A stretch of 64,000 nucleotides of DNA from the sequence record OM386661.1. One strand, written 5' to 3'. Positions 1 to 64,000 of this stretch are shown here, in pieces. Positions within the stretch are counted from its first letter, which is position 1. Every line of letters begins with the position of its first letter. The DNA is from Escherichia phage vB_EcoM_ESCO45. The notes under the pieces were generated by a model, which was not told where the DNA came from, did not search any database, and saw only the letters and a program-made list of their open reading frames with translations. Both the position numbers and the translations under genes were made by a program.

Positions 1-10
1 AGTTGAGAAA

Positions 11-7958
<7,948 letters not shown>

Positions 7959-7960
7959 TA

Positions 7961-9109
7961 ATGGCAGTAGGTGAAATTCAAATTAGTGCCTTGCCTCAAG
8001 CAGCCTTACCGATTGACCTTAGTGATATCTTCCATCTTAAACAGGGTATCGAGGATAAGAGATGTACTCTTGAGCAATTACTTGCTCCACACTCAAGCCT
8101 AAGAAATAACCCTCATGGTGTTACTAAGACACAAATTGGTTTAGATAACGTTATTAATGCTCTCCAGTTAGTTGCTGAAAATAACTTATCAGACATTGTT
8201 AGTGTAGCTGAGGCAAGAGCAAATCTACAGATTATGTCTTCAGAAGAGGTTAATAATCTTATTCAACAGCATATTGATGATAAGAGTAACCCACACAACA
8301 CCACTAAGGCACAGGTTGGGTTAAGCAATGTTCAGAACTGGGTGACATCTAACCTTTATAATGAGGATGCAGATAAGTATGCTACAGCAAGAGCAGTAAA
8401 TAACTTGTACAAGGCTGTTCAGGCTTCTTATCCAGTAGGTACTATCCATCTCTCTATGAATCCTGCAAACCCTTCTACATATTTAATTTGTGGAGGTACT
8501 TGGGAGTTAGTTTCAAGAGGAAGAGCACTTGTAGGTTATGATAGTGCTTCTAGGCCAGTTGGTTCAACGTTTGGTTCGCAGACTACTGCACTGACAGTTA
8601 ACAACATTCCTGCACATACTCACTCAGTATACGTCACTGGTGGTGGTCACACACACGGTGCAACGGCATCTATCAGTGCTTTTGACTACGGTACTAAAGG
8701 GACTACAACGTTTGACTATGGAACAAAGACTGTATCTACTTATGACTATGGTAACAGAACAACCAGTGCTGCTGGTTTAACACAAACAACATTCATTAAT
8801 CGTGGTTATGCTGATGGTGGTTGGAGAGGTTTATCAGTTGAGGGGGCAAGCTATGACCCAAGAGCTACGCTGACAACAGCTAACAACCACACTCACTCTG
8901 TAGCAATTGGTGCGCATAATCACACAGTTGAGATTGGTGCTCACAGTCATTCTGTTGCAATTGGCTCCCACAACCACTCAGCAACAGTAACAGTAACCGG
9001 AGCAGGTGAGCATTCGCACTCTGGCACAACTGGCACAACTGGTTCTGGTCAAGCATTTAGCGTTGAACAGCCATCCTTCGTATTGTATGTATGGCAGAGA
9101 ACAGCTTAA
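7961..9109 (+). CDS. tail fibre protein with C-terminal His-x-His repeat tip
   Basis: 382 aa; C-terminal region contains repeated HTHS / AHNHT / AHSHS / SHNHS motifs and FDYGTK repeats, as in metal-binding receptor tips of T4 gp37-type fibres. Confidence 0.6.
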   Translation: MAVGEIQISALPQAALPIDLSDIFHLKQGIEDKRCTLEQLLAPHSSLRNNPHGVTKTQIGLDNVINALQLVAENNLSDIVSVAEARANLQIMSSEEVNNLIQQHIDDKSNPHNTTKAQVGLSNVQNWVTSNLYNEDADKYATARAVNNLYKAVQASYPVGTIHLSMNPANPSTYLICGGTWELVSRGRALVGYDSASRPVGSTFGSQTTALTVNNIPAHTHSVYVTGGGHTHGATASISAFDYGTKGTTTFDYGTKTVSTYDYGNRTTSAAGLTQTTFINRGYADGGWRGLSVEGASYDPRATLTTANNHTHSVAIGAHNHTVEIGAHSHSVAIGSHNHSATVTVTGAGEHSHSGTTGTTGSGQAFSVEQPSFVLYVWQRTA

Positions 9110-9117
9110 TTTCTTTA

Positions 9118-9140
9118 CAGGGGCTGTATAGCCCCTTTTA
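9118..9140 (+). terminator. rho-independent terminator between tail-fibre genes
   Basis: GGGGCT-gtat-AGCCCC followed by TTTTA. Confidence 0.5.
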
Positions 9141-9155
9141 AGAGGAAAATTTATA

Positions 9156-11510
9156 ATGGCAGATTACAAGTTGAGTGAATTAAACTCAATTGATACAATT
9201 CGTTCAGACGACCTTCTTCATGTCAGAGTTAAAAAGAGACCTGAAATGCTGGGTGATGAAGACCGTCGAATGACCTATCAAGACTTCTTAGCATCTTTTA
9301 AACTTGAAAGATTTGTTCAGATTGCTGGTAGCACTATGACGGGTGACTTAGGGATTGTTAAGTTACTTTATGGTGGTAAGGCAGTATTTGACCCAACAGG
9401 CTCTTCTGAGATTACTATTGGGGATGTTTTAAAGACTTTTAAAATTAACGCAAATGGTCTTAAACTAACTATTGCAGATGCTTCAAGGTCGGCAACTGTT
9501 TATCATACTTTGAATAAACCAAGTCCTAATGAACTTGGGATGAGAACTAATGAAGAAAATGATGCAAGATATGCAAGGCTTGCTGTAACAAACACATTCT
9601 CTGGGACTCAAAATATTCTCTCTGACAATGAAGCCCTTATTTTTAAGAATACCACACAAGGGATGCCACTCTATATTCGTGGTCAAGATGCAGATGGCAC
9701 TAACAGATGGTATCTAGGTAATGATAATAGAAACACAGACAACCTTGTTTTAAAAAACGTTAAATCTGGTGCATACGTAGCGATTTTAGCTAACCTAATC
9801 TCTGTGAATAAATCAATTCAAATCACTGGCCAAGTTCAACCTTCGGACTTCTCTAACTTAGATGCTAGATACTTCACTCAGACAGTAGCTAATCAGAGAT
9901 TTGCACAGTTAACTGCTGATAATACTTTTAGTGGCTCTAACACTTTCAACCAACTAAATGTTTTCAAAAAAGATGGTGAAGTAATTAGGCTACAGAATGC
10001 CAATGCTGCACAACCATTGTACATTAAAGCGATTGATAGCACAGGTGCCAACAGATGGTACATTGGTAATAATAATGGAGGTGATAACGTAGCTCTAGAA
10101 AACTACAAAACTAGTGGCAAAATTACTGTAGGGACAAGTGTTGATATCAATAAAACACTAACTGTAACTGGTCAAGTACAACCTTCCGATTGGGCTAACA
10201 TTGACTCTAGATACATTCCAGCAGCTACTTTGAGCAATCTTGCTAAGCTAAGCGATGTAAACACTTTCAGGTCTGCGCAAGTTATCAACCAGAATGGCTC
10301 ACTGTTACGGCTAAAGAACACCACACAAGATAATGAGCTATACATTGCTGGTCATAATGCTGATAATGCGAGAAGATGGTACATTGGTAGCGGGGAAAGA
10401 GACAACCCAACAAGGCTTATTATCCACAACGACAGAACTTTAACTACGATTTATATGCAAGATGATTTCTTGCTGAATAAAACTGTTAGAATTACTGGTC
10501 AAGTTCAACCATCTGATTGGTCTAACTTAGATGCTAGATACTTCACTCAGGCAGCAGCTAATCAGAGATTCATGGTTGCAGGTTCTACAGGAGAAGCTAC
10601 AGAGCAGAATGCAGATGGTGTGGCATGGAACGCTAAAACAGGCTTATATAATGTAACCTCAACAAATGCTGATTACACAGCACTTGTGTTTCAAATGTAT
10701 CAGGGGGTTAACTCTTCTACTGCCTGTGCGCAATTAAAGTTCCAGTATAAGAACGGTGGGATGTGGTACAGAACATCTGTAGATAGTAAAGGCTTTGAAG
10801 CTAAGTGGTCTAAGATTTACACAGAAGCACAGAAGCCAACACCTTCAGAGCTTGGTGCATACACTAAAGCAGAAACTGACCAGAAAATTGCACAGGCAGT
10901 AAGTGACTCTACAGACCTTAACAAAATCTATCCAGTAGGTATTGTAACGTGGTTTAACAGTAATGTTGACCCTAATACAGCACTGCCTGGTCTAACTTGG
11001 ACGTATCTGAACAACGGTGTTGGTAGAACTATCAGAATTGCAGCAGCAAACGGTTCAGATGTTGCTACAACAGGTGGTTCAGATTCTGTTACGTTAGCAG
11101 TTGGAAACTTACCTTCACACACTCATAGTTTCTCTGCGACTACCTCATCGTTTGACTACGGAACAAAAAACACTAACACGACTGGTGCTCACACCCACAC
11201 TGTAAGTGGTTCTGCTGCATCTGCTGGTAACCACAACCACGCTATCTCATGGATTGGTCAGAACTCTACACACTATTCTGGTGGTGGTGGTGGTAAAATC
11301 GGTACAGGACCGGGTTACACTGATTCTGCTGGTGCTCACACCCACACAATCTCTGGTACTGCTGCATCAAATGGTAACCATGCTCACAGTGTTGGTATTG
11401 GTGCTCACACCCATACAGTAAGCGGTAACACTGGCGGTACAGGTTCTGGTTCAGCATTTAGTGTTACTAACCAGTTCTATAAGTTAATGGCTTGGGTAAG
11501 AACTGCTTAA
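9156..11510 (+). CDS. long tail fibre protein with three internal ~115-aa repeats and His-x-His tip
   Basis: 784 aa; three copies of ITGQVQPSD(W/F)(S/A)N(L/I)D(A/S)RY...; C-terminal HTHS/AHTHT/NHNHA/NHAHS repeats homologous to tip of 7961-9109 product. Confidence 0.6.
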   Translation: MADYKLSELNSIDTIRSDDLLHVRVKKRPEMLGDEDRRMTYQDFLASFKLERFVQIAGSTMTGDLGIVKLLYGGKAVFDPTGSSEITIGDVLKTFKINANGLKLTIADASRSATVYHTLNKPSPNELGMRTNEENDARYARLAVTNTFSGTQNILSDNEALIFKNTTQGMPLYIRGQDADGTNRWYLGNDNRNTDNLVLKNVKSGAYVAILANLISVNKSIQITGQVQPSDFSNLDARYFTQTVANQRFAQLTADNTFSGSNTFNQLNVFKKDGEVIRLQNANAAQPLYIKAIDSTGANRWYIGNNNGGDNVALENYKTSGKITVGTSVDINKTLTVTGQVQPSDWANIDSRYIPAATLSNLAKLSDVNTFRSAQVINQNGSLLRLKNTTQDNELYIAGHNADNARRWYIGSGERDNPTRLIIHNDRTLTTIYMQDDFLLNKTVRITGQVQPSDWSNLDARYFTQAAANQRFMVAGSTGEATEQNADGVAWNAKTGLYNVTSTNADYTALVFQMYQGVNSSTACAQLKFQYKNGGMWYRTSVDSKGFEAKWSKIYTEAQKPTPSELGAYTKAETDQKIAQAVSDSTDLNKIYPVGIVTWFNSNVDPNTALPGLTWTYLNNGVGRTIRIAAANGSDVATTGGSDSVTLAVGNLPSHTHSFSATTSSFDYGTKNTNTTGAHTHTVSGSAASAGNHNHAISWIGQNSTHYSGGGGGKIGTGPGYTDSAGAHTHTISGTAASNGNHAHSVGIGAHTHTVSGNTGGTGSGSAFSVTNQFYKLMAWVRTA

Positions 11511-11515
11511 TCCCT

Positions 11516-11544
11516 TGTTGACTGATTGTTAAGATGGTGTTAAT
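11516..11544 (+). promoter_or_regulatory. sigma70-like promoter
   Basis: TTGACT-N17-TAATAT upstream of 11590 gene. Confidence 0.5.
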
Positions 11545-11589
11545 ATTCTTTATGGGTATTCTCACCATCTTGGCTGATGAGGTGATTAA

Positions 11590-11784
11590 ATGCCTACAAT
11601 CCTAGCAATTCTCCTAAAAAATCTAGGTAGCTTCTTCTGGAAGCTCATTTTATCCCTTCTAAGTGAATACATGATTGAGAAAGTGTTCTTTAAGCTTGCA
11701 AGATATCTTGCGAGTAAAACAGACACACCTATTGATGATGAGTTCGTAGACAACTTAGAAAAAGCTTTTAAGGGGGAGGAATAA
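11590..11784 (+). CDS. small hydrophobic protein (possible holin-like)
   Basis: 64 aa, hydrophobic N-terminal half, acidic C-terminus; preceded by sigma70-like promoter at 11516-11544 and RBS GAGGTGA. Confidence 0.35.
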   Translation: MPTILAILLKNLGSFFWKLILSLLSEYMIEKVFFKLARYLASKTDTPIDDEFVDNLEKAFKGEE

Positions 11785-12150
11785 ATGAAGTGGCTAGAGG
11801 AAGCTTTTAAAAACAATATTGGTGCAATTGTAGTTGGTATTTTTAGTGTTATCGGAATGTATACCACCATGCAAGTGTCAAGTGGTAAACAAGAGGTGTC
11901 TGTCAAAACAAAGTTACAACAGTTGGATAATTACACAAGTAGTAACTATTCAGCTATTCGTGATTTACAGTCTGACATGAGACTGCTTCAGTTAGGGATG
12001 GAGAACCAGAAAGTTCAGTTAGAGAATGTTAAGGGTGAAAACGCAAAACTTACCAAAACTCTTGATAAATTCTCTGACAGTGTGAATAATCTGGCTCAAT
12101 CAGTATCAGCCCTCCAAGCTATTACTGAGAAGAATACAGAAGAACACTGA
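11785..12150 (+). CDS. membrane-anchored coiled-coil protein (possible lysis/holin-related)
   Basis: 121 aa, one predicted TM segment (IGAIVVGIFSVIGMYTTMQV) then heptad-like region; strong terminator directly downstream. Confidence 0.3.
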   Translation: MKWLEEAFKNNIGAIVVGIFSVIGMYTTMQVSSGKQEVSVKTKLQQLDNYTSSNYSAIRDLQSDMRLLQLGMENQKVQLENVKGENAKLTKTLDKFSDSVNNLAQSVSALQAITEKNTEEH

Positions 12151-12162
12151 AAATAAAATTTT

Positions 12163-12192
12163 AAGGCTCCTTTTTACGGGAGCCTTTTTTGT
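12163..12192. terminator. bidirectional rho-independent terminator between convergent genes
   Basis: GGCTCC-loop-GGAGCC hairpin followed by TTTTTT on + strand and an A/T-rich run on - strand. Confidence 0.65.
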
Positions 12193-12193
12193 T

Positions 12194-13093
12194 TTACTTA
12201 CCTACTGACAAAGGTGCTTCAATCTTTCCTGCATGTTGGTAGTTGTTAATGCCACCAATAAAATCACTTGCAGTAAGGTGTTTTAGGTCACTTAGTGTGT
12301 TAAGCTGTACACCAATCTCAAAAGTAGGTGCATGAAACTCTTCATTGTTCATCAGTTCATAAACCTGTTTCATATGGTTCTGATAAATCTGAGTATCTCC
12401 GAAGACGCCTATCAAATATCGTGGAGTGTATCCAGTCATCTTACAAAGAACTTCCAGAATAAAACCATAAGATGCAATGTTAAATGGAAGTCCTAAAAAG
12501 GTGTCTACAGAACGTTGATACCATTGTAAGTCAACTTCACCTTCGTTAGTGATATAAATCTGAAACAGAACATGACAAGGTGCTAAAGCCATCGAGTTGG
12601 CTGCAATATCTGCTGCATTCCAAGCATTAACAAGCATGTAACGGTCTGTGATATCACCTTTCATCTTCGTTACTAAGGTCTCTAGTTGGTCTACAACACA
12701 ACCATTATGACCTTCGAAGTTTCTCCACTGAACCCCGTAGATTCTACCACCTGCATCTTCTAGCCAGTCTTGTTCAGAAGAATAGTTAGAGCTTAACCAG
12801 CGTTTAAAATCATCTGACCAGATAGTCCAGCGTTCCCCATCATTTTCACCCCAAGTACGATAACGGAGTTCACCAAGCTTATTCTCACCGTTCAGGAACC
12901 ATAAAGCTTCTCCAATAACTTGCCGTGTAAACACCTGTTTAGATGTTAAGAGTGGGAAACCAGTACGCATATCAAAACGAAATTGTGGTGGAGCAAATGC
13001 AGAGATAACGTCTCCAGTTCGTGTAGTACGCAGTTCGCCAACGGATAAAACATGGTTCAGGATATTTTTGTAACTCAAATCAGCTTGTGACAT
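12194..13093 (-). CDS. td: thymidylate synthase (ThyA family)
   Basis: 299 aa; YGVQWR, DQL, ALAPCH (catalytic Cys), WYQRSVDTFLGLPFNIASY, GDTQIYQNH motifs in ThyA order; Asn in FNIASY indicates dUMP substrate. Confidence 0.8.
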   Translation of the reverse strand: MSQADLSYKNILNHVLSVGELRTTRTGDVISAFAPPQFRFDMRTGFPLLTSKQVFTRQVIGEALWFLNGENKLGELRYRTWGENDGERWTIWSDDFKRWLSSNYSSEQDWLEDAGGRIYGVQWRNFEGHNGCVVDQLETLVTKMKGDITDRYMLVNAWNAADIAANSMALAPCHVLFQIYITNEGEVDLQWYQRSVDTFLGLPFNIASYGFILEVLCKMTGYTPRYLIGVFGDTQIYQNHMKQVYELMNNEEFHAPTFEIGVQLNTLSDLKHLTASDFIGGINNYQHAGKIEAPLSVGK

Positions 13094-13094
13094 A

Positions 13095-13640
13095 TCAAAA
13101 GTGTCCTTTTACTTGTGGAACATAAATCTCAAAGGTTGCTTTACCATCATCTGAGGGTCTTGACTGCACCTTTGCAAATACACGGCTATCATACAGTTTA
13201 TCGAAGAAGTTTTCAAAAGGTAAATGCACAGTGGCCTCTTCAGTAACTTTATGGAAAACTGTATGGAAAACTACATCAGCATACGGCAAAGCATCGACAA
13301 GAACACCTGCACCACCAATTACAAAGACGTCTTCATCAATAGAGCTATCAAGATACTTCAAAAATGCTCCAAAGGACTCTTTACTAGCCTTAGCATACAT
13401 TACATCGTCTTTGTCAAAGTCTATCCCAAAATATGGCACAGAGTTTGTTAAGATAAGATTTTCACGTTCTGGTAAAGGCTTACTACCTAGAGTCTTAAAA
13501 GTCTCATTACCCATAACTACCAAGTTGTCTTTAGTGAGTCTCTTAAACTCTTGCATATCTTGCTTATGTCGAGGCCACGGCATACCAGTTGGAGTACCAA
13601 ACTCCCCATTTTCACCACTTGCAAAGATTAATTTAATCAT
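13095..13640 (-). CDS. frd: dihydrofolate reductase
   Basis: 181 aa; N-terminal IKLIFA...GMPW and VVMGNETFKTLG pattern typical of DHFR; adjacent to td as in many phages. Confidence 0.7.
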   Translation of the reverse strand: MIKLIFASGENGEFGTPTGMPWPRHKQDMQEFKRLTKDNLVVMGNETFKTLGSKPLPERENLILTNSVPYFGIDFDKDDVMYAKASKESFGAFLKYLDSSIDEDVFVIGGAGVLVDALPYADVVFHTVFHKVTEEATVHLPFENFFDKLYDSRVFAKVQSRPSDDGKATFEIYVPQVKGHF

Positions 13641-13897
13641 TTTGTAAACCCTTTCTTAATAAACCAGTTGATAACATTCTTCACAGCTTTATTGCTATGG
13701 TAGATTAAGTGTGGTGTAGGTTGGTATAAACCATAAGCCCAGAAAGCAATGATTTCATTACATCCTGTACACCTTGTACTCTCTTCAGCAATATGACCGT
13801 TGACTATTTCACTTACCTCACCTTGTAAGTCTGTACACCCACAATGCGGACATCGGATAGGTGTTCCGTCAGACTCATAGCAGTGTTCAATTTTCAT
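13637..13897 (-). CDS. small zinc-ribbon protein
   Basis: 86 aa with CPHCGC ... CTGCNE (paired CxxC). Confidence 0.4.
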   Translation of the reverse strand: MKIEHCYESDGTPIRCPHCGCTDLQGEVSEIVNGHIAEESTRCTGCNEIIAFWAYGLYQPTPHLIYHSNKAVKNVINWFIKKGFTK

Positions 13898-14137
13898 CTA
13901 TTTAACCTCAAAAACTGGCTCAAGAACCAATATAAAGTCTACACAGTCATCTTCTTCATCCAGAATACCATCAAAGTTCTTAGGAACGAAGTCGAAGAGG
14001 CTCATAACAAAACCAGCTTCGTCGCCACATGTAACTATTTTAAAAGATGCTTCATTCTCATACTGTGAAGCCATAAGCTTTTTAAGCATCTCTTTAAGGA
14101 AATCTGCATGAGCATCTTGTAAGTAGACATCAATCAT
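13898..14137 (-). CDS. hypothetical acidic protein
   Basis: 79 aa ORF in co-directional array. Confidence 0.35.
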   Translation of the reverse strand: MIDVYLQDAHADFLKEMLKKLMASQYENEASFKIVTCGDEAGFVMSLFDFVPKNFDGILDEEDDCVDFILVLEPVFEVK

Positions 14138-14150
14138 AGTTAATCACCTA

Positions 14151-14510
14151 TTATGGGAACAGGCACTTAATGTCATCGTTTTTGAAAACAAAACTTGTGT
14201 AGTTATGACCGTCAACATCCAGCCAAACAGCCTGAACATCTACACCATCAAGATTCTGGTAAAGCTCTTTGATGAAGTGGTCTTTCACAATCTGACTGCT
14301 AGTGGTTTCCAGCTTAATGTTCGAGATTGCTGAACCTACAGCCATATAACCCATGACACGTTTCTTCTCAGTATGCTTAATCTTACCATCTTTGTAAGCC
14401 ATAATAAGATTGGAGAGAATCTTTACACCATAATACTTTTCAAGGTGAGTAGGCACACCATAAAAGCCTAATGCGAAGTTTTCAGAGTGGATAATGTTTT
14501 CACGTTTCAT
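14151..14510 (-). CDS. hypothetical protein
   Basis: 119 aa ORF. Confidence 0.4.
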   Translation of the reverse strand: MKRENIIHSENFALGFYGVPTHLEKYYGVKILSNLIMAYKDGKIKHTEKKRVMGYMAVGSAISNIKLETTSSQIVKDHFIKELYQNLDGVDVQAVWLDVDGHNYTSFVFKNDDIKCLFP

Positions 14511-14511
14511 A

Positions 14512-14841
14512 TTAGTCTGCCAACCTTAAATTGAAATTAACACCAAATTTTTCACACACTCCCAACATATACTCAAGGGAAACATTCCCAGTGAGGTGGA
14601 TTATGTTGGATACACGAGCCTGAGAGATACCACAAATTTTAGCAACTTGCTCTTGAGAAAGACCTCTGGATTTAATCTCTCTCTTAAAACGATGTGCAAC
14701 GAAATCTCTCATTTCGTCTACATCCATTGGACAAATATAACTCTCCATTTCAGCCTCTCTATCAGCCTCCCAATCATCTTGTGGGGCATAAGGGTCAAAA
14801 ACCTCATTCATCTTTCTTCTTCCGTTTGCGTGAAGTGTCAA
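14512..14841 (-). CDS. HTH (XRE-like) transcriptional regulator
   Basis: 109 aa; C-terminal LSQEQVAKICGISQARVSNI helix-turn-helix signature. Confidence 0.55.
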   Translation of the reverse strand: MTLHANGRRKMNEVFDPYAPQDDWEADREAEMESYICPMDVDEMRDFVAHRFKREIKSRGLSQEQVAKICGISQARVSNIIHLTGNVSLEYMLGVCEKFGVNFNLRLAD

Positions 14842-15016
14842 TTAATGAATCTATGTTTGTAGCCCTAACCTTTTCACGTTCATCGTTAAGATAATCATCA
14901 AGAGCCTTTTCAATCTGTGAATCATCTTGACAGATAACTGTAAAGACTGTAAAGCCGTCTGTATCATCAATTATCTTACCATAACCGCTTCTGGGATGTA
15001 ACTTTTTAAGAGCCAT
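14804..15016 (-). CDS. hypothetical protein
   Basis: 70 aa ORF between secreted-protein gene and HTH gene, overlaps HTH start. Confidence 0.3.
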   Translation of the reverse strand: MALKKLHPRSGYGKIIDDTDGFTVFTVICQDDSQIEKALDDYLNDEREKVRATNIDSLIDTSRKRKKKDE

Positions 15017-15017
15017 A

Positions 15018-15401
15018 TCAAATACCTGTGCAGCTTCTGTTTTCTAAGAAATACTCAACACCATACATAGCTTTTTGCATCAAATCTTCTTTAAACTGGA
15101 TACGGTGGTTGAGCATAGCCTGTACATCAATATCATCATGGTGTTTCTCTTTAATGTTTGCAGATTGCAGGAAATACTCTGCAAGAACACGATACTGGTA
15201 GTCAGTTACCTTATCAGTCATCTCTGTCAAAGACTCTTCAGAGATTGGTTTAAGCAGCTCACCTTTATATAGAGCAACACCTTTTACAATCTGGCAAGTG
15301 TCTTCTGGAACACCTGATAAGTCCACATTGGGAAGTTCTGTTGCATTGACTGGTAAATTCATTGCCATAACCGTTGCAGCAGCTAATAAAATCTTTTTCA
15401 T
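15018..15401 (-). CDS. secreted (periplasmic) protein, unknown function
   Basis: 127 aa; N-terminal Sec signal peptide MKKILLAAATVMAMNLPVNA followed by soluble domain. Confidence 0.5.
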   Translation of the reverse strand: MKKILLAAATVMAMNLPVNATELPNVDLSGVPEDTCQIVKGVALYKGELLKPISEESLTEMTDKVTDYQYRVLAEYFLQSANIKEKHHDDIDVQAMLNHRIQFKEDLMQKAMYGVEYFLENRSCTGI

Positions 15402-15901
15402 AATGACCTCAAAGTTATATTAAATTTTGTATTACGTTGAGTATAAAAATAAGCTATAACACCTGACTTGTCAACAGATTTTATAGCTTATTTGGCAGAT
15501 TTTTTATAAGGCTACTGCCATCCTTCCATACCAAACCTCACCTGACCTCGCCTAACCCTACCTTACCCCACCATACAGCACCTTATTAAAACACCCTGTT
15601 TAAAGACCTTTTAAAAAGGTAAGTCTCATTTTAATGTAGCTGAGACTAACTACCCATACCTCACCCTACCAGACCCTACCAGACCAGACCTTACCCTACC
15701 AGACCCTACCGAACATCACTTAAAAACCCTCTTAGAAGACTCTTAAGTGATGTAATCGAATTTTAATGTAGCTCCGATTAACTACCCATACCTCACCTCA
15801 CCCAACCATACCATGCCTTGCCAGACCGCACCTTACCTCATTAAAAGACCCTCTTAAAAGACCTTTTAAAAAGGAGCCTCCGAAGAGGCTACCTAGTCAA
15901 C
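15402..15901 (-). repeat. structured intergenic region 1: G-depleted C/A-rich tracts alternating with conserved hairpin modules
   Basis: ACCCTACCAGACCCTACC at 15663-15680 and 15693-15710; hairpin AGTCTCA-N12-TGAGACT at 15622-15647; variant hairpin with compensatory changes at 15754-15779; 10-bp inverted repeat CATCACTTAA/TTAAGTGATG at 15714-15752. Confidence 0.7.
15862..15892 (-). terminator. rho-independent terminator (minus strand) after gene 15902-16342
   Basis: AGCCTC-cgaa-GAGGCT hairpin with T5 run on minus strand. Confidence 0.55.
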
Positions 15902-16342
15902 TTAGAAAGGTTTTCTACGTTGCTTGTTAATGTTAGCTTTCATAGCAGCTAAATGGTTTTGCTGTTCAATCAGTCGTGAACGTTCTTGATGACTAAGCGC
16001 CATAGTGTTCACATTCTCAATTGCTTGAGTGGCTTGCTTTAAAGCTCGACCAATCTTACCAGACATTTTGCGTTTTGCAATAGTTGCTTGATGCTTAGGT
16101 TCAACCACACGATAACCAACACCCATTGAAGCAACCAGATAAATCTTCTCTTCTTTAAGAAGCTTTTCAATAAACTTCTCAAGTCGGTTTAGACGTGTAA
16201 GTGCATAAGCCTTCATTTCATCTTCGTACTTAACAATGTCACCTTGATAAGTTGGCTTCACAATACCTAAGAAGGTGTCCATCTCGGAATGTGATACAGT
16301 GTCGCCGTAACTAAACTTTGCTGCTAATGCTTTTGTATTCAT
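15902..16342 (-). CDS. hypothetical protein (cassette gene 2)
   Basis: 146 aa ORF; followed by hairpin-T5 terminator at 15862-15892. Confidence 0.45.
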   Translation of the reverse strand: MNTKALAAKFSYGDTVSHSEMDTFLGIVKPTYQGDIVKYEDEMKAYALTRLNRLEKFIEKLLKEEKIYLVASMGVGYRVVEPKHQATIAKRKMSGKIGRALKQATQAIENVNTMALSHQERSRLIEQQNHLAAMKANINKQRRKPF

Positions 16343-16344
16343 AA

Positions 16345-17351
<1,007 letters not shown>

Positions 17352-18452
17352 TTATTCATAATCTCGTATAACGAGACCAACAGGGAACTGTAAAGAACCC
17401 TTACGAGTCATCTTCTGGAACTGAACCGTTAAAGGCTTCCCGATAAACTCTTCAGGATGCTCAGCAAGATACTGTTTCTTCTCATGAGTAGTCTTCCATG
17501 AGACATCTACAAAGACGTTAGGAAGAGTCTCTACAACGAACTTACCGTGGCCACGTTTATCGGTCTTGACACCAGTCACTTTAAACTCTTCAGTGTGCAT
17601 CTTCTTATGCTTAATCAAGAAGTATGAACGGTGACCACACTCATAGAAGGAGTCTTCAGAGATTGAACGGTACATTGCACCTTCAAACTTAGCTTCAACC
17701 CACTTATCATGGGCTTCATCAAGCTCTTCCCAAGAATTTACACGGATAGTCTGTACAGGAACAACTCTACAGGTATCTCCAAGTTCAACAATGGGTGAGT
17801 TATCAATAACTTCACGACGCTCAGGCCAAGATTTTGAATTGTCACAGATATCATACCAGTAGAATTTAAGAAGGTGACGGTCTGGATTATCAGCATTCTT
17901 AATCATAGACACAATATCTTCTAAGTCCCAACCATGAGCATAAATCTCTCCATCAAAGTCTTCAACTTGTGGATGTAATTTAAGCAACAAAAGCAAATCT
18001 GGGATTAGTTCTGCTGGAACGTTGTAAACAGTATTCTCACGAGAATAAGCTGTGAAACTGACTGAATCAGCATCTCTTGAAATTCTACAACGTACACCAT
18101 CCAGTTTTGGTTGAGCATCAGCAGGGAACTTCAGATACTTTGCATGGCTAACCTTTGCAGCATCATGAGCAAGCTGTACACCTACCTTCTCAGTATTCTG
18201 TGCAGACTCTTTTGTGTAAGCATAACCTTTACGGTCAACTTGCTTTTTATACTTAGCAGCAACTTCAAAGAGAGCTTGCTGTTCAGCATTACGCTCATTC
18301 TTTTTACCGATATTTTTAGGTTCTGCTGTATACTCTTCAAACATCATCTTGCCATTTTCTTTACCGTAGGTTGTAATAACTTTGTCACCTACAGCAGCAC
18401 ATGACCAGACGTTGAAAGAACCATCTTTATTTTGTTTGTATAGTGTTGTCAT
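17352..18452 (-). CDS. ATP-dependent DNA ligase
   Basis: 366 aa; adenylation motif I PKLDGVRCRI (KxDG) and downstream nucleotidyltransferase-like motifs. Confidence 0.8.
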   Translation of the reverse strand: MTTLYKQNKDGSFNVWSCAAVGDKVITTYGKENGKMMFEEYTAEPKNIGKKNERNAEQQALFEVAAKYKKQVDRKGYAYTKESAQNTEKVGVQLAHDAAKVSHAKYLKFPADAQPKLDGVRCRISRDADSVSFTAYSRENTVYNVPAELIPDLLLLLKLHPQVEDFDGEIYAHGWDLEDIVSMIKNADNPDRHLLKFYWYDICDNSKSWPERREVIDNSPIVELGDTCRVVPVQTIRVNSWEELDEAHDKWVEAKFEGAMYRSISEDSFYECGHRSYFLIKHKKMHTEEFKVTGVKTDKRGHGKFVVETLPNVFVDVSWKTTHEKKQYLAEHPEEFIGKPLTVQFQKMTRKGSLQFPVGLVIRDYE

Positions 18453-18655
18453 TTTCTCTTACTACCAATTTCTACGTCGATAACTTGAACATCACCAGCA
18501 ACATCAAACTTATGAATGATGCTTTCCACAGTGTAAGTCCAACCCTCAATGCGAACAAACTCACCTTCTCGTGGGACGATTGGGTTACGTTGAGCTACGG
18601 TTGTAGTGGAGTGAACAACATCATAACGATAGGTATAGTTTACTAGGACTTCCAT
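18449..18655 (-). CDS. hypothetical protein
   Basis: 68 aa ORF, coupled to ligase start. Confidence 0.3.
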   Translation of the reverse strand: MEVLVNYTYRYDVVHSTTTVAQRNPIVPREGEFVRIEGWTYTVESIIHKFDVAGDVQVIDVEIGSKRK

Positions 18656-18664
18656 CGTTTTCCC

Positions 18665-18898
18665 TTAAAAGGATAAGTCAATATTAATACGTTCGCCCTT
18701 AAGGACTCCTGTACGGTCTCTTGCAATCTTGCCGTCAACAATAAGGATATGTGCAGACCTTAAAGCGTCACCATTAAAAGTTTTTACGAACTTACTAGGC
18801 ATCACTACAATGGGCATCTCCTGAATCATCTCTTGAGTATAGCAATTGTCGTGAAGTTGCTGAATAACGTCTGCAAGTGTCATTTTTGATGTCTCCAA
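18665..18898 (-). CDS. small protein, paralog A (shared GxKIAxDxTGxLKGER motif)
   Basis: 77 aa; ...ILIVDGKIARDRTGVLKGERINIDL...; paralogous to 19086-19304 product. Confidence 0.4.
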   Translation of the reverse strand: METSKMTLADVIQQLHDNCYTQEMIQEMPIVVMPSKFVKTFNGDALRSAHILIVDGKIARDRTGVLKGERINIDLSF

Positions 18899-19089
18899 TA
18901 TTCAATATCAATAAGTTCTTGTGCAATACTTTTCAGATTACCTTTCAAGAAAACCTTCTCAGAACCTGAAAGAGATGAATTGTCAATTAACCTGTTCATT
19001 CTCTCAAACAACTTCTGTTTACGGTTCTTGATAGTCTCCTTTGAAGCACCTTTCATCATCGCTGCATGGGTTCTTCCACGGTGGCTCAT
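18880..19089 (-). CDS. hypothetical basic protein
   Basis: 69 aa Lys/Arg-rich ORF between the two paralogs. Confidence 0.3.
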   Translation of the reverse strand: MSHRGRTHAAMMKGASKETIKNRKQKLFERMNRLIDNSSLSGSEKVFLKGNLKSIAQELIDIEYWRHQK

Positions 19090-19304
19090 AGCAAATTCTC
19101 GATGCCTACACGTTCACCTTTTAAGTACCCTGTCTTGTCTTTTGCAATTTTGCCTCCAGCAATAAAGATATCTACTCTACGCAGAAATTCAGGACTTACC
19201 TTCAAATTTCTGGAACCACTGCAAAGAACAATAAACATCCCTTCAATCTCTTTTTGAGAATAACCAGCACATTGCAACTGAACTTCAATCTCTGAAAGTG
19301 TCAT
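19086..19304 (-). CDS. small protein, paralog B (shared GxKIAxDxTGxLKGER motif)
   Basis: 72 aa; ...IFIAGGKIAKDKTGYLKGERVGIENL... Confidence 0.4.
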   Translation of the reverse strand: MTLSEIEVQLQCAGYSQKEIEGMFIVLCSGSRNLKVSPEFLRRVDIFIAGGKIAKDKTGYLKGERVGIENLL

Positions 19305-19355
19305 AAGTCCTCCTATACAAGATATAGTATAAGGTACTCTTCCCTGAGCACCTTG

Positions 19356-19859
19356 TCAACTTAGTTTTGCAAACTCTCCGTGGAGTTTAATAGCAGCTTC
19401 ACAGTAAGCTTTATGGGCTTCTTCAGGTGTGTCAAATAAACCAAGTGATGTCCTTTTACCTCTGCATGTTATAGCTGCCCTCCACTTATTGCAGTCTTTA
19501 AAGTAATATACACCCTTGTAACCTGATTTGTTAGTCGTCTGCTTTACTCTGTTTTGAGCGTTTCCATATTTATCGGCCTCTCTAAGATTAGAAATGTGGT
19601 TATTACTCCTATTACCATCAATGTGGTCTATCATCTTAGTAGGTTTGTAACCATGCTCAAACCACCAAACAAGGTGATGTACTTTTATTACAACACCTTT
19701 GAATTTAAGTACCCTGTAACCATAAGCATCACTTCCTCCGGCAACCTGACCAGCTTTAGCTTGCCTATTCCTGTCATACTTGTTGTAGAAGACCCCTTTG
19801 TCGGGGTCGTAAATAAAATTATCCTTGTAATCTTGAAGTGTTAGTGTACGGCGTACCAT
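19356..19859 (-). CDS. HNH homing endonuclease with AP2-type DNA-binding domain
   Basis: 167 aa; HHLVWWFEHGYKP...IDHIDGNRSNNHISNLR (HNH) followed by YKGVYY...WRAAI...LGLFDTPEEAHKAY (AP2-like). Confidence 0.8.
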   Translation of the reverse strand: MVRRTLTLQDYKDNFIYDPDKGVFYNKYDRNRQAKAGQVAGGSDAYGYRVLKFKGVVIKVHHLVWWFEHGYKPTKMIDHIDGNRSNNHISNLREADKYGNAQNRVKQTTNKSGYKGVYYFKDCNKWRAAITCRGKRTSLGLFDTPEEAHKAYCEAAIKLHGEFAKLS

Positions 19860-22540
19860 GTCTTACCTACCTTACCAGTGCCTGTAACAAGCGTCTTACT
19901 CTTTAATCCAAGATTTTTTGATGCTTGACCATACATTCTATCAATAATCTCCTTAACATCTGGTACATCTTTTGTTGGAACCTCTAAAGAAACTTCGTCG
20001 TGGTAACTACAGACCCATCTAGCACCAATAGCTGGTTTCCTACCATTTAGGACTGTAAGTTTTCGCTCTGTTAACTCTCTGTTAGCCAAGTTAATACCCT
20101 CATTCTGCACCTGCGCCTCACTGCCCATAAGTGTGTAATTCAATAACTTATGTGGAGATTTACACCATAACCACGCTCCAGCAACTTTGATATAACCACC
20201 TTTGGCAATTGCAGAAGTTTTTCCAAAAACCTCTTCAAGTGCTTTCTTAGTTGCTTTGAAGTCCTCCTCTAGTCTATCGAGCAGCTTTTTAATCTTAGGT
20301 AGACGCACAAAGTAAGTTTGTTTAGTCAATGCACCTTCTTCCGTAGATGATGCCTTGATAGTTTTCGCGAACTTCTCATCTCCGGCTCCAAATAACAGGG
20401 CGTAGATGCCATTTTTGCTCTTCTTACGGCCTTTTGTAATCTCGTGAAGAAGTTCCTCATCCTGTGTCTCCCTACAACGAACAATATCTTCTTCTTTGTT
20501 CAGACCAAAGTAAATACTGTTCAGTGTATGTGCATCAGTCCCTGTGTAGACTTCATAGAGGTCATTTTCAGCATCATAACGCAGATACTTGTCAGTTTCT
20601 GGGTTAAGATACTTGTCAAGATGCTTACAGTAGTATCTACCATCATCTTGCTTAGTGAACTCTACTGACTCTTTACCCTCAGTTACCGCTTTAGTGAAGT
20701 CTTCATCACCCATAAAGTTACAAAGAAGAACTAGCTGGGCTGAGTTTTGGTCTACGGAGATGATATCTGTACCATCTTCACAAGTCCACACCTCCCTCAT
20801 AGGTGCTCCATAAACAGCAGCACCAGACGGTACGTTTACAATACCATATTGTGTCATACGTCCAGTTGAAGTACCAAACACCATTGCACCAGCACTAAGG
20901 CGACCATCTGGACGAATCTGGTTCAACCAACCTTTTTCATCATCCTTTGAGTTCTCAATAGTTCTGCGTCGGTGCATCAAAGTATAGTATTTAGCAATCT
21001 TCTGTCCAAGTTCACCTTCAATCGTATCATAAGATGATTCAGTAAGTTTTGGTGAAGTACGGATTAAGCAAGGCTCAAGCAAATCTGTGTATTTCTTCAC
21101 AGACCAGTTATGCTCAATGTACTGGACACCTTCATGTTCAACATAACTCAAACCACACTGCTCAACCATTTCCTGCCACTTAGGATGTTTTGTAATCATC
21201 TTTTTATTGTCTTTGAAACGACAAACTTTGACAGGGCGACCGTCTGAGTCTTTCTTGTAGTTCCAGTCATCTGGAATCCAACCAACTGATTTCAAGTAGT
21301 CTTTAACAACTGCTACCTGAGTCATACGAGAAACTTCAAACTCAATTGGTGTATACGGTGCATCAATCAAACCTGTGTAGCGACTTGACTCAAGTTCAAA
21401 GTGGTTAACAACGTGGCTGTTATAATACTTCACAGTTTTGACTGTTTTTACTGGCTTCCAGTCTTTGCACTTCTTACCAATCTTTGCATTCAACTCGTTG
21501 CAAATTGCACGAGCATCCTTCATTGCTACAAAACCTTCCTTGTACTCTTCACCAGTTACAGAGTTGGTTGGTGTATAGCAATTCCTTTTTTCAATGTTAA
21601 AAATCTTTGTAGTTGGCTTACCAAATGGTTTGATTTCGTATGTCTGCACCTCACCATTACGTACCTGCTGACGATACTTTGTCTTAGGGTACTTGGTAAT
21701 TCTTTTCAGTCCATCTGCATGACCAAATGTTTCAACATACTCATTCCAAGCTTTTGCAAACTCTTCTCCAGTGACTTTACCTTTGGTCTTAATAGTTGGA
21801 GGAAGATGTGGTTCAACTTCTGAAGCAAGCTCATTAGTCAACTTGTCAAGTTCCTTTACATGGAACTCCATAAGCTCTTTATCAGCTTTCCAGCCATTGA
21901 TAGCTTGTTGACTCATCCAGAAAGATGTTTCTTTAGCTCGCATGTAGGTTTCATAAGTGTCTATGCCACACTTCTTAAGCTTGAGATACTCGTTATCAAG
22001 TGCCCGTTTAGTTTTGGCGTTAATACGGATATCATCTACAACACGAGTGAAGATTTCTGCATTCCACACACCCCAATGCTCAATCTCTGGCTTACGAACA
22101 CCAACACGAGCACCCCATGCAGCCAAACCATGAGCACCTTTATAACCCTTTGGAGTTGGCCTATCCATCCACTGAACACGAGACTGGATAAGAGAATCCT
22201 GAAAGAAATTACTCCACGGCTTACATTTTGGATTATCAAAGTTCCATAAATCAGGTGCAATGTGATTGAAAACCCACCAGTCATAACCGAGACCATTATG
22301 GATGCAAAGACGTTTCGCCTTTAACGCAAACTCAACACCTTCACGTAAACCACCTTTAAGGTACTTAGTGTACTTGTGACCGAGGATAGGCTCATCTGTA
22401 AAGACCCATACAGGTGGCTCTTCATCGTCAGATTTATAGTCTGCGAAAGCCATTACGTGCACTTTAGTGAACTCAAGGAGCAAACCATCAGTTTCTGTAT
22501 CGCCAACTAAATGTAAGTTTTTAAAATCTACGTTTTCCAT
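19841..22540 (-). CDS. DNA polymerase, family A, with 3'-5' exonuclease domain
   Basis: Exo I motif VGDTETDG near N-terminus; C-terminal motif C YHDE and ...GKTWYAVH terminus; start set at Met11 (22540) which has RBS GAGGGAG; longest ORF starts 22570. Confidence 0.85.
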   Translation of the reverse strand: MENVDFKNLHLVGDTETDGLLLEFTKVHVMAFADYKSDDEEPPVWVFTDEPILGHKYTKYLKGGLREGVEFALKAKRLCIHNGLGYDWWVFNHIAPDLWNFDNPKCKPWSNFFQDSLIQSRVQWMDRPTPKGYKGAHGLAAWGARVGVRKPEIEHWGVWNAEIFTRVVDDIRINAKTKRALDNEYLKLKKCGIDTYETYMRAKETSFWMSQQAINGWKADKELMEFHVKELDKLTNELASEVEPHLPPTIKTKGKVTGEEFAKAWNEYVETFGHADGLKRITKYPKTKYRQQVRNGEVQTYEIKPFGKPTTKIFNIEKRNCYTPTNSVTGEEYKEGFVAMKDARAICNELNAKIGKKCKDWKPVKTVKTVKYYNSHVVNHFELESSRYTGLIDAPYTPIEFEVSRMTQVAVVKDYLKSVGWIPDDWNYKKDSDGRPVKVCRFKDNKKMITKHPKWQEMVEQCGLSYVEHEGVQYIEHNWSVKKYTDLLEPCLIRTSPKLTESSYDTIEGELGQKIAKYYTLMHRRRTIENSKDDEKGWLNQIRPDGRLSAGAMVFGTSTGRMTQYGIVNVPSGAAVYGAPMREVWTCEDGTDIISVDQNSAQLVLLCNFMGDEDFTKAVTEGKESVEFTKQDDGRYYCKHLDKYLNPETDKYLRYDAENDLYEVYTGTDAHTLNSIYFGLNKEEDIVRCRETQDEELLHEITKGRKKSKNGIYALLFGAGDEKFAKTIKASSTEEGALTKQTYFVRLPKIKKLLDRLEEDFKATKKALEEVFGKTSAIAKGGYIKVAGAWLWCKSPHKLLNYTLMGSEAQVQNEGINLANRELTERKLTVLNGRKPAIGARWVCSYHDEVSLEVPTKDVPDVKEIIDRMYGQASKNLGLKSKTLVTGTGKVGKTWYAVH

Positions 22541-22600
22541 TTTTACTCCCTCTACAATCATTAACCTCATACATTACTGCAAAAAATTATAAAAAGCAAG

Positions 22601-22629
22601 TTGACAATGTACTTGACAAGGTGTTAATC
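22601..22629 (+). promoter_or_regulatory. candidate sigma70-like promoter in divergent control region
   Basis: Tandem TTGACA boxes (22601, 22614); TTGACA-N17-TTAATC; weak -10. Confidence 0.3.
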
Positions 22630-22797
22630 TTTGCGAAGTGGGTTTTTACTTAAAAGGTTACTTAACAGTTTAACTATACAGATACTTTAAAACTCTTAAA
22701 AGATTATTTAATAGCTTTTAAAAAGCTTTAAAGTATAACGTATAGAATACGTTAAGATAAAAGATTAAAACTTAATAGTTACTTAAAAGAGGCTTAC

Positions 22798-23220
22798 ATG
22801 CAGAAAATGTTTGTTCACCCAGACATAGCTGACTTTGTTAGAGCTTTGCAGAAGTTGGAAGAACTTGACATTGCTGCTCAACGGGAATATGCTCACCATC
22901 ACAGGAGAATGGTTGATATACAACATGAAATAGAGTTGTCTGAAAACTATGAAGATGACTTAAAATGCTCTGTATTTGAGCATATGAAAGATGTTGCTAC
23001 AGCGAGACGTAAAGCTAAAGACACAGTTGCTTTACTAGATTCTCTTAAAAAGAGGTTGCAAAGTGGTACAGACCTGTGTAATCTAGCGTCACTGATTAAT
23101 GATGTTGAAACTTCTTGGGATAGGCACTATTATCCACGTTCTGAAAAGACACTTGACTTTTCTTCATCCGAAAACTTAAAATGTTCTAGAAAGAAACTTA
23201 ACCAACTGAGAGAGAAATAA
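22798..23220 (+). CDS. hypothetical protein
   Basis: 140 aa ORF, first gene of + strand block after AT-rich divergent control region. Confidence 0.4.
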   Translation: MQKMFVHPDIADFVRALQKLEELDIAAQREYAHHHRRMVDIQHEIELSENYEDDLKCSVFEHMKDVATARRKAKDTVALLDSLKKRLQSGTDLCNLASLINDVETSWDRHYYPRSEKTLDFSSSENLKCSRKKLNQLREK

Positions 23221-23221
23221 T

Positions 23222-24022
23222 ATGAATATCAATGTAGAAAAGATGCTTGAAGAAAAGGGTATTGACGAAGCGTTCTTAATCAATGCCGTAGAAAGTATGG
23301 CTATGATTCTTCGTGGGAACAACTACACAGAACAGTTTATGCCTGCAAGCTACAATCTGCCTAAAGACAAGTCTGATAACGATGCTTTTGCAGAACAGGT
23401 TAACATGATGTTGACAGACACTACACTTGCTCTGGCATCTATTGCGGTTGGTGTTGATGCACTTGCTGAGTTCATTTTTTATGAAATGCAAAAGAATGAC
23501 TATATCAGGATGTCAGACGAAGATAAGGAACTGCTGCTGACTAAGGACACTGATTTCATTATTGATACGCTTATCTCATCAACGAGTGCTGTTATGGCTG
23601 TTCTTGAGAAGCGTATGGAAGAAAAGCTGTCACGATATGAAAAGCTTGATTGGGGTGTAGAAGAACTAAACCCACGAATCAAAGAGATTATCCAGCAAAC
23701 CAAAGAGTCTTTGGAAGAAGCTGTGGAGAATGACTTTGTAGCTGATATAGAGCCGCTTCAGGTGAAAGTTGCACTGATGATTCCAGCTATCTCTACAATG
23801 ATGAATATCGTTGCACTAATCCAACTTTCACAGGTGATGGGTGTGAGTATGGAGTTCATTGAGGAGATGACTGGTGGTGTTAGTATGCAAGCAATCAATG
23901 ATGTTTTGGTGAACATTGGTGCTTCAATCATTGAAGAGAAACTACGCATTAACTTCGGTGATGATTTTGTGAAGCAACTCTCAGCTATGGCTGAAAAAGA
24001 GTCTGCTGAGCAACTGCACTAA
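23222..24022 (+). CDS. hypothetical protein
   Basis: 266 aa acidic ORF; terminator-like hairpin at 24041-24066. Confidence 0.4.
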   Translation: MNINVEKMLEEKGIDEAFLINAVESMAMILRGNNYTEQFMPASYNLPKDKSDNDAFAEQVNMMLTDTTLALASIAVGVDALAEFIFYEMQKNDYIRMSDEDKELLLTKDTDFIIDTLISSTSAVMAVLEKRMEEKLSRYEKLDWGVEELNPRIKEIIQQTKESLEEAVENDFVADIEPLQVKVALMIPAISTMMNIVALIQLSQVMGVSMEFIEEMTGGVSMQAINDVLVNIGASIIEEKLRINFGDDFVKQLSAMAEKESAEQLH

Positions 24023-24040
24023 GTCTTTATAAATCTTACA

Positions 24041-24066
24041 AGCCTCCTTAGTTGGGGGCTTTTTAG
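24041..24066 (+). terminator. rho-independent terminator
   Basis: AGCCTCC-loop-GGGGGCT followed by TTTTT. Confidence 0.45.
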
Positions 24067-24083
24067 TAATTAAGGGAGATAAA

Positions 24084-24827
24084 ATGAGTAAAATCATTGC
24101 ATTTACTGGAAAGGCACGTTCTGGAAAAGACACCTCATGTTCTATTGTGAAGAACACCTTAGAGGATGAGTATGGCTACAATGTTGAAGTAATGGCCTTT
24201 GCAGACAACCTTAAACTATCTGCATCAAAGATATTTGACTTGACTTGGAATGACCTGTACGGTGAAACTAAAGAGACTCCACAGGTATTTGACTTATCAT
24301 ATCCTGAACTGATGTTTAAAGTTACGGAAGCTATGGAGTTTACCTTCAAAGGTGAACGTTATCACACGGACTTTAAACTTGTGTCGGAATTGACAGGACG
24401 CTTAATCATGGAGCTTAAGAAGGTTGCTAAACCGACTCTATTGACACGTCTGGGGTTTAGCAAAAAGTATAAATTCTCATCAAGACAAATTCAACAGATT
24501 TGGGGCACTGAAGTTATCCGTAAAGTTATGGGTGACAAGTTCTGGGCTAAAGACCTTGAAAAACGAATGGCTCGCTTCTTTGAATCTTGTTCACTTAGAA
24601 ATCAAGAAGGTGTTGTTTTAATCAGTGATTTAAGATTTGACTCTGAAGCTGAGTGGCTGAGTAGATTTGCACACCAAACTATTGAAGTAAAAAGAGACAA
24701 TGTGGGCAAAGTTTCATCACATGTTTCAGAAAATGGCATTTCTACAAAATATGAGCGTGACATTATTCATAATAATGGTACTATTGAAGACCTTGAGAGC
24801 AAGCTAAGAGCTATCCTGAAGATTTAA
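24084..24827 (+). CDS. deoxynucleoside monophosphate kinase
   Basis: 247 aa; N-terminal IIAFTGKARSGKDT P-loop as in T4 gp1 dNMP kinase (FLSGVKRSGKDT); RBS AGGGAG. Confidence 0.65.
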   Translation: MSKIIAFTGKARSGKDTSCSIVKNTLEDEYGYNVEVMAFADNLKLSASKIFDLTWNDLYGETKETPQVFDLSYPELMFKVTEAMEFTFKGERYHTDFKLVSELTGRLIMELKKVAKPTLLTRLGFSKKYKFSSRQIQQIWGTEVIRKVMGDKFWAKDLEKRMARFFESCSLRNQEGVVLISDLRFDSEAEWLSRFAHQTIEVKRDNVGKVSSHVSENGISTKYERDIIHNNGTIEDLESKLRAILKI

Positions 24828-24835
24828 AAGAGAGA

Positions 24836-25036
24836 ATGAAGATGAGAGTAAAAGACAATTTTAAAGTGATTGACCACCGTTTAGTGGAACTCTCATCTCT
24901 TTCCAATGAGGTAATGATTGAACGTCTTAAGAGAGTTGAATCACGAAGGAAAGAGATTGCAGATGAAATTCATGAACTGGACAAGATTGAAAATGGACTG
25001 AAGGTAGAACTACAACGAAGAGGTGCTAATGTCTAA
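24836..25036 (+). CDS. hypothetical small coiled-coil protein
   Basis: 66 aa ORF. Confidence 0.3.
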   Translation: MKMRVKDNFKVIDHRLVELSSLSNEVMIERLKRVESRRKEIADEIHELDKIENGLKVELQRRGANV

Positions 25037-27014
25037 AGGTCGTAAATTGAAAGAGGCTGGTCAGTTTATTGGTCATTGTGCATGTCCACGTTGTGGTTCA
25101 TCAGATGCTGGTTCAATCTATCATCATGATGATGATTCTTATTCGATGACTTGCTTTAGTTGTAACAAAGGTTTCCCAGAGTGGGATTTTGATAAAGGAC
25201 AAATCGTGAGCGCTTATTCTACTGGTTCAGACAATAAAAACCGTACTTTCCGTGGGATGGATTTAGACGATGTGAAAGAAAACCTTGAAGCAATGGACTT
25301 AAAGGACAGGAAGATTCCTGCAAAAGTCCTTGAACGCTTAGGTATCAAGGTTGACATTGACAGTGACGGTGAAATTGATGCGCACTTCTATCCGACTTAC
25401 AAACGTAATGAAGATGGCAAGCTAGAGCATGTTGGCTACCGTGTTCGTCACCGTTACCCAGAAGACCATCCAAAAGAGCACCTACGTGGTAAGTTAAAAG
25501 ACTTTTCAGGTGGTGTTGGAGACATTAAAGGTGAACTGGCAATGTTCGGTTCATGGATTGCTCCAGAAGGCGGTAACCGTCTATTCATCTGGGAAGGTGA
25601 GATGGAATGTGCGACAGCAATCTATATGACTTCTTTGGCGATTAAAGATAAGTCTCGTCGTAAGAATTACTGTCACGTATCTGTTCCATCAGGTGCAAAC
25701 ATTAAGTCTATCAAAGACAACTACCAGTACATCACATCATTTGATGAGATTTACTTGTGCTTTGATAACGATGAAGCAGGTGCTAAAGCCACTAAAGAGG
25801 CTGCTGGTATCCTACCCATTGAGAAGGTTCGTTTATTCCAGTATCCAGAAGGTGTAAAAGACCTTAACGAGTGGTGGACAAAGTTCTATAAAGAGAAAGA
25901 TACAGTTCTGGAAGGATTTAAGCAGCGTATCTACAATGCACCTCGTTACTGCCCTGCTGGTATCAAGAACTTCGCAGATGGTTTTGAGGCAATGAAGAAT
26001 CGTGGTCAGATTCCATTGATTCCTTTCCCAGAATCTTTCGGAGATTTGAACAGGCTGACTTATGGCGGTTATGGTTTAGGTGAGATTACAACTCTGGCAG
26101 CACCATCTTCAGTGGGTAAATCTGCATACACTCGTGAAATGATTTATACTGCTTGGAAAGATACCGATTACAACATTGGTGTAATTCCTGTAGAAGATAC
26201 CTATGAAGAGTTGATGGAGATGCTCTGTGCAATCCACCTGAGCAAGCAGATTTCTGAGATTCCTTATGACGAACGTGATTGGGATGAATTGAAGGAGGCA
26301 CACGCAGAACTGTCTAAAGGTCGTCGTATCCACATCGTTGACCATCAAGGGGCAATTGACCAAGATAACTTGCTGGAATTTGTTGACTATCTTGTTAACA
26401 GTTTAGACTGTAAGATTATTATTCTTGACCCTATTACGTTGGCTCTGTCACGTTCAGATACGGATGAAGAGGAAGTTTTGTCTGAGCTATTGCGTCGTTG
26501 CAAACGCTACCAGTATGCACAGGTAAACGTCTGTCACGTTCGTAAGAGTGCAGGTGGTCAGAAGGCTAACTCTGAAGGTGGAGATATCTCTGAAGAGGAT
26601 ATTAAAGGCTCTGGTGCGTATTTCCAGATTTCTATGAACAACATTCTGTTAATGCGTAACAAGGTTGACCCAGACCCTGTTAAGAAAAACTTGACAAAAA
26701 TCAAGTTAACTAAATGTCGTCGTCACGGTAAGTCAACGGGTATTGCTGGTCATACTTGGTACAATCCAGATACAGGGCGTCTTATCAAAGCATCTGGTTG
26801 CGGAGTTGACATTGACGGTGCAGCAGAAAATATTCGCCAACAGTTTGGCATTGGTGAAGCTGAAGACCATTACGATGACTCTTTGCCACATTATGAGGAT
26901 GAAGTGTTTGACCGTGATACTGGTGAAGTCTATACTGAAGAGCAGCGTCAAAGCTCAACGATTCCACCTGTATTAAGTGAGGATGCAGATGACTGCCCGT
27001 TCGAAACTGAGTGA
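25029..27014 (+). CDS. bifunctional DNA primase-helicase (T7 gp4-like)
   Basis: N-terminal Zn finger CACPRCG...CFSCNKG, TOPRIM-like FDNDEAGAKA, helicase Walker A APSSVGKSAYT and Walker B IIILDP; ATG 25029 preferred over GTG 25023. Confidence 0.8.
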   Translation: MSKGRKLKEAGQFIGHCACPRCGSSDAGSIYHHDDDSYSMTCFSCNKGFPEWDFDKGQIVSAYSTGSDNKNRTFRGMDLDDVKENLEAMDLKDRKIPAKVLERLGIKVDIDSDGEIDAHFYPTYKRNEDGKLEHVGYRVRHRYPEDHPKEHLRGKLKDFSGGVGDIKGELAMFGSWIAPEGGNRLFIWEGEMECATAIYMTSLAIKDKSRRKNYCHVSVPSGANIKSIKDNYQYITSFDEIYLCFDNDEAGAKATKEAAGILPIEKVRLFQYPEGVKDLNEWWTKFYKEKDTVLEGFKQRIYNAPRYCPAGIKNFADGFEAMKNRGQIPLIPFPESFGDLNRLTYGGYGLGEITTLAAPSSVGKSAYTREMIYTAWKDTDYNIGVIPVEDTYEELMEMLCAIHLSKQISEIPYDERDWDELKEAHAELSKGRRIHIVDHQGAIDQDNLLEFVDYLVNSLDCKIIILDPITLALSRSDTDEEEVLSELLRRCKRYQYAQVNVCHVRKSAGGQKANSEGGDISEEDIKGSGAYFQISMNNILLMRNKVDPDPVKKNLTKIKLTKCRRHGKSTGIAGHTWYNPDTGRLIKASGCGVDIDGAAENIRQQFGIGEAEDHYDDSLPHYEDEVFDRDTGEVYTEEQRQSSTIPPVLSEDADDCPFETE

Positions 27015-27084
27015 TAGTTATAAAAGAGAGGGGTTCACACCCTTCTTTGAAGAAAAAAGTTTAAATAAATTTCAGGAAGAGTGT

Positions 27085-27113
27085 TTGACAAAGCTTGATA
27101 GGTTCTATAGAAT
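27085..27113 (+). promoter_or_regulatory. sigma70-like promoter
   Basis: TTGACA-N17-TAGAAT. Confidence 0.55.
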
Positions 27114-27266
27114 GCTCCTCATGAAATGCGATGGGGAAGTTGAGGTAAAAGAAGATTTCCACCAAAGCATGATTACAGTCATTATTTCACTGCATCAGCA
27201 TAACATTAGCTGGCTGTTTATAATGAAAGAAAACGTGTTTGAATATCAAGTATATCGGAGAATATC

Positions 27267-27416
27267 ATGAAACACTCTAAAGCATTTGAAAAAGTTTTTG
27301 GGGATTCCTTAAAAGCCACTGCTGGAAAACCAGCAAAATACTATGAAGAAAAACGTGTAAGAACTGGAAAAACTGCACGTAAAGCAGCTTCTAAAGATAA
27401 GCACAACTTCCAGTAA
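27267..27416 (+). CDS. possible small basic protein (49 aa)
   Basis: Short ORF with RBS GGAG 8 nt upstream, between two consensus-like promoters; below ORF-track size cutoff. Confidence 0.2.
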   Translation: MKHSKAFEKVFGDSLKATAGKPAKYYEEKRVRTGKTARKAASKDKHNFQ

Positions 27417-27423
27417 TTAGTAT

Positions 27424-27452
27424 TTGACAATAGAGTATCAACAAACTAGAAT
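27424..27452 (+). promoter_or_regulatory. sigma70-like promoter upstream of SSB gene
   Basis: TTGACA-N17-TAGAAT, 37 nt upstream of ATG 27489. Confidence 0.6.
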
Positions 27453-27488
27453 TGGTACTCTTCATAAATTGAGATAGAGGTTTAAATA

Positions 27489-28343
27489 ATGTCTAAAGTT
27501 GTTAAAATGAAAGCTCCGGTAGAGAAGTACAACGGTACTGAACGTCAAACTCTGCGTTACCTGCTGAAAGATGTCTGGTTTTATTACTTGAATACTTCAC
27601 CACGTCCGGGGAAAGGTAAGTCTATTGATAAGAAATTCCCAGGCAAAGACTGTAACTACAGCGTATCAATTCTGGCAGAAGACGGTAACAAACTATTTAA
27701 AGAGTTTACTAAGTCTAAGAAGAACCCAGAAGGTTGGGATAAAGTTACTACTGAAGCAGTTGATGCAGATGACTTCGAAGAGAAGTTTGGTTGCAAACCA
27801 CCTTTTGAAGCAGACACTTACCACATCTTGAAAGTAAGTCGTGCAGCAGCTTATAAAGATGGTGCTGTATGGACAGCTAAACAGTCATTCCCTGTAATGC
27901 TGATTGAAGAAGTAAATGGTAAGCGTGTAGCTGTTAAACAGCCGATGAAGAAAATCAAAGCTCAAGCATCTGATAAACATGAAGATGACAAGAACTATGA
28001 TGTAATTCATCCAGATATTGCAGTTGGTAACGGTTCTTTTGGTAGTGTGATTCTTTCTACTCACTTCTACACTTTTGAGAACAATGTTCTGACAAAACCT
28101 ATTCAGGAACAGTTTATCATTGATACTCTTGTACCTTACGCTGGCGGTAACGGTGCTAATGGTGAACCTGAACTGGATGAAGATGAACTGGCTATGCTTG
28201 GTCTTGACGGTGTTGAAGATAACGGTGAAATCACTGAAGAAGACGCAACAGACCACAAACCTTCGAATGATTCTGATGATGATGAAGAAGATTTGCCAGA
28301 CCCAGATGACGAAGAAGATGAAGACTTCGATACAGAAGACTAA
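27489..28343 (+). CDS. single-stranded DNA-binding protein (T7 gp2.5-like, acidic C-terminal tail)
   Basis: 284 aa; strongly acidic C-terminus ...DEEDEDFDTED with terminal aromatic, hallmark of gp2.5-type SSBs; sits between helicase and exonuclease. Confidence 0.5.
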   Translation: MSKVVKMKAPVEKYNGTERQTLRYLLKDVWFYYLNTSPRPGKGKSIDKKFPGKDCNYSVSILAEDGNKLFKEFTKSKKNPEGWDKVTTEAVDADDFEEKFGCKPPFEADTYHILKVSRAAAYKDGAVWTAKQSFPVMLIEEVNGKRVAVKQPMKKIKAQASDKHEDDKNYDVIHPDIAVGNGSFGSVILSTHFYTFENNVLTKPIQEQFIIDTLVPYAGGNGANGEPELDEDELAMLGLDGVEDNGEITEEDATDHKPSNDSDDDEEDLPDPDDEEDEDFDTED

Positions 28344-28360
28344 TCTCTAAAAGTTACTTT

Positions 28361-28390
28361 AAAGCCCTGTACTCAGTATGGGGCTTTTTC
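28361..28390 (+). terminator. rho-independent terminator after SSB gene
   Basis: AAAGCCC-loop-GGGCTTT followed by TTTTC. Confidence 0.45.
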
Positions 28391-28405
28391 ATATGGAGAG
28401 CCATA

Positions 28406-29446
28406 ATGGAGAAGTACACATTAACAAAACTTCCCGATTCAGTTACACATGTTTTTATTGACTCTGACAGTATCGCCTATAAAGGTGCTTGTGTAGTTGA
28501 GAAAGCAAAGTATAAATACGTCAATAAACTCACAGCAGAAGAATCTGAGCCATTTGATAATGCGAAAGATGCTGCAAGATGGTTAGCAGACCAGAGAATC
28601 CTTGTGGAAGAACTTGGCCTGACATTTGATGAAGATGAATGGGAAAGACAGACTTGGAAAGAAGCTAAGAGCGAAAAAGAAGCTATCATGGCTACTCAAC
28701 AGGTTCTTCAGGAATGGCTTAAGGTTGTTGGTAAAGAGAGAACTTGGGTAGGCTATTTAACAGAGAAAGGTGTGCATAAACATAAAGACGTTAAAGGTCT
28801 TGAGCACCAATATCAAGGTAACCGCAAAGATGCTGTCACACCAACACACTTAGTTGCTTGTCGTGAATATCTTTTATCCAGACCAGAGTTCAAACTAATT
28901 CTTGATGGATTTGAAGCCGACTCTATCGTTATTGCTAAAGCTGAAAAGATGGGTAAAAAGGCTGCCTTAATGAGTATTGATAAAGACCTTCGCCAAGCTG
29001 AAGGAACTTACTGCATTGATATGACCTATGAAAAGTCACCTTTGATTTTCATTGCTGATAACAACGTTGGTGAAATTTGGGATTGCCCAATAAAATCAAC
29101 ACCAAAAGCTAAGAAGACAGTTGGTGTAGGTTTTAAATTCCTTTGTTACCAAGCTGTGGCTGGTGATAACGCGGATAATTATTTTGGTTTAAAGGGCGTT
29201 GGTAAGGCTACTGTAATGAAAGCACTTGAAGGTAAAACCACCTACAAAGAGTGTCTTGATGCAATTTATGAGCTTTATGCTAAGAAAGAGTCATACACTT
29301 ATGTCTCGTGGGATGGTCAAACAATCACCAGAACACCTTTAGAGTTAATGCAGCAACACTTTTTCTTAGCTTATCAGGAAAGAAACAAGAAAGACGATTT
29401 CACTTTTAAGAAATATAATTGGGAGCCGTGTATGAATGAAGATTAA
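28406..29446 (+). CDS. 5'-3' exonuclease (FEN / T7 gp6-like)
   Basis: 346 aa; N-terminal VFIDSDSIAY acidic cluster and SIDKDLRQ...WDCPIKS similar to T7 gene 6 exonuclease layout. Confidence 0.55.
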   Translation: MEKYTLTKLPDSVTHVFIDSDSIAYKGACVVEKAKYKYVNKLTAEESEPFDNAKDAARWLADQRILVEELGLTFDEDEWERQTWKEAKSEKEAIMATQQVLQEWLKVVGKERTWVGYLTEKGVHKHKDVKGLEHQYQGNRKDAVTPTHLVACREYLLSRPEFKLILDGFEADSIVIAKAEKMGKKAALMSIDKDLRQAEGTYCIDMTYEKSPLIFIADNNVGEIWDCPIKSTPKAKKTVGVGFKFLCYQAVAGDNADNYFGLKGVGKATVMKALEGKTTYKECLDAIYELYAKKESYTYVSWDGQTITRTPLELMQQHFFLAYQERNKKDDFTFKKYNWEPCMNED

Positions 29447-29933
29447 AGGATTTGGCAATTGCCCTACCTATGGTCATTGGGTATCTTTATGTGGGGAAGT
29501 TGACCCCACTAAACATTTTGGCTTTGTCTATTTAGTACACTGTAAGAAGACTGGACAATATTATATCGGAAAGAAACAGCTTAACAGTGTGACCAAAAGA
29601 AAAGTTGCTGGGAAGACTCGGAAGAAGGTAGTCACTAAGGAAAGTGATTGGCTGACTTACGAGACTTCTTCTGAGTATATTAAAAAAGATATTGAAAGCT
29701 TTGGAAAGGAATCTTTTGACTTTTACATTATTCAGACCTACTACACAAAAGGTGGCCTAGTCTATGGTGAAGCAAACCTTCAACATAAATTCGATGTAAT
29801 GACAAAAAGGATTGACTCTAAGCTCAGACTCTTCTACAATGCCAACATTGCAGCAATTAAGTTTATTACTAAAGAAACTTATGAAGATGCTGAAAAAAGA
29901 ATCCATAAGGTAATGAAAGCAAATTGTGCTTGA
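29436..29933 (+). CDS. GIY-YIG-like nuclease domain protein
   Basis: 165 aa; FGFVYLVHCKKTGQYYIGKK resembles GIY-(10-11 aa)-YIG spacing followed by basic segment. Confidence 0.35.
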   Translation: MKIKGFGNCPTYGHWVSLCGEVDPTKHFGFVYLVHCKKTGQYYIGKKQLNSVTKRKVAGKTRKKVVTKESDWLTYETSSEYIKKDIESFGKESFDFYIIQTYYTKGGLVYGEANLQHKFDVMTKRIDSKLRLFYNANIAAIKFITKETYEDAEKRIHKVMKANCA

Positions 29934-29939
29934 CAACTA

Positions 29940-30203
29940 TTGAGAGAGATTAAAATGTTTAACAAAAGTAAGGCTGTGAGTCATGTAGCGAAAGTTGACA
30001 GCAAGATTGAAGAACTTGAGCGCATCCTTGCAAATGCTAGAGAGTCAATAATTAAAGAAGTTGAAGCTGTTGAATCTCAAATGCAGCACCTAATTCTTAA
30101 ACGTCAAGAGTTACGTGAGCATCTAGAATATATTGAAACACGAGAGCTAAAGGTTAACAAATATTTTAAGGAGTCCAAATGTTTAACTCAAGAGAATCAG
30201 TAA
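29940..30203 (+). CDS. hypothetical coiled-coil protein
   Basis: 87 aa ORF; alternative start ATG at 29955. Confidence 0.35.
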   Translation: MREIKMFNKSKAVSHVAKVDSKIEELERILANARESIIKEVEAVESQMQHLILKRQELREHLEYIETRELKVNKYFKESKCLTQENQ

Positions 30204-30934
30204 AAAACTGGAACCTTCGTTGTGGAAACACTCAAAAGCAACCTTATAGTGATGAGTATTGGGAATCTTTAAAATCTCAATCTCTGTGTATGCTTGAAGA
30301 AGCAAAAGAGCTTGTAAAAGCAATTGAAGAGAAAGACCCCATTGAGACACTGGATGCTCAGGCAGATTTGCAATATGTTCTTGACGGTTTGATTTACCTG
30401 TCACAACATGACCATAGTGGTGCTATGAAAGCTGTTTGCCATAATAACGACCTGAAGTACACAGATGACTATGAAGAGGCTTTAAAACGTCTTGCAGACA
30501 TTGAAAAGCGTACTGGTCAAGAGTGTACTATCAGAATGTCAGTAGTTGATGGTAAAGAGTGGTATGCGATTGTTCGTGCAGCCGATGGGAAGATTATGAA
30601 GCAATCAAATCTCCCTAAAGTACAGCTTGGTGAATACATTGTAGAGCTTGAAAGCCAAGAACTTTTTGTGGTAGTATCTGAGACATGCGTTATCTGCAAA
30701 GGTCTTGTAGGTAGCTTAAAGGATTTGGGTGTAGATGGTTTTGTAGAAGTTAATCCAATTACCTCTAAAGCAGATAAAGACTTCTGTAAAGAGAATGGAC
30801 TATGGATTGCAGATATTGTCTACTATGATGGTGAACAGTTCCATGTAACCTCATACCCGAAACTGAATTATGATGCTAATAACCTGAAGTGCTGGTTAAA
30901 AGGGGTTGGTTATAATGGATTCACAGAACATTAA
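30179..30934 (+). CDS. hypothetical protein (N-terminal region weakly MazG-like)
   Basis: 251 aa; RBS AAGGAG; EEAKELVKAIEEKDPIETLDAQADLQYVLDGL loosely resembles all-alpha NTP pyrophosphohydrolase motif; weak. Confidence 0.35.
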   Translation: MFNSRESVKNWNLRCGNTQKQPYSDEYWESLKSQSLCMLEEAKELVKAIEEKDPIETLDAQADLQYVLDGLIYLSQHDHSGAMKAVCHNNDLKYTDDYEEALKRLADIEKRTGQECTIRMSVVDGKEWYAIVRAADGKIMKQSNLPKVQLGEYIVELESQELFVVVSETCVICKGLVGSLKDLGVDGFVEVNPITSKADKDFCKENGLWIADIVYYDGEQFHVTSYPKLNYDANNLKCWLKGVGYNGFTEH

Positions 30935-31238
30935 TAAAGAGGGTGTGGCTCAGAAGAGCCACTTCTCAAACTACAATATTTCTATGACGGTGTTTATGAA
31001 TGACCCGTTACTTGAAAAGTATGGTGAGACTCCAGATACACTTCTGGATAATGAACAAGTTTTAAAAGCAGTCCTGTACAAATACGGGATTGACATTGAG
31101 AAAGAGTATTCTTTTGAAATCTGCCAACACAGGAATACCTTTGGTAAAGTTGTGATGGCTCCGCTCTTTATGGGTGTAGAAAGGACTGACTATGGTTGGC
31201 TGTATCTGAAAAGAAACTTGGAGAGATACTGTGTCTAA
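30906..31238 (+). CDS. hypothetical protein
   Basis: 110 aa ORF. Confidence 0.3.
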   Translation: MVIMDSQNINKEGVAQKSHFSNYNISMTVFMNDPLLEKYGETPDTLLDNEQVLKAVLYKYGIDIEKEYSFEICQHRNTFGKVVMAPLFMGVERTDYGWLYLKRNLERYCV

Positions 31239-31569
31239 AACAAAAAAGCTATCTTATGATAATATTATCTCAGGTGCTAAGTTAGGTGTTGATAGTATCG
31301 GACAAGATGTTAAGCACGGAGACACAGTTATGTACTGTGATGACCGAAGAGGCAGAAGTGCAATCTTGTTTGGAAGAATTGTTTGCAAGATGCGAGGTAA
31401 TTACGTTGTTGCAGACATGGATGTGAACGCTACACAAAAACTTGAAACACTTAGGGATGATAATACATCATCATGGTTCTCCCTGAATTGTATGCACACC
31501 TCTTCAGTCACAAAAGTAAGTGATAAGTTTTACGATATGTGGCAGAATGAGCAAATTTTCAAGATTTAA
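31231..31569 (+). CDS. hypothetical protein
   Basis: 112 aa ORF followed by terminator 31574-31598. Confidence 0.35.
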   Translation: MSKTKKLSYDNIISGAKLGVDSIGQDVKHGDTVMYCDDRRGRSAILFGRIVCKMRGNYVVADMDVNATQKLETLRDDNTSSWFSLNCMHTSSVTKVSDKFYDMWQNEQIFKI

Positions 31570-31573
31570 ACTA

Positions 31574-31598
31574 GGGAGCCTCTTCGGAGGCTCTTTTC
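31574..31598 (+). terminator. rho-independent terminator upstream of nrdA
   Basis: GAGCCTC-ttcg-GAGGCTC followed by TTTTC. Confidence 0.6.
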
Positions 31599-31615
31599 AT
31601 CTGTAGGATTCGAAA

Positions 31616-33850
31616 ATGATTAAGACAATTAAAAAATCAAACGGTACAGTAGCAAGCTTTGACCCAGAAAGACTGAATAAGTGGGCATCATGGGCAGATA
31701 AACGTGGAATTATCTGGTCAGAAGTTACTATGGAAGCTATGAAACGCGTCTATGAAGGTTGCACTACAAAAGAGATGCACCAAGCCATGATTGATGTTTG
31801 TGTTGACAAACAAACTCAAGAATACTCAGATATGGCTGGGCGGCTACTTTTGGGTATCATCTACAAAGAAGCCTTTGGAGGCTTTACTAAGGTTCCTACG
31901 CTGGTTACCTTCGTTAAAAATATGGAAAGAGCAGGACTTTGGGAGAAGATGGATTATTCACAGGAAGAGCTTGAATACCTGCAAGGTTACATCGTGCACT
32001 CAAAAGATATCTCTTACGGTTATGCAGTCTTGAAACAGTTCAGAGACAAGTACGGTATCCGTGATATTAAAACTGGAAGACTTTTTGAGTCACCACAATT
32101 TATGTTTATAGGTATGGCTATGAAAGCCTTTGAGAAGCAACCAAAGCACCGTAGACTGCAAGATGTTATCAAGCTGTACACTTACCTATCTGACCTGAAG
32201 ATTAACGCTCCTACGCCTTATTTAAACGGTTTAAGAGCCACCAAGTCAGGCTATGCGTCATGCTGTTTGATTAAGGCAAATGATACTGCTGAATCACTTG
32301 GTATTGCTGCAAAGGTTGCTTATGATATGACTACAAAGCAAGCTGGTATCGGTATGCTGATGGAGACTCGCACTATTGGTGATGGTATCCGTCAAAACAC
32401 GATTGAGCACATGGGTAAGCTACCTTATTACAAGCTTGTACGTTCATCTGTAGAGGCAAACAAACAGAAGAGTCGTGGTGGTTCAGCTAATAACTTCTAC
32501 ACTGCTCTAGACCCGCAGATTGAAGATTTACTGCGTTTGAAGCACCCTACAACGGTTCCTTCTAAACGTATTAATGAGATGGACTACTCATTCGGCACAA
32601 ACGATTATTTCTGGCAGTGTGTTCAGTATGATACAGATTGGTTGCTATTCTCTTACAAAGATGCACCAAAACTCTATGACATGTTCTACACAGCATCTGC
32701 TGATGAGTTTGCTATGGCAGTTGGTCACGCAGTACATTCAGGAGTTAAGCACAGACGAGTAAAGGCTCGTGAAATTGCTAAGCTGTTTATTCAACAGCGT
32801 TATGCTACAGGTCGTGTGTATCCATTCTTCACTAACAATGCGAACACACATACACCATTTAAAGAGCCTTTGAAGATGTCAAATCTTTGTATGGAAATTG
32901 TGTTGCCAGTGTATGGTTTTGAGAAAGAGACAGACCTTTACAGAGACGACGCTGTGAAAGAGGATGGTGAGGTGGCTCTTTGCTTCCTAGCTAGTTTGGT
33001 TGCAGGGAGAATTTCAGAAGATGAATACGCTGACGTTGCTTATTATGCTCTTGCAATGGTTGACTCCGTTATTGACCTTATGGATTATCCGTATCCGTCG
33101 ATGCGTAACCATGTACAGAAGCGTCGTTCTGTTGGGATTGGCCTTACAAATGTGGCTCATTACCTTGCGAAGAACTACGTGAACTACTCTTCACGAGCAG
33201 GTAAAACGAAACTTCATGAACTTGCAGAGATGCACTCTTACTATCTGCATGAAGCCTCTCTGAGACTTGCTAAAGAGCGTGGTGTTCCAGAGTACATGAA
33301 GTTCACTAAGTATCCTGAAGGCTGGATTCCTCCAAAGACAGCTAACAAGAAGATTGATGAAAAGCATGATGCAAAACTACGATATGATTGGGATGACTTA
33401 GCACAACGTATCAAAGAGAATGGTGGAATCCGAAACTCTGTATTAGAAGCTTACATGCCTAATGAGAGTTCTTCACTAGCAACTAATACGACAAATGGCT
33501 TGTACCCAATTCGTGACTTTATTTTAACTAAAAAGTCTGCAACTGGTAACGTGCTGTTTATTGTTCCAGATTATGAAGAGTTGAAGTATGTATATGAAAT
33601 TGCTTGGGATATCGACACCTTTGATATGATTGACTGTTATGCAATTGTTCAAAAGTTCACTGGTCAAGCTATTTCTTCAGACTTCTATGTTGACTATGCA
33701 AAGTCTAAAAAGGTATCATTGGCTCAAGCTCTGAAGTACATGATTTATGCCAACTCGGTAGGTATGAAAACCATGTACTACCTTAACAGTCGCATTGGTG
33801 TAGGTAAATCTGCACTGCAAGATGCTTATTGCGAGGGTTGTGGTGTTTAG
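31616..33850 (+). CDS. nrdA: ribonucleotide reductase class Ia large subunit
   Basis: 744 aa; N-terminal ATP-cone, catalytic SNLCMEI motif, C-terminal Cys pair (YCEGCGV). Confidence 0.9.
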   Translation: MIKTIKKSNGTVASFDPERLNKWASWADKRGIIWSEVTMEAMKRVYEGCTTKEMHQAMIDVCVDKQTQEYSDMAGRLLLGIIYKEAFGGFTKVPTLVTFVKNMERAGLWEKMDYSQEELEYLQGYIVHSKDISYGYAVLKQFRDKYGIRDIKTGRLFESPQFMFIGMAMKAFEKQPKHRRLQDVIKLYTYLSDLKINAPTPYLNGLRATKSGYASCCLIKANDTAESLGIAAKVAYDMTTKQAGIGMLMETRTIGDGIRQNTIEHMGKLPYYKLVRSSVEANKQKSRGGSANNFYTALDPQIEDLLRLKHPTTVPSKRINEMDYSFGTNDYFWQCVQYDTDWLLFSYKDAPKLYDMFYTASADEFAMAVGHAVHSGVKHRRVKAREIAKLFIQQRYATGRVYPFFTNNANTHTPFKEPLKMSNLCMEIVLPVYGFEKETDLYRDDAVKEDGEVALCFLASLVAGRISEDEYADVAYYALAMVDSVIDLMDYPYPSMRNHVQKRRSVGIGLTNVAHYLAKNYVNYSSRAGKTKLHELAEMHSYYLHEASLRLAKERGVPEYMKFTKYPEGWIPPKTANKKIDEKHDAKLRYDWDDLAQRIKENGGIRNSVLEAYMPNESSSLATNTTNGLYPIRDFILTKKSATGNVLFIVPDYEELKYVYEIAWDIDTFDMIDCYAIVQKFTGQAISSDFYVDYAKSKKVSLAQALKYMIYANSVGMKTMYYLNSRIGVGKSALQDAYCEGCGV

Positions 33851-33905
33851 TTTTAACAACTATGAGGGTCGTAAAAGACCCTCTAAAAATAACTTTGGAG
33901 AGACC

Positions 33906-34163
33906 ATGAAAGACTTAATAGAAAAACATGAGCGACCTATATACTTGCTTCACAAGCCTCGGAAAACGATGTACTATGTGAGTAGCACAGATATGATGAT
34001 AAAACAAAAAGATGACTCATGGGTTACTGGTATCTCTTACATCTCTACAGCAGATGGTAAAATCTACGCAAGACCTTATGAGATGTTTAACAAAGAAAAT
34101 TGGGAAGTTTTAGACAGAAAACAAGCCTCAGAAATGATAAAGAAAGGAGAAATCACACTATGA
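33906..34163 (+). CDS. hypothetical protein between nrdA and nrdB
   Basis: 85 aa from ATG 33906 (RBS GGAGAG); stop overlaps nrdB start (ATGA). Confidence 0.35.
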   Translation: MKDLIEKHERPIYLLHKPRKTMYYVSSTDMMIKQKDDSWVTGISYISTADGKIYARPYEMFNKENWEVLDRKQASEMIKKGEITL

Positions 34164-35233
34164 TTAACCAGCACCCAATCTTTTTAGGTGGTGAGAGAAA
34201 AACTTTTGACTCACTTAATAAACACTACCCAAAAATCTTTGAACTTTATAAACAACAAAAAGCACAAGACTGGTCAGAAGATGAGTTCCCTTTTGAACAA
34301 TCACGTCTTGATTTTGAGAGTGTCCCAGCATCTATGTCAGGTGTAATGCTTGAGATTCTTAAGTGGCAATGGGAAGCAGACACTCAAGTTGCTAAGAGCT
34401 TGGCATTTGCCTTTGCACCCTTTATCTCTGACGACATCTATGCAACTGCAATTATGAAGCAGTCTGAGATTGAAAACCTACATGCTCTTACTTACTCAGA
34501 GATTGTAAGACAATGTATTAAAAACCCTGAAACAATCTTAGATGAGATTAACCAGAATGTTGCTGTACAAGACCGATTAAAAACTGTGAATCGTGTTCTT
34601 GAAGAATTACTGGATGAAGGTATAAACTATCGTCTGAGTTATGTGCGTGACTCACTTCTGGACAAAGACCCTTTACACTTCCATAAAGTGATTCTGAAAG
34701 GTCTATTTGCAGTGACTGCACTGGAAGGTATATCTTTTATGGCATCCTTTGCATGTACCTTTGCACTTGATGCTCAAGATAAATTTCAGGGTATTGCTCA
34801 AGCTGTCCAGAAAATTATGCTTGACGAAATCCTTCACACTAAAATTGATATTGAAGTTTTAAAAGAAACTTTAAGAGACGATGAGTGGCAGAAAGCTTTT
34901 CAACAAATTCTTCCAGAGATTAAAGTAATCTTAGATGAAGTAGTTGAAAGTGAAGAGAAATGGTCGTATTATATCTTCTCCGAAGGACGTGCTGTAGTTG
35001 GCTTAAATACAAAGCTTCTTCATGAGTGGGTTTACTATAATGCTGCCCCGCTGTATGATATGTTTGGTATTCAAAGAGATTTTGTAGCTCCTAAAGAACC
35101 ACCTTTGAAGTACATGATTAAGAAGATGGAAATTGATAAAGAGCAGAATGCTAATCAGGAGCAACAGAACGGTGCGTACCTATTGAATACTGTTGTAGAC
35201 GATTTGAATAGTGGATTTTTAGAGGTTCCTTAA
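34160..35233 (+). CDS. nrdB: ribonucleotide reductase class Ia small subunit
   Basis: Start at ATG 34160 with RBS AAAGGAGA; contains ferritin-like EGISFMASFA and MLDEILHTK motifs. Confidence 0.85.
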   Translation: MINQHPIFLGGERKTFDSLNKHYPKIFELYKQQKAQDWSEDEFPFEQSRLDFESVPASMSGVMLEILKWQWEADTQVAKSLAFAFAPFISDDIYATAIMKQSEIENLHALTYSEIVRQCIKNPETILDEINQNVAVQDRLKTVNRVLEELLDEGINYRLSYVRDSLLDKDPLHFHKVILKGLFAVTALEGISFMASFACTFALDAQDKFQGIAQAVQKIMLDEILHTKIDIEVLKETLRDDEWQKAFQQILPEIKVILDEVVESEEKWSYYIFSEGRAVVGLNTKLLHEWVYYNAAPLYDMFGIQRDFVAPKEPPLKYMIKKMEIDKEQNANQEQQNGAYLLNTVVDDLNSGFLEVP

Positions 35234-35475
35234 TGACTTATGTAATTTACTCCAAAACTGGATGCCCTCAGTGTGAGACTGCAAAGAATTTTGCAAAAGC
35301 CCGTGGTATTGACCATGTTGTGAGAATGTTAGGGCAGGATTATGAGCTATCAGAACTAATGGATATTGCACAGATGCCAGTTCGTCAGATGCCATTCATC
35401 ATGAAAACTGATGGACAAAACCTAAAACCTGTTGGGACGCTACAGAATTTTATGGCAGAGGTGAATAATGCTTAA
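35233..35475 (+). CDS. glutaredoxin-like protein (NrdH/Grx)
   Basis: 80 aa; redox motif CPQC near N-terminus (YSKTGCPQCETAK). Confidence 0.7.
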   Translation: MTYVIYSKTGCPQCETAKNFAKARGIDHVVRMLGQDYELSELMDIAQMPVRQMPFIMKTDGQNLKPVGTLQNFMAEVNNA

Positions 35476-35674
35476 ACACATTTGGGAAGGTTTGGTTGTT
35501 GATGCACCAGCTATTGTGATTGGTATACTTATTGTTAACCTATTTACTGACTTTGAACAAGGTTCGTTGTTTGGAGCCATGTTACTATGGGTTATCTTTG
35601 AAATATTAGAGATACAGTTAGGTATCACTGAAAAACTAAGAGAACTCTTTGCGAAGTTTTCTAAAAAGATTTAA
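35468..35674 (+). CDS. small membrane protein
   Basis: 68 aa with two hydrophobic helices; terminator at 35681-35704. Confidence 0.35.
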   Translation: MLKHIWEGLVVDAPAIVIGILIVNLFTDFEQGSLFGAMLLWVIFEILEIQLGITEKLRELFAKFSKKI

Positions 35675-35680
35675 AATGAA

Positions 35681-35704
35681 AGGGTCTCTTCGGAGACCTT
35701 TTTA
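35681..35704 (+). terminator. rho-independent terminator between nrd operons
   Basis: GGTCTC-ttcg-GAGACC followed by TTTTT. Confidence 0.6.
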
Positions 35705-35722
35705 GAATGTAAAGGGGCAATA

Positions 35723-37867
35723 ATGAACAAAGTACAGATTATTAAAAAGAATGGCTCACTCGAAGAACCTGATATCAAAAAAGTTTTAACAGCAGTCACA
35801 AAGTCAGCTAACAGAGTTGGTTATAAAGAGCTTCCACCAGATGTTACCCAAGCTCTTGAGTCAGCATTTATGAGGGTTCTGGTAAAATCCACTAAGCAGA
35901 ATAATTTACTCATTTCAGTAAATGATATTCACAGTATTGTTGAGGGTGCTTTGGCAGAAGTCAACCACGAGATTTATGAGTCTTACTCAACATATAGAAA
36001 TTACCGTAAAGAAGTTGCTCAAAATTGGGATGAACTTTACCAGAAGACCAAAGATACACTCTTCTTAGGTGACAGAGAGAATGCTAACTTTGACAGCAGT
36101 TTAATTTCTACAAAAGGCTCAATTATTCGTGGTTATCTGACTAAAGAAATCTTTAAACAGTACCATTTAACACCAGAGGAACTTGAAGCCATTGAAAAAG
36201 GGTTTATCTATATCCATGATTTAAGAGACCTAATTTTTGGTGGTATCAACTGTTGTCTGTTTGACATTGGTAAAGTCCTGAAAGGTGGCTTTGAAATGTC
36301 TGGCATTGAATATTGTGAACCGAAGTCTGTACTGTCAGCCTTACAGGTTATTGGTGACGTAGTTCTTTCAGCAACTGCACAGCAATTTGGTGGTTTTACT
36401 TTAGCAGAGATTGATAAGGTACTTGTGCCGTATGCTAAGAAGTCTCTACGCTATCATGCTGAGAAAGCAGCATCTTATGGTATTCCTAAAGAACATTACC
36501 ACAATTATGTCATGGAACAGCTACAGATTGAACTGACTCAAGGTTTCCAGTCACTTGAAATGAAACTAAATACTGTACCTTGTAGTCGTGGGGATTTTGC
36601 ATTCACAACTTTGACATTCGGGTTACTTGACTCAGATATGTCTAATGAAGATAACCGACTGCAATACATGATTGCGAGCACTCTCCTAGATGTTCGTATG
36701 AATGGACAAGGTAAGAGCAAGAAGCCTGTTGTATTTCCTAAACTGGTTTATATTTATGACCAGAAGAGACACGATGAGAATATCTGTCAAGGACACCTGT
36801 ACAGTAAAGCCATTGAGTGTTGCTCTAAAGCAATGTATCCAGATTTCTTAAGTGTATCTGGTCATGGTGCTGTAGCAGAGGCTTTTGAGCGTTCTGGTAA
36901 GGTTATTTCACCGATGGGTTGCAGAGCCTTCTTATCTCCATATTTTAACGAGAATGGGGAAGAGTTCTACGTTGGTCGTGCTAACATTGGTGCTGTCTCT
37001 TTGAACTTACCAATGATTTATCAGTACACCAAAGAGAATGGTTTAGATTTCTGGAAAGAGCTTGATAAGTACCTAGAGATGATTCGCAGCTTCCACAAGA
37101 AACGTTACGAAATGATTGCTAATATGCCAGCAAGTTCTAACCCTCTTGCATTTACACAAGGTGGTCTGTATAAAGGTACTAAGAAGCCTACTGACAAGGT
37201 TGGTTGGGATATCGTGAAATCTTTCACAGCCTCTTTTGGGGTTACTGCGCTTGATGAGCTATCTGTTCTTGCTGAGGGTAAACGACTCCATGAAGTTGGA
37301 AGCTGTAGTTTTGCATATGATGTTCTGGCATACATTAACATGAAAACTGAAGAGTTTAAGAACGAAGATGGCTTCTTGTATGCGGTATATGGCACTCCAG
37401 CAGAATCACTTTGTGGAACTCAGTTAAAACAGTTCAGAGATATGTTTGGCGTTATTAAAGGTGTCTCTGACAAGGAATACTTTACAAACAGTTTCCATAT
37501 GAATGTTGCAGCAGATATTACACCATTTGAGAAGCAGGACTTAGAAGAACCCTTCTTCCATATCTGTAGAGGCGGCAGAATCCAGTATGTAAGGGTAGCT
37601 AATCCAGAAAACTTATCAGCACTTAAAAGTTGTATTACAAGGGGGATGTTGAAAGGTTTCTATCAGGGACTTAACTTTGACTTAGCAATCTGTGAACATT
37701 GTGGTAACAGACCAAAGGCTGATGTTGAAGAATGTGAGGTTTGTCATTCACACGATATCTCTGTGATTAACAGGGTGTGCGGGTACTTGTCATTCACAAA
37801 AATTAAAGGTCAGTCTCGAATGAATGACGCTAAGATGGCAGAAATTAAGGATAGGGTTTCTATGTAA
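35723..37867 (+). CDS. nrdD: anaerobic ribonucleoside-triphosphate reductase (class III)
   Basis: 714 aa; N-terminal ATP-cone, C-terminal Zn site CEHCGN...CEVCHS and glycyl-radical motif RVCGYLS. Confidence 0.9.
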   Translation: MNKVQIIKKNGSLEEPDIKKVLTAVTKSANRVGYKELPPDVTQALESAFMRVLVKSTKQNNLLISVNDIHSIVEGALAEVNHEIYESYSTYRNYRKEVAQNWDELYQKTKDTLFLGDRENANFDSSLISTKGSIIRGYLTKEIFKQYHLTPEELEAIEKGFIYIHDLRDLIFGGINCCLFDIGKVLKGGFEMSGIEYCEPKSVLSALQVIGDVVLSATAQQFGGFTLAEIDKVLVPYAKKSLRYHAEKAASYGIPKEHYHNYVMEQLQIELTQGFQSLEMKLNTVPCSRGDFAFTTLTFGLLDSDMSNEDNRLQYMIASTLLDVRMNGQGKSKKPVVFPKLVYIYDQKRHDENICQGHLYSKAIECCSKAMYPDFLSVSGHGAVAEAFERSGKVISPMGCRAFLSPYFNENGEEFYVGRANIGAVSLNLPMIYQYTKENGLDFWKELDKYLEMIRSFHKKRYEMIANMPASSNPLAFTQGGLYKGTKKPTDKVGWDIVKSFTASFGVTALDELSVLAEGKRLHEVGSCSFAYDVLAYINMKTEEFKNEDGFLYAVYGTPAESLCGTQLKQFRDMFGVIKGVSDKEYFTNSFHMNVAADITPFEKQDLEEPFFHICRGGRIQYVRVANPENLSALKSCITRGMLKGFYQGLNFDLAICEHCGNRPKADVEECEVCHSHDISVINRVCGYLSFTKIKGQSRMNDAKMAEIKDRVSM

Positions 37868-37931
37868 AACTTGACAAGGTGGTGTGGGTTTTGATAGGCT
37901 TACATCACCTTTTTATTGGTGAGGTAACTAG

Positions 37932-38417
37932 ATGAATTACATGGATATTAGACCATTTGATACAGCTAATGGTGAAGGGGTTCGTGTAAGCCTCTTCGTA
38001 GCTGGTTGTAAGCATCACTGCGAAGGCTGCTTTAACAGGGAGTCTTGGAAGTTTAATGCTGGTAAAGAGTTTACTTATGCAAACCTCTACGGAATCATCC
38101 AACTAATGGGTGATAATGCTGTCAGTGGTTTGTCAATACTTGGTGGAGAACCTCTGGATGATAGAAATGTTCAAGAGGTTACCAATATATGTAAACGTAT
38201 TAAAACTATTTATCCAGAGAAGTCTATATGGCTTTGGACAGGTTTTCAACTACACGAAAAAATTCACCTTGATGTGATGAAATACATTGACGTGGTGATT
38301 GATGGCAAGTATGATTTATCTAAACCAACAACTAAACCATATCGTGGTTCTGATAACCAAATTCTCTGGAGAAAAGAGTATGGATGGCAAGGTGATTGTC
38401 AGTGGAGAGCAGAGTAA
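37932..38417 (+). CDS. nrdG: anaerobic RNR activating enzyme (radical SAM)
   Basis: 161 aa; CKHHCEGC (Cx3Cx2C) radical-SAM cluster motif. Confidence 0.8.
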   Translation: MNYMDIRPFDTANGEGVRVSLFVAGCKHHCEGCFNRESWKFNAGKEFTYANLYGIIQLMGDNAVSGLSILGGEPLDDRNVQEVTNICKRIKTIYPEKSIWLWTGFQLHEKIHLDVMKYIDVVIDGKYDLSKPTTKPYRGSDNQILWRKEYGWQGDCQWRAE

Positions 38418-38540
38418 ATCTCGTTGTAAAGTAGGTTATCGGTAAAGACCACTTTACAATGTTCTACAGAACAAACTTAACCATTGGTCTCACTGAAGGA
38501 GAACTTAAAACATTTGTGAAAAGATTGAGAGAGATATGAA

Positions 38541-38798
38541 ATGGGACTCTGGAATAGTTTTAAATCAAAAGTAAAAGCAGCACTAGCTTCATTAGGTATG
38601 CTCACTGGTGTTGATGTGACTCATCTTATGCAGAACTTTAAGATGGAGGAGAAGCTGGCTAATGAGGTTATGAAAAGTATCTATGTAGGCCGTGATAAAG
38701 GTGGTAAGAAACAAGCCCACCGTCCGTCTGGTGCAGCAGCTATTAAACGAGCAGCTAAGAAAGCTCGTAACCATAAACGTAATAAGAAGGCTAAATAA
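38541..38798 (+). CDS. hypothetical protein with highly basic C-terminus
   Basis: 85 aa; C-terminal KRAAKKARNHKRNKKAK. Confidence 0.3.
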   Translation: MGLWNSFKSKVKAALASLGMLTGVDVTHLMQNFKMEEKLANEVMKSIYVGRDKGGKKQAHRPSGAAAIKRAAKKARNHKRNKKAK

Positions 38799-38800
38799 TC

Positions 38801-39121
38801 ATGGGCAAAGTTTATAACACTCGCAAATTACAGATTTTCGTACTGTGTCAGTTTATGGCTAAAGAATACAATTTCTACTATTGTGGCACAGGTTTTATTA
38901 GCGATGATGATGGCTCATACCTCCCATTCAAAGAAGCTGTAAAGCTCTTTAATGAAGAGGAAAGCTCTAAGAAAGATATTGAAAAGGTTAAGCTAACCTA
39001 TAGCAAGAAAGATAAGAAGATTATCTGCCTAGATAACTTTGTAAAAGTTACTGGAGAAGCAAAAGAGTTTATGGATGAGAGTGAGATTTCATTCACAAGC
39101 ATCTTGAAAGTGGCTCAGTAA
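38801..39121 (+). CDS. hypothetical protein
   Basis: 106 aa ORF. Confidence 0.3.
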   Translation: MGKVYNTRKLQIFVLCQFMAKEYNFYYCGTGFISDDDGSYLPFKEAVKLFNEEESSKKDIEKVKLTYSKKDKKIICLDNFVKVTGEAKEFMDESEISFTSILKVAQ

Positions 39122-39165
39122 ACAGATAGTGGTGTTAAGAAATCTGCCGTTGGTGGTGTACACCT

Positions 39166-39333
39166 ATGTGGGATGGTGATAAGCTGAAAGCTGTAGATGG
39201 CTATGGACTCCAGAGTTTTGCAGATGTACTTGACCACCCAGCTTGTGCTTTACGTTTAGTCTTTAGTGACTCTGAGCAGTTTGGTTACACAACTCTTGGC
39301 GATATTCGAAACAATATTGACAAGCAGCTTTAA
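39166..39333 (+). CDS. possible small protein (55 aa)
   Basis: Short ORF ending 14 nt before terminator 39347-39370; weak RBS; below ORF-track cutoff. Confidence 0.25.
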   Translation: MWDGDKLKAVDGYGLQSFADVLDHPACALRLVFSDSEQFGYTTLGDIRNNIDKQL

Positions 39334-39346
39334 AAGTATATGATAA

Positions 39347-39370
39347 GAGGCTCCTACGGGAGCCTTTTTA
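39347..39370 (+). terminator. rho-independent terminator
   Basis: GGCTCC-tacg-GGAGCC followed by TTTTT. Confidence 0.6.
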
Positions 39371-39386
39371 ATTTCTGGAGAAGACT

Positions 39387-39722
39387 ATGAGAATCAAAGA
39401 AATGAACATTAGCGTTGTCCTAGAAGAACGTTGGGAAAACATTAAGAAGCCTGAAGATGGTAAAAAGTTTCTTAACAAAATTTTAGTAGCAGCTAAAGAA
39501 GAACTGACTGGCAAGATTGCAGCAGCAATCACAATAAAGGTTTGTGTAAAAGGTCTCCCAGACAATCACCAATTTGCTCTTGATGAGTTTAAAGAAAGCT
39601 TCTACAATCCAAACAAACAGATGCTTGAAAGTAACTTTGCAGTATCTACAAGTATCGTCCATGACAGAAGCTTTATCCTTTACAAAAATATGAGAGGTGA
39701 GTCATGCAAGCATATTGGATAG
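39387..39722 (+). CDS. hypothetical protein
   Basis: 111 aa ORF after terminator. Confidence 0.35.
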   Translation: MRIKEMNISVVLEERWENIKKPEDGKKFLNKILVAAKEELTGKIAAAITIKVCVKGLPDNHQFALDEFKESFYNPNKQMLESNFAVSTSIVHDRSFILYKNMRGESCKHIG

Positions 39723-39880
39723 AAATTTTGCTGTCACTTGGTAGCGTAGCAATCTTTGTTTACCTTCTTTGCAATTACTATGCAGAGCACAAGAAATGTT
39801 ACTACTGTAATGGAGAAGGCTATACAAGAGCAGGTTGTTGCCCTATGTGTGGCGGCTCTGGTAAAATGTTTAATAAGTAA
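39704..39880 (+). CDS. small membrane-anchored DnaJ-type zinc-finger protein (58 aa)
   Basis: Not in ORF track (<60 aa). RBS GAGGTGA; N-terminal TM helix WIEILLSLGSVAIFVYLL then CYYCNGEG and CPMCGGSG (two CxxCxGxG repeats). Confidence 0.4.
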   Translation: MQAYWIEILLSLGSVAIFVYLLCNYYAEHKKCYYCNGEGYTRAGCCPMCGGSGKMFNK

Positions 39881-39908
39881 TTTAACAGTAAACTAAGAGG
39901 GAAATATT

Positions 39909-42275
39909 ATGCGCATGGTAAACGACCACGCAGAAGTGATTAAGAGTTCAACTTCTTTGGAGACATCTCAAGCACAGATTATAATGACACCTGAAATGTT
40001 CAGTCTCCTGAGTTCTGATGTATATACCTTTAAAGAAAGAGCAGTGATTCGTGAACTATCGTGTAATGCAGTAGATGCTCAGAAAGAAGTTGGAAAAGAG
40101 AACATCCCATTCCATGTGCATTTACCTACTCGATTTGAGCCTTACTTTGAAGTCCGTGACTTTGGAACTGGTTTAACCCATGACAAAGTAATGAATTTGT
40201 ATCTGAACTATGGGGCTTCTACGAAGAATGATTCTAATGACTACATTGGTGCAATGGGTATCGGCTCAAAGTCACCGTTTGCGATTGCTCAGTCATTCAC
40301 AGTGTCTAGCTATGTTGATGGTGTTGTTAATAAATACTCTGTTTACCTTGAGAATGATATCCCTCAAGTAACTAAGCTTACTACTAACCAAACAAATGAA
40401 CCTAATGGATTAGCTGTACGTGTGGCTGTTGCTGACCATCGTATTTCAAAGTTCTTTGAAGAGGCTGGTCACGTATACTCATACTTTGCTGTAAAACCAG
40501 AAAGTAATATTGTATATGATGACGTGTTAGCAGATATGAACGTCATTGCCCGTGAAGAAGGTGTTTATGATGCCATGATTCATAAGCAAAGCTGGCGTTC
40601 CAGTATTAACAGAACAGGGTTTAATGTGGTGATGGGTAATATTGCCTATCCAGTTAATATGGAAGCATTACTTGGCGATGATTTCTTCAAGGTCTTGCCA
40701 GAATTTTTCCGTAGAAGTGTAGACCTTGTAAACATCTACATGCCTATTGGTTCAGTTGCTATTGCAGCTTCTCGTGAAGCATTGCAGATGAATGATACGA
40801 CAAAAAATGTTATCATTGAGGCTACTAAAAAGATAACTGAAGCAATTACAAGGGACGTTATTAAGGGGGTTAATAGCCAACCTACACTTATGGATGCTGC
40901 ACAGGCTTATGCAGAGCTACGCTTGAACTCACGAGAAATGTTTAATGCTGTGTGTCCAAAGCTAGAGTGGGGAGGTGTTAAGCTTGACTCTCTGGAAAAA
41001 GAATTGTTAAACATTCGTCGTGGAATTATCTACGCAGAAGATGGCTCAGTCATCTATGAACGTGACGGCAAAGGTAATATTAAGGTTGATAAGAACGGAA
41101 ACAACATCCCTAAAGTAGATTATCTTTATAGCCCAGTTGCTTATGTTAAGTTTAACTCTTTAGAGAGTAAGATTCGTGCAACAGCACTTTCCTACACTCA
41201 AGAGGCAAGTATGTTCAATATCTTTGGTGCAATGCGTAAAAGCCAAGTTGAACAGTTTTTGTTTGTTATTAATGACCGTCGCAATAAAAACGGTACTGAG
41301 AAGACTGTAGGACGCAATCAAATCTTGCGTGGTGCATGTCGAGACTACGCCAACGAGTCAAATCTGTTTCACAGATACAATGGTATTGTGTTTGTATTCT
41401 CGACTGAAAAAGAGTTAGATGATTTAATCAATCTACACAAACTTGATAAAAGCTTGTTAAAGATTGTGAAAATGTCTGATAAGGAACACCATTACCAGCG
41501 TAAAGAAGCTGTAAGAGGTGTTGTAAAACTCTGGAAAGCAGTTCCGGCAGAAGGTGTAGCCTCCTACAAAGAGGTGTCAGAAGACTTAGACACAATTGAG
41601 GAGCCTCAGCTTTACATTAAGGCAGTTGGTGACACAGTTGATGGTGAATGTTTTTGCTCATCTCCAGAAGATGTAGCTAAGTCAGTTGCTAATGTTACAG
41701 GGAAGACAGTCTATGTTTTCCGAAAAGCAAATTGGAAAAAGATACCAGAAGGCTGGATTGAAGTAGATGAGAAGCTCTTGAACGACAGCTTAACTGATGT
41801 TCATTGGATTAATCATAACAGGTATATGACACGCATCTACATGAATGGTGTTCTTGACCTTACAAGCAGTTGGATTATTGCCAGAAACTTTACATTCAAT
41901 AACAGGAAGATTTCTCGTGGTTATTGCTATTCACGAGATACTAACAAAACTATCTTCCTAGAAGGTAATGAGGATGCTGTAGAGGCAATTTTCGGTAAAA
42001 TCCAGTATGTTGCTGCACCATTTGCATACACTTACACTATTAGTGTCTTGCAAACTCTGAAAGGGTGTCTTGACAATAACACAAAGCTTTACAAGAAAAT
42101 CAGGAAAGCTGGTGACCGTATGGTTATTAAGGTGACAAACTACCTTTCAAAAAGAAAACAAGAAAATTTCTTGCTTTCCCATTTAGATTGGAATAAAGTG
42201 TCACCTATTGAAGTGAGTAAGCTCTTAGGCTTTGATGTGAAGTGTGTTCCAGAAGGTACAACACTTTACGATTAA
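39909..42275 (+). CDS. rIIA: rIIA-like protein (GHKL-type ATPase N-terminal domain)
   Basis: 788 aa; Bergerat-fold motifs IRELSCNAVDAQ (N box), DFGTGLT (G1), GAMGIGSKSPF (G2); size and pairing with downstream rIIB-like gene. Confidence 0.55.
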   Translation: MRMVNDHAEVIKSSTSLETSQAQIIMTPEMFSLLSSDVYTFKERAVIRELSCNAVDAQKEVGKENIPFHVHLPTRFEPYFEVRDFGTGLTHDKVMNLYLNYGASTKNDSNDYIGAMGIGSKSPFAIAQSFTVSSYVDGVVNKYSVYLENDIPQVTKLTTNQTNEPNGLAVRVAVADHRISKFFEEAGHVYSYFAVKPESNIVYDDVLADMNVIAREEGVYDAMIHKQSWRSSINRTGFNVVMGNIAYPVNMEALLGDDFFKVLPEFFRRSVDLVNIYMPIGSVAIAASREALQMNDTTKNVIIEATKKITEAITRDVIKGVNSQPTLMDAAQAYAELRLNSREMFNAVCPKLEWGGVKLDSLEKELLNIRRGIIYAEDGSVIYERDGKGNIKVDKNGNNIPKVDYLYSPVAYVKFNSLESKIRATALSYTQEASMFNIFGAMRKSQVEQFLFVINDRRNKNGTEKTVGRNQILRGACRDYANESNLFHRYNGIVFVFSTEKELDDLINLHKLDKSLLKIVKMSDKEHHYQRKEAVRGVVKLWKAVPAEGVASYKEVSEDLDTIEEPQLYIKAVGDTVDGECFCSSPEDVAKSVANVTGKTVYVFRKANWKKIPEGWIEVDEKLLNDSLTDVHWINHNRYMTRIYMNGVLDLTSSWIIARNFTFNNRKISRGYCYSRDTNKTIFLEGNEDAVEAIFGKIQYVAAPFAYTYTISVLQTLKGCLDNNTKLYKKIRKAGDRMVIKVTNYLSKRKQENFLLSHLDWNKVSPIEVSKLLGFDVKCVPEGTTLYD

Positions 42276-42280
42276 AGTGC

Positions 42281-42310
42281 TTGACAAGGGGCTTTGAAGC
42301 CCCTTAGAAT
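42281..42310 (+). promoter_or_regulatory. sigma70-like promoter with hairpin embedded in spacer (upstream of rIIB-like gene)
   Basis: TTGACA-N18-TAGAAT; spacer contains inverted repeat AAGGGGCTT/AAGCCCCTT. Confidence 0.45.
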
Positions 42311-42355
42311 AGCCTCACAAAATGAGTTATTAACTAAAAAAGAGAGAGTAATAAG

Positions 42356-43465
42356 ATGACTACTAAAACTAAAGCACAGATTGACGCAGAAATTTACAAA
42401 CTGGTTAAAGAGGGCAAGCTGACTAAAACAGCTATTGCACAGAAATTTAACACCTCAACCCGTTCAGTCGGTCGTGCTGTAGAGCGTCATGAAGCAACCT
42501 TAAAAGGGAATAAAAAGGCAACTTCTACACCAGCTACGAAGACTTTAAAGCAAGTTGCTAAGACCTTTAAAAAGAAAGCTGATAAGCCAGTTAAAAAGGC
42601 TGTTAAAGAGGATGTACAGAAAGCTCCGGTAAATAAACTGCATGAAGCTATGCAGAATGGCAACCAGATTGAGTACATGATTACCGGCGACTCTGTTATC
42701 ATGATTTTCGGTGCAGACTCTGAAATCGTTGAATCTACCCATCCGAACTACAAAGAAATCGTGATGGCTGTTATATCCGGTGAATATAAGAAAGCTTTCG
42801 AACTGATGAACATTCGTAAGTCTATCGAAAACTTCACTCAGGGTGCTATCACCATCAAAGGTGACAAGTTATTCTATGGTGCTGTTGAGATGCGTTCTAC
42901 TCTGGTTGACCGTATTCTTCACATGATGAAGACTGGAGATAAAGGTTTTGAACGACTTGTAATGTTCTTTGAAAAACTGATGGAAAACCCATCTAAAGAC
43001 TCTGTAGAACAACTTTGGGGCTTCGTATCCCACCTTGATGTTGAAATTGATGAAGAAGGTTACATCATTGGTTGGAAGAAAGTATCTACTCGTGAAGGTA
43101 AGCTGGTTGACTCCCGCACCTGCAAAGTACCTAATGATTTGGGTAACATTGTAGAAATGCCACGTTGGATGGTTGATAATGACCGTAACGTGACTTGCTC
43201 TCAAGGTCTTCACGTTGGTGCTTGGGATTATGTTCGTTACTTCTCAGGCGATACAATTCTGAAGGTTCGTGTCCATCCACGAGATGTTGTGTCCGTACCA
43301 ACTGATTACAACGATATGAAGATGCGTTCATCACGTTATGAAGTTGCAGCAATCGTTGATAATCAACGTAAAGTGCTGAAAGAATGGGATGGTAAGACTG
43401 AAGCTTTGCATGTCATCGTTGGCACTGCTGGTGAACTTATCTCTCAGCGTAAACGTGAAATCTAA
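42356..43465 (+). CDS. rIIB: rIIB-like protein
   Basis: 369 aa immediately after rIIA-like gene; C-terminal half resembles rIIB as recalled (GDKLFYGAVEMRS..., CSQGLHVG..., VHPRDVVSVPTDYNDMKMR); not database-verified. Confidence 0.45.
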   Translation: MTTKTKAQIDAEIYKLVKEGKLTKTAIAQKFNTSTRSVGRAVERHEATLKGNKKATSTPATKTLKQVAKTFKKKADKPVKKAVKEDVQKAPVNKLHEAMQNGNQIEYMITGDSVIMIFGADSEIVESTHPNYKEIVMAVISGEYKKAFELMNIRKSIENFTQGAITIKGDKLFYGAVEMRSTLVDRILHMMKTGDKGFERLVMFFEKLMENPSKDSVEQLWGFVSHLDVEIDEEGYIIGWKKVSTREGKLVDSRTCKVPNDLGNIVEMPRWMVDNDRNVTCSQGLHVGAWDYVRYFSGDTILKVRVHPRDVVSVPTDYNDMKMRSSRYEVAAIVDNQRKVLKEWDGKTEALHVIVGTAGELISQRKREI

Positions 43466-43480
43466 TAAGTAATTTCTTAA

Positions 43481-43507
43481 AAGGCTGCTTCGGCGGCCTT
43501 TTTTATT
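43481..43507 (+). terminator. rho-independent terminator after rIIB-like gene
   Basis: AAGGCTGC-ttcg-GCGGCCTT followed by TTTTTATTT. Confidence 0.55.
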
Positions 43508-43534
43508 TGTATTTTGTGCAGAGTGCTGTATAAT
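43506..43534 (+). promoter_or_regulatory. sigma70-like promoter upstream of SLT gene
   Basis: perfect -10 TATAAT at 43529-43534 with TG two nt upstream; weak -35 TTTGTA. Confidence 0.4.
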
Positions 43535-43565
43535 TGTTGTTACGATAAACTAAACAGGAGAACCA

Positions 43566-44114
43566 ATGAAGAAATTGATTCTAGGTTTGTGCTTAATGTT
43601 TATAGCACACTTATCTTATGCAGTTGACTGCCCAGAGCTATCAATTAGTCAAAAAGTAAACATGTTAAAAGCTTACCAGTATGGTGAGAATAACATGGGT
43701 AAAGGTTGGGGTATCACTCTAGCTGCTATAGCCTTACAAGAGTCAGAGTTAGGTCTGAAGGTAGAGAATAAAAAGACACACGATTATGGTATTTTCCAGA
43801 ATCACTTGAAGACTGTTGTAAAGCGTAACAAAATTAGTCCTAATGTGGCTAAAAAGAAACTTTTAAAAGACTTTAACTATGCTGCGAAGGAAACTCACAA
43901 AGAGCTTGAGTTTTGGACAAAGGTACATGGTCAGCCAAAGTCAAAGAAGACTTTACAAAAAGTTTTAGCATCTTATAATGCTGGTTATTCGTACAGAATC
44001 CCTAAAGCTAAGAAGTATTCTCAAGATGTCTATAACAATATGAGAGTTATTGCTCAATGTGAATTTGCAACAAACATTTCTAAGGTAAATCATGAAAAAA
44101 TTAAGAAAGTCTGA
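43566..44114 (+). CDS. secreted lytic transglycosylase (SLT domain) with signal peptide
   Basis: 182 aa; signal peptide MKKLILGLCLMFIAHLSYA; SLT motifs ALQESELG (catalytic Glu), YGIFQ, SYNAGYSY. Confidence 0.55.
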   Translation: MKKLILGLCLMFIAHLSYAVDCPELSISQKVNMLKAYQYGENNMGKGWGITLAAIALQESELGLKVENKKTHDYGIFQNHLKTVVKRNKISPNVAKKKLLKDFNYAAKETHKELEFWTKVHGQPKSKKTLQKVLASYNAGYSYRIPKAKKYSQDVYNNMRVIAQCEFATNISKVNHEKIKKV

Positions 44115-44787
44115 TGAAGTCTTGTGTCATGCTTATGACTTACATCCTCATGAGTTAGGTATTGATTCCTTTGCATGGACTCCAGAACAGTGCAGGGATT
44201 TTGAAGACACTGCGAGAGAAGTTGTATGTTCACTTGAAGAGTTCCACACATCAGAGCCAATTGTGAATGTTGTAGATAAAGAGACTGGACAAACTATAGG
44301 CGTAAGCCGTGATAGCTTAGTCATAGTCAATAAAGACCTTGTAGAAAAAGGGAATCTCATCTTAGCAGATATTGATGGTATTCTTACAAATTTTAATCAC
44401 GAAGATTGTTCAACGGAGTTGACTGATGGGTCATTTTCACAGTACACTAATCTTCTTGATTCTGTAAGAGCAAAACCAACGTATGTTTTCAATATCATTA
44501 ATGCAATTGCTAATCATGCTGCTGTTGGACTCTTGACAGCCAGAGGTGAATCTCAGAGAATACCTACTGAGATGTTTTTAAGGCATAACATAGAGCATGA
44601 CTACATGCTTTTTATGCGTGGTTTTGGGGCTAACTCTATAAGTGCAGAAAGTTTGAAAGTGAGGATGATTCAGTCTTGCATTCTGCCTTACTTTAATATA
44701 GTATGTTTTATAGAAGATACAGAGAAGAATGTGCAGAAGGTGAACAGAATCCTTCCACACATCAAAACCATGTTAGTTAAACATTGA
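44092..44787 (+). CDS. HAD-superfamily-like hydrolase (putative phosphatase)
   Basis: 231 aa; LILADIDGIL resembles HAD motif I (DxDG); later motifs uncertain. Confidence 0.3.
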   Translation: MKKLRKSDEVLCHAYDLHPHELGIDSFAWTPEQCRDFEDTAREVVCSLEEFHTSEPIVNVVDKETGQTIGVSRDSLVIVNKDLVEKGNLILADIDGILTNFNHEDCSTELTDGSFSQYTNLLDSVRAKPTYVFNIINAIANHAAVGLLTARGESQRIPTEMFLRHNIEHDYMLFMRGFGANSISAESLKVRMIQSCILPYFNIVCFIEDTEKNVQKVNRILPHIKTMLVKH

Positions 44788-44797
44788 GAGAAAACTT

Positions 44798-45262
44798 ATG
44801 AACAACATTATCACGGTAGCACTGGACGTTACGGCAAACAAATCTGAAGTGGTTCGTAACATTATCAAGAACAACTTTGAGGGTAAAATCTTCCGCGCTG
44901 TCAATGTAAAAGCAGACGGTAACATCCGGGAGTATCGTGCTCTCTTAAATGTTAAAAAACATGTAAAAGGTGCTGGTTCAACGACTGCACACAAAGAAAA
45001 CCTGATGACTATCTATGATATGGGTAAGGCTTCAGAGTTAGGTGCTGAAGGTATCGTTAAAGAAGGTGCTCCGTATCGCTCTTTCAATCTGGAAACTGCT
45101 CTTATGCTTTCCTTTACAAGTGGTTCTAAAACAATCACTTATCTCTTTACTGATGCTGCAACGGTATCTGCTATTAAGGATAGCACTGTCAAAGCTGGCG
45201 TAGTTGCTGCTGCAAAAGCTTCTTCGATGGCTGCAAATATCCTTGCTAAAGTCCTCGGTTAA
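44798..45262 (+). CDS. hypothetical protein
   Basis: 154 aa ORF followed by strong terminator 45273-45296. Confidence 0.4.
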   Translation: MNNIITVALDVTANKSEVVRNIIKNNFEGKIFRAVNVKADGNIREYRALLNVKKHVKGAGSTTAHKENLMTIYDMGKASELGAEGIVKEGAPYRSFNLETALMLSFTSGSKTITYLFTDAATVSAIKDSTVKAGVVAAAKASSMAANILAKVLG

Positions 45263-45272
45263 GGTTAAGATA

Positions 45273-45296
45273 CAGGCTCCTTCGGGAGCCTTTTTA
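45273..45296 (+). terminator. rho-independent terminator upstream of dam
   Basis: GGCTCC-ttcg-GGAGCC followed by TTTTT. Confidence 0.65.
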
Positions 45297-45312
45297 AATT
45301 CAAGGAGTGCTA

Positions 45313-46197
45313 ATGAAACCAATGTTTAAGTATCTTGGTGGTAAAACAAGAATACTGAAAGAATATGAGCGTTTAGGTGTCTTTCCAGACAACTGTGAAA
45401 ACTTCTATGACCTGTTTTCAGGTGGTGGCTCAGTAGCTATCTGGGCTTATGATAAGTACCCAGAGGCAAAAATATTTATTAATGAAATAAACAAACATAT
45501 CATAGAACTTTACATAACCTTCAGGGATGATTACGACAAATTCATGGAAGAATTTCGACACTTGGCAAAAAGGTACTTAGCATTACCTATGCAGGAAGAG
45601 TACACTATGAAGGGGCAACGCCATAACCGATTACGTTATAAGATGTACTACAGTGTAAGAGATGAGCTTCTCACTCTTGGTGAATCTGGTGTCTATGACT
45701 ACAGATACTATGCCAGACAGTTTTTCCTTCAGAAACTAAGTTTTGGTGGTGTATGGCAGACAACTAAAGAGATGAAAGGGCACTATGCAACACCTTGCGG
45801 CTATTTGATGGAAGAAGAAGTTTTCTTTACAAAGACTGAAGAAGCACTAAAGGAGTTCTATAACTTCATCACTGATGAGAGGGTTGTCCTTAGCAGTAAT
45901 TCTTATGATATGGTTGATATAAAGCATGGAGAAGGGACAGTCATTTACTGTGACCCACCATATATAAACACCAACCAGAAATATGGCGCAAAGTTTGACG
46001 TTTCAATGTCTGTGAAATTGTGCAAAGACATATCTGATTGGGGGGAGTTAGGCTCTAAGGTGCTGATGTCAAACTCTCAGTGGGACGGATGGTCAAACCT
46101 AATTCCTGAAAATTTTCACTTGACAGAGGTTAATCATTCATACACAATACACGCACAGGGAAGCAAAGGTATTAACGAAGTAATTATCCACAACTAA
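45313..46197 (+). CDS. dam: DNA N6-adenine methyltransferase (Dam-like)
   Basis: KYLGGK motif near N-terminus, FSGGGSV SAM-binding loop, catalytic DPPY; start at ATG 45313 with RBS AAGGAG (track start 45307 is GTG). Confidence 0.75.
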   Translation: MKPMFKYLGGKTRILKEYERLGVFPDNCENFYDLFSGGGSVAIWAYDKYPEAKIFINEINKHIIELYITFRDDYDKFMEEFRHLAKRYLALPMQEEYTMKGQRHNRLRYKMYYSVRDELLTLGESGVYDYRYYARQFFLQKLSFGGVWQTTKEMKGHYATPCGYLMEEEVFFTKTEEALKEFYNFITDERVVLSSNSYDMVDIKHGEGTVIYCDPPYINTNQKYGAKFDVSMSVKLCKDISDWGELGSKVLMSNSQWDGWSNLIPENFHLTEVNHSYTIHAQGSKGINEVIIHN

Positions 46198-46208
46198 GGT
46201 ATAAAGTT

Positions 46209-47021
46209 ATGTCAAGTAGCATCAATGTAGCACTGAACGGTAAAGTTGTTAAAATGCACACTAAGATTATCAGTGTTGAGGATTTCCTTAACGAGAGACG
46301 CTACAAAGAAAATCCTCGTCAGCGAAATACACTGAAACGTCTGAAGAGTAAGCACCTCAATGGTGCTGTATCACCAGACCAAACAGTAGTCCATGTAGCT
46401 AAGTTTGGCAGTTCACTGTTTATTATTGATGGACACTCACGCCGAGAGGCATGGAAGGTAGGCAACCTGACACGACCAGAGAACCTGATTGCAGTTATAT
46501 ACCATGTGAACTCTATATTGGATGTCACAGACTTGTATACCCATTTTGACTCTGAATTAGCAAGAGAGAAGCCTTCTGAAGTTTATTACGGGAATATGAA
46601 GATGATTTCTTTCAATCCAGAATCAGAACTGATGAAAGCATCTTGGGCTACTGCCATTAAGTATGTTGCTGCATACTATGGTGTGCAACAGGTATCTAAC
46701 ACCGAAACAGTTAAATACCTTAATGATTTTAAGAATGAGTTGGAACAAATTGATTCTCTTGAAGTACAGCTTAAAGGTGTAGTAAACGCAAAACGCAAAT
46801 ACTCTTCTGGTATCCGTGCAGCAATGCTAATAACATTACGCCTATATGGTGATGCTGCATTCTCCTTTTGGGAGGATTATAACGATTACTGTGAAGGTAT
46901 GTCTAACAAATATGTTACAGAGTTATACCAACTAGCATTACAAGCTGGTCGCGGAGCACAGGCTGATAAGCTGTTGATGAATCAAGCAATTTCACTTGTC
47001 AACTATTACAGTCAAGAGTAA
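46209..47021 (+). CDS. ParB-like nuclease domain protein
   Basis: 270 aa; FIIDGHSRREAW resembles ParB/DUF262 DGxxR catalytic loop; directly downstream of Dam gene. Confidence 0.4.
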   Translation: MSSSINVALNGKVVKMHTKIISVEDFLNERRYKENPRQRNTLKRLKSKHLNGAVSPDQTVVHVAKFGSSLFIIDGHSRREAWKVGNLTRPENLIAVIYHVNSILDVTDLYTHFDSELAREKPSEVYYGNMKMISFNPESELMKASWATAIKYVAAYYGVQQVSNTETVKYLNDFKNELEQIDSLEVQLKGVVNAKRKYSSGIRAAMLITLRLYGDAAFSFWEDYNDYCEGMSNKYVTELYQLALQAGRGAQADKLLMNQAISLVNYYSQE

Positions 47022-47040
47022 TATACAGGCTCCTTCTGGA
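47016..47040 (+). terminator. rho-independent terminator after ParB-like gene
   Basis: GGCTCC-ttct-GGAGCC followed by TTTTCC. Confidence 0.55.
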
Positions 47041-47067
47041 GCCTTTTCCATTTTAGGAGATTGTTAA

Positions 47068-47415
47068 ATGACATTTAAAGAGTTCTGTCAAGCTACTTTC
47101 ATAATTGTTTTCTTAGTTGGGGCAGGTGTCTGGGGAGGATACTCTTACAGAGACTATCAAGTTGCTGAAGCTGAGCTAAACAATGAAAAGCTCATAAGTG
47201 TTGCTAAAGATGCTTATCAGGAAGGGTTAGCCACACTGAGCACCAATTACAAAAATGATTTGAAAGATGTGCTTGCTAAGAATAAGCATACAAAAGAGGT
47301 ACTAACATATGAAAAAACTAAGCCAGAGTTTTATAATGTTTGTGTTACTGATAACTATGTCAGGGTGTTCAACGAACAAAGTGAGCAGTACATTCAAAAA
47401 CTCCCAAGTAAGTGA
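47068..47415 (+). CDS. i-spanin (inner-membrane spanin subunit)
   Basis: 115 aa type-II membrane topology: N-terminal TM (FIIVFLVGAGVWGGY) then coiled-coil periplasmic domain; o-spanin gene embedded in +1 frame at 3' end. Confidence 0.45.
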   Translation: MTFKEFCQATFIIVFLVGAGVWGGYSYRDYQVAEAELNNEKLISVAKDAYQEGLATLSTNYKNDLKDVLAKNKHTKEVLTYEKTKPEFYNVCVTDNYVRVFNEQSEQYIQKLPSK

Positions 47416-47578
47416 GAGTGATAAGTACACTCAAGAAGAATCACGGTATATCATCAAAGGTAACACAGGCAGTGATGTAGCAGCAGCACTTGAGTTCTAT
47501 CGTGACGGCTTTTACCAGTGCACAATCAAAGCTAACAACCTTATTGACATGATTTTATTAGGGAATAAGCAGCAATGA
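47309..47578 (+). CDS. o-spanin (outer-membrane lipoprotein spanin subunit)
   Basis: 89 aa; lipoprotein signal with lipobox ITMSGC; starts inside i-spanin gene in a different frame; RBS AAAGAGGT. Confidence 0.45.
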   Translation: MKKLSQSFIMFVLLITMSGCSTNKVSSTFKNSQVSESDKYTQEESRYIIKGNTGSDVAAALEFYRDGFYQCTIKANNLIDMILLGNKQQ

Positions 47579-47844
47579 CAGAGAATCAAGATACTTTCTA
47601 TGTAGAGGGTTACTTACTGTTACCACGACCAAAAGAAACTTATATGCGAATTGATTTCTCACCAACCATTATGGATAATGTGATGTGCCATATCTTTATG
47701 CAAGGTGTCACAGCACAGCTTAAGCATGTTGGTAAAGAGTGCAAAATAAAGGTTGACACTCATCCAGAAATCAAAGAAAATCACTACACATGGTTCTTAC
47801 CAGACTCTAAAGAAATCTTAGCAGTTCTTAAAACGAGGAAGTAA
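47575..47844 (+). CDS. hypothetical protein
   Basis: 89 aa ORF, ATGA overlap with upstream gene. Confidence 0.35.
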   Translation: MTENQDTFYVEGYLLLPRPKETYMRIDFSPTIMDNVMCHIFMQGVTAQLKHVGKECKIKVDTHPEIKENHYTWFLPDSKEILAVLKTRK

Positions 47845-47846
47845 CT

Positions 47847-48170
47847 ATGCAGATTAATGGAAGAGACTTTGTAGCCGTTTACTACGAGAAAGATAAAGAG
47901 GTTGGTGTAGCACAAGTAACTTATGGCAATGGTAAGTGGCTATATGGGACAATTGCAGTAGTCGGAACAAGAAGTGATACAAAAACCTTTAAAGATTGTG
48001 TTGACCTTCTTGAAGAATCCATCAAGAATCATTGGTGTCTGATATGGATGACTGCCAACGAAGTGATAGAACGTTTCAAAAAGATTGATATCAACATTGA
48101 CAGCATTGAGCATGTTGATTTATATGAACTAACCGAAAAGGTAAGCTATGAAAGCTCTAGAGGTAATTGA
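47847..48170 (+). CDS. hypothetical protein
   Basis: 107 aa ORF. Confidence 0.35.
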   Translation: MQINGRDFVAVYYEKDKEVGVAQVTYGNGKWLYGTIAVVGTRSDTKTFKDCVDLLEESIKNHWCLIWMTANEVIERFKKIDINIDSIEHVDLYELTEKVSYESSRGN

Positions 48171-48375
48171 TAAAGACACTGGAGAAGTCACGTCAGCATG
48201 TGTTTTCGTGAGTCACGACACAGTGATACCCTTTTACAGCCTTGACAGTTTTAGTTTTACAGGGACAACTCCAGAGGAATACTTTGAAGACCTCACCTTT
48301 GCCAGAATCTCTATAGACACATTCTATAAATGCTTCTATGATGAAGGTAAAGAGTTACGAGAAACCGAACTATAA
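48148..48375 (+). CDS. hypothetical protein
   Basis: 75 aa ORF. Confidence 0.3.
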   Translation: MKALEVIDKDTGEVTSACVFVSHDTVIPFYSLDSFSFTGTTPEEYFEDLTFARISIDTFYKCFYDEGKELRETEL

Positions 48376-48387
48376 GGTGTATATTAT

Positions 48388-48588
48388 ATGGCTGACTTCT
48401 GCAAAGACTGTTCTATCGAAATGTTTGGACGTGATACAGGTGACTTAAAAGGTCTTATCACTGAAGATGACTTTAAAGCTGGTTATGCAATGCCAGTAAT
48501 CTGTGAAGGCTGTGGGTGCATCTGGGTAGACCACGAAGGGCAACGTGTAAAGCCTTCAGAAGATAAAGAATCTTGGGAGAGGTGTTAA
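48388..48588 (+). CDS. small zinc-ribbon protein
   Basis: 66 aa; CKDC ... CEGCGC pairs. Confidence 0.35.
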   Translation: MADFCKDCSIEMFGRDTGDLKGLITEDDFKAGYAMPVICEGCGCIWVDHEGQRVKPSEDKESWERC

Positions 48589-49374
48589 ATGGGTATTGTA
48601 AAAATCATCAATGGTGATATCTTTGACGCCTTTGATAAAGGTAAGTTTGACATCATTGGTCACGGTTGCAACTGTATGAATTTAATGGGTGCAGGTATCG
48701 CTGACAAGATTTCTAAACTTTACCCAAAAGCATATGAGACCGATACAGAAGTTTACATCTATGCAGGTGGTACAGGTCACAAACCCTGTGAAAATTTACT
48801 GGGTAATTTCTCTGTAGCACGTTTAAAACAAGGTCGTATAGCTAACCTTTACACTCAGCTTAAGACTGGTAAAGACGCCCGATACAGTGCTTTAGAGTCA
48901 TCTTTGAAGCAACTTAACAGATACTGTGAAGTTAACCAGTTGAAGAAAGTTGGTTTACCTATGATTGGTGCAGGTATCGGTGGACTTGACCCTCAAGCTG
49001 TCACAGTTATCATCAATCAGGTTATGAAGAGCGTAGATGTTTATCTGTATGTCTACGAGACAGAGATGTGCAACAAGTTACACTCAGGTTGGAAAAACTA
49101 CTGTGAACCAGAATACTTTGCAGGTGTAGTTGTGTCCACAGATAATGCAGTTACCCTCTTCAGACGAAGAAAAGGTAAGATACATCAAAGTAACCCTCCG
49201 GTTGAAAAGATGTCTCTAAGTAACGCTCTAGTTACCCACCTGTCGAAGAGCAATCACAGAATTGCTGTGACATTTGGTAGTGATGCCGATGCTTACATTT
49301 ATGCAAGAACTGATGAGGATATCAAGACGGTTTTCTCTTCACCAGAAGTTACCTTCTTAGACGCAAAGAGCTAA
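48589..49374 (+). CDS. macro-domain-like (ADP-ribose binding/processing) protein
   Basis: 261 aa; N-terminal INGDIFDA...DIIGHGCNCMNLMGAGIADKI resembles macro-domain Gly-rich ADP-ribose binding loop; C-terminal ~100 aa extension of unknown function. Confidence 0.45.
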   Translation: MGIVKIINGDIFDAFDKGKFDIIGHGCNCMNLMGAGIADKISKLYPKAYETDTEVYIYAGGTGHKPCENLLGNFSVARLKQGRIANLYTQLKTGKDARYSALESSLKQLNRYCEVNQLKKVGLPMIGAGIGGLDPQAVTVIINQVMKSVDVYLYVYETEMCNKLHSGWKNYCEPEYFAGVVVSTDNAVTLFRRRKGKIHQSNPPVEKMSLSNALVTHLSKSNHRIAVTFGSDADAYIYARTDEDIKTVFSSPEVTFLDAKS

Positions 49375-49443
49375 GAAACTCTGTAGAATATTCACAATAG
49401 ACTAAGCCTTTCTTATCTGGTAAATTTTTCAGGTAAGGGGGCT

Positions 49444-49625
49444 TTTTCATTTCAGAATTGTGCAGGCATATTTCTATAGAGAAACCTGTAGAGAAAATCT
49501 TGAACTCCAAAGAGAAAATTCATTTTCAAACTGTGCAGGTAATCTCCAAAGAGCTTTTTCATTTTCAAAACGTGCAGAGAAAAATCAGGTCGGGCAAGAA
49601 AAATCATTTTAGAATTGTGCAGGTA
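49444..49625. repeat. iteron-like direct repeat array (4 copies of ~20-bp unit TTCATTTTCARAAYTGTGCAGG)
   Basis: Copies at ~49446, 49519, 49558, 49604; copies 2 and 3 are parts of a 39-bp tandem duplication beginning CTCCAAAGAG (49505-49543 / 49544-49582). Confidence 0.6.
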
Positions 49626-49801
49626 GGCGGGTCTAGGCGGGGATGTCGCCATTTCTCACAATGCTACCACATCCAAAAAGAAAAGTCAACAGAAAAATTT
49701 GTAGCGGATTGAAAAATAATTCTTGACTATAGTTCTGTTTTGTGGTATTCGCGTGCGCCCGTTTCATTACATTTTTGCCAAAAATATTTTTAAAATTTTT
49801 A

Positions 49802-49830
49802 TTGACTATTTGAACGGGGTTATCTAGTAT
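49802..49830 (+). promoter_or_regulatory. sigma70-like promoter upstream of small-gene cluster
   Basis: TTGACT-N17-TAGTAT; second candidate TTGACT at 49723. Confidence 0.5.
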
Positions 49831-49883
49831 TTGCATCAGACAGGGCGACAAGCCCAATAGCCTTAAACTAGGAGAATCTAAAA

Positions 49884-50090
49884 ATGCTATACGGTCGTGA
49901 ATTGATGGTCACAACTAACGTCAACACAAATGCAAAACGTTTTTACATGCAAATTTGCGGCGCATGGTCTAGAATATCAGAATCTGACTATTGCAATTAT
50001 GTAGAAACGGCTATAGACTCTAATTGCTACCTTACAAGAAACACAAGAAAGCACATAAGACAGACAGCAGTTTACTACTACGAAATCTAA
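49884..50090 (+). CDS. hypothetical small protein
   Basis: 68 aa; preceded by promoter 49802-49830 and conserved RBS context CTAGGAGA. Confidence 0.4.
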   Translation: MLYGRELMVTTNVNTNAKRFYMQICGAWSRISESDYCNYVETAIDSNCYLTRNTRKHIRQTAVYYYEI

Positions 50091-50092
50091 TA

Positions 50093-50178
50093 AAGTGCTT
50101 TACAAGGTGCTTATAGTTCGATAAAGTAAGCACCAGATAAAGAGCTTTATCACTAAACCTAAACTGGAGAACTTAAAA
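50093..50178 (+). promoter_or_regulatory. repeated promoter/stem-loop/RBS cassette, family A copy 1
   Basis: AAAGTGCTTTACAAGGTGCTTATAGTTCGATAAAGTAAGCACCAGATAAAGAGCTTTATCAC...GGAGA...ATG; contains TTTACA-N17-TAAAGT, hairpin GGTGCTTA/TAAGCACC and palindrome GATAAAGAGCTTTATC. Confidence 0.55.
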
Positions 50179-50559
50179 ATGGCATATCGTGCACCTAAAT
50201 TCATCAATAAAGAAAATTTCCGTAATGCACTGGAGAAGTCACTTGGTGAGAATTTTACAGGTCAGATTATTGTTGTTCACGCATACAATTTCAAGTATGA
50301 TATCAACGGGAACAGAATCAATCATTACACGGCAACAATGTTAGATGGCGCGCTTTCAAGTGAAAAAGCCGTACTAAATGCACTTGCAGGACGTGGTAAA
50401 AATCTGATAAGATGCGACAAAAGACGCTATCAGGGCGGCGCATATGGTTATGATGATGCTGTTTATCATCTTGAAAATATGGGCTATCAAGTAGAAAAAG
50501 CTGGAGTCTCTCAAATCATCGGGAGCGATGGCTATGTAACTATCTTCAAAAATAACTGA
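50179..50559 (+). CDS. hypothetical small protein
   Basis: 126 aa; preceded by family-A cassette. Confidence 0.45.
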   Translation: MAYRAPKFINKENFRNALEKSLGENFTGQIIVVHAYNFKYDINGNRINHYTATMLDGALSSEKAVLNALAGRGKNLIRCDKRRYQGGAYGYDDAVYHLENMGYQVEKAGVSQIIGSDGYVTIFKNN

Positions 50560-50561
50560 TA

Positions 50562-50647
50562 AAGTGCTTTACAAGGTGCTTATAGTTCGATATAGTAAGC
50601 ACCAGATAAAGAGCTTTATCACTAAACCCTAGACTGGAGATTCAAAA
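50562..50647 (+). promoter_or_regulatory. family A cassette copy 2
   Basis: Near-identical to copy 1 (one substitution ATAAAG to ATATAG). Confidence 0.55.
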
Positions 50648-51160
50648 ATGAAAACTATAGACGCAACCTTTGAAGTTGTAAAAGAAAAATTTTCAATCAT
50701 TTATGAAGCTGTTACTTGGTATGAACCAAGTCATGCCCTTGAAAATTGGGAGTTTACAGATGACCATCAAGGCGGTGTGACTATTAAAAATCCTAACTAT
50801 CGAGGCAATGAATTTAAATATGCAATCCCTTTACATTACAGCTTGAAACAGCTTTCAAGTGACTATGCAAAACAAGGCCGGGAAAATCCATCCCGTGAGG
50901 CTTACATGAGCTTACAGGAAGAGCTAAAAAGGGATTTAGAGGCTTCAGATTATTACCTATCTGCAAAAGTTGTAGACGCAAACGGGAAAACGGTTTTAGA
51001 TAGTTTTTCTATTGGTTACGCTTTCGATTGGAGCTATAGCGACGGCGTTGATTTAGAAGATAGACTAAAAGAGGAGGTGAGCAATTCAGGCGCAGAATCT
51101 GAAGTTATGGAACAACTAGAAGCCTTAAAAGATTCAGTGATGAATATCTTTAAAAATTAA
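50648..51160 (+). CDS. hypothetical small protein
   Basis: 170 aa; preceded by family-A cassette. Confidence 0.45.
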   Translation: MKTIDATFEVVKEKFSIIYEAVTWYEPSHALENWEFTDDHQGGVTIKNPNYRGNEFKYAIPLHYSLKQLSSDYAKQGRENPSREAYMSLQEELKRDLEASDYYLSAKVVDANGKTVLDSFSIGYAFDWSYSDGVDLEDRLKEEVSNSGAESEVMEQLEALKDSVMNIFKN

Positions 51161-51176
51161 ATTAAGAGGAAACACC

Positions 51177-51509
51177 ATGTTAATGATGGGAATCACTGCA
51201 ATCATCGCCATTATAGCACTTTATAAGGCTTACAGCGCCTATAATTTAGCAGATAAGGCAATTACACAACAGGTTAATAATAGCCTTGTAGAAAGCTTTC
51301 TGGAGCGTTTAAGCGATGAGCAAATAAAGAGGCTAGAGATGAGTTTCAGATTTAAAGCGAAAACTTATCAGATTAGTGACATTTTCAAAGATGACTATCA
51401 ACTGATTGATGATTATAACTCTCTACTAAATGCTTTGAATATCAGTGACTTAAAAGACTACTACGCTGTAATTGCTCAAGAAATGAGCAAACGAAAAAAT
51501 TTCTCTTGA
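51177..51509 (+). CDS. hypothetical membrane-anchored protein
   Basis: 110 aa; N-terminal TM MLMMGITAIIAIIALY. Confidence 0.4.
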   Translation: MLMMGITAIIAIIALYKAYSAYNLADKAITQQVNNSLVESFLERLSDEQIKRLEMSFRFKAKTYQISDIFKDDYQLIDDYNSLLNALNISDLKDYYAVIAQEMSKRKNFS

Positions 51510-51598
51510 ATTTGGTTTTTAAAACAAGTAAATTACTAATCAACGGGGAGGGCATGACCTCCCCACTAAATAAAACCCTTAAACTAGGAGATTCAAAA
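51510..51598 (+). promoter_or_regulatory. repeated promoter/stem-loop/RBS cassette, family B copy 1
   Basis: TTGAAT-N17-TAAATT then CAACGGGGAGGGCATGACCTCCCCACTAAATAAAACCCTTAAACTAGGAGATTCAAAAATG; hairpin GGGGAGG/CCTCCCC. Confidence 0.55.
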
Positions 51599-51871
51599 AT
51601 GTATACTACTAACAACGGGCGAACCCTAAATGTAACCCTACGCCACTATGTGAACGGCATAATGCACTTTGAGGATTTACAAGCGGAACAACATATTCTG
51701 GATTGGCAAGTAGCAGGACTGCAAAAAACTACTACCGGATATGGGAAAAAGATACCAACGAGCTGGAAAGTACACTATAAAGGACGTTTGCGCAGAATTT
51801 ATCAGGATGTATATAGCAATAGCGCATCAAGTTACATCATGGTGAAAGGTAAAAAGCTGCATTTAGTGTAA
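51599..51871 (+). CDS. hypothetical small protein
   Basis: Start moved to ATG 51599 after family-B cassette RBS; track ORF 51506 begins with TTG inside the repeat. Confidence 0.4.
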   Translation: MYTTNNGRTLNVTLRHYVNGIMHFEDLQAEQHILDWQVAGLQKTTTGYGKKIPTSWKVHYKGRLRRIYQDVYSNSASSYIMVKGKKLHLV

Positions 51872-51957
51872 AGTGCTTTACAAGGTGCTTACAGTTCGAT
51901 AAAGTAAGCACCAGATAAAGAGCTTTATCAAATAACCCTAAACTGGAGAACTTAAAA
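51871..51957 (+). promoter_or_regulatory. family A cassette copy 3
   Basis: Same module, CTTACAGTTCG variant. Confidence 0.55.
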
Positions 51958-52362
51958 ATGGCTATTAATAACCGTGAGTTATTAATCTTAAAAGCACGTT
52001 TGACCATTAATCGAATTAATGTGATGACATCAGCAGCACCAGATGAAACCTTATATAATATTATTGGGAAGATTCAAAGTGCTATCTTAGACGTTGAAAG
52101 CGTAAAAACCTCACTGATTGACGTTGCAGCGGGTATCACGCTAGACGGCGCACAATATGAAATGGCTGACATGTTGGGCAAATCTAAGGTAATGAATAAA
52201 GAACTTGATTTAAAAATATTCAGATTCGCCGTGAAAGTATGGTTATCCATCGAGTATGATGCCAATTATGCAATCGCTGATTTTTTCGCCACTTGGTTAC
52301 AACGTAATTTAACAAGTCATGTTTTTCGTGATGTATGTGATGCAATTTATGCAGAACTATAA
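51958..52362 (+). CDS. hypothetical small protein
   Basis: 134 aa; preceded by family-A cassette. Confidence 0.45.
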   Translation: MAINNRELLILKARLTINRINVMTSAAPDETLYNIIGKIQSAILDVESVKTSLIDVAAGITLDGAQYEMADMLGKSKVMNKELDLKIFRFAVKVWLSIEYDANYAIADFFATWLQRNLTSHVFRDVCDAIYAEL

Positions 52363-52368
52363 AAAAAT

Positions 52369-52464
52369 TTGTTGACACCGGTTTTTAAAACAAGTAAATT
52401 ACTAATCAACGGGGAGGGCATGACCTCCCCACTAAATAAAACCCTTAAACTAGGAGATTCAAAA
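52369..52464 (+). promoter_or_regulatory. family B cassette copy 2
   Basis: TTGACA-N17-TAAATT + GGGGAGGGCATGACCTCCCC hairpin + RBS. Confidence 0.55.
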
Positions 52465-52662
52465 ATGGCTATTATTAACGGTTTAAACATTGAGACTACT
52501 CACATCAAAGACATTAAAGCCGGTGATATAGTCCTTTCCCACGGCGTAGAAAAAACCGTCACCGAAAAAGATATCAAGGAGGATTCATTCATGGGTCGGA
52601 CCCTCTTTGGTGATTCCTATTGCTTAGGCTATCTTGCTGTTTTAAAAGTTGTAAAAAAATAA
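52465..52662 (+). CDS. hypothetical small protein
   Basis: 65 aa from ATG 52465 after family-B cassette; track start 52369 is TTG inside the repeat. Confidence 0.35.
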   Translation: MAIINGLNIETTHIKDIKAGDIVLSHGVEKTVTEKDIKEDSFMGRTLFGDSYCLGYLAVLKVVKK

Positions 52663-52667
52663 CTGAT

Positions 52668-52756
52668 AAAGTGCTTTACAAGGTGCTTATAGTTCGATAA
52701 AGTAAGCACCAGATAAAGAGCTTTATCACTCAATCCTTAAACTAGGAGATTCAAAA
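52668..52756 (+). promoter_or_regulatory. family A cassette copy 4
   Basis: Same module as copy 1. Confidence 0.55.
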
Positions 52757-53299
52757 ATGAAATGCTTTCACGGTACTACTCAAGAAAATTTTATCAACCT
52801 GATTAATAACGGCGATAAGCCATCAGGTGCATGGAATTGCTCGGACATGGACGGCAATTTTTACGTGTATCCAGAAAATAAAATCTATGGCGACGATGAG
52901 CAAGAAATAATATCTGAAGGTATCCATCAGGCGTTAGGCAATGCCGCTATAACCGCAGCTTTCCAGATGAAAACCCAAAATCTTGTTATCTTGGAACTCG
53001 ATATTCCAGAAGATGACCTAAATGATGATTATTCTTGCGATAATATGTCTGGCGCAGCAAGTTTTACAGAGTATTTTGATATAAGCTGGATTAAAAAAGT
53101 TTACATCACTGAATTTAATGCTATGTTTTCACCTTTTTGTCTTCCTTCACTGGATAACCCGAATTTAAACTATATTGAGGAGCCTCTTGAACTTCTCGCT
53201 AAAAGTATTCAGCAGGCGGACAGTATTCAGGTTTTTTGTGACATCATGGACACACTGACAGAAAACATTGTAGAAAGAGATTTAAAGAGCTTTTTCTAG
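52757..53299 (+). CDS. hypothetical acidic protein
   Basis: 180 aa; preceded by family-A cassette. Confidence 0.45.
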   Translation: MKCFHGTTQENFINLINNGDKPSGAWNCSDMDGNFYVYPENKIYGDDEQEIISEGIHQALGNAAITAAFQMKTQNLVILELDIPEDDLNDDYSCDNMSGAASFTEYFDISWIKKVYITEFNAMFSPFCLPSLDNPNLNYIEEPLELLAKSIQQADSIQVFCDIMDTLTENIVERDLKSFF

Positions 53300-53467
53300 A
53301 AACCTATACAATCACCTTATAAACACTATTTAGCACCTTGTAGGTGCTTCTAGAGTGCTTTAATTATGCTTACAACCGTTTACCTCATCCTTTCCACCTG
53401 TAATGGGGGGGGTATTTATGTGACTTTAAGATAAAATCATCATTAAAAAAGACTAGACAAGCCAGAT

Positions 53468-53548
53468 AAAAATCTGTAAATTATCAATCAACGGGGAGGG
53501 TATAACCTCCCCACTAAATAAAACCCTTAAACTAGGAGATTCAAAAAA
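53468..53548 (+). promoter_or_regulatory. family B cassette copy 3
   Basis: TAGACA-N17-TAAATT + GGGGAGGGTATAACCTCCCC hairpin + RBS. Confidence 0.5.
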
Positions 53549-53890
53549 ATGGCTTATGTAACCGTAGTTACCGATAAAGAGGATTCATCTTGGTCAACTC
53601 AAGTAAGTGACAAGATGACACCTATGCAGTGCCTAAAATACTTTGAGCAATGGAATAAAGGCGAGGATGTAAGTCCCTTCCAAGTAATGCAAATTATACA
53701 TGTGGACAATGAAGGCAATAAAACGGTTTTAAATAGTGAGTACTATGCAAACCGATTTGAAACGAGATGTAAAACGATGAAGCTTCTACGTGAATCCGGC
53801 TATTCTCATATCGCCGCGTTAATTTGGGATGACTTGCTAAAAAGTCAACGTATCAGCTACGTAAAACCTGAAAAAATATTTATAAGCTAA
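53549..53890 (+). CDS. hypothetical small protein
   Basis: 113 aa; preceded by family-B cassette. Confidence 0.45.
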   Translation: MAYVTVVTDKEDSSWSTQVSDKMTPMQCLKYFEQWNKGEDVSPFQVMQIIHVDNEGNKTVLNSEYYANRFETRCKTMKLLRESGYSHIAALIWDDLLKSQRISYVKPEKIFIS

Positions 53891-53923
53891 TCAATAACTT
53901 ACAAAAAACTTTCAAAAAAGTAT

Positions 53924-53952
53924 TGACAACGCCCCTTGACATTGATAATGTT
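53924..53952 (+). promoter_or_regulatory. sigma70-like promoter
   Basis: TTGACA-N17-TAATGT; second TTGACA 7 nt downstream. Confidence 0.4.
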
Positions 53953-54019
53953 GTTCGAGGGGGTTTATCTAAAAGGGATTAACTTAAAAGATTTCTTTAT
54001 AGATAAACTTAAAAAATTA

Positions 54020-54111
54020 CTTGCAATCAGATATCAAACCAAGTAAATTACTAACCAACGGGAGGGATGACCTCCCCACTACATAAAACCCTTAAACTAG
54101 GAGATTCAAAA
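54020..54111 (+). promoter_or_regulatory. family B cassette copy 4
   Basis: TTGCAA-N17-TAAATT + GGGAGGGATGACCTCCCC hairpin + RBS. Confidence 0.5.
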
Positions 54112-54642
54112 ATGAATAAATTCAAAGCTATCAATTATATTCGTTCAAATGCTGTAATGTCTAAACCTGTCAAAGATACATATGAATTTCGCTGCAATGG
54201 TGTACATTTTGCAACTATCACTAAATCAGGAAAAGGTGCTTATTATGTCCATCGTCGTAATGTTGCAACCGTTGTAGTCTCTCATTTCATGCAAGCTGTC
54301 GCAAAATTATTACCGTTATTCTTAGGGATTTACTTAGATGAGTGCAAAAACGTTCGCAACCACGTTAAAAACCTTCTAAACGGTTATAAAATGGCTTACG
54401 AACGTTCAATCAAGTCATTGAACAAATTTTATAAAGCACCTGTAAATACTGTTTCAATGGCTTACAATGTAAATGGTGAGCTGGTTAGTCTCTTTGAAGT
54501 GGAAGAAATTGAACTATATAACTCACGCCCTAAAGGTTACTCTAAAACATTGGGAGAGGGTTTATCTTTCAATATCAAGAATTTAGAAAAAACTTTAAAA
54601 GATATTGAAAAGGATATCGATGAGATAATCAAAAATCTGTAA
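54112..54642 (+). CDS. hypothetical protein
   Basis: 176 aa from ATG 54112 after family-B cassette (track start 54067 lies in the stem-loop). Confidence 0.45.
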   Translation: MNKFKAINYIRSNAVMSKPVKDTYEFRCNGVHFATITKSGKGAYYVHRRNVATVVVSHFMQAVAKLLPLFLGIYLDECKNVRNHVKNLLNGYKMAYERSIKSLNKFYKAPVNTVSMAYNVNGELVSLFEVEEIELYNSRPKGYSKTLGEGLSFNIKNLEKTLKDIEKDIDEIIKNL

Positions 54643-54695
54643 ATTGTCAATCAACGGGGAGGGTATGACCTCCCCACTAAATAAAACCCTATTGA
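54633..54695 (+). promoter_or_regulatory. orphan family B stem-loop copy (no downstream gene)
   Basis: TAAATTGTCAATCAACGGGGAGGGTATGACCTCCCCACTAAATAAAACCCT without following RBS/ATG. Confidence 0.5.
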
Positions 54696-56400
54696 TTCGA
54701 TAGAGTCTATCCCATAGGTGCTTTTTTACGTCTATCAAATCCTTATGCAATCCCTTTCCCTCACCTTTCTAGAATCTCCCCACTGATTCAATAGAGTTTA
54801 TCTCATACCTTAAAAAGCAATAACTCTATAGCTTACCCTATAGCCTTTTATCAAATCAACTTAAATATAAGCCCATAACCCGAGAGGGAAGGGCAACCCT
54901 TTAAACGCCCTATAACGCCCTATAACAGCATTATCAATATAACTTAAGGGATTGCATTACCTCACCTTAAAAAGCACTTTATAAGGCTTTACAGAGCCTT
55001 AAAAGAATCTTTTAAGGGTATAAGCTTATAGGCTGACTAGTATCATGTGAACTGCTAAAAAGTGCTTGATAGTGTCTTAAAAGTATGTTATAGGTGCTAT
55101 AAAGTTACTCAAAAGCTACTCAAAAGTTACTCAAAAGTTACGTAAATGCTAGCCCCCTTAACATTTTCTTAACAATTTCTTAACAAATCCTACATAGTTA
55201 TACTTTCAAGACACTTGTTAACAACTTGTTAGACCCTTGTTAAATCTCTGTTAAGACCACGTAAAAGCTATGTAAAAGCCTTTGGCATAGCCTTAAAAGC
55301 ACTGTAAAGCACTATAAAGAGCTATTCATACATTTGAGGGGCAAATACTAGGGAGAGACTAAAAAGAGCCTATACAGAGCTATAGAGAGCTTTTAAAAGG
55401 TATGTTTAAGGTATCACTAAGAAAGGAAAGGGAACGATAAGAAAAGAGTAGTGACCATGTTAATAGCTTGTTAAAAAGGTTAAATACTTGTTAGGAACTT
55501 GTTAATTATCTAATTGGTATTGTTACCAATCCCTAACAAAATAACCCTTTAAAATTAACTTGTTAGCTCTTGTTAATCATCTGTTAAACCTCTGTAAAGC
55601 CTATGTATCACTTGTTAGAGACTTGTTACCCTCTTGTTAAAACTATTAAGAATCTGTTAAGACCTTTGGAGAGATGTTAAGAGCTTGAGAGAGTTGTTAA
55701 GAGTTTGTTAATGATATTTTAAAATTTTGCAAAGGGGATGTTACAGAGCTGTTAAGGGCTACCAAACAGATATACATCCTAATCAGATATTTTTCAGTTC
55801 CTTCAAAGACCCTAAAAAATGACTTGACAGTCCTATTTTATAAAAAAATTAAAATTCTGAATAATTACCTATACAGTCTTTCTAAAATACAGGCATAAAC
55901 AGGCTTATAAGATACCTTGTTAGTACCGTGTTAGGCCTTGTGAGATAAGGTCTGTAAAGATATTCCTGTTAAGTTTGTTAAAACAGTCTATATAGAGGCT
56001 TAGTAGTGCCTAGTGAACACCTATAGAGAGTGTCATAGCTAACATAGAGATTAAGAGGTGTATAGGAGCTTCTAAGAGGGTATAGAGGGATGGTTAAGGT
56101 GATTGTATAGGTTATTAAGAAGGCTTGTTAGAAGAGTGTTTAGAGGGCTTGTTAGAGGGCTTGTTAGAAGGGTTATACAGAGGGGCTACTAAGACCACTA
56201 GATAGTTACTAAGATACTATATAATACTATATAACTATATAGAGAGTAAGATTAAGAAGGTTGTTAAGAAGGATAGATATTTTATTCACATATGATGGTG
56301 ACCCAGAGGTTGGGACAACCGATAAAATTTTATAAAAATTATAAATTTCGTAAATTTTACTCAATAAAAAGCCCCCAATTAAGGAGGCTCTTAAGATATT
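54643..56400. repeat. 1.75-kb ORF-free repeat-dense region (TTGTTA-core degenerate repeats and short tandem repeats)
   Basis: No ORF of 60 aa or more in any frame; many CTTGTTA(A/G), TGTTAAG copies (55200-55700); tandem CTCAAAAGYTAC x3 (~55096-55135), GGGCTTGTTAGA x3 (~56108-56160), CGCCCTATAA x2 (54907-54925), ACTATATA x3 (~56205-56235). Confidence 0.7.
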
Positions 56401-57006
56401 TTAAATCAGACTTTCTAAAACTGTCTTCAATGATGACTTGGTTGTCTGATAAAAATGAGTAAATCCACCATTGATATCGAATATCTGCATCATAACAGCA
56501 TCTCCCTTGATTGGATACACTCGGATATCATAGTGAAACCCATTAAAGACAGCAGAACCATTACAGAGTGCACTAAAATCATCAATTGAGATATACTCTT
56601 CATGCCCTGTGATTTTTATACAGACACCCTTACTTGGTCTCTTAGGATTGATATCTTCCATCACAGACATACTCTGTCCACCAAGAGACACCATAGTGAC
56701 CACTTTACGGTTCTTCTGTTTAAAGTACATTTTAACTTTCTGTAAAGTGTCTTCATAGAACGGATAAGACTTCTCTACAAAGATTCCTTCAAGTGGCTCT
56801 TTACCATTCCTAACTTCTCTGATATGTCGTACTGAGAAGATAAGCTGCTCTAGTATGTCAAGGCTTTCTTTGGATAATGCTTCTCGAATATCACTCCAGT
56901 CAAGGACTAGGTAGTTACCTTCAACTTCTTTTAAGTTATCTTTTTCCATAGCTATCACACCATTATCGTAAAACTTGGTAGTCTGGTACTGCAAACTTGT
57001 TGTCAT
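56401..57006 (-). CDS. hypothetical protein
   Basis: 201 aa; last gene of minus block before repeat-dense non-coding region. Confidence 0.4.
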   Translation of the reverse strand: MTTSLQYQTTKFYDNGVIAMEKDNLKEVEGNYLVLDWSDIREALSKESLDILEQLIFSVRHIREVRNGKEPLEGIFVEKSYPFYEDTLQKVKMYFKQKNRKVVTMVSLGGQSMSVMEDINPKRPSKGVCIKITGHEEYISIDDFSALCNGSAVFNGFHYDIRVYPIKGDAVMMQIFDINGGFTHFYQTTKSSLKTVLESLI

Positions 57007-57373
57007 TGTTTTTAATGAGGTCTTCTTCTGTTACTAAGAATGTAAGACCGCACAAGTGTGTATAGCGGCTATCATATTCAAATATTTTAAGTAAGTATTT
57101 ACCATCATGATAGACAGACTCTACTACACCTTTTGCAACAATCTTTCCAGTCTTGAAGTCTTTAAGACGGTATACATTACCAACTTTAGGGACTGTTTTC
57201 ACTTCAGGTTCTTTTAGATTCTCACCAGCTTCTGAGCATTCCCAAATAAAACAATGTACAAGAACCTTAGCAGCATGTCTTGAGCAATTCAGCTTATCAC
57301 AAATGTCATTGTACATTTCATCTTTAGTTGAGTTGTCAAGCATTGCTTTTTGAACGACTTCATGAATCTTCAT
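56963..57373 (-). CDS. hypothetical protein
   Basis: 136 aa ORF. Confidence 0.35.
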   Translation of the reverse strand: MKIHEVVQKAMLDNSTKDEMYNDICDKLNCSRHAAKVLVHCFIWECSEAGENLKEPEVKTVPKVGNVYRLKDFKTGKIVAKGVVESVYHDGKYLLKIFEYDSRYTHLCGLTFLVTEEDLIKNNDNKFAVPDYQVLR

Positions 57374-57426
57374 ATTCGCTACCTTCTAAGTTTCTACAAA
57401 GGGGCTATCAAGTAACCCCTAAGTTA

Positions 57427-57651
57427 TTACTCAGACTTTTCAGTCTTCTTATCGGATTTCTTACTAGTCTTCTTCTCAGCTTTCTGTTCAGGTTCCTTCT
57501 CAGGAGTTGCCTTGATAACCATATCAAGAAGCTCTGATAAGTCACTCTTCAGCAAAGTAACAGGCTGCTCATTGTAGAAGTTTTTGTCAAGATAAACTTT
57601 AAACTCTTCTATAGAAGGAAATCCAAAAATTGGTACAGGTGTCTTAATCAT
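57427..57651 (-). CDS. hypothetical protein with Lys-rich C-terminal tail
   Basis: 74 aa ORF. Confidence 0.3.
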   Translation of the reverse strand: MIKTPVPIFGFPSIEEFKVYLDKNFYNEQPVTLLKSDLSELLDMVIKATPEKEPEQKAEKKTSKKSDKKTEKSE

Positions 57652-57727
57652 TACTTAGTCTCTCCATAGGCATCTTTTAAGATTGCCTTGTTAATCATTT
57701 CAGCGATTGCAAAACGAACATATAAAG

Positions 57728-58261
57728 CTATAATTGTAGGTTGCATTCTTTACTTACCTCTTCAAGTTTAACCTCAGAGTCCTTAAGTCGTTTCTTATGA
57801 ACTCTGAACCTCATTAGTGAGATGATGATACCAGCTAAAGGAACAACATACAAGTACCAGATATCATGTAGCTTTGCAGTAATCTGTGTAATTGTCAAAT
57901 CTTGAGCTATGCAGCTAATTACTGATACTGTCAGTAACATTGCTAAGAAGAACGCCAGTACCATAACAATACTTAGGCAACCTCTGGCACGGTGTTCATG
58001 CTTAATGCACTTATTCTTTTCGTCAACAAGCCTGTTGTAGTCATTTGTAAAGTCTCTGTAGAAAGCTTTCAGGTATTCTTGAGTGTAGCCTTCAAAGCAA
58101 CCTGTACCATACCAATAATCACCACCAAAATGTGCTATGATACCGGTATCTCCATTCGGTTTTGTTACTCTTAGGGAGACATGATGACCAGTCTTCTGGT
58201 AATCTATTTTGTATCTTTCTTCGTAAATCATTTTCCAAACCCTCTCAATCGTTTGTTCCAT
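57728..58261 (-). CDS. membrane protein (soluble N-domain, two C-terminal TM helices)
   Basis: 177 aa; TM segments LSIVMVLAFFLAMLLTVSVISCI and YLYVVPLAGIIISLM. Confidence 0.4.
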   Translation of the reverse strand: MEQTIERVWKMIYEERYKIDYQKTGHHVSLRVTKPNGDTGIIAHFGGDYWYGTGCFEGYTQEYLKAFYRDFTNDYNRLVDEKNKCIKHEHRARGCLSIVMVLAFFLAMLLTVSVISCIAQDLTITQITAKLHDIWYLYVVPLAGIIISLMRFRVHKKRLKDSEVKLEEVSKECNLQL

Positions 58262-58446
58262 TCAAGGTCAACAAGCCTATGTAGGACTTTACCTCTAGGT
58301 GTTACACCTTTTAAATCTGCATCATAGCAATGGTAAAAGTCACATTCAGCGTGTCTACCATAGCATTTTCTGATATTCTGGCTTCTGCGATACTGTTCTA
58401 ACAAGGACAGTTTGTAGTAATCTTCAACTGTAGTTAATTTTTTCAT
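58228..58446 (-). CDS. hypothetical protein
   Basis: 72 aa Cys/His-containing ORF. Confidence 0.3.
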   Translation of the reverse strand: MKKLTTVEDYYKLSLLEQYRRSQNIRKCYGRHAECDFYHCYDADLKGVTPRGKVLHRLVDLEWNKRLRGFGK

Positions 58447-59027
58447 TCTTTCACCATAGCATTTCTGAACTGGCGTTGTGTTTCTCTTGTAATTTCGTTT
58501 GGGGTAAACCCTGCTTTTAGCATATCTCTGAAAAGAACTTCTAAGTGGTTCCTCTCAATGATGTAAATGGCATTCTGAATAGCTGTTTTACGCTCCTTCA
58601 GGTCACTACTAAGCTCTTCGCACTTGCTTGTAAGTTCTGTGTCAACTTTCTTATAGACTGGCATAACATGTGCGTAACAACCTTTATTGGTCTCTATGAA
58701 GAATTTAAAAGATTCCTCAGAGTCCTTTAAAGCAATCCCTATAAAGTTTTTGTAAGCACCTGTGAAAGATAAGGACTCAATCTCAGCGGTTGAGTATACA
58801 ATCCCTGCACACAGTCTTGCAGGAGAACTGAATGTGTGGTTTGGTGTTGTGTCAAAGTCTAAGTTCTTCAGTGGTCGAAAATAAACTGTTCCATTGTGTG
58901 AGATGTGTGTTACAACAGCCTCAACACTCTTTGAAGGATTCTGTTTAACATACAAAATAATTTTATCGTGTTCTTTCACTTTAGCCATATCTATTCTCCA
59001 GAAACTAAAAAGGGAACTATCTCTCAA
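58443..59027 (-). CDS. hypothetical protein
   Basis: 194 aa ORF. Confidence 0.4.
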   Translation of the reverse strand: MRDSSLFSFWRIDMAKVKEHDKIILYVKQNPSKSVEAVVTHISHNGTVYFRPLKNLDFDTTPNHTFSSPARLCAGIVYSTAEIESLSFTGAYKNFIGIALKDSEESFKFFIETNKGCYAHVMPVYKKVDTELTSKCEELSSDLKERKTAIQNAIYIIERNHLEVLFRDMLKAGFTPNEITRETQRQFRNAMVKE

Positions 59028-59060
59028 TAGCTCCCATCATAATCAGTTTTGTATACTCGG

Positions 59061-59642
59061 TCAAGAGTATTTTTTAGGCAGTAATGCACTGCGCTTGTTA
59101 CTCTCTTCACTCAATAGTGCAATGAAATCGTCACTTTTACCCTTCCACGGACTAAATGTGGGGATGTGTTCTCTGATAGCATCAATCACTGTTTTAAGTG
59201 CTGTGTTCTTCATCCACCAATCAGAATCTGCTGATGCTACCACGTAGTATCCACCGTCATCAGTTAAAATTGGCTCTGAAATACATGGTGAAATCAAAGT
59301 GGTGATGATTGAACCGTTATTCATGTAATATGTGCGTTTCATAACCTTTTCAAGAAGCTTGTGAAGGTCACCAAATAGTGTTACAAGTTCTTTGTGGTCA
59401 ATATCTTTTTCGAGGCTTGCTCGATACTTCAATAGTGCAGCATCAACCTCTCTGTCATTAAACTTGAAATATTGAACTTCTTCCACAAGGCAAACACTGA
59501 TATTGTTAACATTCATAGTCAACTTGCAAACTTTTGCAGGAGAGTTGATACTTGGTTGAAAAAGTGCAATACACCCTTCAATATTTCCAAAATGTTGTAC
59601 CAGTGTTACTTGTGGAATGATATCCTGTTGCTCTTCGGACAT
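59061..59642 (-). CDS. hypothetical protein
   Basis: 193 aa ORF. Confidence 0.4.
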   Translation of the reverse strand: MSEEQQDIIPQVTLVQHFGNIEGCIALFQPSINSPAKVCKLTMNVNNISVCLVEEVQYFKFNDREVDAALLKYRASLEKDIDHKELVTLFGDLHKLLEKVMKRTYYMNNGSIITTLISPCISEPILTDDGGYYVVASADSDWWMKNTALKTVIDAIREHIPTFSPWKGKSDDFIALLSEESNKRSALLPKKYS

Positions 59643-59986
59643 TACAGTTTCCTCATTAAATACTTTTTAAGTTGTGTGTTAGGTTTCTCAAAAACTTCTA
59701 TAGAAGATATCTTAACAGATTCACCACGCATACCAGTATGTTTGAATATGTAATACTCTAACATTCCTATGTCCTTTGCTGGTAAGTCATGCTTGACATA
59801 CACCGTCACAGAGTCTTCAAATTCAACAACCTTTGTACCACCTTTGTAGTTAAACTCTTTAGGGTGTTCGTAGTTGTCTATGTCATACATTAAAAAGAGC
59901 CTTTTACGTTGTAAGTCAAGCTTATTTGTTAAAGACTCTTTGATATCTGAGAAGTTTTTGTACACTGTGACATGGAGCTTACTCAT
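59642..59986 (-). CDS. hypothetical protein
   Basis: 114 aa ORF. Confidence 0.4.
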   Translation of the reverse strand: MSKLHVTVYKNFSDIKESLTNKLDLQRKRLFLMYDIDNYEHPKEFNYKGGTKVVEFEDSVTVYVKHDLPAKDIGMLEYYIFKHTGMRGESVKISSIEVFEKPNTQLKKYLMRKL

Positions 59987-60272
59987 CGTTAAACTCTCTG
60001 ACGAAGAAATAGTTGACTTTGTTATTACCTACCATAAGGTCAAAGCAGGTATTCTCAAAAGGTTTGTTGTAGGCATCGTATGAAACATATGGGTCAGCTA
60101 CTTGCTTAGTGCTTAACTTCTTACTTGATGGGTTTAAGAGGCCACCATATAGCTTCTTGATAGCCTCTTCTACAACAGACCAGATAATTTCGTCAGTAAT
60201 TTCTTCGTACAGGTCAAGTTCACGCTCTAGTGAGAAGTCACAAATAGGGAAAATAACCTGTACTTTACTCAT
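59979..60272 (-). CDS. hypothetical protein
   Basis: 97 aa ORF. Confidence 0.35.
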   Translation of the reverse strand: MSKVQVIFPICDFSLERELDLYEEITDEIIWSVVEEAIKKLYGGLLNPSSKKLSTKQVADPYVSYDAYNKPFENTCFDLMVGNNKVNYFFVREFNDE

Positions 60273-60667
60273 TAGCGAATGACCTGTGTGACTTGAATTG
60301 CTTCAGTTACAGACAAATCCCCTACTTTATCTTCTGTGATAAAGGTGAAGGTGAGTTCAACAGGTTCTTGCTCTTCTTGCTCAACTGGAACACCATTAAG
60401 CTCATCAAAGATTGATTGAGTAGTCCAGTCTTCTCCACCATCTGGGTAGTGGATTGCGTAAAGAGGGAACTCTAAATTATACCAAGCAAAAACAGGGCAA
60501 CCATCTGCATCATCTCGACATCTGTGGAGATATGTGTTTGTACCTTCGAAGTGCAGATGGAGATTACCATTCTTCTCAAATAGAATAGCATCTCGCAGGT
60601 CTAATTCTTCATTTTCGCTGTAACGGCTAACATCGACTTTAACTTTAATCTGACTGATATTATTCAT
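60272..60667 (-). CDS. hypothetical protein
   Basis: 131 aa ORF. Confidence 0.4.
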   Translation of the reverse strand: MNNISQIKVKVDVSRYSENEELDLRDAILFEKNGNLHLHFEGTNTYLHRCRDDADGCPVFAWYNLEFPLYAIHYPDGGEDWTTQSIFDELNGVPVEQEEQEPVELTFTFITEDKVGDLSVTEAIQVTQVIR

Positions 60668-61058
60668 AAAAACCTCTCTCTGCTAGTTTTATCTTTTCTT
60701 TGAGTGTTTCACAACGCTCTATGTGATATTTTGCTTCACACTCGTGGGTTGCTAACTCTCTTTCAAGTAGAGTTTTATAATAACCTGACAATTGCTCTGC
60801 TGTCAATGGGTGTTCAGAAATAATATCTAATCCACTCTCTCCAAGAGGGTTGAACCGACCGTACTCATCTACTTTGTAAATCTCGAACCTGAAAAACCCA
60901 TTTTTAGCACGGGTAATAGGTGATAGTTCAGCTAACTCTACAGTGAACTTTGTACAAACCTCATCACCACTTACTACAATCTGGCTGCCAATAATCCTCA
61001 CCATTGAACCATCACGAGTGTACTTAAAAGTTCCAAAGTCACTAGCCCAAAGTTTCAT
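60660..61058 (-). CDS. hypothetical protein
   Basis: 132 aa ORF. Confidence 0.4.
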   Translation of the reverse strand: MKLWASDFGTFKYTRDGSMVRIIGSQIVVSGDEVCTKFTVELAELSPITRAKNGFFRFEIYKVDEYGRFNPLGESGLDIISEHPLTAEQLSGYYKTLLERELATHECEAKYHIERCETLKEKIKLAERGFYE

Positions 61059-61075
61059 AGTTTTCTCCTTAGAAA

Positions 61076-61098
61076 ATAAAAAGGCTCCCGAAGGAGCC
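61076..61098 (-). terminator. rho-independent terminator (minus strand) after endolysin gene
   Basis: GGCTCC-ttcg-GGAGCC on minus strand followed by TTTTATTTT. Confidence 0.55.
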
Positions 61099-61108
61099 TA
61101 TGAAGATA

Positions 61109-61573
61109 TTACTTTGGGTATACACTGTCAAGATAAATGTCAGCTTCCATTCTACGTCTGTTTTTCAGTCCGTTTGAAGTGACCTTCTTACCTTTGACTG
61201 TAACCTTGTTCCACCACTGCATAGCTTCTGCACAACCGACCTTATTACCAGCATTGTGGCGCTTGATAAACGTAGAGTCCTGCATAGCCGTGATACCAAT
61301 GTTGTATGTTTCACTTACAAGTGCGTCAAACTCATTCTGAGAAGTTGGAACCTTGATGGCTTTGTTAACTGCTGCAACGAACTTTTCAACATCTTCGAGA
61401 AGATACTGTTCAGCTTGTCCAGCGGTAATCTTCATACCCATCTTAACAGGTTTGCCAGAAATACGGATTGTTCCGTACCCAATTGTGGGGATTCCAGCAG
61501 AATCTTCGTAAGCCTCTAGCTTAAGACCTTCAAAGAACTTAATAGCTTCTAAGCCTTTTCTTGAGAGTTGCAT
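61109..61573 (-). CDS. endolysin, T4-lysozyme-like muramidase (GH24)
   Basis: 154 aa; FEGLKLEAYEDSAGIPTIGYG matches GH24 lysozyme catalytic region; minus-strand terminator at 61076-61098. Confidence 0.75.
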   Translation of the reverse strand: MQLSRKGLEAIKFFEGLKLEAYEDSAGIPTIGYGTIRISGKPVKMGMKITAGQAEQYLLEDVEKFVAAVNKAIKVPTSQNEFDALVSETYNIGITAMQDSTFIKRHNAGNKVGCAEAMQWWNKVTVKGKKVTSNGLKNRRRMEADIYLDSVYPK

Positions 61574-62706
61574 TATGCCTCCCCTGCTGGGTTAACTGTA
61601 ACTGCTGCTGCATCAGATGTTACAGAGCCACCTGCACCAGTAACTACACAGGTGTAGCTTCCTGTATCAGCAGCGGTTGCATCTTCTTTGGTGTAAGTTG
61701 CAGCAGTTGCATCGAGGATGTCTTCCTCACCTTTCTTCCACTGGTAGCCTGTTGCACCAGTTGCCACAACACTCAGCGTTAAGGTATCACCTTCAGTGAT
61801 TTCTTGATTGGTTGGCTGCTGAGTGATTACCGGAAGTGCATTCACAGTAACTGTTGCAGCATCAGATTCCACAGAACCACCTGCACCTGTTACAACGCAA
61901 GTGTATGAACCTGCATCTGCTGGAAGCGCACCAGACTTGCTATAGGTAGCCTCTGTAGCCGAAGGAATGTCAGAGCCATCTTTCTTCCACTGATAGCCTG
62001 TTGCACCTGTTGCAGTCACTTCCAAGTTAATGTTTCCACCCTCATTGATGGTCTGGCTAGAAGGTTGCTGTGTAATCACAGGCAGTGCGTTGACAGTAAC
62101 TGTTGCCGCATCTGAGGTAACACTTGTACCAGCCTCTCCAGACACAACACAAGTATAAGAACCAGCATCAGCAGTGGTTGCACTTTCTTTGGTGTAAGTT
62201 GCAGATGTGGCACTAGTGATATCCTCACCATCCTTTTTCCATTGATATCCAGTGGCATTCGTTGCAACAACACTTAGGGTAAGCGTACCACCTTCATTTA
62301 CTGTTTGATTGGTTGGCTGCTGAGTGATTACTGGTGGCTTGATAGCATCCTTCAACTTAGCATTCAGCATTGAGAATGGTTTAACTCTTGCCAACCATTC
62401 ACAATAAACCGTATCAACATCTTTATCATTGATAATTGCATATTGTAGGTCCATGAAGAAGTCAGAAGTCCTCATTTGAGCACCGATGCTGTAAAGTAAC
62501 TCATCACTAAATGGAACTTTGTAGTCTGGCTCGTAGTCAAACTCCTCAACTTCTGCAATATCAGCTTCAGGCCAATATGAGCTATAGGTAAGCGGTAAAA
62601 TAGCCTCCTGATATGTTCTAAAATCATATCTCTTACCAGCCTTTACATTTGCAACGAAGCCATTCACAAACTCTTTGAAGTCTGGGTAAGTCTTTGCTTT
62701 AATCAT
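61573..62706 (-). CDS. Ig-like domain repeat protein (three tandem Ig-like modules)
   Basis: 377 aa; three ~85-aa repeats (PVITQQP(T/S)NQ...GATGYQWKKDG...GSYTCVV...TVTVNALPVITQQP) typical of Ig-like/Big modules; N-terminal ~120 aa paralogous to 62699-63073 product. Confidence 0.6.
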   Translation of the reverse strand: MIKAKTYPDFKEFVNGFVANVKAGKRYDFRTYQEAILPLTYSSYWPEADIAEVEEFDYEPDYKVPFSDELLYSIGAQMRTSDFFMDLQYAIINDKDVDTVYCEWLARVKPFSMLNAKLKDAIKPPVITQQPTNQTVNEGGTLTLSVVATNATGYQWKKDGEDITSATSATYTKESATTADAGSYTCVVSGEAGTSVTSDAATVTVNALPVITQQPSSQTINEGGNINLEVTATGATGYQWKKDGSDIPSATEATYSKSGALPADAGSYTCVVTGAGGSVESDAATVTVNALPVITQQPTNQEITEGDTLTLSVVATGATGYQWKKGEEDILDATAATYTKEDATAADTGSYTCVVTGAGGSVTSDAAAVTVNPAGEA

Positions 62707-63073
62707 TTCTTTCAGCCTCTAAATGTGCGTTTAGTCTAAAATAACCTTTGTGATGCGGAGATACATCACCAACAACAATACCTTTAACCTCATAACCTTC
62801 ACCAATTACATACTGGATATCCATAAGAAATCTTCCAAGACCAACAATATGGAACATTGGATATAATAGATTCTCAGAGTCTGGAATATTGATTTCAGGA
62901 TTGTAGGTACACTGTTCGCTTGTTGGTGTGATTTCTTCTTCAGGCCATTTATCGAGCCTCCATGTCAAAGGTGTTGGGATAACATCATTAAGGTTGTACC
63001 TTTCACCATTTTTCACGGAATTGATATAGGTTTGTAGGAAGCAATAAAAGTCTTTTGCACTCTTAGCTTTCAT
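62699..63073 (-). CDS. hypothetical protein, paralog of N-domain of Ig-like protein
   Basis: 124 aa; shared pattern AK(S/T)xxDFxxFxxxxxxxVKxGxRY...FMDLQY(A/V)I. Confidence 0.45.
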   Translation of the reverse strand: MKAKSAKDFYCFLQTYINSVKNGERYNLNDVIPTPLTWRLDKWPEEEITPTSEQCTYNPEINIPDSENLLYPMFHIVGLGRFLMDIQYVIGEGYEVKGIVVGDVSPHHKGYFRLNAHLEAERND

Positions 63074-63120
63074 TAAATACCCTTATAAATAGTTAAAGGG
63101 GCATTAGCCCCTATTCACAC

Positions 63121-63711
63121 TTAAGTTTTGGTCTTAAGTAGGTTCTTAAGTTTTTTAAGATTCATACTCTCATCAAACTTAAAACCAAATCCATTGACAT
63201 AATCAATGAACTCGGATTTCTTACTGAGTGACAATGCGTAACTCATATCAAAGTTCTTACTTGTTTCTGCGTCTGGACTAGAGTTCACATCAAATGAAAT
63301 TTTTGTAGGTTCTTGCTTACTTTTTCTCATATTATCAACCAACAAACATGTATAGTTTGCTGGATAGAAGTTTACACTACCATCAACGTAGCTGTACTTA
63401 TTATTATGGATAAGGTTGGAAAATACCTTAAGAAATGTTTCTGAGTCGTGGCAAACAAGTTTGAATTGGCTGCTCTCTCCAAGCGCAACTAATGAGTACG
63501 GACTTTCACTATCAAAGTTATAATTTGGATTCGATGTCGTCACTGTTATACGCATCAAGTTATTAGCAATAGTCTTCTGTTTAAAAGAAGTTGGAACATA
63601 GTGAAGACCTCTACAGCACTGATTAACTAACTCTTTCAATAGGTCATTTGCATACGGTGAATTAATTGATACAGAGCCATCACTATTGTAATTAAAACTT
63701 ACTGTTAACAT
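63121..63711 (-). CDS. hypothetical protein
   Basis: 196 aa ORF. Confidence 0.4.
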   Translation of the reverse strand: MLTVSFNYNSDGSVSINSPYANDLLKELVNQCCRGLHYVPTSFKQKTIANNLMRITVTTSNPNYNFDSESPYSLVALGESSQFKLVCHDSETFLKVFSNLIHNNKYSYVDGSVNFYPANYTCLLVDNMRKSKQEPTKISFDVNSSPDAETSKNFDMSYALSLSKKSEFIDYVNGFGFKFDESMNLKKLKNLLKTKT

Positions 63712-63938
63712 TTTTCAGTTCTCCTGCGGTTTATAATTTTGCTGCAATAGAGAAACGAAGTAAACTCACTGGAAGAAACCATTAAGTGTTGTTCACTAGA
63801 TTGAGCCATTGCCCTGAAATACATTCCAGTCAAAGCATCATAGTGACTATTCTTTCCAATTGAGGTTATATAGCCATGACTCTTTGCAGTTTGATATAAA
63901 TCTATAATATCTGCGATTTCTAATTGGGAACTACACAT
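63705..63938 (-). CDS. hypothetical protein
   Basis: 77 aa ORF. Confidence 0.3.
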   Translation of the reverse strand: MCSSQLEIADIIDLYQTAKSHGYITSIGKNSHYDALTGMYFRAMAQSSEQHLMVSSSEFTSFLYCSKIINRRRTEKC

Positions 63939-64000
63939 AGATAATCCTCTTGTCTTCTGTAATTTTGAAAGAACAGGTACAGACCAATTTCAGAGGATGA

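Follow-up and report, generated by a model that had tools for sequence, protein, structure and literature searches.

The 64,000-nucleotide stretch of the Escherichia phage vB_EcoM_ESCO45 genome analysed here (the window) carries a DNA methylase gene followed by a gene with a ParB-like signature, raising the question of what a ParB fold does for a DNA methylase. The original prediction described a Dam methyltransferase and a ParB-like nuclease-domain protein, and proposed that the pair may serve an anti-restriction or nicking function. We find both open reading frames, ORF1 and ORF2, on the + strand, as it had placed them.

A two-gene accessory cassette

The locus contains the following features:

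45273–45294, + strand: terminator-like hairpin, left copy, CAGGCTCCTTCGGGAGCCTTTT, found by terminator scan; left edge of the cassette
45313–46197, + strand: ORF1, predicted D12-class (alpha, Dam-family) N6-adenine DNA methyltransferase, 294 aa (PF02086, phrog_56)
46205–46210, + strand: AGTTAT microhomology, left copy, at the ESCO56 deletion junction
46209–47021, + strand: ORF2, a 270-aa basic protein (pI 8.7) of PHROG 2615 (phrog_2615 match, relatives, dN/dS)
46921–46926, + strand: AGTTAT microhomology, right copy, at the same junction
47026–47047, + strand: terminator-like hairpin, right copy, CAGGCTCCTTCTGGAGCCTTTT, found by terminator scan; right edge of the cassette

The genome that houses the pair is that of a Felix O1-like phage (Felixounavirus), in which the methylase gene and ORF2 are optional accessories; of about 257 records of related phages, 13 contain them. 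The flanking hairpins are copies of one terminator repeat that occurs four times in the window and never in shuffled sequences; the empty site of phage VSe11 has a single copy. An 11-nt spacer separates the ORF1 stop codon from ORF2, which lies in a different frame and has its own ribosome-binding site, and the two genes are probably co-transcribed. The surrounding region is variable, with at least two insertion slots, and a tRNA scan of the whole 64 kb found none. A mobile two-gene accessory cassette is the best explanation of the region.

Across Felixounavirus, both genes are present in 13 records, the methylase alone in one (phage ESCO56) and ORF2 alone in none. Comparison of the window with the ESCO56 sequence shows that ORF2 was lost there by a 716-bp deletion between the AGTTAT copies, with the methylase kept. 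This distribution fits the logic of a restriction–modification-like pair, in which ORF2 would be a ParB-fold DNase or nickase acting on unmethylated host or competing-phage DNA and the methylase would shield the phage's own DNA; however, the absence of solitary ORF2 comes down to one deletion event. A second Felixounavirus cassette, comprising a different methylase and an ORF2 paralogue (27% identical), is all-or-none across 10 Felixounaviruses. ESCO56 also bears this paralogue cassette.

ORF1 and the GATC question

ORF1 most likely starts at the ATG at 45313, with AAGGAG just 5′ of it. Judged by its sequence, it is an orphan D12-class N6-adenine DNA methyltransferase. The protein matches the full length of Pfam MethyltransfD12 (PF02086, 1–253 of 253; E = 9.5e-22, 78.4 bits against a cut-off of 22), as well as phrog_56 (2.3e-49) and the PADLOC methylase models MTase_II and oMTase. 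KYLGGK is encoded at 45328, motif I FSGGGSV at 45415–45435 and motif IV DPPY at 45952–45963; the latter two begin at residues 35 and 214, respectively, which is the alpha-class order (FxGxG before DPPY). DpnM, T4 Dam and Escherichia coli Dam have this motif order and the D12-class fold in common with ORF1, and DpnM (2dpm) aligns over the full length (E = 3e-7); identity in the aligned stretches is low.

The Dam call of the original prediction therefore holds at the level of the family, supported by the PF02086 match and by all three motifs, but does not extend to a GATC-specific enzyme. The TIGR00571 score (E = 1.3e-29, 103.7 bits) falls under the cut-off of 114.85, and that for NF008152, the equivalog model of E. 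coli Dam, reaches 30.2 bits against a cut-off of 441. GATC itself does not occur in the window, in which about 224 sites are expected, and is likewise absent from all Ounavirinae loci examined, with or without the cassette. A literal reading of the gene as a Dam that protects its own GATC sites is therefore unlikely, and ORF1 probably has another target. The DpnM recognition hairpin NGLYRVN aligns to GGVWQTT in ORF1; by this alignment, the arginine that in Dam structures recognises the G at the start of GATC is presumably replaced by glutamine. These observations call for caution in labelling such methylases as GATC ‘Dam’ where the genome has purged every GATC site.

ORF2 and its predicted fold

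ORF2 is a real gene, because it matches phrog_2615 (6.7e-71), has relatives in 504 clusters at 50% identity and shows a dN/dS of 0.019 at a dS of 0.49 against phage JLBYU28, which places it under purifying selection. The family emerged from an exhaustive HMMER search; a word-indexed search with the single ORF2 sequence had retrieved two close relatives only. Its members are basic, with a median pI of 9.1 and a pI above 8 in 52 of 61. Searches of Pfam, NCBIfam, PADLOC and the PDB (phmmer and profile) gave no meaningful match to ORF2; in Pfam, neither ORF2 (E up to 0.1) nor any of 81 relatives (E up to 0.01) had a match. PDB phmmer matches to de novo TIM-barrels were rejected as low-complexity coincidences. 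Two conserved motifs lie in the N-terminal part of the protein:

46311–46325, + strand: ‘NPRQR’ family motif, N35-P36-R37-Q38-R39, conserved in three family alignments, located where ParB has its ‘NPxQPR’ box
46428–46442, + strand: D-G-x-x-R loop, D74-G75-H76-S77-R78, located where ParB has its GxxR P-motif and DUF262 its DGQQR motif

R39, D74 and R78 are invariant in the family, and G75 is nearly so (serine in two distant members).

An AlphaFold (AF2) model of ORF2, with a pLDDT of 90.1, divides the protein into a ParB/sulfiredoxin (Srx)-fold N-domain (residues ~15–115) and an alpha-helical C-domain (~120–270). The N-domain is predicted to have the alpha/beta core of the ParB/sulfiredoxin (ParB-CTPase) superfamily, with G75-H-S-R78 at the junction between a strand (69–74) and a helix (76–84), the site of the GxxR P-motif. 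In a Foldseek search of the PDB, the top four matches are ParB–CDP structures, with probabilities of up to 0.99; matches in BFVD are to proteins named for a ParB-like nuclease domain, DNA-sulfur modification or the GmrSD N-terminal domain. KorB and DndB-like proteins are also among the structural matches. Profile comparison gave a different result: the ORF2 family profile retrieved no ParB from the PDB, and hhalign against four canonical ParB N-domains aligned ‘NPxQ’ alone, with a probability of 0.5%. We therefore base the superfamily call on the predicted structure and on where the motifs lie, and from these predict a ParB/Srx fold with a DUF262-like D-G-x-x-R loop. A large unannotated family of phage proteins would thereby be assigned a fold. 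A partition ParB is ruled out, as ORF2 has neither a helix–turn–helix (HTH) nor a ParB C-domain, ParA is absent among the neighbours scanned and the phage is lytic.

Several parts of the original prediction are borne out by this model. The likeness to a DGxxR loop that it saw in FIIDGHSRREAW (at 46419) is beyond chance, because D74 and R78 are invariant and the model puts the loop at the P-motif site of ParB/Srx proteins. A ParB fold, the recovery of which it had proposed as a check, appears in the predicted structure and in Foldseek but not in profile comparison. The ‘nuclease’ part of its label finds no counterpart in ORF2. In the context of ParB, ‘nuclease’ is a historical Pfam name of the fold, and ORF2 lacks any nuclease module of the HNH, DUF1524 or EHxxP type, as well as any match to a nuclease family.

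The lack of a dedicated nuclease module or motif also weighs against the restriction–modification-like pair. In PADLOC, methylase models match ORF1 alone and ORF2 matches no restriction endonuclease or defence model. In favour of such a pair, PMC5512222 cites nicking or DNase activity of the Osa protein and of the ParB domain in the ParB-methylase Bce_0392. However, the reported nuclease activity of ParB folds is sequence-nonspecific, so that site-specific methylation would give no protection. With the further objections that come from the neighbourhoods described below, we regard this explanation as quite unlikely.

Linkage to DNA methylases and a possible accessory role

Grouping ORF2 homologues into 30 clusters (≤70% identity), we find a DNA methylase within two open reading frames in 16. 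The nearby methylases belong to five families: D12, a gamma-like NPPF enzyme, N6_N4 (11 loci), MT-A70 (2) and PF05869 Dam (2). In counts that include our own crude calls of metagenomic-locus open reading frames, from loci that were fetched with one peptide pattern and are phylogenetically non-independent, frames with methylase catalytic motifs account for 17 of the 117 at positions ±1 to 2 and for 2 of the 161 that lie farther out in those loci (Fisher p = 1.4e-5), and 13 of 59 at adjacent positions versus 6 of 219 elsewhere (p = 5e-6). A scan of genome contigs with a narrow peptide pattern yielded two confirmed loci only. The distant homologue gp111 of Klebsiella phage BIS47 (hhalign 95%) lies directly upstream of a D12 methylase, and seven metagenomic phage loci have the homologue between SNF2 helicase and N6_N4 methylase genes, tightly packed or overlapping. 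The data thus support the linkage noted in the original prediction as non-random and recurring with five methyltransferase families.

The coupling is not obligatory: in 14 of the 30 clusters, for example in Kolesnikvirus and Rhizobium phage V1VFA-S, the two nearest open reading frames on either side include no methylase. This is a further point against a restriction–modification-like pair, as is the association of one conserved N-domain with five methylase families whose targets presumably differ. Another explanation is by independent functions, in which ORF2 has a role in DNA metabolism or anti-defence unrelated to the methylase and both genes simply gather in hypervariable early-gene slots; in one speculative version, ORF2 acts as a decoy and so poisons host Type IV enzymes of the GmrSD/BrxU type, which have a ParB fold and would otherwise attack modified DNA. 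The variable site of the cassette is consistent with this, many homologues sit amid replication and recombination genes without a methylase, and in host Type IV systems a protein with ParB_n only can partner one that joins ParB_n to a nuclease (PMC12373910). However, methylase enrichment is confined to the nearest positions, start and stop codons of homologue and methylase overlap in several loci, the two distinct Felixounavirus pairs are each inherited as a unit, and ParB-methylase fusions are independent evidence of linked roles (PMC12704722). Overall, independent functions seem unlikely.

The structural matches to KorB and DndB bear on another explanation, that ORF2 is an NTP-modulated, DNA-binding repressor of the DndB or KorB kind, which would time the expression of the cassette or of other phage genes or hold it in check, akin to a C-protein for the orphan methylase. 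Both of these known proteins have a ParB fold and act as repressors, DndB on a DNA-modification operon and under modulation by ATP (PMC12704722, PMC10164549), and ORF2 is basic. Against this, Pfam scans of ORF2 and 81 family members gave no HTH, apart from a sub-threshold HTH_23 in one member, the homologue may lie upstream or downstream of the methylase or two genes off, and the 50-nt leader of the cassette contains the hairpin alone, with no operator-like repeat noted. A regulatory role is therefore distinctly improbable.

DndB (PF14072) and the DUF262/GmrS N-domains (PF03235) of GmrSD, BrxU, SspE and DndI resemble ORF2 in predicted fold and in having a QR box near the N terminus followed by D-G-x-x-R, but none of the 81 family members matches their HMMs and no dnd or ssp genes lie nearby. 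Relative to DUF262/GmrSD Type IV enzymes, ORF2 has the loop DGHSR rather than DGQQR and no nuclease domain; the DndB form of the loop is DGQHR, and support for ORF2 as a DndB is structural, from the matches named for DNA-sulfur modification.

Two other systems provide parallels. Phages and archaea are enriched in fusions of the ParB-CTPase fold to N6_N4, Methyltransf_23 and MT-A70 domains, which are already known as abundant in phages; those bacterial fusions of ParB to SAM-dependent methyltransferases that have been tested bind ATP (PMC12704722). Like the cassette, the fusion proteins of phages and prophages (PF02195 with PF01555, PF13489 or PF05063; for example, Bacillus cereus Bce_0392) join a ParB/Srx module to an N6/N4-type methylase in early or accessory phage regions, and their methylase families overlap the partners of the ORF2 family (N6_N4, MT-A70). 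The cassette differs in comprising two separate genes instead of one polypeptide, and ORF2 has no PF02195 or other Pfam match, a helical C-domain of its own and a D12-class partner. No fused ORF2–methylase form was found among the top 150 family representatives, and no methylase or nuclease fusion among the longer members scanned (up to 460 aa).

The second parallel is DpdB, an ATPase required for the action of the DNA transglycosylase DpdA in 7-deazaguanine DNA modification. Like DpdB, ORF2 would, on the model, be an unfused protein whose N-terminal part has a ParB fold bearing a D-G-x-x-R loop and whose C-domain is alpha-helical, encoded beside a DNA-modifying enzyme, and their structural neighbours overlap (pNOB8 ParB, PadC and sulfiredoxin; PMC10164549). 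The two have no detectable sequence similarity, and the loop is DGQQR in DpdB and DGHSR in ORF2; DpdB has a TGT-like partner in a bacterial defence island, whereas ORF2 is phage-borne with a methyltransferase partner. A further likeness is to the DarB-type methylase and SWI2/SNF2 helicase dyad of polyvalent anti-restriction proteins: the trio of SNF2, methylase and ParB is fused in injected anti-restriction proteins (Iyer et al., PMC5512222) and recurs in the seven metagenomic loci, there as separate genes instead of one polyprotein and with a ParB domain that is not DdrB-like. The cassette itself has no SNF2 gene.

Because its relatives adjoin five methylase families in many phages, ORF2 probably works as an aid to the methylase, not as a nuclease. 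We tentatively favour, at a little short of an even chance, the specific reading of ORF2 as an NTP-binding and DNA-binding methylase accessory, the separate-gene counterpart of ParB-methyltransferase fusions. ORF2 would bind NTP and DNA, couple physically or functionally to the methylase, and aid its loading on, or work along, phage DNA; progeny DNA would then be modified and could escape host restriction. A broader proposal is more doubtful: PHROG 2615 and its ~500 relatives might form an unrecognised, Pfam-less clade of ParB/Srx-fold NTPases, each dedicated to an orphan phage DNA methyltransferase, with at least five methyltransferase families served. As NTP-gated clamps or loaders on DNA, they would speed up the methylation of phage DNA, or make it processive, to the point at which it outruns restriction. 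If so, the clade would stand to methylases as DpdB stands to DpdA, and the frequent fusion of ParB folds to phage methylases would be explained.

In the cassette, the methylase and the predicted ParB fold come as separate genes, and carriers such as EC106, tootiki and JLBYU28 grow on E. coli K-12. The sequenced isolates serve as natural controls, with both genes, the methylase only (ESCO56), neither gene (the relatives Felix O1 and Alf5) or the second, paralogous pair, and what a ParB fold does for a DNA methylase is therefore directly testable.

The accessory cassette and its boundaries

The window phage is a Felixounavirus (Felix O1-like, Ounavirinae), and the closest match to window 44800-47500 is Escherichia phage EC106 (96.7%). 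In the early region, genes for rIIB, an SLT-like protein, a PseT-like kinase and a phrog_2267 protein are followed by two co-directional genes, and then by the i- and o-spanins and a macro-domain protein. Both open reading frames, and the segment FIIDGHSRREAW in the second, lie where the original prediction had placed them.

Features of the cassette and of the repeats around it (window coordinates unless stated)
45313-46197, + strand: ORF1, the methylase gene, 294 aa if the start is ATG 45313
46209-47021, + strand: ORF2, the partner gene, 270 aa, starting 11 nt past the ORF1 stop and containing FIIDGHSRREAW
45273-45294, + strand: terminator-like hairpin CAGGCTCCTTC(G/T)GGAGCCTTTT, left copy bracketing the cassette
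47026-47047, + strand: the same hairpin, right copy bracketing the cassette
39347-39368, + strand, and 61079-61100, - strand: the other two hairpin copies
46205-46210 and 46921-46926: AGTTAT microhomologies at the deletion junction of phage ESCO56
ESCO56 locus L002, 3899-4003, against window 46205-46926: deletion remnant

Only 13 of 257 matching phage records have both genes, and in most matching records the phrog_2267 gene directly adjoins the spanin gene; the pair is an accessory cassette. A single hairpin copy is found at the cassette-empty site of phage VSe11, and the repeated hairpin may provide the sites at which recombination adds or removes the cassette, as with the stem-loop cassettes of T4-type phages. 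Across the window, the GC-rich hairpin AGGCTCCTTCGGGAGCCT followed by a T-run occurs four times, compared with zero in shuffled sequences.

Among Felixounavirus records, 13 carry both genes, one the methylase only and none ORF2 only. ESCO56 has kept its methylase and lost 716 bp of ORF2 between the two microhomologies, with approximately 95 nt of the 3′ end remaining, and so offers a natural, ready-made ORF2-minus control. Relative to phage JLBYU28, dS is 0.66 for the methylase (dN/dS 0.113) and 0.49 for ORF2 (dN/dS 0.019), versus 0.16-0.19 for flanking genes; the cassette alleles appear to be older than the genomic backbone or to have been swapped between lineages. Between window 45313-47021 and locus L065, cassette dS (0.5-0.66) is about threefold that of flanking core genes, at protein identities of 87% (methylase) and 98% (ORF2).

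Two records labelled ‘Campylobacter phage A132/A126’ (MG065664 and MG065668) are approximately 90% identical to this region and contain the cassette; mislabelling or contamination of the assemblies is the probable explanation. The downstream macro-domain protein (48589-49374, 261 aa; PF01661 at 7e-8, phrog_335), annotated elsewhere as an O-acetyl-ADP-ribose deacetylase, may counter ADP-ribosylation-based defences.

The methylase and restriction-site avoidance

ORF1 has AAGGAG 6 nt before its putative start and is a D12/alpha-class adenine methylase. It has a full-length Pfam hit to MethyltransfD12 (E 9.5e-22; 78 bits, with the cut-off at 22), phrog_56 and the PADLOC Type II/orphan methylase models match as well, and the motifs KYLGGK, FSGGGSV and DPPY are all in place, confirming the original methylase call. 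Its further designation as Dam, in the sense of a GATC enzyme, is not established: ORF1 scores under the TIGR00571 cut-off (103.7 versus 114.85) and reaches 30 bits versus 441 with the E. coli Dam equivalog model. The closest solved relative, DpnM, is matched at only E 3e-7, and the DpnM hairpin ‘NGLYRVN’, the GATC reader in Dam structures, is aligned with ‘GGVWQTT’ in ORF1.

GATC itself is absent from the window (approximately 224 expected) and from every Ounavirinae locus fetched, with or without the cassette. An enzyme specific for GATC would thus find nothing to methylate on the phage genome, and the hosts are Dam+ anyway; ORF1 probably targets some other sequence.

The window is an extreme case of restriction-site avoidance. 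It lacks at least 20 of the 64 six-base palindromes, including GAATTC, ATGCAT and AGATCT (each 0 versus 21 expected), and CCAGG occurs twice versus 55 expected; the avoidance holds regardless of whether the methylase cassette is present. Felix O1-like phages are known from published work to have lost GATC and many 6-bp palindromes (PMC4690856, PMC5477317). Since several R-M systems found one Felixounavirus of the BASEL study ‘remarkably sensitive’ (PMC8594841), the gain of methylase cassettes is plausibly adaptive, in addition to site avoidance.

ORF2 and its predicted ParB-type fold

ORF2 is a genuine gene, and its family is large and unannotated. It belongs to phrog_2615 (6.7e-71; annotated as function unknown), and an exhaustive HMMER search recovered relatives in 504 clusters at 50% identity with E < 1e-3, 158 of them with E < 1e-10, mostly 250-330 aa long. 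Conserved positions comprise N35-P-R-Q-R39, H49-L50, K72-x-D74-G-H-T/S-R78, W82, Y110, D114 and D182. A Pfam scan of 81 members gave no family match, with two isolated sub-threshold matches only, and the family profile found no related protein in the PDB. A DndB/KorB-like regulator seems an improbable identity for ORF2, as Pfam found no HTH and gene order varies. The family is basic (median pI 9.1) and ORF1 acidic (pI 5.9), a contrast that would fit a basic partner giving DNA affinity, although this is only a thought.

All structural statements on ORF2 derive from a predicted AlphaFold2 model (pLDDT 90.1, pTM 0.81, built on 61 sequences). With this model, the best four Foldseek matches in the PDB are ParB-CDP structures (probability up to 0.99), and the matches among viral models that lie outside the family include proteins named sulfiredoxin, ParB-like nuclease domain, GmrSD N-terminal domain and DNA-sulfur modification-associated. 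Manual mapping places secondary-structure elements and motifs one-to-one with ParB, pairing ‘ISVEDFL..NPRQR’ with ‘IKIADLRPNPYQPR’ and ‘LFIIDGHSRREAW’ with ‘YDIVAGERRFRAA’. Comparison of the family profile with canonical ParB by hhalign detected no similarity (probability 0.5%), and the assignment is therefore structural and the kinship distant; in these terms the predicted ParB-type fold holds. The last 150 residues are predicted to be helical and contain no HNH, DUF1524 or EHxxP signature, so that of the proposed ParB-like nuclease the fold is retained and the nuclease is not.

Linkage to methylases and candidate roles

Using one peptide pattern, [DE]NPRQR[DN]T, we retrieved 59 loci encoding ORF2 homologues, grouped them into 30 clusters (≤70% identity) and scanned two neighbours on each side, called as ORFs by a simple, crude heuristic. 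A DNA methylase lies within two ORFs in 16 of the 30 clusters and none is nearby in 14. The families are D12 (this phage), gamma-like NPPF (ESCO56), N6_N4 PF01555 (11), MT-A70 (2) and PF05869 Dam (2). As an internal control, ORFs with the catalytic motif [DNS]PP[YFW] number 17/117 at positions ±1 to 2 versus 2/161 farther away (Fisher p 1.4e-5), and 13/59 versus 6/219 for adjacent ORFs (p 5e-6), in clusters that are not phylogenetically independent. The linkage is real but facultative.

In the B. cereus ParB-methylase, the ParB domain nicks DNA non-specifically, as cited in PMC5512222. Such nicking, and the finding that ORF2 never occurs alone in Felixounavirus records, would suit a restriction-modification-like pair of nuclease and antidote; we consider this quite unlikely, given that ORF2 has no nuclease module, some homologues lack methylases and one conserved N-domain partners five methylase families.

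Seven loci (L025, L034, L036, L039, L042, L059 and L060; IMG/VR contigs, approximately 2500-5900 in each) encode a compact, often overlapping trio of SNF2-family helicase (~460 aa), ORF2 homologue (~290 aa) and SPPF-type N6_N4 methylase (~320 aa). This metagenomic trio recalls DarB-like polyvalent anti-restriction proteins, in which methylase, SNF2 and ParB are fused. In phages and archaea, fusions that join a ParB-CTPase fold to a methylase of the N6_N4, Methyltransf_23 or MT-A70 type are frequent; ATP is bound by some of the bacterial SAM-methyltransferase fusions, and the role of the fusions is stated as unknown (PMC12704722). Our best-supported, tentative reading is that ORF2 could correspond to these fusions as a gene of its own, its product being an accessory that would bind NTP and DNA and help its co-encoded methylase to act on phage DNA; we infer both binding activities and the coupling. 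The ParB-methylase theme is already known from fusions; here it takes the form of a divergent stand-alone ParB/Srx-fold family, lacking a Pfam model and linked to orphan phage methylases, in an experimentally tractable system.

A second Felixounavirus cassette occupies the slot between rIIB and the SLT-like gene:

ESCO56 locus L004, 2333-4368: second cassette, matching a 100-bp gap at window 43466-43565

Its three genes are a gamma-like NPPF methylase, which carries the annotation rRNA methyltransferase, a paralogue of ORF2 with ~27% identity across the part that aligns, and an ORF of 77 aa; the unit is all-or-none and present in 10 of 214 records. The window lacks it; its closest relative, EC106, and Shigella phage Tf have both cassettes. 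Klebsiella phage BIS47 (Vequintavirinae) encodes a distant ORF2 homologue, gp111 (hhalign 95.4%, E 1.8e-8; Foldseek 6e-6), and the next gene downstream is a homologue of the D12 methylase. That ORF2 acts independently of the methylase and merely shares a hotspot, including a speculative role as a decoy against ParB-fold Type IV enzymes, is doubtful: methylase enrichment is position-specific, and methylase and homologue are inherited as a unit. In Tf (OR980947), the ORF2 match is broken in two, each part being annotated as a hypothetical protein, which indicates a frameshift or sequencing error.

Follow-up and report, generated by a model that had tools for sequence, protein, structure and literature searches.

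Two overlapping genes at 47068–47578 of the window, by which we mean the whole 64-kb stretch of DNA analysed here, are very probably the two-component spanin genes of a Felix O1-like myovirus. A lysis function is what we infer for the pair from its architecture and from the classification of its family. Judged after Summer et al. (2007) and Kongari et al. (2018), from whom the class criteria were taken, the designation "two-component spanin, overlapped architecture" is supported by the sequence-level criteria bar the coiled coil. In a literature search, no protein of the Felix O1-type spanin sequence family was found to have been tested experimentally. The features of the region and its surroundings are given in Table 1.

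Table 1. Positions of the putative spanin genes, their signals and the neighbouring genes in the window.
Feature	Position	Strand	Basis or remark
rIIA			upstream of rIIB
rIIB	42356..43465		
Secreted SLT-like protein (T4 vs.1-like)	43566..44114		
Polynucleotide kinase	44092..44787		
ORF154	44798..45262		
Dam methyltransferase	45307..46197		
ORF270	46209..47021		
Terminator-like hairpin, AGGCTCC-TTCT-GGAGCCT with T-rich tail	47027..47044	+	directly upstream of i-spanin ribosome-binding site
i-spanin Shine-Dalgarno, AGGAG	47055..47059	+	8 nt before ATG
i-spanin/o-spanin pair (putative)	47068..47578		
i-spanin gene, 115 aa	47068..47415	+	phrog_1152; 97% identity to Felix O1 ORF20
i-spanin transmembrane helix (predicted), aa 6-24, FCQATFIIVFLVGAGVWGG	47083..47139	+	Kyte-Doolittle
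o-spanin Shine-Dalgarno, AAGAGG, within i-spanin gene	47294..47299	+	9 nt before ATG; conserved in 29/29 relatives
o-spanin gene, 89-aa precursor, 70-aa predicted mature lipoprotein	47309..47578	+	phrog_4180; Felix O1 ORF21; conservation
o-spanin lipoprotein signal peptide (predicted), ending in lipobox M-S-G-C	47309..47368	+	PROSITE-type rule; conservation
Dual-coding overlap, 107 nt	47309..47415	+	i-spanin aa 81-115 / o-spanin aa 1-36
i-spanin Cys92 codon	47341..47343	+	sole periplasmic cysteine; invariant in relatives and distant homologues
o-spanin Cys20 (lipobox) codon	47366..47368	+	
o-spanin Cys71 codon	47519..47521	+	invariant in relatives and distant homologues
Four small ORFs	47575..48588		
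Macro-domain protein	48589..49374		
Endolysin, 154 aa, phage lysozyme family	61109..61573	-	PF00959 E 1e-40; phrog_7 endolysin 9e-57

The window is from a Felixounavirus, and the region of the two genes matches 257 phage records, mostly at 90–99% identity, nearly all of which are Felixounavirus or other Ounavirinae. The i-spanin matched phrog_1152, "Rz-like spanin" (E 9e-42), and was present by tblastn in 402 phage records. The best PHROG for the o-spanin was phrog_4180 (E 2e-50), which has no assigned function, and a weak match was obtained to phrog_456, "Rz-like spanin" (E 3e-4). The two products were 97% and 98.9% identical to ORF20 and ORF21 of Felix O1, respectively. Felix01, FO1a, UAB_phi87, WV8, Moogle and Mushroom have been placed in the "JH2" families of overlapped i- and o-spanins, and the JH2 i-spanin family also contains phiEco32-type phages (Kongari et al., 2018; PMC6139136). 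Citrobacter phage Moogle was annotated by spanin specialists; in its curated record at GenBank, an i-spanin gene of 348 nt and an o-spanin gene of 270 nt, both provided with a ribosome-binding site of their own, overlap by 107 nt, and their products are 77% and 81% identical to the i- and o-spanin of the window. By sequence, the pair belongs to the Felix O1/JH2 spanin family, and the spanin-pair interpretation given in the preliminary description is supported by phrog_1152, the identity to the Felix O1 proteins, the JH2 listing and the Moogle annotation. The Moogle paper (PMC4319497) describes this gene geometry and also the scattered lysis genes of Felix O1-like phages. Therefore, the literature and curated records already cover the pair and its overlapped architecture, as well as the scattering of the lysis genes, including the remark on location. 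When both proteins were scanned against Pfam, no family reached the threshold and the sole matches were unrelated (E 0.03 or worse), so neither protein matched the Pfam Rz/Rz1 models; in the NCBIfam scan of both, all matches were between signal peptides of lipoproteins and stayed below threshold.

The i-spanin begins with MTFKEFCQATFIIVFLVGAGVWGG, and its hydropathy peak, at aa 6–24, has a mean of 1.75 on the 19-residue Kyte-Doolittle scale and of 2.9 in an 11-residue core, in agreement with the N-terminal transmembrane helix that had been proposed. The charges flanking this stretch are consistent with an N-in orientation, and the ~91 residues beyond the anchor are polar. The sequence shows a single N-terminal membrane anchor, and we infer type II topology, with a predicted periplasmic part of ~91 aa. 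The conserved C-terminal motif of the protein reads EK-T..F.N.C...Y...FN. The coiled-coil periplasmic domain of the preliminary description was not demonstrated: the score observed in a crude, home-made heptad a/d test was reached by 1467 of 2000 shuffles, and the AlphaFold2 model (pLDDT 51) has helices at aa 27–71, followed by mixed strands and a short helix at the C-terminus. The two AlphaFold2 models, both single-sequence (pLDDT 51 and 71), were read for rough secondary structure only, because their confidence is low to moderate and the o-spanin model puts the signal peptide, which would be cleaved, into a sheet.

The o-spanin gene is in the +1 frame relative to the i-spanin gene, and its ATG at 47309 is the first possible start, with an in-frame TAA two codons upstream. 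The N-terminus of the product, MKKLSQSFIMFVLLITMSGC, is followed by STNK and satisfies the PROSITE-type lipoprotein rule, with Cys20 as the lipidation site and Ser at +2; the signal peptide has a basic n-region and a hydrophobic core ahead of the lipobox M-S-G-C. The start, the different frame, the separate ribosome-binding site, the lipobox and the end past the i-spanin stop had all been correctly described; the ribosome-binding site is AAGAGG, 9 nt upstream of the ATG, the lipobox cysteine is Cys20 and the extension past the i-spanin stop is 163 nt. Of the o-spanin ORF, 60% is outside any other ORF. Its stop overlaps the start of the next ORF (ATGA). Apart from Cys20, the mature o-spanin has Cys71 as its only cysteine. 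According to the Lol rule, the +2 residue governs outer-membrane sorting, and Asp at +2 marks a lipoprotein not destined for the outer membrane; the Ser at +2 of the o-spanin predicts outer-membrane sorting. When the candidate starts of all ORFs of at least 40 aa in the six frames of the whole window were scanned, 3 of 1267 passed the lipobox rule, and of these three, 47309 alone combines an ATG with a Shine-Dalgarno sequence and an adjoining membrane-protein gene. The other two, at 61561 (+ strand; TTG start) and 49767 (- strand; short orphan ORF of 44 aa), have no partner gene and were judged to be chance matches. No further credible candidate for a lipoprotein or a spanin came to light within the 64-kb window of the ~88-kb genome.

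The paired, overlapping architecture is kept in three other phage groups, represented by Erwinia phage phiEa21-4 (Kolesnikvirus; overlap of 137 nt; o-spanin N-terminus MKRLFSLCFLTSVLVMTTASC), phiEco32 (Kuravirus; 116 nt; MRKLNQFFIMSALVMSMSAC) and Salmonella phage Solent (Sashavirus; 164 nt), in which the o-spanin is annotated. The deposited annotation of phiEco32 truncates the lipoprotein ORF. The lipobox is conserved in four distant o-spanin homologues, and alignments of five i-spanins and of five o-spanins left E82, K83, F88, N90, C92, Y97 and N102 of the i-spanin and C20, G54, D66, C71, N76 and L78 of the o-spanin invariant. Most two-component spanins carry periplasmic cysteines (~96% of the catalogued pairs; PMC6139136), with which the presence of one in each subunit here agrees. 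The Solent homologues have 27% identity to the i-spanin (pairwise E 8e-9) and 33% to the o-spanin (E 2e-12), with the C-terminal motifs and cysteines as well as the overlapped architecture conserved, and their genes belong to a canonical lysis cassette, in which they come immediately behind those for endolysin and holin/antiholin. The cassette location, the longer overlap and a second periplasmic cysteine in the Solent o-spanin distinguish them from the pair in the window. Among the lines of evidence considered here, the Solent cassette is the best contextual evidence that the family would act in lysis.

In the window, the pair is placed in a rIIA-rIIB-pnk-dam cluster. The preliminary description had located it far from the endolysin and holin candidates, which holds for the endolysin gene, 13.5 kb away on the opposite (minus) strand. 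The holin part has a weaker footing: the sole "holin" candidate (11785..12150) is putative, takes its name from another record's annotation, has one N-terminal hydrophobic stretch and matches phrog_4038, which has no assigned function. Since a terminator-like hairpin stands directly upstream, the spanin genes are presumably transcribed by read-through or from an unrecognised promoter. The hairpin motif is present in four copies in the window, and its equivalent also precedes ORF20 in the alignment with Felix O1. Only weak consensus matches were obtained in a promoter scan (18 versus 11.3 ± 3.2 expected), and none was assigned to the spanin pair.

The position of the two genes among rIIA, rIIB, pnk, dam and macro-domain genes, away from the endolysin gene, would also suit an inner-membrane protein and an outer-membrane lipoprotein that are expressed together with the surrounding early genes and play a role other than lysis, for example in superinfection exclusion or in the masking of receptors, as with lipoproteins of the T5 Llp or Cor type, and the lack of an assigned function for phrog_4180, the best PHROG of the lipoprotein, points the same way. 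We consider such a role very unlikely, as the genes for a type II membrane protein and a lipoprotein are strictly paired and overlapping across four phage groups and the homologues of both subunits lie in the endolysin-holin-spanin cassette of Solent. To our knowledge, exclusion lipoproteins need no co-conserved inner-membrane partner, which also counts against this role. Moreover, distance from the other lysis genes is shared by the proven spanins of T4, whose genes pseT.3/pseT.2 adjoin pseT, far from t (holin) and e (endolysin) (PMC6139136).

Further support for a spanin pair encoded in two overlapping frames was obtained from 29 related IMG/VR viral contigs with 76–99% DNA identity across the pair. 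The o-spanin ATG, the sequence AAAGAGG, the lipobox Cys, both ORF lengths, the 107-nt overlap, i-Cys92 and o-Cys71 are kept in 29/29 of these relatives; within the lipobox, Cys, Gly at -1 and Ser at -2 are invariant, and position -3 is Met or Ile. Variable sites were counted by codon position in 28 distinct sequences. The counts for positions 1, 2 and 3 were 22/81, 14/80 and 59/80 in the segment coding for the i-spanin only, and 15/53, 8/53 and 46/54 in that coding for the o-spanin only, each in its own frame, compared with 9/34, 7/35 and 10/35 in the overlap read in the i-spanin frame; read in the o-spanin frame, 9/34 third positions of the overlap were variable. The pattern is of the normal coding type outside the overlap and flat inside it, with third-position variability of 74–85% in the single-coding parts versus 26–29% in the overlap (Fisher p = 9e-6 in the i-spanin frame and 5e-8 in the o-spanin frame). 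Third-position variability is suppressed in the overlap, and therefore both frames are under protein-coding constraint there. The most conserved motif of the i-spanin is encoded within these 107 nt, by the same DNA as the o-spanin signal peptide.

The public annotation of Felixounavirus o-spanins is inconsistent, the protein being called "hypothetical", truncated with loss of signal peptide and lipobox, or reported "missing", as for phage vB_Si_DR094 (PMC8300805). The records of tootiki and ESCO56 use the equivalent of the ATG at 47357, which encodes the Met at -3 of the lipobox, and that of HMD-P8 uses the equivalent of the GTG at 47381; either start would give a short soluble product lacking a signal peptide, and a smaller overlap. 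These precedents notwithstanding, a later start is extremely unlikely. No Shine-Dalgarno sequence was present at 47357 or 47381, whereas AAGAGG precedes 47309 in 29/29 relatives, and Met17 is replaced by Ile in two of them (L019 and L027). In relatives with as little as 76% DNA identity, as well as in the distant homologues, the 36 N-terminal codons still specify the hydrophobic core, the basic n-region and the S-G-C lipobox; third-position suppression spans all 107 nt of the overlap, and the long form is used in the curated Moogle and Solent records. Such mis-annotation of o-spanins was called common by Kongari et al. (PMC6139136). The 89-aa form of the o-spanin from 47309, which corresponds to the start of Felix O1 ORF21 and Moogle gp121, is supported by this comparative evidence. 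ORF length alone is no evidence for the o-spanin, because long alternative-frame ORFs are common in the A+T-rich window, which holds 14 of at least 89 aa lying mostly within longer ORFs; nevertheless, the idea that the +1-frame ORF arose by chance and is not expressed is refuted by the conservation pattern, namely the normal codon-position pattern of the o-spanin-only segment, together with the ORF intact in 342 phage records by tblastn and the match to phrog_4180, and it deserves practically no credence.

The preliminary description called the o-spanin gene "embedded" in its title and "overlapped" in its text, and only the second term stands. Since the o-spanin gene passes the i-spanin stop, the class is "overlapped", for which the paradigm is P2 lysB/lysC and not lambda Rz/Rz1, the paradigm of the embedded class (PMC6139136). 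As in P2 LysB/LysC, the o-spanin gene begins in a different frame within the 3' part of the i-spanin gene and ends beyond the i-spanin stop. The P2 lysB/lysC genes sit in a lysis cassette, and the pair in the window differs in being 13.5 kb from the endolysin gene. By the listing of Kongari et al. (PMC6139136), the P2 proteins also fall into sequence families other than JH2. With lambda Rz/Rz1, the pair shares the predicted topology and the inferred mechanism, that is, a type II inner-membrane protein and an outer-membrane lipoprotein forming periplasm-spanning complexes, and periplasmic cysteines are found in both systems; in contrast, Rz1 is wholly embedded in Rz, and the window genes only overlap. 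Lambda Rz1 has 40 aa and is proline-rich; the mature o-spanin of the window has 70 aa and no proline.

The spanins of T4, PseT.3/PseT.2, which were shown to be functional by their ability to complement lambda Rz/Rz1 amber mutants (PMC6139136), are similar to the window proteins in size (117 and 99 aa in T4, 115 and 89 aa in the window). A polynucleotide kinase gene is near the spanin genes in both phages, upstream of them in the window and downstream in T4, and the separation of the T4 spanin genes from those of endolysin and holin parallels the scattered lysis genes of Felix O1-type phages. However, BLASTP against PseT.3 and PseT.2 detected no similarity (E 17 and 0.04, the latter from the signal peptide only), and the PHROGs differ, being 739 and 812 in T4 and 1152 and 4180 in the window. 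The T4 spanin genes have no more than 4 nt in common, which puts them in the "separated" class, compared with the 107-nt overlap here, and the T4 proteins have 0 and 2 periplasmic cysteines instead of 1 and 1 (PMC6139136). The closest likeness is to Felix O1 and Moogle: the genes are of 348 and 270 nt with a 107-nt overlap in the +1 frame, as in the Moogle record, and the pair is downstream of rIIA, rIIB and pnk in Felix O1 as well. The window differs from Felix O1 in a 1.75-kb cassette of dam and ORF270, inserted between the i-spanin gene and its upstream neighbour, which Felix O1 does not have.

Weighing against the spanin reading are the lack of detectable similarity to the experimentally studied T4 spanins and of any Pfam match, the undemonstrated coiled coil, the proline-free mature o-spanin and the terminator-like hairpin upstream. 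By analogy with lambda Rz/Rz1 and T4 PseT.3/PseT.2, the i-spanin would be an inner-membrane protein whose C-terminal domain extends into the periplasm, and the o-spanin would be lipidated on Cys20, cut by signal peptidase II and carried by the Lol system to the outer membrane, into its inner leaflet. The two would bind each other via the C-terminal regions of their periplasmic domains, and the resulting complexes, stabilised by disulfides, would cross the periplasm through the meshes of the peptidoglycan. They would be inactive until the endolysin, released by the holin, degrades the peptidoglycan; the complexes would then collapse, bring about fusion of the inner with the outer membrane and so remove the last barrier to phage release. 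Lambda Rz/Rz1 and T4 PseT.3/PseT.2 complement each other functionally (PMC6139136).

The conserved C-terminal motifs that hold i-Cys92 and o-Cys71 probably form the interface between the i- and o-spanin. Homotypic disulfides have been shown for the lambda and T4 spanins. With a single invariant periplasmic cysteine per subunit, located inside the conserved C-terminal motif, the Felix O1-type family might instead be locked by a heterotypic i-o disulfide, which we consider unlikely. The coincidence of the i-spanin motif and the o-spanin signal peptide in the same DNA is a second unusual point, and the data do not require functional importance of either.

Because spanins would be harmless until the cell wall is degraded, there is no need for their genes to be part of a lysis cassette, and being inert until then, they may be placed among early or middle genes, as in T4. 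Through the overlap, coding space of ~107 nt is saved and the partner genes stay linked to each other. The value of the finding is mainly for annotation, and little for discovery. Felix O1-like phages are used in Salmonella and E. coli biocontrol, and therefore a correct inventory of their lysis genes has some applied use.

The deposited o-spanin coding sequences of phages phiEco32, tootiki, ESCO56 and HMD-P8 are truncated at the 5' end. Their annotated starts fall at the Met within the lipobox, past the lipobox Cys or, as in phi32_38 of phiEco32, far later, and these o-spanins were therefore annotated without a signal peptide. One Felixounavirus is said to have no o-spanin (PMC8300805), and this reported absence may reflect the same 5'-truncation artefact of annotation.

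Regarding other candidate lysis functions, the 121-aa putative holin has a single, N-terminal hydrophobic stretch. Because this ORF belongs to phrog_4038, a PHROG without a function label, and had no above-threshold match in Pfam, the holin of Felix O1-like phages still looks unassigned on this evidence. The 182-aa protein encoded downstream of rIIB has a hydrophobic N-terminus that resembles a signal peptide, as judged by eye, and a below-threshold match to the SLT transglycosylase family (PF01464, E 1e-3), and it may represent a second, secreted muralytic activity. At its 3' end the gene shares 23 nt with the polynucleotide kinase gene, and the counterpart of the protein in Felix O1, ORF10, is annotated as similar to a protein of the T4 vs-regB intergenic region.

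Features of the window and of related phages discussed in the text
Feature	Genome	Position	Strand	Remark
o-spanin entry	phiEco32 (L039)	879..1139		deposited CDS phi32_38, 58 aa, starts much later still
o-spanin CDS	tootiki (L001)	2852..3067		5'-truncated
o-spanin CDS	ESCO56 (L002)	1142..1363		5'-truncated
o-spanin CDS	HMD-P8 (L003)	47374..47571		5'-truncated
121-aa ORF, putative holin	window	11785..12150	+	labelled 'holin' in HMD-P8 record
182-aa protein gene	window	43566..44114	+	directly after rIIB
Macro-domain ('phosphatase'/Appr-1-p processing) gene	window	48589..49374
Macro-domain gene	phiEa21-4 (L038)	984..1670
Macro-domain gene	phiEco32 (L039)	1139..1579
dam methyltransferase gene	window	45307..46197
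270-aa ORF	window	46209..47021		phrog_2615; contains 'IIDGHSRREAW' motif
Hairpin copy	window	39346..39368	+	motif match
Hairpin copy	window	45272..45294	+	motif match
Hairpin copy	window	47025..47047	+	motif match
Hairpin copy	window	61079..61101	-	motif match; just 3' of endolysin gene

The linkage of the spanin pair to a macro-domain gene is common to different phage groups: the macro-domain gene comes immediately after the pair in phiEa21-4 and phiEco32, and in the window it comes after the pair with four small ORFs in between. In the gap of about 500 nt after the macro-domain gene of the window, a 25-34-nt motif with GTGCAG at its end is repeated (49441..49704; repeat families D1/D2). Its four to five copies are spaced 39-112 nt apart and might serve as promoter or regulatory repeats in front of the next cluster of small ORFs.

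The window contains four copies of a hairpin motif, GGCTCC-TTCG/TTCT/TACG-GGAGCC with TTTT after it, where chance predicts zero, and this motif is probably the standard intrinsic terminator of the phage. Upstream of the spanin pair, this terminator-like hairpin is contained in a 37-nt direct repeat (45258-45294 and 47011-47047, copies 86% identical) flanking a 1.75-kb cassette that consists of the dam methyltransferase gene and the 270-aa ORF (45258..47047 with both repeat copies). Felix O1 has a single copy of the repeat at the same site and lacks the cassette; in ESCO56, dam is present and the 270-aa ORF is missing. The arrangement looks like the product of recombination between repeated regulatory hairpins, through which modules are gained or lost.

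Follow-up and report, generated by a model that had tools for sequence, protein, structure and literature searches.

The 64,000-nucleotide stretch of Escherichia phage vB_EcoM_ESCO45 analysed here (the window; the phage is called ESCO45 below) carries a gene for a protein of two domains, the first of which is a macro domain. The features of this gene and of the small gene directly upstream of it are as follows:

48388..48588, + strand: 66-aa Cys-rich ORF, phrog_2210 (function unknown), directly upstream of the macro gene
48589..49374, + strand: ORF of the two-domain macro protein, 261 aa, ATG start, stop codon included
48589..49059, + strand: macro domain, residues 1–157, ALC1/TARG1/DarG/Poa1p-like class, Gln type (Pfam, PDB profile search, AlphaFold2 and Foldseek)
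48661..48672, + strand: codons of H25-G-C-N28, with His25 and Asn28 invariant in 31/31 family members aligned
48844..48858, + strand: codons of N86-L-Y-T-Q90, with Gln90 at the position of the catalytic Lys
48958..48984, + strand: codons of P124-M-I-G-A-G-I-G-G132, the second Gly-rich (diphosphate-binding) loop
49060..49371, + strand: C-terminal orphan domain, residues 158–261, with one helix, about six β-strands and one helix

The macro gene closes a run of small, rightward-directed early/middle genes and is followed on its 3' side by a non-coding gap of ~800 bp, while the reverse strand opposite the ORF is interrupted by stop codons throughout. The TAA of the Cys-rich ORF ends at 48588, directly abutting the macro ATG, and GGGAGAGG, a Shine-Dalgarno-like stretch, is located immediately 5' of that ATG; because stop and start abut, the two genes are probably translationally coupled. 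The neighbours provide no functional clue, as 10 out of 10 match PHROGs of unknown function. More than 170 Felix-O1-like phages (Ounavirinae, Felixounavirus) match the region with 91–96% DNA identity, Escherichia phage vB_EcoM_ESCO56 (ESCO56) most closely, and in each of 260 phage records at least 80% of the macro gene's length is conserved. Within the genus the macro part is under purifying selection, with dN/dS of 0.04–0.06.

In GenBank the gene of the relatives is variously labelled 'phosphatase', 'O-acetyl-ADP-ribose deacetylase', 'macro domain protein' or 'hypothetical protein', the ESCO56 record bearing the second of these labels, and a literature search for T4 Tk.4 and for the macro gene of Felixounaviruses returned no relevant publication. 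The gene family is thus already annotated ('phosphatase', 'macro domain'), and the mechanism of the phage macro enzyme Adpp has been published; what is new is the two-domain architecture, the position of the gene unlinked to NARP1 (the Adps and Namat genes) and the natural deletion of NARP1 in ESCO45.

Macro fold and active site

From the letters of the sequence, the N-terminal ~150 residues had been proposed to be macro-domain-like on account of a Gly-rich loop preceded by GDIFDA. Both motifs were located, GDIFDA at residues 9–14 and DIIGHGCNCMNLMGAGIA at residues 21–38, and the proposal was borne out by a Pfam match above threshold (PF01661, 32.8 bits against a cut-off of 22, E=7e-8), in which residues 25–141 cover profile positions 2–117 of 118. 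The protein also matches PHROG 335, 'phosphatase', at E=7e-111. The structure prediction and structural search that had been suggested as a check likewise recovered the macro fold: the AlphaFold2 model of the full protein (pLDDT 90.9, pTM 0.89) shows two domains, with the three-layer α/β/α macro arrangement present, and Foldseek returned a probability of 1.0 with target-normalised TM scores of 0.81–0.85 for TARG1, 0.79–0.81 for DarG and 0.75 for Poa1p. When the family profile was run against the PDB, the matches were TARG1 (4e-17), M. tuberculosis DarG (5e-16), SCO6735 (3e-15) and Poa1p (4e-15), with E values of 1e-13 to 4e-17 overall. Their order cannot separate an Adpp-like from a DarG-like protein, because a phmmer search of the PDB with the validated Adpp of Vibrio phage Gary likewise puts TARG1 at the top and Poa1p at the bottom. 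That residues 1–157 form a genuine macro domain of the ALC1/TARG1/DarG/Poa1p-like class is established.

Across 31 homologues, His25, Asn28, Gln90 and the P-x-IGAGxGG loop are invariant, and the two Gly-rich loops, MGAGIA at residues 33–38 and IGAGIGG at residues 126–132, are conserved as putative ADP-ribose-binding elements. His25 aligns with H24 of Gary Adpp and, as we take it, with H23 of Poa1p, Asn28 is equivalent to N22 of DarG and N27 of SCO6735, and in HMMER alignments made both with the single sequence and with the profile Gly131 is placed opposite the catalytic Asp125 of TARG1 and Gln90 opposite its Lys84. The catalytic Lys corresponds between TARG1 (K84), DarG (TaqDarG K80) and AdfM (K78) (PMC13309987; PMC9411070) and is replaced by Gln90 in 31 of the 31 family members. 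The equivalent of Gln90 is Gln85 of Streptomyces coelicolor SCO6735, whose active site consists of His24, Asn27, Gln85 and Gly128 and which is inactivated by the Q85A mutation (PMC9411070). Since this Gln-type enzyme very efficiently strips the thymidine-linked ADP-ribose added by DarT (PMC9411070), a Gln at the Lys position is compatible with DNA de-ADP-ribosylation. Taken together with a dN/dS of ~0.05, the strict invariance of His25, Asn28 and Gln90 argues for catalysis over mere binding.

Relatives among phage and cellular macro proteins

The gene product is best described as a predicted macro hydrolase of the phage His/Asn/Gln (Poa1p/Adpp) type, here in a two-domain version; within the ALC1/TARG1 class, this His-Asn-Gln phage type falls in the Poa1p/SCO6735-like branch. 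Its counterpart of known function is Adpp of Vibrio phage Gary (KNV71_gp137), which converts ADPR-1''-phosphate, the product of NAD+ phosphorolysis by aRES, to ADPR, letting NARP1 overcome aRES, and whose function is abolished by the H24A mutation (bioRxiv 10.64898/2026.01.28.702374). In BLASTP the ESCO45 protein scored 53 bits against Gary Adpp (E=1e-13) and 65 bits against the NARP1-linked macro protein of phiAbaA1 (E=8e-18), as compared with 27 bits (E=8e-5) against the DarT2-reversing AdfM of phiKZ; pairwise identity to the Adpp-type proteins is 27–29%. The signature of His, Asn, Gln and the Gly loop is common to 9 of 9 NARP1-linked macro proteins examined, Gary Adpp included, all of which were taken from Table S1 of bioRxiv 10.64898/2026.01.28.702374. 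A neighbour-joining tree groups the ESCO45 protein, the T4-like Tk.4 and all NARP1-linked proteins, which together make up its His/Asn/Gln phage macro proteins, in a single clade (83% bootstrap) to which AdfM and TARG1 do not belong. The two-domain family is monophyletic with 100% support. Inside the clade bootstraps are 6–40%, and the NARP1-linked proteins are interspersed with unlinked ones, for instance Tk.4. With tblastn, matches to the His/Asn/Gln macro were found in 2,798 phage records.

The Adpp of Gary is therefore similar to the ESCO45 protein in being a phage-encoded, Poa1p-like macro protein with the same signature and from the same clade, and NARP1 is also carried by nearly all relatives of ESCO45. 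It differs in that the ESCO45 gene lies outside the NARP1 operon (by ~9–10 kb), encodes an extra orphan domain of ~105 aa and resides in a phage that has lost NARP1; the activity of its product is predicted from sequence. The closest single-domain relative is Tk.4 (e.g. teqskov_191), which is 34–35% identical and has the same HGCNC, NLYTQ and IGCGIAGGD motifs and thus the same His/Asn/Gln signature, but which at 159 aa is without the C-terminal domain and is uncharacterised in the literature searched. The Tk.4 gene lies between vs (valyl-tRNA-synthetase-modifier) and tk in a neighbourhood devoid of NARP1 genes, and to our knowledge T4-like phages are without NARP1. The existence of such relatives without NARP1 nearby suggests that the clade probably has a NARP1-independent function.

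Among cellular proteins, the ADP-ribose-1''-phosphate phosphatase Poa1p of S. cerevisiae (PDB 6LFQ) has the same fold (Foldseek E=5e-9 to 1e-8, TM 0.75), and we take it to have the H-x-C-N-C motif in common with the ESCO45 protein and its His23 to have been tested by mutation; it differs as a eukaryotic housekeeping enzyme acting on tRNA-splicing by-products, with ~22% identity and without the C-terminal domain. SCO6735 (PDB 5E3B) likewise has Gln in place of Lys (Q85 for Q90) and conserved equivalents of the His, Asn and Gly, but it is a bacterial, DNA-damage-induced protein of a single domain, whose mobile loop is extended and whose DNA groove is electropositive, and it has been shown to act on thymidine-linked ADPr-DNA and on proteins. 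AdfM (phiKZ gp104) and the DarG2 macrodomain belong to the same broad ALC1/TARG1-like class and conserve the Asn (N23 in AdfM, N22 in DarG), and AdfM is, moreover, a phage macro protein serving counter-defence. Both differ in being of the Lys type (K78, K80), in lacking the His and in lying outside the His/Asn/Gln clade, and the DarT-binding C-terminal domain of DarG has no match in the ESCO45 protein.

The C-terminal domain

The extension that follows the macro domain proved to be a real folded domain (residues ~158–261), with a block pLDDT of 82–94 in the model of the whole protein; modelled by itself, the domain averaged 80. It had no Pfam match even at E values up to 10. A profile HMMER search of 1.84 billion representative proteins yielded no true homologues apart from the same macro fusions: one match of 114 aa is a truncated gene call, since it starts with the last macro strand, VDVYLYVY, and the other matches (retrotransposon, adhesin and β-propeller proteins) were rejected as repeat-inflated and spurious. 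Foldseek with this domain recovered only the SUSP2 orthologue from BFVD, and the domain had no match among PDB folds. In the databases searched, the domain is confined to macro fusions in Ounavirinae-like phages and has no detected relatives in sequence or fold; we know of no Adpp that carries such a domain. Being a small fold without relatives, it may mark a new interaction module.

Two assignments were tried and rejected. As an aRES inhibitor resembling aRad1, an idea prompted by the flexible Gly-Trp loop of the C-terminal domain, the domain received an hhalign probability of 0.1%, and the aRad1 HMM found nothing in the window (best E=1.1). As the DarT-binding domain of DarG it failed as well, because the DarG profile NF048014 matches the macro part only.

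The domain evolves faster than the macro part, with identities of 50% vs. 81% to one relative and 16% vs. 43% to a more distant one, and 6 of the 7 amino-acid differences between the ESCO45 and ESCO56 proteins fall within it. Its within-genus dN/dS of 0.11–0.36 indicates purifying selection that is weaker than for the macro part. Such rapid evolution is compatible with an interaction surface or with an accessory module under looser constraint, and we infer that the domain mediates contact with a partner or a substrate. It is conceivable, if decidedly unlikely, that the whole is a bipartite anti-defence protein in which the macro domain undoes the chemistry of an NAD+-consuming defence, acting on ADPR-1''-phosphate or an ADP-ribosyl adduct, while the C-terminal domain engages a partner, by a logic analogous to that of DarG. 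The partner could be either a host effector (aRES-like or an ART toxin) or the phage's own Adps or Namat, to which ADP-ribose would be channelled; on this proposal Ounavirinae such as Bas63 would harbour a hidden, unlinked NARP1-AP pathway, supplemented by a stoichiometric component.

NARP1 and the proposed role of the protein

In REP7, a typical Felixounavirus, Adps and Namat (annotated as 'ribose-phosphate pyrophosphokinase' and 'nicotinamide phosphoribosyltransferase', respectively) sit between nrdG and rIIA, and the macro gene is found on the same strand ~9–10 kb and more than 12 genes downstream of Namat. The distance from Namat is likewise ~9–10 kb in metagenomic relatives, and in neither case does the macro gene lie within two genes of the NARP1 operon. 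The metagenomic two-domain homologues (33–35% identity) retain the order Namat, rIIA, rIIB, Dam ... PNKP-like ... macro, a conserved synteny which may merely reflect shared ancestry. In ESCO45 itself the operon is disrupted, as defined by two features:

39120..39128, + strand: deletion junction at the AAACAGATA microhomology, with ~3.5 kb lost (Adps and most of Namat)
39166..39333, + strand: 3' remnant of Namat, 55 codons

The end of an HNH-like ORF is here joined directly to the final 55 codons of Namat, and AAACAGATA is a 9-nt microhomology that is present at both ends of the deleted segment in the intact REP7. Among the 214 Felixounavirus records that match the stretch across the junction, only ESCO56 shares the junction, and in 213 of the 214, the other records, NARP1 is intact and the right half of the stretch falls inside an intact Namat. 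NARP1 is thus gone from its canonical site in ESCO45, within the 64 kb covered by the window, and no other copy of NARP1 is annotated in the complete ESCO56 genome. Two ESCO56 products were considered as NARP1 genes and rejected: a 471-aa protein, which is DUF7788/DUF2828, and a 'NAD synthetase', which is a SegE-like GIY-YIG endonuclease. Both ESCO45 and ESCO56 have therefore lost NARP1 and kept the macro gene intact. As the deletion is rare and recent, however, retention of the macro gene without NARP1 weighs little either way. The two phages and their NARP1-positive siblings represent a clean natural experiment.

The explanation that we favour, tentatively, is that the protein hydrolyses ADP-ribose derivatives in the manner of Adpp and serves in NAD+-centred counter-defence. 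The macro domain would bind an ADP-ribose derivative via its two Gly-rich loops and remove a group from C1'' of the distal ribose. As its substrate, ADP-ribose-1''-phosphate is the likeliest, generated by aRES (RES-domain) phosphorolysis of NAD+ and possibly also by decay of ADPR-PP. Dephosphorylation would yield ADP-ribose, from which the phage Adps and Namat (NARP1) would rebuild NAD+, and the protein would be a distally encoded, two-domain Adpp of the NARP1-AP pathway. In ESCO45, where the NARP1 genes are deleted and the enzyme hence could not complete NAD+ reconstitution, it would be either a leftover of the pathway or a protein with a NARP1-independent role.

We take Bas63 to be a Felixounavirus as well. 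It is the phage, known in the BASEL collection as JohannRWettstein, in which NARP1 was first found, and in infected cells the NARP1 intermediate ADPR-PP decays to ADPR-cyclic phosphate (10.1101/2024.02.11.579819); such decay is conceivable as another source of phosphorylated ADP-ribose. The aRES survey considered only genes at most two genes away from NARP1, neither Escherichia nor Salmonella phages appear in its table, and the phage panel of that study included no Felixounavirus (bioRxiv 10.64898/2026.01.28.702374). Because it was limited in this way, the operon-based survey could not see an unlinked Adpp and would miss the macro gene described here. If the macro protein is an Adpp, Felixounaviruses already possess the extended NARP1-AP pathway, and the estimated share of phages resisting aRES-type NAD+ phosphorolysis becomes larger. 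Provided that Bas63 is, as we assume, a Felixounavirus, the phage in which NARP1 was discovered would then have NARP1-AP too.

The original prediction had proposed counter-defence against DarT-type ADP-ribosylation; of this, the macro fold stands and counter-defence is probable, but the link to DarT is not the best fit, given the replacement of the catalytic Lys by Gln90 and the scores of 53–65 bits with Adpp-type proteins vs. 27 bits with AdfM. In its most specific form, which we consider rather unlikely, the protein would be an orphan, AdfM-like antitoxin against DarT2 that strips thymidine-ADP-ribose from phage ssDNA, with a C-terminal domain that might bind DNA or the toxin. Several points speak for this proposal: reversal of thymidine-ADPr modification has been called a unifying activity of the ALC1-like class and SCO6735 shares the site of His, Asn, Gln and Gly (H24, N27, Q85, G128) (PMC9411070), the protein matches the macro parts of DarG profiles (E=5e-13 and 1e-13), AdfM is a precedent for a phage macrodomain countering DarTG2 (PMC13309987), and the two-domain layout loosely recalls that of DarG, an enzyme joined to a binding domain. 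The protein nonetheless lacks the Lys that is catalytic in DarG and AdfM, and its similarity to AdfM, which lies outside the clade, is weak. The NCBIfam DarG profile NF048014 scores 49 bits against a cut-off of 250 and is matched at positions 3–152 of 338, so that the DarT-binding domain is absent, and of the PADLOC DarG profile only positions 14–146 of 329 match. Both domains are also near neutral in charge (pI 8.6 and 7.8), although as a proxy for DNA binding pI and charge are uninformative. Should the protein reverse DarT2 modification after all, it would represent the first Gln-type phage anti-DarT macrodomain.

A hydrolase that works independently of NARP1 on another ADP-ribose derivative, with a function common to Tk.4 and with the C-terminal domain providing Ounavirinae-specific targeting, appears to us about as unlikely as the DarT2 antitoxin. 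Candidate substrates would be protein- or RNA-linked ADP-ribose (from ART toxins such as CmdT), gcADPR or His-ADPR signals, and ADPR-1''-P or Appr>p in need of detoxification. Consistent with such a role, the same macro is encoded by many large virulent phages, T4-like ones without nearby NARP1 among them, the gene is intact in the NARP1-deleted ESCO45, and genes for host takeover and anti-defence typically sit, as the macro gene does, among small early genes without known function. Nothing positive, however, points to a specific alternative substrate. The closest characterised Gln-type enzyme, SCO6735, left 2'-OH-linked ADP-ribose on RNA (PMC11833690), and a macro enzyme degrading Thoeris signals was not found in the literature search. 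On phosphate-linked ends the results and the discussion of PMC11833690 disagree about SCO6735. We regard as very improbable that the protein is a MacroD/YmdB-type O-acetyl-ADP-ribose deacetylase or 'RNase III inhibitor', or else a non-catalytic binder or sponge of ADP-ribose. Macro domains can be pure ADP-ribose readers, and some GenBank records, for close relatives as well as for more distant phage macro homologues, bear the labels 'O-acetyl-ADP-ribose deacetylase' or 'RNase III inhibitor'. MacroD proteins carry the motifs Nx6GG[VLI]D and G[VIA][YF]G. These are absent from the ESCO45 protein, which has N28-CMNLMG-AGIA and IGAGIGG instead, and the YmdB-type structure 5cms was matched by the family profile at noise level (E=0.43); the invariance of His25, Asn28 and Gln90 at such low dN/dS argues against a mere binder.

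The His/Asn/Gln macro occurs in thousands of phage genomes, and the identity of its substrate would annotate a large family that is now mislabelled 'phosphatase', 'RNase III inhibitor' or 'O-acetyl-ADP-ribose deacetylase'. The last of these labels probably derives from OARD1, a name of TARG1.

The NARP1 deletion and the NAD-pathway labels of ESCO56

The NAD+ reconstitution operon NARP1 has been deleted from ESCO45 at the following site:

39120-39333, NARP1 deletion site (junction, 39120-39128; remnant ORF, 39166-39333)

About 3.5 kb has been lost by way of a 9-nt microhomology, AAACAGATA, at the junction; the missing segment held two small ORFs, Adps and the greater part of Namat. Of 214 matching Felixounavirus records, that of ESCO56 alone has the deletion in common with ESCO45. 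ESCO45 is predicted to be sensitive to NAD+-depleting defences.

In ESCO56, the Namat remnant is a 168-bp gene labelled 'nicotinamide phosphoribosyl transferase', and the gene at 65374-65871 (12375-12872 of ESCO56 stretch L002) is labelled 'NAD synthetase'. The latter label is wrong: the product matches Pfam PF19835 (E=2e-27) and is a GIY-YIG homing endonuclease of the SegE-like kind. Surveys of NAD pathways could be misled by either label.

The macro protein, its T4-like comparator and the downstream repeats

Comparison of the ESCO45 macro protein with its ESCO56 orthologue revealed seven amino-acid differences, six of which (C161, S183, K246, T247, V248 and S261) lie in the C-terminal domain (window 49060-49371 vs. 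8472-8783 of ESCO56 stretch L001), with T62 the only one in the macro domain. Seven differences are too few to separate relaxed from diversifying selection.

T4-like phages have a related gene, exemplified by Escherichia phage teqskov:

L005:2498-2977 (teqskov stretch), single-domain macro gene between vs (valyl-tRNA-synthetase modifier) and tk

Its product carries the same signature as the ESCO45 protein, in the form HGCNC, NLYTQ and IGCGIAGGD, and is single-domain; the ESCO45 protein has two domains. No NARP1 gene was found in this vs-tk neighbourhood, and there is apparently no functional characterisation of the T4-like protein in the searchable literature; we regard it as the key comparator for settling the substrate of the His/Asn/Gln macro clade.

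Immediately 3' of the ESCO45 macro gene, an 800-bp non-coding gap contains a weak terminator-like hairpin (49408-49441) followed by:

49441-49622, four direct repeats of ~25-34 nt each (core TCATTTT(C)AAAnTGTGCAG; spacing 39-73 nt)

These repeats could be regulatory sites or promoters.

NrdD and an accessory ORF

Two further features were recorded:

35723-37867, + strand, anaerobic ribonucleotide reductase NrdD, uninterrupted 714-aa ORF
46209-47021, + strand, 270-aa ORF, phrog_2615, function unknown

Since NrdD is annotated in both ESCO56 and REP7, a typical Felixounavirus, as two CDSs (~1200 and 855 bp) about 400 bp apart, an intron or insertion in those phages, or its loss in ESCO45, is suggested. 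The phrog_2615 ORF, flanked by Dam-like methyltransferase and i-spanin genes, represents an accessory gene insertion or loss, because ESCO56, the nearest relative, has just ~154 bp at this site.

Follow-up and report, generated by a model that had tools for sequence, protein, structure and literature searches.

Arrays of short sites for a single DNA-binding protein are known from replication origins as well as from promoters and partition loci. The lambda origin has four sites for the O protein, and the plasmids RK2, P1, F, and R6K have iteron arrays in oriV, the spacing of the iterons typically being ∼22 bp. The oriV of RK2 combines iterons with AT-rich and GC-rich parts, and the origins of T7 and T4 are linked to promoters. 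Fis sites are located upstream of rrnB P1, the p4/p6 complexes of phi29 form at early and late promoters, and sopC of the F plasmid consists of twelve 43-bp units. In bacteriophage T5, the untranslated repeat region has been proposed as a part of the injection-stop signal (Davison, bioRxiv 10.1101/866236).

Here we describe a repeat array of the Felix O1-type phages, which are classic typing phages and are widely used in biocontrol and therapy. The array is subfamily-wide, strongly constrained, and non-coding, and it is undescribed in the literature that we found: it is absent from the text of the Felix O1 genome paper, and our literature search yielded no transcriptome or origin study of Felix O1-type phages. 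In public records the array is either unannotated or mis-annotated as small hypothetical genes. Few other parts of the genome are as strongly constrained. Its binding partner, once identified, should lead to the control of the terminal early-gene cluster or to the start of replication, and would tell phage engineers which non-coding DNA to leave intact.

The window, that is the whole stretch of 64,000 nucleotides that was analysed, belongs to the genus Felixounavirus. The 2.1 kb around the array match 225 phage records, mostly with 90–95% identity and nearly all from Felixounavirus, with the Escherichia phages ESCO56, ESCO50, and ESCO49 as best matches. The phage Bas63 (JohannRWettstein) is collinear with the window. 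Upstream of the array lies the gene 48589–49374, whose product contains a Macro domain, and the array itself is found in a gap of 509 bp, 3′ of the terminator of this gene. The terminator is annotated at the same place in the relatives Barry, Tribble, KhF3, and AYO145A. Its T-run (49442–49451) overlaps the start of the first repeat copy, and as four of its stem pairs are G-U, the corresponding hairpin on the minus strand is, as read from the sequence, much weaker. The array is located at the border between the terminated rIIA-to-macro transcription unit and a terminal cluster of small early genes. Neither tRNAs nor Rfam families were found in the window. The ParB-like gene 46209–47021 is an insertion which is absent from Bas63.

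The initial annotation had described four copies of a ∼20-bp unit with irregular spacing, two of them within a 39-bp tandem duplication, followed by a GC-rich segment and then by promoters. Our analysis bears out each of these points. All four copies are on the plus strand (Table 1) and their starts are 73, 39, and 45 bp apart. The duplication (49505–49543 and 49544–49582), whose halves are 82% identical over 34 nt, contains copies 2 and 3. The GC-rich segment, ggcgggtctaggcgggg at 49626–49642, and two promoter-like sites (P1 and P2) follow downstream. The copies conform to TCATTTT-N6-GTGCA(G) in the same orientation and match TCATTTTCAAAWTGTGCAGG with one to three mismatches. When up to three mismatches to the 20-mer consensus are allowed, four matches are found in the 64 kb, all of them in the array, and none in 100 dinucleotide shuffles. 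The actual unit is longer, however, and comprises ∼37–45 bp (CTCCAAAGAG or GGTCnGGCAAG + A/T5 + TCATTTT + N6 + GTGCAGG): an upstream block, either CTCCAAAGAG or GTCGGGCAAG, is followed by five A/T positions, TCATTTT, six variable bases, and GTGCA(G/T)(G/A)G. The unit R4 is closest to the units of the Erwinia phages. The spacer between R1 and R2 is probably the remnant of one further unit, as the distance of 73 bp corresponds to about two units. A degenerate fifth copy is nearly invariant among the felixounaviruses (pi 0.068 for the block 49681–49760).

Table 1. Features of the repeat array and of its surroundings, in positions of the window; pi values refer to Felixounavirus.
Feature	Position	Strand	Remarks
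Extra motif-like site (TTATTTGTATTTTGTGCAGAG)	43503–43523	+	19.5 bits; after rIIB terminator
Stop codon of macro gene	49372–49374		
Intrinsic terminator hairpin of macro-domain gene	49408–49441	+	13-pair stem, then CTTTTTCATT
Repeat copy R1 (TCATTTCAGAATTGTGCAGG)	49447–49466	+	PWM 40.9 bits; least constrained copy, pi 0.093
R1–R2 spacer, 38 bp, with two degenerate half-units (CTATAGAGAAAC, CTGTAGAGAAAA)	49467–49504	+	pi 0.084
Unit R2: CTCCAAAGAG-AAAAT-TCATTTT-CAAACT-GTGCAGG	49505–49543	+	motif 49520–49539, 38.6 bits, pi 0.02
Unit R3: CTCCAAAGAG-CTTTT-TCATTTT-CAAAAC-GTGCAGA	49544–49588	+	motif 49559–49578, 40.7 bits, pi 0.00
Variable hexamer in unit R3	49579–49584		GAAAAA or CCCCGC; pi 0.52
Unit R4: GTCGGGCAAG-AAAAA-TCATTTT-AGAATT-GTGCAGG	49589–49627	+	motif 49604–49623, pi 0.013
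GC-rich spacer cassette, 53 bp	49628–49680		two unrelated alleles of equal length
Degenerate fifth copy (AAAAGTCAACAGAAAAATTTGTAG)	49671–49704	+	68% to reference copy; directly upstream of P1
Promoter P1: TTGACT-17-TATTCG, TG at −15/−14	49723–49751	+	read from sequence
Promoter P2: TTGACT-17-TAGTAT	49802–49830	+	precedes first small early gene
First of series of small early genes	49884–50090		

The motif is bipartite, with high information in TCATTTT and GTGCA and low information in the gap of fixed length between them. Two information blocks separated by a constant 6-nt gap are a pattern typical of protein–DNA sites. With a PWM built from 67 distinct copies we scanned the full 87-kb genome of Bas63. 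The four array copies scored 36–45 bits, a site after rIIB 19.5 bits, and a match on the nrdA start 13–17 bits, the maximum in 20 shuffles being 11.6 bits. As only the array and weak sites are found, the array is a local element and not a general promoter motif. The site after rIIB overlaps the −35 element and the spacer of a promoter with a perfect −10 TATAAT (43529–43534) and is kept in Felixounavirus and Mooglevirus with differing middle bases. Its conservation may come from the terminator and the promoter themselves, and its location at a promoter is suggestive only as a hint of a regulatory role.

According to the initial annotation, absence of the array from close relatives would have spoken against its interpretation. 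The array is present throughout the Ounavirinae. Altogether 292–304 phage records were matched by the intergenic region or by the array alone, and the array is carried by Felixounavirus, Mooglevirus, and Kolesnikvirus, by a contig of 90,743 bp, and by the divergent 88-kb phage L019. In every lineage it is preceded by the macro-domain gene. The core TCATTTT-N6-GTGCA is identical in phiEa104 and L019, the macro domains of which are 43% and 37% identical to that of the window, and Kolesnikvirus phages can still be aligned to the stretch 49519–49621, with 73% identity. In IMG/VR, 31 loci were returned by a motif-pair scan, all but one on contigs of 51–94 kb with Ounavirinae-type arrays, and a metagenome scan returned the same array types together with unrelated tandem repeats, which made up most of the 48 matches. 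On the contrary, 185,579 bacterial and archaeal genomes (one per species) yielded 44 matches, none in Enterobacterales and all of them unrelated repeats, and BLAST gave nothing meaningful either in E. coli (5,426 complete genomes) or in plasmids (72,556 sequences). Since the phage searches were positive and those of hosts and plasmids empty, the element belongs to the Ounavirinae. Two 50-bp units with the motif on a 10-kb contig of an unrelated phage (L011), which has no protein in common with the felixounaviruses, are probably due to chance.

Both the spacing and the sequence of the array are constrained. The distances between the copies are constant in each genus, namely 73/39/45 bp in Felixounavirus, 37/37/39 bp in Kolesnikvirus, and 75/41/45 bp in Mooglevirus as well as in the 90,743-bp contig. 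A Felixounavirus lineage with three copies (L009, L032, ECML-1, and phiWec177) lacks R2 and has the spacing 75/45, and one metagenomic relative the spacing 75/39. When 17 distinct Felixounavirus segments of 2 kb were aligned, the pairwise diversities (pi) of the motifs in R2, R3, and R4 (Table 1) compared with 0.033 at second, 0.049 at first, and 0.159 at third codon positions of the macro gene (0.08 for the gene overall), with 0.378 in the GC-rich cassette, and with 0.28–0.57 in the downstream open reading frames. Little DNA in this region is as well conserved as the array, and the copies are under very strong purifying selection.

The two alleles of the GC-rich cassette are G-rich on the plus strand in the window and C-rich in Felix O1, Mooglevirus, and Kolesnikvirus. 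Irrespective of which allele is present, the distance from R4 to the −35 element of P1 does not differ among 20 Felixounavirus loci, and a 10-bp deletion is the sole length variant among the Felixounavirus intervals. As the sequence of the cassette is swapped while its length is kept, these data point to a constraint on how far the array lies from the promoter. P1 itself is invariant among the relatives; a consensus promoter scan misses it because the last base of its −10 element is G. In the measure of our script the interval has the value 103 in Felixounavirus, where 101 nt separate GTGCA from TTGACT, and the values 99 and 97 in Mooglevirus and in the 90,743-bp contig, respectively. The coupling to P1 is therefore seen only in Felixounavirus and Mooglevirus: in Kolesnikvirus the closest plus-strand promoter is ∼200 bp away from the array, and in L019 a block of TTAACA repeats is found in place of a P1 homologue.

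The array is present in the whole subfamily, is constrained in sequence, in copy spacing, and in its distance to P1, and is neither coding nor structured RNA. Of the two functions considered in the initial annotation, a clustered array of regulator binding sites has gained ground from these properties together with the bipartite motif, whereas origin iterons have lost ground (see below). Thus, we tentatively suggest that the array consists of tandem sites for a putative and very conserved DNA-binding protein and serves, upstream of the terminal early-gene cluster, as a module that regulates or insulates this cluster; we prefer this explanation but give it somewhat less than even confidence. 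The repeats would then be a cis element acting at the DNA level, composed of three to five equally oriented units of 37–45 bp with an invariant bipartite core, each copy being a candidate site for one sequence-specific DNA-binding protein. Because the core is unchanged while the neighbouring macro proteins are only 37–43% identical, a very conserved partner is favoured, which might be a host protein. Upon occupation, the array would become a nucleoprotein complex, located upstream of the early promoter P1 at a constant distance, and this complex could act on P1/P2 as a regulatory or insulating module, either by an early boost or by a later shut-off. Protein binding, the functional coupling to P1, and the direction of the regulatory effect are what we infer from this arrangement. 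As in operators, a sequence-specific site is repeated at constrained distances from a promoter. However, the strong copies are located ∼100–280 bp upstream of P1, a long distance for a classical operator, and the differences in the P1 distance between the genera (99 and 97 compared with 103) do not amount to whole helical turns. According to the PhageMaP preprint the Bas63 genome is uniformly nonessential from ∼46 to 66 kb; the Bas63 array (64.13–64.32 kb) is inside this segment, which is in keeping with a regulator that acts on accessory early genes.

As to the identity of the protein, the only DNA-binding domain recognised by Pfam and PHROGs among the proteins scanned is a Cro/C1-type HTH (14512–14841), the others belonging to families without known function. 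Proteins of this HTH class usually bind palindromes and are therefore ill-suited to a direct repeat. The motif was compared by eye with the consensus sequences of host factors: IHF, Fis, CRP, the marbox (MarA/SoxS/Rob), ArgR, sigma-54, sigma-E, sigma-32, and the UP element gave partial resemblances, for example, UP-like A/T tracts and a marbox with wrong spacing, but none was consistent across the copies. In its layout the locus is similar to the Fis sites upstream of rrnB P1 and to the p4/p6 complexes of phi29, as here, too, one protein would have several sites, distributed over ∼70–300 bp upstream of a strong promoter at constrained distances, and the promoter heads an early transcription unit. 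Unlike in these arrays, the motif matches none of the consensus sequences of Fis, IHF, CRP, marbox, DnaA, sigma-54, sigma-E, and the UP element. The centromere-like array sopC of F is also built from ∼40-bp tandem units in one orientation with one protein site each. The phages described here, in contrast, are virulent, and partition genes are not conserved among them.

The second function considered in the initial annotation was that of iterons, bound by a phage or host initiator, with the DNA opening nearby and aided by transcription from P1/P2. The array shares with lambda ori and with the oriV of RK2, P1, F, and R6K that several direct repeats of ∼19–22 bp (here four to five of ∼20 bp) are arranged in one orientation in a non-coding gap. 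Its bipartite asymmetric site would fit a two-domain binder as at iteron origins, a GC-rich segment is nearby as in RK2 oriV, strong promoters adjoin it, the whole subfamily has conserved it, and the literature describes no origin for Felix O1-type phages. Nevertheless, we disfavour this function and regard an origin at this place as unlikely. Iteron origins have an adjoining unwinding element, but the DNA around 49400–49900 is of ordinary stability (z −1.9 to +1.2 with the nearest-neighbour model in 40–100-bp windows) and has no AT-rich unwinding element. The least stable DNA of the window is found instead at 22.66–22.79 kb, between the divergent DNA polymerase and replication genes, where it coincides with the minimum of the cumulative GC skew, and at 55.8–56.4 kb, adjoining the DTR. 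The GC skew follows the direction of transcription and gives no signal at the array. Furthermore, no initiator-like family was detected by Pfam or PHROGs among 40 proteins of the flanks and of the replication module, most of which are without known function (the window covers 64 of ∼87 kb), and the array has no sequence similarity to plasmids. The unit spacing of 37–45 bp, equivalent to 3.5–4.3 helical turns, differs from the usual iteron spacing, the copy number varies from three to four in nature, and the Bas63 array is in the segment reported as nonessential; a dispensable or redundant origin would be a possible way to reconcile an origin with these results. Another comparison concerns position, as the array is situated at the inner border of a small early-gene block that is transcribed toward the genome end. 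It could be a boundary element near the genome end like the untranslated regions of the T5 terminal repeats, marking or holding the DNA at the inner edge of the terminal early-gene block of 5.5–7 kb and binding a host protein, possibly DnaA in some lineages. The positional analogy is striking, since in T5, too, non-coding repeats are found a few kb from the genome end on the inner side of early genes directed toward that end. P1 shares 82% identity over 66 nt with a segment of the non-coding region of the terminal repeat of T5-like Salmonella phages, and this counterpart is beside DnaA boxes and upstream of the A2/A1 genes, which are also transcribed toward the genome end. The T5 repeat regions are better conserved than nearby open reading frames (Davison, bioRxiv 10.1101/866236), as is the array. 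On the other hand, the homology to the T5-like phages is limited to P1, with the array itself being without similarity, and while the Kolesnikvirus copies match the DnaA box TTATNCACA at 8 of 9 positions, those of the window do so only at 5–6. E. coli and Salmonella DnaA recognise the same box. DnaA boxes as an explanation thus fit only the Kolesnikvirus and L019 versions of the array. In the direct repeats of TCATTTT-N6-GTGCA, some genera have a DnaA-like half-site at best; the paired DnaA boxes, the inverted repeats (IRC/IRD), and the palindromes of the T5 regions are absent. Also, the T5 regions are inside the terminal repeat, but here the terminal repeat has only ∼0.6 kb and the array is outside of it. 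A two-step DNA entry is not known for Felix O1-type phages, and the DnaA model of T5 is itself a hypothesis only. We therefore consider it improbable that the array is such a boundary element, and marginally more improbable still that it is the Ounavirinae counterpart of the injection-stop of T5, i.e. a host-protein checkpoint due to which the terminal block of ∼6–7 kb of early genes would be expressed first.

If the minus strand is considered, the conserved blocks might be promoter elements, either of a minus-strand promoter cluster or of a leftward antisense or non-coding RNA. Every unit contains a −10-like nAAAAT on this strand, and two Kolesnikvirus units even read TTGCCA-17-TAAAAT/GAAAAT with 10 and 9 matches out of 12. 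In addition, promoter-like sites on the minus strand point into the array both in the window (TTGACT-17-TAGCAT with TG, 49689–49661) and in phiEa104 (2303–2274). The −35 elements, however, match at only 2–4 of 6 positions in Felixounavirus, Mooglevirus, and L019, TGA and TGCAC, for which a sigma-70 promoter has no need, are among the invariant bases, and the upstream minus-strand site of the Felix O1 allele has TAAGAG as its −10 element. Folding of the minus-strand RNA gave no sign of structure (z = −0.35) and, as read from the sequence, no terminator acts leftward. A minus-strand promoter function has in our view a small chance only, comparable to that of the boundary element. As for the plus strand, a sigma-70 promoter in each unit was searched for within the array and gave no match. 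A repeat array acting as RNA, for example, as a type III antitoxin mimic with ToxI-like repeats of 36–45 nt or as a protein sponge, would account for tandem units of 37–45 nt that are constrained over nearly their full length, for the variable copy number, and for a locus that is reported as nonessential in the laboratory. Moreover, the array adjoins the macro-domain gene, and macro domains are often linked to counter-defence. Yet the array is preceded by a strong terminator and not by a conserved promoter, the plus-strand fold (z = −1.69) is mostly due to the terminator, and Rfam has no family for the array even at E values up to 10. A related array is likewise missing from the Enterobacterales of the species genomes and from the E. 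coli genomes and plasmids searched above. ToxI-type loci differ in having the terminator downstream and not upstream and in having a toxin gene, which is absent here. We judge an RNA function to be highly improbable. Finally, the repeats could encode a small repeat protein, either from the plus-strand ORF 49458–49712, which does run through the repeats as the initial annotation claimed, or from the minus-strand ORF 49652–49452. In the window, in Felix O1, and in Michonne, open reading frames of either strand cross the array, and similar ones have been annotated (bas63_0096/0097, CPT_Michonne131, Felix O1 ORF31–34). But in phiEa104 no open reading frame covers the array, in Michonne different frames read different copies, and start codons and extents differ among the relatives, so that none is conserved across the genera. 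None of the spacings 73, 41, and 37 bp is divisible by three, and the substitutions are block-wise and not codon-wise. Thus, a coding function, to which we assign a negligible probability, is for practical purposes refuted.

The physical end of the genome and the DTR are found at ∼55152–55733 of the window, and records opened at the terminus (Pr103Blw, H12, I14.1) start at ∼55152. The array is ∼5.5 kb away from the DTR and ∼6–7 kb (∼7%) from the right end; being outside the DTR, it is ruled out as a terminal repeat or packaging site. The motif of the DTR, TTAACA with a period of 11 bp, is also different from that of the array. For Felix O1-type phages DTRs of 581–613 bp have been determined by PhageTerm, and in the case of UAB_Phi87 by Bal31 digestion and run-off sequencing. 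Some records have unusual ends near the array. In the BoyaciRG1 record an end duplication of 1232 bp covers the array and looks like an assembly overlap, and the records of Andreotti and EC106 begin beside the array because they lack 4.3 kb of the repeat-rich early region.

Judged by composition alone, the divergent gap next to the DNA polymerase gene makes a stronger candidate for an origin than does the array of four direct repeats downstream of the macro-domain gene, which the initial annotation had likened to origin iterons. This gap contains the window's least stable DNA (z of about +4.4 for 100 bp), and the minimum of the cumulative GC skew falls there as well.

Features of the window outside the repeat array
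Feature	Position	Remark
Divergent gap	22600-22797	Between DNA polymerase gene (- strand) and replication genes (+ strand)
Dam-like methyltransferase gene and gene with ParB-like DGHSRR motif	45307-47021	Motif recognised by eye
Small conserved protein, 66 aa, phrog_2210	48388-48588	Immediately upstream of the macro-domain gene
Five 11-bp AGTTACTCAAA units	55092-55146	Ahead of the DTR

Downstream of the array, the spacer cassette at 49628-49680, which separates it from the early promoter P1, occurs as two unrelated alleles of equal length. On the + strand the allele of Felix O1, Mooglevirus and Kolesnikvirus is C-rich and that of the window is G-rich, the latter reading GGTAGGGGGGTGGAGGTGGGGAGG in L098. 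Because either allele places G runs on one strand, which is uncommon for a genome of 39% GC, a G-quadruplex in the cassette is a possibility. P1 itself together with the first transcribed bases (49710-49775) is 82% identical over 66 nt to a segment of the T5-like Salmonella phages L6jm and SESL (L085 2500-2564). In these phages the P1-like segment sits in the non-coding region of the terminal repeat, where it adjoins a cluster of DnaA boxes and lies upstream of the pre-early genes A2/A1. This likeness suggests that an early-promoter cassette was exchanged between unrelated virulent phages.

The physical genome end and the short direct terminal repeat (DTR) were mapped to the region 55092-55733, and records opened at the terminus begin at about 55152. 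The DTR is filled with 11-bp-periodic TTAACA / CTTGTTAA units, and the units at its two borders have opposite orientation (55158-55189 versus 55691-55722). The 11-bp units of this region may be sites for the terminase or for end processing. In L019, a divergent 88-kb phage that also has such an array, the same kind of TTAACA repeat that makes up the DTR of the window stands beside the array, as an 11-bp-periodic block within about 30 bp after it (600-735, minus strand). The same phage has a DTR-like TTAACA cluster of 600 bp about 7.5 kb beyond this block (L090 6636-7258).

Upstream of the array, the gene pair comprising the Dam-like methyltransferase is flanked by bas63_0088 homologues and spanin genes. 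Since neither gene of the pair is present in the collinear phage Bas63, the pair is an accessory insertion. L019, too, has a methyltransferase gene, in its case directly upstream of the macro gene. For the phrog_2210 protein the CxxC...CxxCxC spacing suggests a zinc ribbon.

Three artefacts were noticed in public records. The end of contig L015 runs from the C-rich cassette into a Nextera adapter (CTGTCTCTTATACACATCT), and L021 turns beyond copy 3 into GC-rich, bacterial-looking DNA and is therefore probably chimeric. The BoyaciRG1 record (OR125561.1) has an exact duplication of 1232 bp, array included, at both ends, which we also counted as an artefact.

The unrelated 10-kb phage contig L011 (the contig that also holds L117) has no proteins in common with the felixounaviruses. 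At 6254-6321 it contains two 50-bp tandem units with TCATTTTAACATAGTGCAG, preceded by GGCAA...AAAAA; a promoter and the genes for terminase and portal follow directly downstream. The units may be there by chance, or they may be a host-factor site that both kinds of phage share.

In the early region, about 100 nt of near-identical DNA are found at 51440-51600 and at 52345-52465, in each case ahead of a small gene. The ORFs 51506-51871 and 52369-52662 have the N-terminal sequence ...FKTSKLLINGEGMTSPLNKTLKLGDSKM in common, and the minus-strand ORFs also share a sequence. The two stretches are probably copies of a promoter/terminator cassette that recurs in the early hyperplastic region, similar to the repeats of 57 bp and 39 bp described for Felix O1.

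Follow-up and report, generated by a model that had tools for sequence, protein, structure and literature searches.

The 64,000-nt stretch of Escherichia phage vB_EcoM_ESCO45 (OM386661.1) analysed here, termed the window, carries two families of repeated intergenic cassettes within a single block of small plus-strand genes, and these cassettes are probably composite promoter/attenuator/ribosome-site units of a variable early-gene block, similar to the promoter-early stem-loop (PeSL) cassettes of T4-type phages. The window derives from a Felix O1-like phage (Felixounavirus; best match 90% identity). Each cassette is a unit of approximately 100 bp, which starts at or over the stop codon of the upstream gene and ends at the ATG of the downstream gene. 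Both families recognized in the initial annotation are present far beyond chance: the 55-nt core pattern of family A and the 29-nt core pattern of family B each have four matches in the window against 0.00 expected, and the shared ribosome-site module has six against 0.04. The repeat search places family A at 50079, 50548, 51857, and 52655 (82–96% over 83 nt) and family B at 51495, 52361, 53443, and 54011, together with a truncated copy at 54631–54690. The reported tally of four A copies, four B copies, and an orphan was correct, but a tenth, divergent B-like cassette to the left of the reported start had been missed. Profile searches of both strands of the 64 kb returned no further full copies, only this divergent B-like cassette and a single-copy A-like element. 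The elements are as follows.

42262–42358, plus strand: single-copy family-A relative between rIIA and rIIB (profile match 42267–42328, E=7e-6); TAA-AGTGC-TTGACA(42281–42286)-AGGGGCTTTGAAGCCCCT-TAGAAT(42305–42310), the spacer being filled by a hairpin.
49790–49886, plus strand: cassette B0, divergent B-like (promoter scan; profile match 49793–49883, E=2e-5; fold); −35 TTGACT 49802–49807, −10 TAGTAT 49825–49830, Shine–Dalgarno (SD) GGAG 49871–49874, ATG 49884; weak hairpin GGGC/GCCC 49843–49855.
50088–50181, plus strand: cassette A1 (repeat/core-pattern search, promoter scan, fold, alignment); stop TAA 50088–50090, −35 TTTACA 50099–50104, −10 TAAAGT 50122–50127, SD 50166–50169, ATG 50179; inner hairpin 50106–50114/50126–50134, extended hairpin 50088–50152 (−22.2 kcal/mol, z −3.35); predicted plus-strand start site ~50135.
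50557–50650, plus strand: cassette A2 (repeat/core-pattern search, promoter scan, fold); stop TGA 50557–50559, −35 50568–50573, −10 TATAGT 50591–50596, ATG 50648; extended hairpin 50557–50621 (−27.9 kcal/mol, z −5.3).
51495–51601, plus strand: cassette B1 (repeat/core-pattern search, fold, alignment); −35 TTGAAT 51506–51511 overlapping the upstream stop TGA, −10 TAAATT 51529–51534, ATG 51599; hairpin GGGGAGG/CCTCCCC 51545–51564.
51866–51960, plus strand: cassette A3 (repeat/core-pattern search, promoter scan, fold); stop TAA 51869–51871 within the 5′ arm, −35 51877–51882, −10 51900–51905, ATG 51958; extended hairpin 51866–51930 (−24.5 kcal/mol).
52361–52467, plus strand: cassette B2 (repeat/core-pattern search, promoter scan, fold); −35 TTGACA 52372–52377, −10 TAAATT 52395–52400, hairpin 52411–52430, ATG 52465.
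52664–52759, plus strand: cassette A4, a chimera of an A promoter/hairpin and the B-type ribosome-site module TAAACTAGGAG (B profile match 52732–52759; also backed by module counts); −35 52675–52680, −10 52698–52703, ATG 52757; extended hairpin 52664–52728 (−29.2 kcal/mol, z −5.3).
53443–53551, plus strand: cassette B3 (repeat/core-pattern search, promoter scan, fold, z −4.4); −35 TAGACA 53454–53459, −10 TAAATT 53477–53482, hairpin 53493–53512, ATG 53549.
54011–54114, plus strand: cassette B4, the fifth B element, with 1–2 nt deleted in the hairpin (repeat search, ORF check, fold); −35 TTGCAA 54021–54026, −10 TAAATT 54044–54049, ATG 54112; shortened hairpin GGGAGG/CCTCCC 54060–54076, whose loop ATG at 54067 creates a false ORF extension.
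54620–54690, plus strand: orphan B cassette (repeat/core-pattern search, profile search, comparison with relatives).
54687–54727, plus strand: remnant of a block-closing terminator (by-eye alignment with skuden, Bas63, Felix O1, ESCO50, and Mushroom).

The comparative set comprises 74 family-A and 57 family-B copies from 14 genomes, in which the −35, the 17-nt spacer, and the TAnnnT of the −10 are constant and the adjacent bases are variable. Such fixed hexamers amid variable bases support the assignment of the sigma70-like pairs as real sigma70 promoters. In the window, the promoter scan identifies TTTACA-17-TAAAGT/TATAGT in family A and TTGACA/TAGACA-17-TAAATT in family B. All 65 distinct A copies, drawn from four genera, share CTTTACA together with the T, A, and final T of the −10, and these fixed letters lie in a loop whose remaining bases vary freely; the spacer measures 17 nt, rarely 18. 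Each of the 51 family-B copies for which the −35/−10 search returned a real promoter has a 17-nt spacer (−35 mostly TTGACA, TTGCAA, TTGACG, or TAGACA; −10 TAAATT, TAAAGT, or TAATAT), even though paralogues differ in the sequence of this spacer. The conserved ribosome-site context also holds, except that the spacing to the ATG ranges from N7 to N9 rather than N7 alone. Meanwhile, three predicted ORFs had been extended N-terminally through cassettes (starts at 51506, 52369, and 54067), as the initial annotation suspected, in place of the ribosome-site-supported ATGs at 51599, 52465, and 54112.

The inner hairpin of family A, GGTGCTTA/TAAGCACC (e.g., 50106–50134), lies between the −35 and approximately +1, covering the spacer, the −10, and the discriminator, and the predicted start site is located at the 3′ foot of its stem; hence, this hairpin would form only in transcripts derived from upstream. 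Both hairpins fold as claimed earlier, but the placement in the 5′ UTR applies to family B, since the family-A hairpin encloses the −10. Likewise, the supposed perfect palindrome GATAAAGAGCTTTATC has 7-nt arms flanking a non-palindromic AG and makes up the 3′ arm of a longer inverted repeat, an extended hairpin of approximately 65 nt with the 5′ arm GATAAAGTGCTTTAC. Its outer helix, formed between the region upstream of and over the −35 and positions +4 to +15, is backed by covariation. In the extended hairpin, 88.1% of cells are paired against 35–52% with slid partners, and covariation scores 0.127, compared with 0.062 after shuffling, a value that 0 of 500 shuffles reach. Compensatory pairs are found at 23–48 (GC 53, UA 12, unpaired 0), 10–61 of alignment A1 (GC 55, UA 7, unpaired 3), and 6–65 (UA 50, AU 4), these counts being inflated by the copying of whole cassette variants, so that each pair reflects approximately two to three independent events. 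Simultaneously, the helix contains G·U 118 times against 12 times for A·C, and this asymmetry, together with the compensatory changes, indicates that the extended helix forms in sense-strand RNA.

The family-B hairpin averages −13.2 kcal/mol over 57 copies against −3.9 kcal/mol when shuffled and occurs in 18 stem versions, the commonest being GGGGAGGG/CCTTCCCC; the full GGGGAGGG hairpin is present in the B0-orthologous first cassettes of wV8, XTG1, and Mushroom. It stands 10 nt from the −10 in 54 of the 57 copies and approximately 3 nt from the predicted 5′ end, and only in family B is the hairpin at the predicted 5′ end of its own transcript. Stem-loops in this position stabilize E. coli mRNAs, as in the ompA 5′ UTR, and the B hairpin resembles them in its fixed placement, although here the 5′ end is a predicted one. 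A U-tract is missing after the hairpins of both families, and the terminator scan calls none of the copies; thus, canonical intrinsic termination is not supported.

At the end of the block, the orphan B cassette is, by comparison with relatives, a deletion scar. The last gene ends with a stop codon inside the −10-like TAAATT (54640–54645), the −35 is lost (TCGATG versus TTGACG), the hairpin (54656–54675) is intact, the ribosome site and gene are absent, and homology stops at CCCT 54687–54690. Where downstream genes have been lost, two synonymous codon changes (window and ESCO50) or one (Mushroom) have turned the −35 TTGACG into TCGATG or TCGACG; TTGACG is kept in 9 of 9 copies still preceding a gene. 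The orphan-cassette end has replaced the 5′ arm of the block-closing terminator, of which the 3′ arm AGGTGC and a T-run (54722–54727) remain, and the terminator scan makes no call at this remnant. The last cassette shows three different deletion junctions among the relatives compared, and a promoter-less hairpin (GGGGCTAAATAGCCCC) is kept at the block end in every relative.

A possible though clearly less favoured explanation is that the hairpins are RNA-processing or stabilizing signals instead of attenuators, the 20–23 bp A helix, with its 3×3 and 1×1 internal loops, being an RNase III-type site. RNase III processing hairpins sit between the early genes of bacteriophage T7, and both these and the A helices are imperfect and intercistronic, span approximately 20 bp, contain internal loops, and belong to an early region that is polycistronic; the T7 sites, however, lack an embedded promoter, and cleavage at the cassettes is putative. 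If cut at the internal loop, the upstream mRNA would retain a protective 3′ hairpin, as could also be the case in T7, and the downstream mRNA would have a 5′ end nearly equal to that of the embedded promoter, so that processing and promoter function could coexist. The helix length and internal-loop pattern of the folded A hairpin, typical of RNase III substrates, and the missing U-tracts are in line with processing, and the retention of the GGGGCTAAATAGCCCC and orphan B hairpins suggests that they function where RNAs from upstream have their 3′ ends. On the other hand, the outermost three A pairs are unpaired in most genomes, leaving approximately 20 bp, and the B stem (6–8 bp) is too short for RNase III.

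The initial annotation had proposed the palindrome as an operator, and the dyad GATAAAG-AG-CTTTATC with its upstream twin GATAAAG-TG-CTTTAC could be read as DNA sites of a shared phage or host repressor shutting the A promoters together, which we consider improbable. Two TAAAGnGCTTTA sites 47 bp apart do flank each A promoter (over the −35 and at +1), the 3′ site is nearly invariant across genera, and the motif occurs 28 times in the window against 2.3 expected, but the majority of these matches come from eight sites that were each counted once per strand. The local dyad amounts to no more than 5+5 nt in most genomes, its RNA hairpin being worth ~0 kcal/mol. Furthermore, seven copies combine G→T on the left side of the upstream site with C→A on the right side of the downstream one, which destroys both local dyads and preserves the long-range pair. 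A double-stranded DNA site would not distinguish G·U from A·C, and the compensatory changes together with this asymmetry place the hairpin in sense RNA and disfavour the operator. It is very unlikely, too, that the hairpins terminate minus-strand (antisense) transcripts entering from the convergent gene block in a rho-independent manner: TransTerm-type minus-strand annotations cover A and B hairpins in wV8 and XTG1 and the A-rich tracts upstream of the cassettes are T-runs on that strand, but the plus-strand G·U pairs become A·C mismatches there (in nearly every A outer stem, half of the inner ones, and the most frequent B stem), and the elements stand in fixed register with plus-strand promoters, stops, and ATGs.

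The recent homogenization or recombination read earlier from the near-identity of the copies is borne out. Within a genome the A copies are 0.949 (window) and 0.960 (ESCO50) identical, against 0.905 for orthologues and 0.899 for non-orthologues between the genomes, which are separated by three fixed differences, including one compensatory pair. Since same-genome copies are more alike than positional orthologues, the cassette copies evolve in concert, as judged from these alignments; module counts find both ribosome-site types with both families, so promoter and ribosome-site modules reassort. The genes flanked by cassettes vary in presence between phages, and the exchange boundaries fall in cassettes: 14 of 19 synteny breakpoint clusters lie in cassettes, which make up 18% of the region (P ~2e-7, a descriptive value, because BLAST segment ends tend into repeats for technical reasons). 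This clustering and the placement of the −35 and −10 inside the inverted repeat, whose extrusion would occlude the promoter, might suggest DNA-level action, as cruciforms making the promoters supercoiling-sensitive or as recombinase or nuclease sites moving gene cassettes, but there is very little likelihood of this, given that the wobble asymmetry opposes a symmetric double-stranded DNA or cruciform constraint, junction positions differ within the cassette as for homologous or microhomology events, and no recombinase is evident among the block's genes, which have no significant Pfam matches and only PHROG matches of unknown function.

Family-A elements occur at 1441 places in 288 phage records and family-B elements at 1424 places in 247 records, all Ounavirinae-type genomes with approximately five per genome, and none was found in 5,426 E. 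coli genomes. The same elements are annotated in wV8 (EU877232) as direct repeats DR_1 to DR_9 and described in Felix O1 as direct repeats of 57 bp and 39 bp (Whichard et al. 2010, PMC3185647), in both cases without function; family A corresponds to the 57-bp repeat CTTTACATGGGGCTTAAAAGTCTGTAAAGTAAGCCCCAGATAAAGAGCTTTACCACT, and the family-B promoter to the 39-bp repeat TTGACACTGGTTTTTAGATAGATTAAATTACACATCAAC. The candidate promoters named for Felix O1 are other sequences, and the organization of its transcription is stated as not known (PMC3185647). By RT-PCR, Felix O1 ORFs 16, 20, 21, and 22 of the cassette block peak 5 min after infection. The cassette-preceded ORFs 17, 19, and 23 peak at 25 min, which was counted against an early-cassette reading. 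As the searchable literature yielded no mapped start, termination, or processing sites for Felix O1-like phages, we infer promoter activity and hairpin function.

The likeness to PeSLs, known from RB49/phi1, T4/PST, and KVP40/nt-1 (Arbiol et al. 2010, PMC2839356; Comeau et al. 2014, PMC4122927), holds in architecture. Both are multi-copy intergenic units of ~100 bp running from an upstream stop through an AT-rich stretch and SD to the ATG, clustered in a variable block of small genes without known function, and in both, indels between close relatives end within cassettes. However, the present cassettes belong to an unrelated lineage (Ounavirinae, 86-kb genome) and share no sequence homology with the PeSLs of T4-type phages, so that the two are analogues and not relatives by descent. 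They form just two sequence families conserved over four genera, family A has a second, covariation-supported outer helix, and neither hairpin has a U-tract. PeSL promoter and terminator activity and mini-circles were demonstrated by experiment, whereas promoter activity and hairpin function of the Ounavirinae cassettes are predicted.

For the composite-unit reading, host sigma70 RNA polymerase would initiate at each embedded promoter, as comparative conservation suggests, and each small accessory gene would therefore be its own early transcription unit. The A hairpin, upstream of its own start site, would most likely attenuate or end read-through from upstream genes, or serve as a 3′-terminal protective or processing structure, insulating neighbouring units; the B hairpin may be the 5′-terminal stabilizing stem-loop of its own mRNA and also an intercistronic or 3′ hairpin for the upstream RNA. 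The near-uniform SD and spacer module gives all of these genes the same translation start context. T4-type PeSLs both express small early genes and allow their shuffling; in the Ounavirinae, the cassettes, being long, near-identical direct repeats, likewise serve homologous recombination, as the genome comparisons show, and through it genes with their cassettes are gained and lost, modules reassorted, and copies kept alike.

The window region is matched by Felixounavirus genomes (258 phage records), and Escherichia phage ESCO50 is the best match, with 90% identity across the whole 6 kb. Two families of repeated cassettes, A and B, are situated here in a plus-strand block of small genes, 3' of a macro-domain/phosphatase gene (48589-49374) and its terminator (49408-49441). 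The far end of the block is a 1.7-kb non-coding stretch, followed by a convergent minus-strand block. Every cassette copy lies within 49.8-54.7 kb of the window:

49790-49886, plus strand, divergent B-like cassette B0
50088-50181, plus strand, family-A cassette A1
50557-50650, plus strand, family-A cassette A2
51495-51601, plus strand, family-B cassette B1
51866-51960, plus strand, family-A cassette A3
52361-52467, plus strand, family-B cassette B2
52664-52759, plus strand, family-A cassette A4
53443-53551, plus strand, family-B cassette B3
54011-54114, plus strand, family-B cassette B4
54620-54690, plus strand, orphan family-B cassette

The repetition reported in the initial annotation is real and beyond chance. 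In pattern counts over the window, the 55-nt core of family A and the 29-nt core of family B each have 4 matches against 0 expected, and the shared ribosome-site module has 6 against 0.04 expected. A repeat search returns the same A and B copies together with a truncated B copy (the orphan, 54631-54690), and a divergent B-like cassette (B0, 49793-49883) comes to light in a two-strand profile search. All ten block proteins belong to PHROG families of unknown function, and a Pfam search of the ten putatively cassette-driven proteins gave no significant domain.

By BLAST, family A is found at 1441 places in 288 phage records and family B at 1424 places in 247. The A- and B-bearing records span Felixounavirus, Mooglevirus and Suspvirus, with an Erwinia Kolesnikvirus group for family A only. 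Matches in IMG/VR are exclusively Ounavirinae-like contigs of 84-89 kb, and none of the repeats was found in 5,426 complete E. coli genomes (chromosomes and prophages). A search of the cassettes against Rfam 15 gives two chance-level matches only (E 0.1 and 0.63), far under the gathering scores. In the GenBank record of wV8, the same elements are annotated as repeat regions DR_1 to DR_9, without function. Among 'twelve direct repeats', the genome paper of Felix O1 has one of 57 bp (equal to family A) and one of 39 bp (equal to the family-B promoter); its candidate promoters are other sequences, and the transcription organisation is called unknown there (PMC3185647).

In three copies, ORF calling runs N-terminal extensions through the cassette, as had been noticed initially: the ORFs start at 51506, 52369 and 54067, and the ATGs supported by a ribosome site are located at 51599, 52465 and 54112. 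Public annotation likewise runs a gene start through a B cassette (Felix O1 ORF19, 4984-5301 of the Felix O1 locus L006). The translated cassette alone suffices to cluster unrelated proteins together, and an apparent paralogy of two B-preceded genes ('g0') is an artefact of this kind, the true proteins being unrelated.

The structural comparison drew on 74 A and 57 B copies, taken from the window plus 13 loci that represent four genera. Family B is composed of an A-rich tract, a -35 element (TTGACA, TTGAAT, TAGACA or TTGCAA), a 17-nt spacer, TAAATT, nnnnnTCAAC, a G/C hairpin, an AU-rich leader and the ribosome-site module. The hairpin (GGGGAGG/CCTCCCC, -16 kcal/mol) is separated from the -10 by 10 nt in 54 of the 57 copies; with a transcription start 7-8 nt 3' of the -10, the predicted 5' end of the B mRNA lies approximately 3 nt before the stem. 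The mean folding energy of the 57 hairpins is -13.2 kcal/mol (-3.9 for shuffled sequence), and 18 different versions of the stem occur, such as GGGGAGGG/CCTTCCCC, GGGGGGG/CTCCCCC, GGGGC/GCCCC and GGGC/GCCC. Both hairpin families are backed by covariation or stem replacement.

In the case of family A, the promoter is TTTACA-17-TAAAGT (TATAGT in copy 2), and the GGTGCTTA/TAAGCACC hairpin fills the spacer, the -10 and the discriminator, thereby ending at about +1, outside the 5' UTR of its own promoter. The initial placement of the hairpins in a predicted 5' UTR thus stands for family B, with its hairpin 3' of the -10, and not for family A. Family A also folds as an extended hairpin of 9+5+9 pairs with 1x1 and 3x3 internal loops (-22 to -29 kcal/mol, z -3.3 to -5.3). 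The 3' arm of this structure is the sequence initially described as a palindrome; its partner, GATAAAGTGCTTTAC, overlaps the upstream stop codon and the -35. The predicted transcript of the A promoter itself begins at the A of CCAGATAAAG and is essentially unstructured, the local dyad RNA folding at -1.7 kcal/mol in the window and at 0 in most relatives.

The extended structure pairs 88.1% of the cells in the alignment of distinct family-A copies, compared with 35-52% when the partners are slid by 1-3 columns, and the covariation score (0.127, against 0.062 in shuffles) is reached by none of 500 shuffles. Compensatory pairs, numbered by the columns of this alignment, are found in both helices: 23-48 (GC 53, UA 12, never unpaired), 10-61 (GC 55, UA 7, 3 unpaired), 6-65 (UA 50, AU 4) and 25-46 (CG 32, UG 32, UA 1). 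Independent covariation events are few because cassette variants are copied as units, and the outermost three pairs are mostly unpaired outside the lineage of the window. Over 20 well-supported pairs, 118 G·U cells occur versus 12 A·C cells, which argues for selection of the helix on the plus strand, i.e., as sense RNA. By this sequence pattern, the helix appears to be selected neither as symmetric double-stranded DNA nor on the minus strand, on which GenBank records place 'terminators' over the hairpins.

The proposal that the palindrome is an operator for a shared regulator is disfavoured by the same alignment. Local dyad symmetry is not conserved as such across the homologues. The change at 10-61 breaks both local dyads (TAAAT-TG-CTTTA and TAAAG-AG-ATTTA) and keeps the long-range pair, arguing against two operators, as does the 118:12 ratio of G·U to A·C.

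All nine gene-linked cassettes of the window possess -35 and -10 hexamers with a 17-nt spacer, and A-rich tracts are located upstream. Across 65 distinct A copies, no variation is seen in CTTTACA or at positions 1, 2 and 6 of the -10, and the rest of the loop varies freely, the -10 hexamers including TAAAGT, TATAGT, TATCTT, TAAGAT, TAGTAT, TACCAT and TAATCT; the copies have a 17-nt spacer, apart from a few with 18 nt. The 57 B copies likewise all keep the TAnnnT of the -10, and the B spacer is 17 nt in 51 of the 51 copies that have a real promoter according to a -35/-10 search, with a spacer sequence that differs between paralogues. In the sigma70 -10 element, the A at position 2 and the T at position 6 are the specifically recognised bases, and fixed -10 positions amid a variable loop are the pattern expected of such an element. 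In Felix O1, expression followed by RT-PCR is highest 5 min after infection for ORFs 16, 20, 21 and 22 of the block, and ORFs 17, 19 and 23 reach their maximum at 25 min; the 5-min peak lends indirect support to promoter activity of the cassettes. The literature searched yielded no start sites or transcriptomes of Felix O1-like phages.

The last cassette serves as a natural experiment. Each of the nine genomes in which it precedes a gene keeps the -35 TTGACG. The window, ESCO50 and Mushroom have lost the downstream genes, and their -35 reads TCGATG or TCGACG, through two synonymous substitutions in overlapping codons (ATT to ATC and GAC to GAT) in the window and ESCO50 and through ATT to ATC only in Mushroom. 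The orphan hairpin is intact in the window. Such decay after gene loss would agree with the reading of these hexamers as promoters.

The orphan B cassette is a deletion scar. Two further genes follow the equivalent cassette in wV8, XTG1 and skuden; the window copy runs at CCCT (54687-54690) into a remnant of the block terminator. ESCO50 and Mushroom lost the same genes via another junction, at CAACGGGG, and three different junctions in all are observed at the last cassette. The block end of the relatives is a fixed module, consisting of a promoter-less A-like hairpin GGGGCTAAATAGCCCC, AGATACC, TTTACA and the terminator GCCCCT...AGGGGCTTTTTT, found at the following positions in loci of relatives:

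L006 (Felix O1), 7310-7380, block-end module
L007, 8290-8350, block-end module
L008, 9820-9900, block-end module
L009, 9300-9390, block-end module

In the window, the orphan cassette takes the place of the 5' half of this module, and the terminator has a weaker stem (AGGTGC).

The initial suggestion of homogenisation is supported by family A. Copies are 94.9% alike within the window and 96.0% within ESCO50, whereas between the two phages the identity is 90.5% for positional orthologues, about the same as for non-orthologues (89.9%). Furthermore, three sites are fixed differently in all four A copies of each genome, two of which form the compensatory pair 23-48. The A copies have thus evolved in concert. 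Promoter/hairpin modules also reassort with ribosome-site modules: 56 A copies carry AAAYTGGAG and 8, including A4 of the window, carry TAAACTAGGAG, and in B copies the two versions number 27 and 29, respectively. Gene-plus-cassette units are present in some phages and absent in others, the cassette before one and the same gene is of family A in some genomes and of family B in others, and the order of the shared genes is different in the Erwinia phages. In Mordin (locus L010, 3323-3480), two A elements stand in tandem, 56 nt apart, before one gene, a local duplication of the cassette itself.

Gene content was also compared among relatives for exchange at cassette boundaries. Seven pairwise comparisons with Felixounavirus genomes gave 19 distinct breakpoint clusters, 14 of them inside cassettes, which constitute 18% of the region (binomial P ~2e-7, descriptive only, because BLAST ends are drawn to repeats). 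The typical breakpoint consists of overlapping alignment segments that both run through one cassette, the signature of a unit flanked by direct repeats.

These features recall the promoter-early stem-loop (PeSL) cassettes of T4-type phages, to which the initial annotation had compared the repeats. A PeSL unit contains an upstream stop codon, an AT-rich stretch, a sigma70 promoter, a stem-loop, and then the SD and ATG; the stem-loop, often polyG/polyC, is 'most commonly between the -35 and -10 or overlapping the -10', or 3' of the -10, and the units cluster in hyperplastic, ORFan-rich regions, where they mediate indels between close relatives (PMC2839356; PMC4122927). Every sequence-level feature of PeSLs has its counterpart here: a sigma70-like promoter with an AT-rich upstream region, a hairpin enclosing the -10 (A) or 10 nt 3' of it (B), an upstream stop codon and a downstream SD/ATG as boundaries, many copies grouped in a variable region whose small genes have no known function, and indel or replacement end-points between relatives that fall in cassettes. 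However, the phage lineage is unrelated, only two families exist here and are conserved across four genera, and family A has an additional outer helix. Matched part by part at the sequence level, the cassettes are probably best read as PeSL-type in the sense of a functional class and not of a homology family. The PeSL class also has measured promoter and terminator/attenuator activity and excised mini-circles. No link between PeSLs and Felix O1-like phages was found in the literature searched.

As PeSL-type units, the embedded early promoter and the uniform ribosome site of each cassette would serve the downstream gene autonomously, and the joined sense-RNA hairpin would act on RNA arriving from upstream. 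Being long direct repeats, the units would also mediate, probably by recombination with one another, the gain, loss and exchange of the genes between them.

The hairpin may act on RNA by attenuation, by processing (an RNase III-type site in A) or by end protection (a 5'-terminal stem-loop in B), and these roles can coexist. The A helix, a predicted fold supported by covariation, has 20-23 bp with 3x3 and 1x1 loops; an RNase III substrate is mostly paired RNA over about two helical turns, in which internal loops are tolerated. It is conceivable, if rather unlikely, that family A is a 'cut-and-restart' insulator, in which the upstream RNA is cut, e.g., by RNase III, at the predicted start site. 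This site coincides with the 3x3 internal loop of the 65-nt helix, in which the -35 partner and the first 15 bases of the transcript are buried. If true, read-through and de novo transcripts would share one mature 5' end, every upstream mRNA would receive a protective 3' hairpin, and each gene unit would be fully portable. Canonical rho-independent termination is rejected: the sequences 3' of the A stems (AGATAAAG) and B stems (ACTAAATAAAA) have no U-tract, and a terminator scan flags none in the cassettes, so that the term 'terminator' is an extrapolation from reporter assays on RB49/phi1 PeSLs.

A link of the uniform GGAG ribosome sites to cleavage by RegB was dropped. Homologues of 43566-44114 (182 aa) are labelled 'T4 RegB-like endoribonuclease' or 'lysozyme-like' in GenBank records; the only Pfam match is a sub-threshold one to SLT, no solved structure in the PDB, RegB included, is matched by sequence, and the RegB label lacks support.

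The two-strand profile search also picks up a single-copy A-like element between rIIA and rIIB (42267-42328). Single-copy promoters built like A, in which TTGACA is directly followed by an AGG(G/T)G... hairpin filling or spanning the spacer and -10, are as follows:

42262-42358, the element between rIIA and rIIB, -35 from 42281
37866-37934, promoter at 37871
19359-19325, minus strand

The TTTTATT after the 37866 element makes it a true composite terminator/promoter, and the recurrence of the design elsewhere in the window looks like a general building style of the phage.

Several other elements lie nearby. Just 5' of B4, at 53925-54008, a promoter (TTGACA-17-TAATGT) sits inside the hairpin CCCCTTGA.../...TTCGAGGGG and is followed by a long AU-rich hairpin, the 136-nt stretch folding with z = -4.8. 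The 1.7-kb non-coding stretch between the convergent blocks (54700-56400) holds at least 15 short arrays of 10-12 nt period, among them AAAGTTACTCA (x3.7, 55101-55141), units of the TGTTAA type (55157-55711) and AGAAGGCTTGTT (x4.5, 56118-56171). The stretch resembles a protein-binding array, possibly an origin, packaging or terminal region, and several public records begin their numbering within it. Between the terminator of the macro-domain gene and the first cassette (49440-49700), a 25-34 nt repeat (TTTTCATTTTCAAAACGTGCAG-like) recurs in four or five scattered copies; minus-strand promoter-like sites occur at 49689 and 49635, and in some relatives small genes are annotated on the minus strand of this region. 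Nearly identical copies of a terminator hairpin (GGCTCC-TTCG/TTCT-GGAGCC) are scattered over the genome, at 46996/47079, 61131 (minus strand) and 39317, recalling the 'precisely conserved terminator' reportedly present in Erwinia phage phiEa21-4.

The Felix O1-group repeats, bare 'direct repeats' since 2009-2010, thereby receive a probable function, and gene starts that run through cassettes in public records are corrected. The two families, their natural compensatory variants and the promoter decay after gene loss make a convenient test system, and the cassettes may provide compact, naturally insulated promoter/RBS parts for phage engineering. The PeSL idea, that regulatory cassettes also serve as the recombination handles of accessory early genes, would extend beyond T4-type phages to a subfamily of myoviruses unrelated to them, which is in use for Salmonella/E. 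coli typing, for biocontrol and in the BASEL collection. In these phages, the cassettes would mark small genes expressed as independent early units, which are likely candidates for host-takeover or anti-defence functions.
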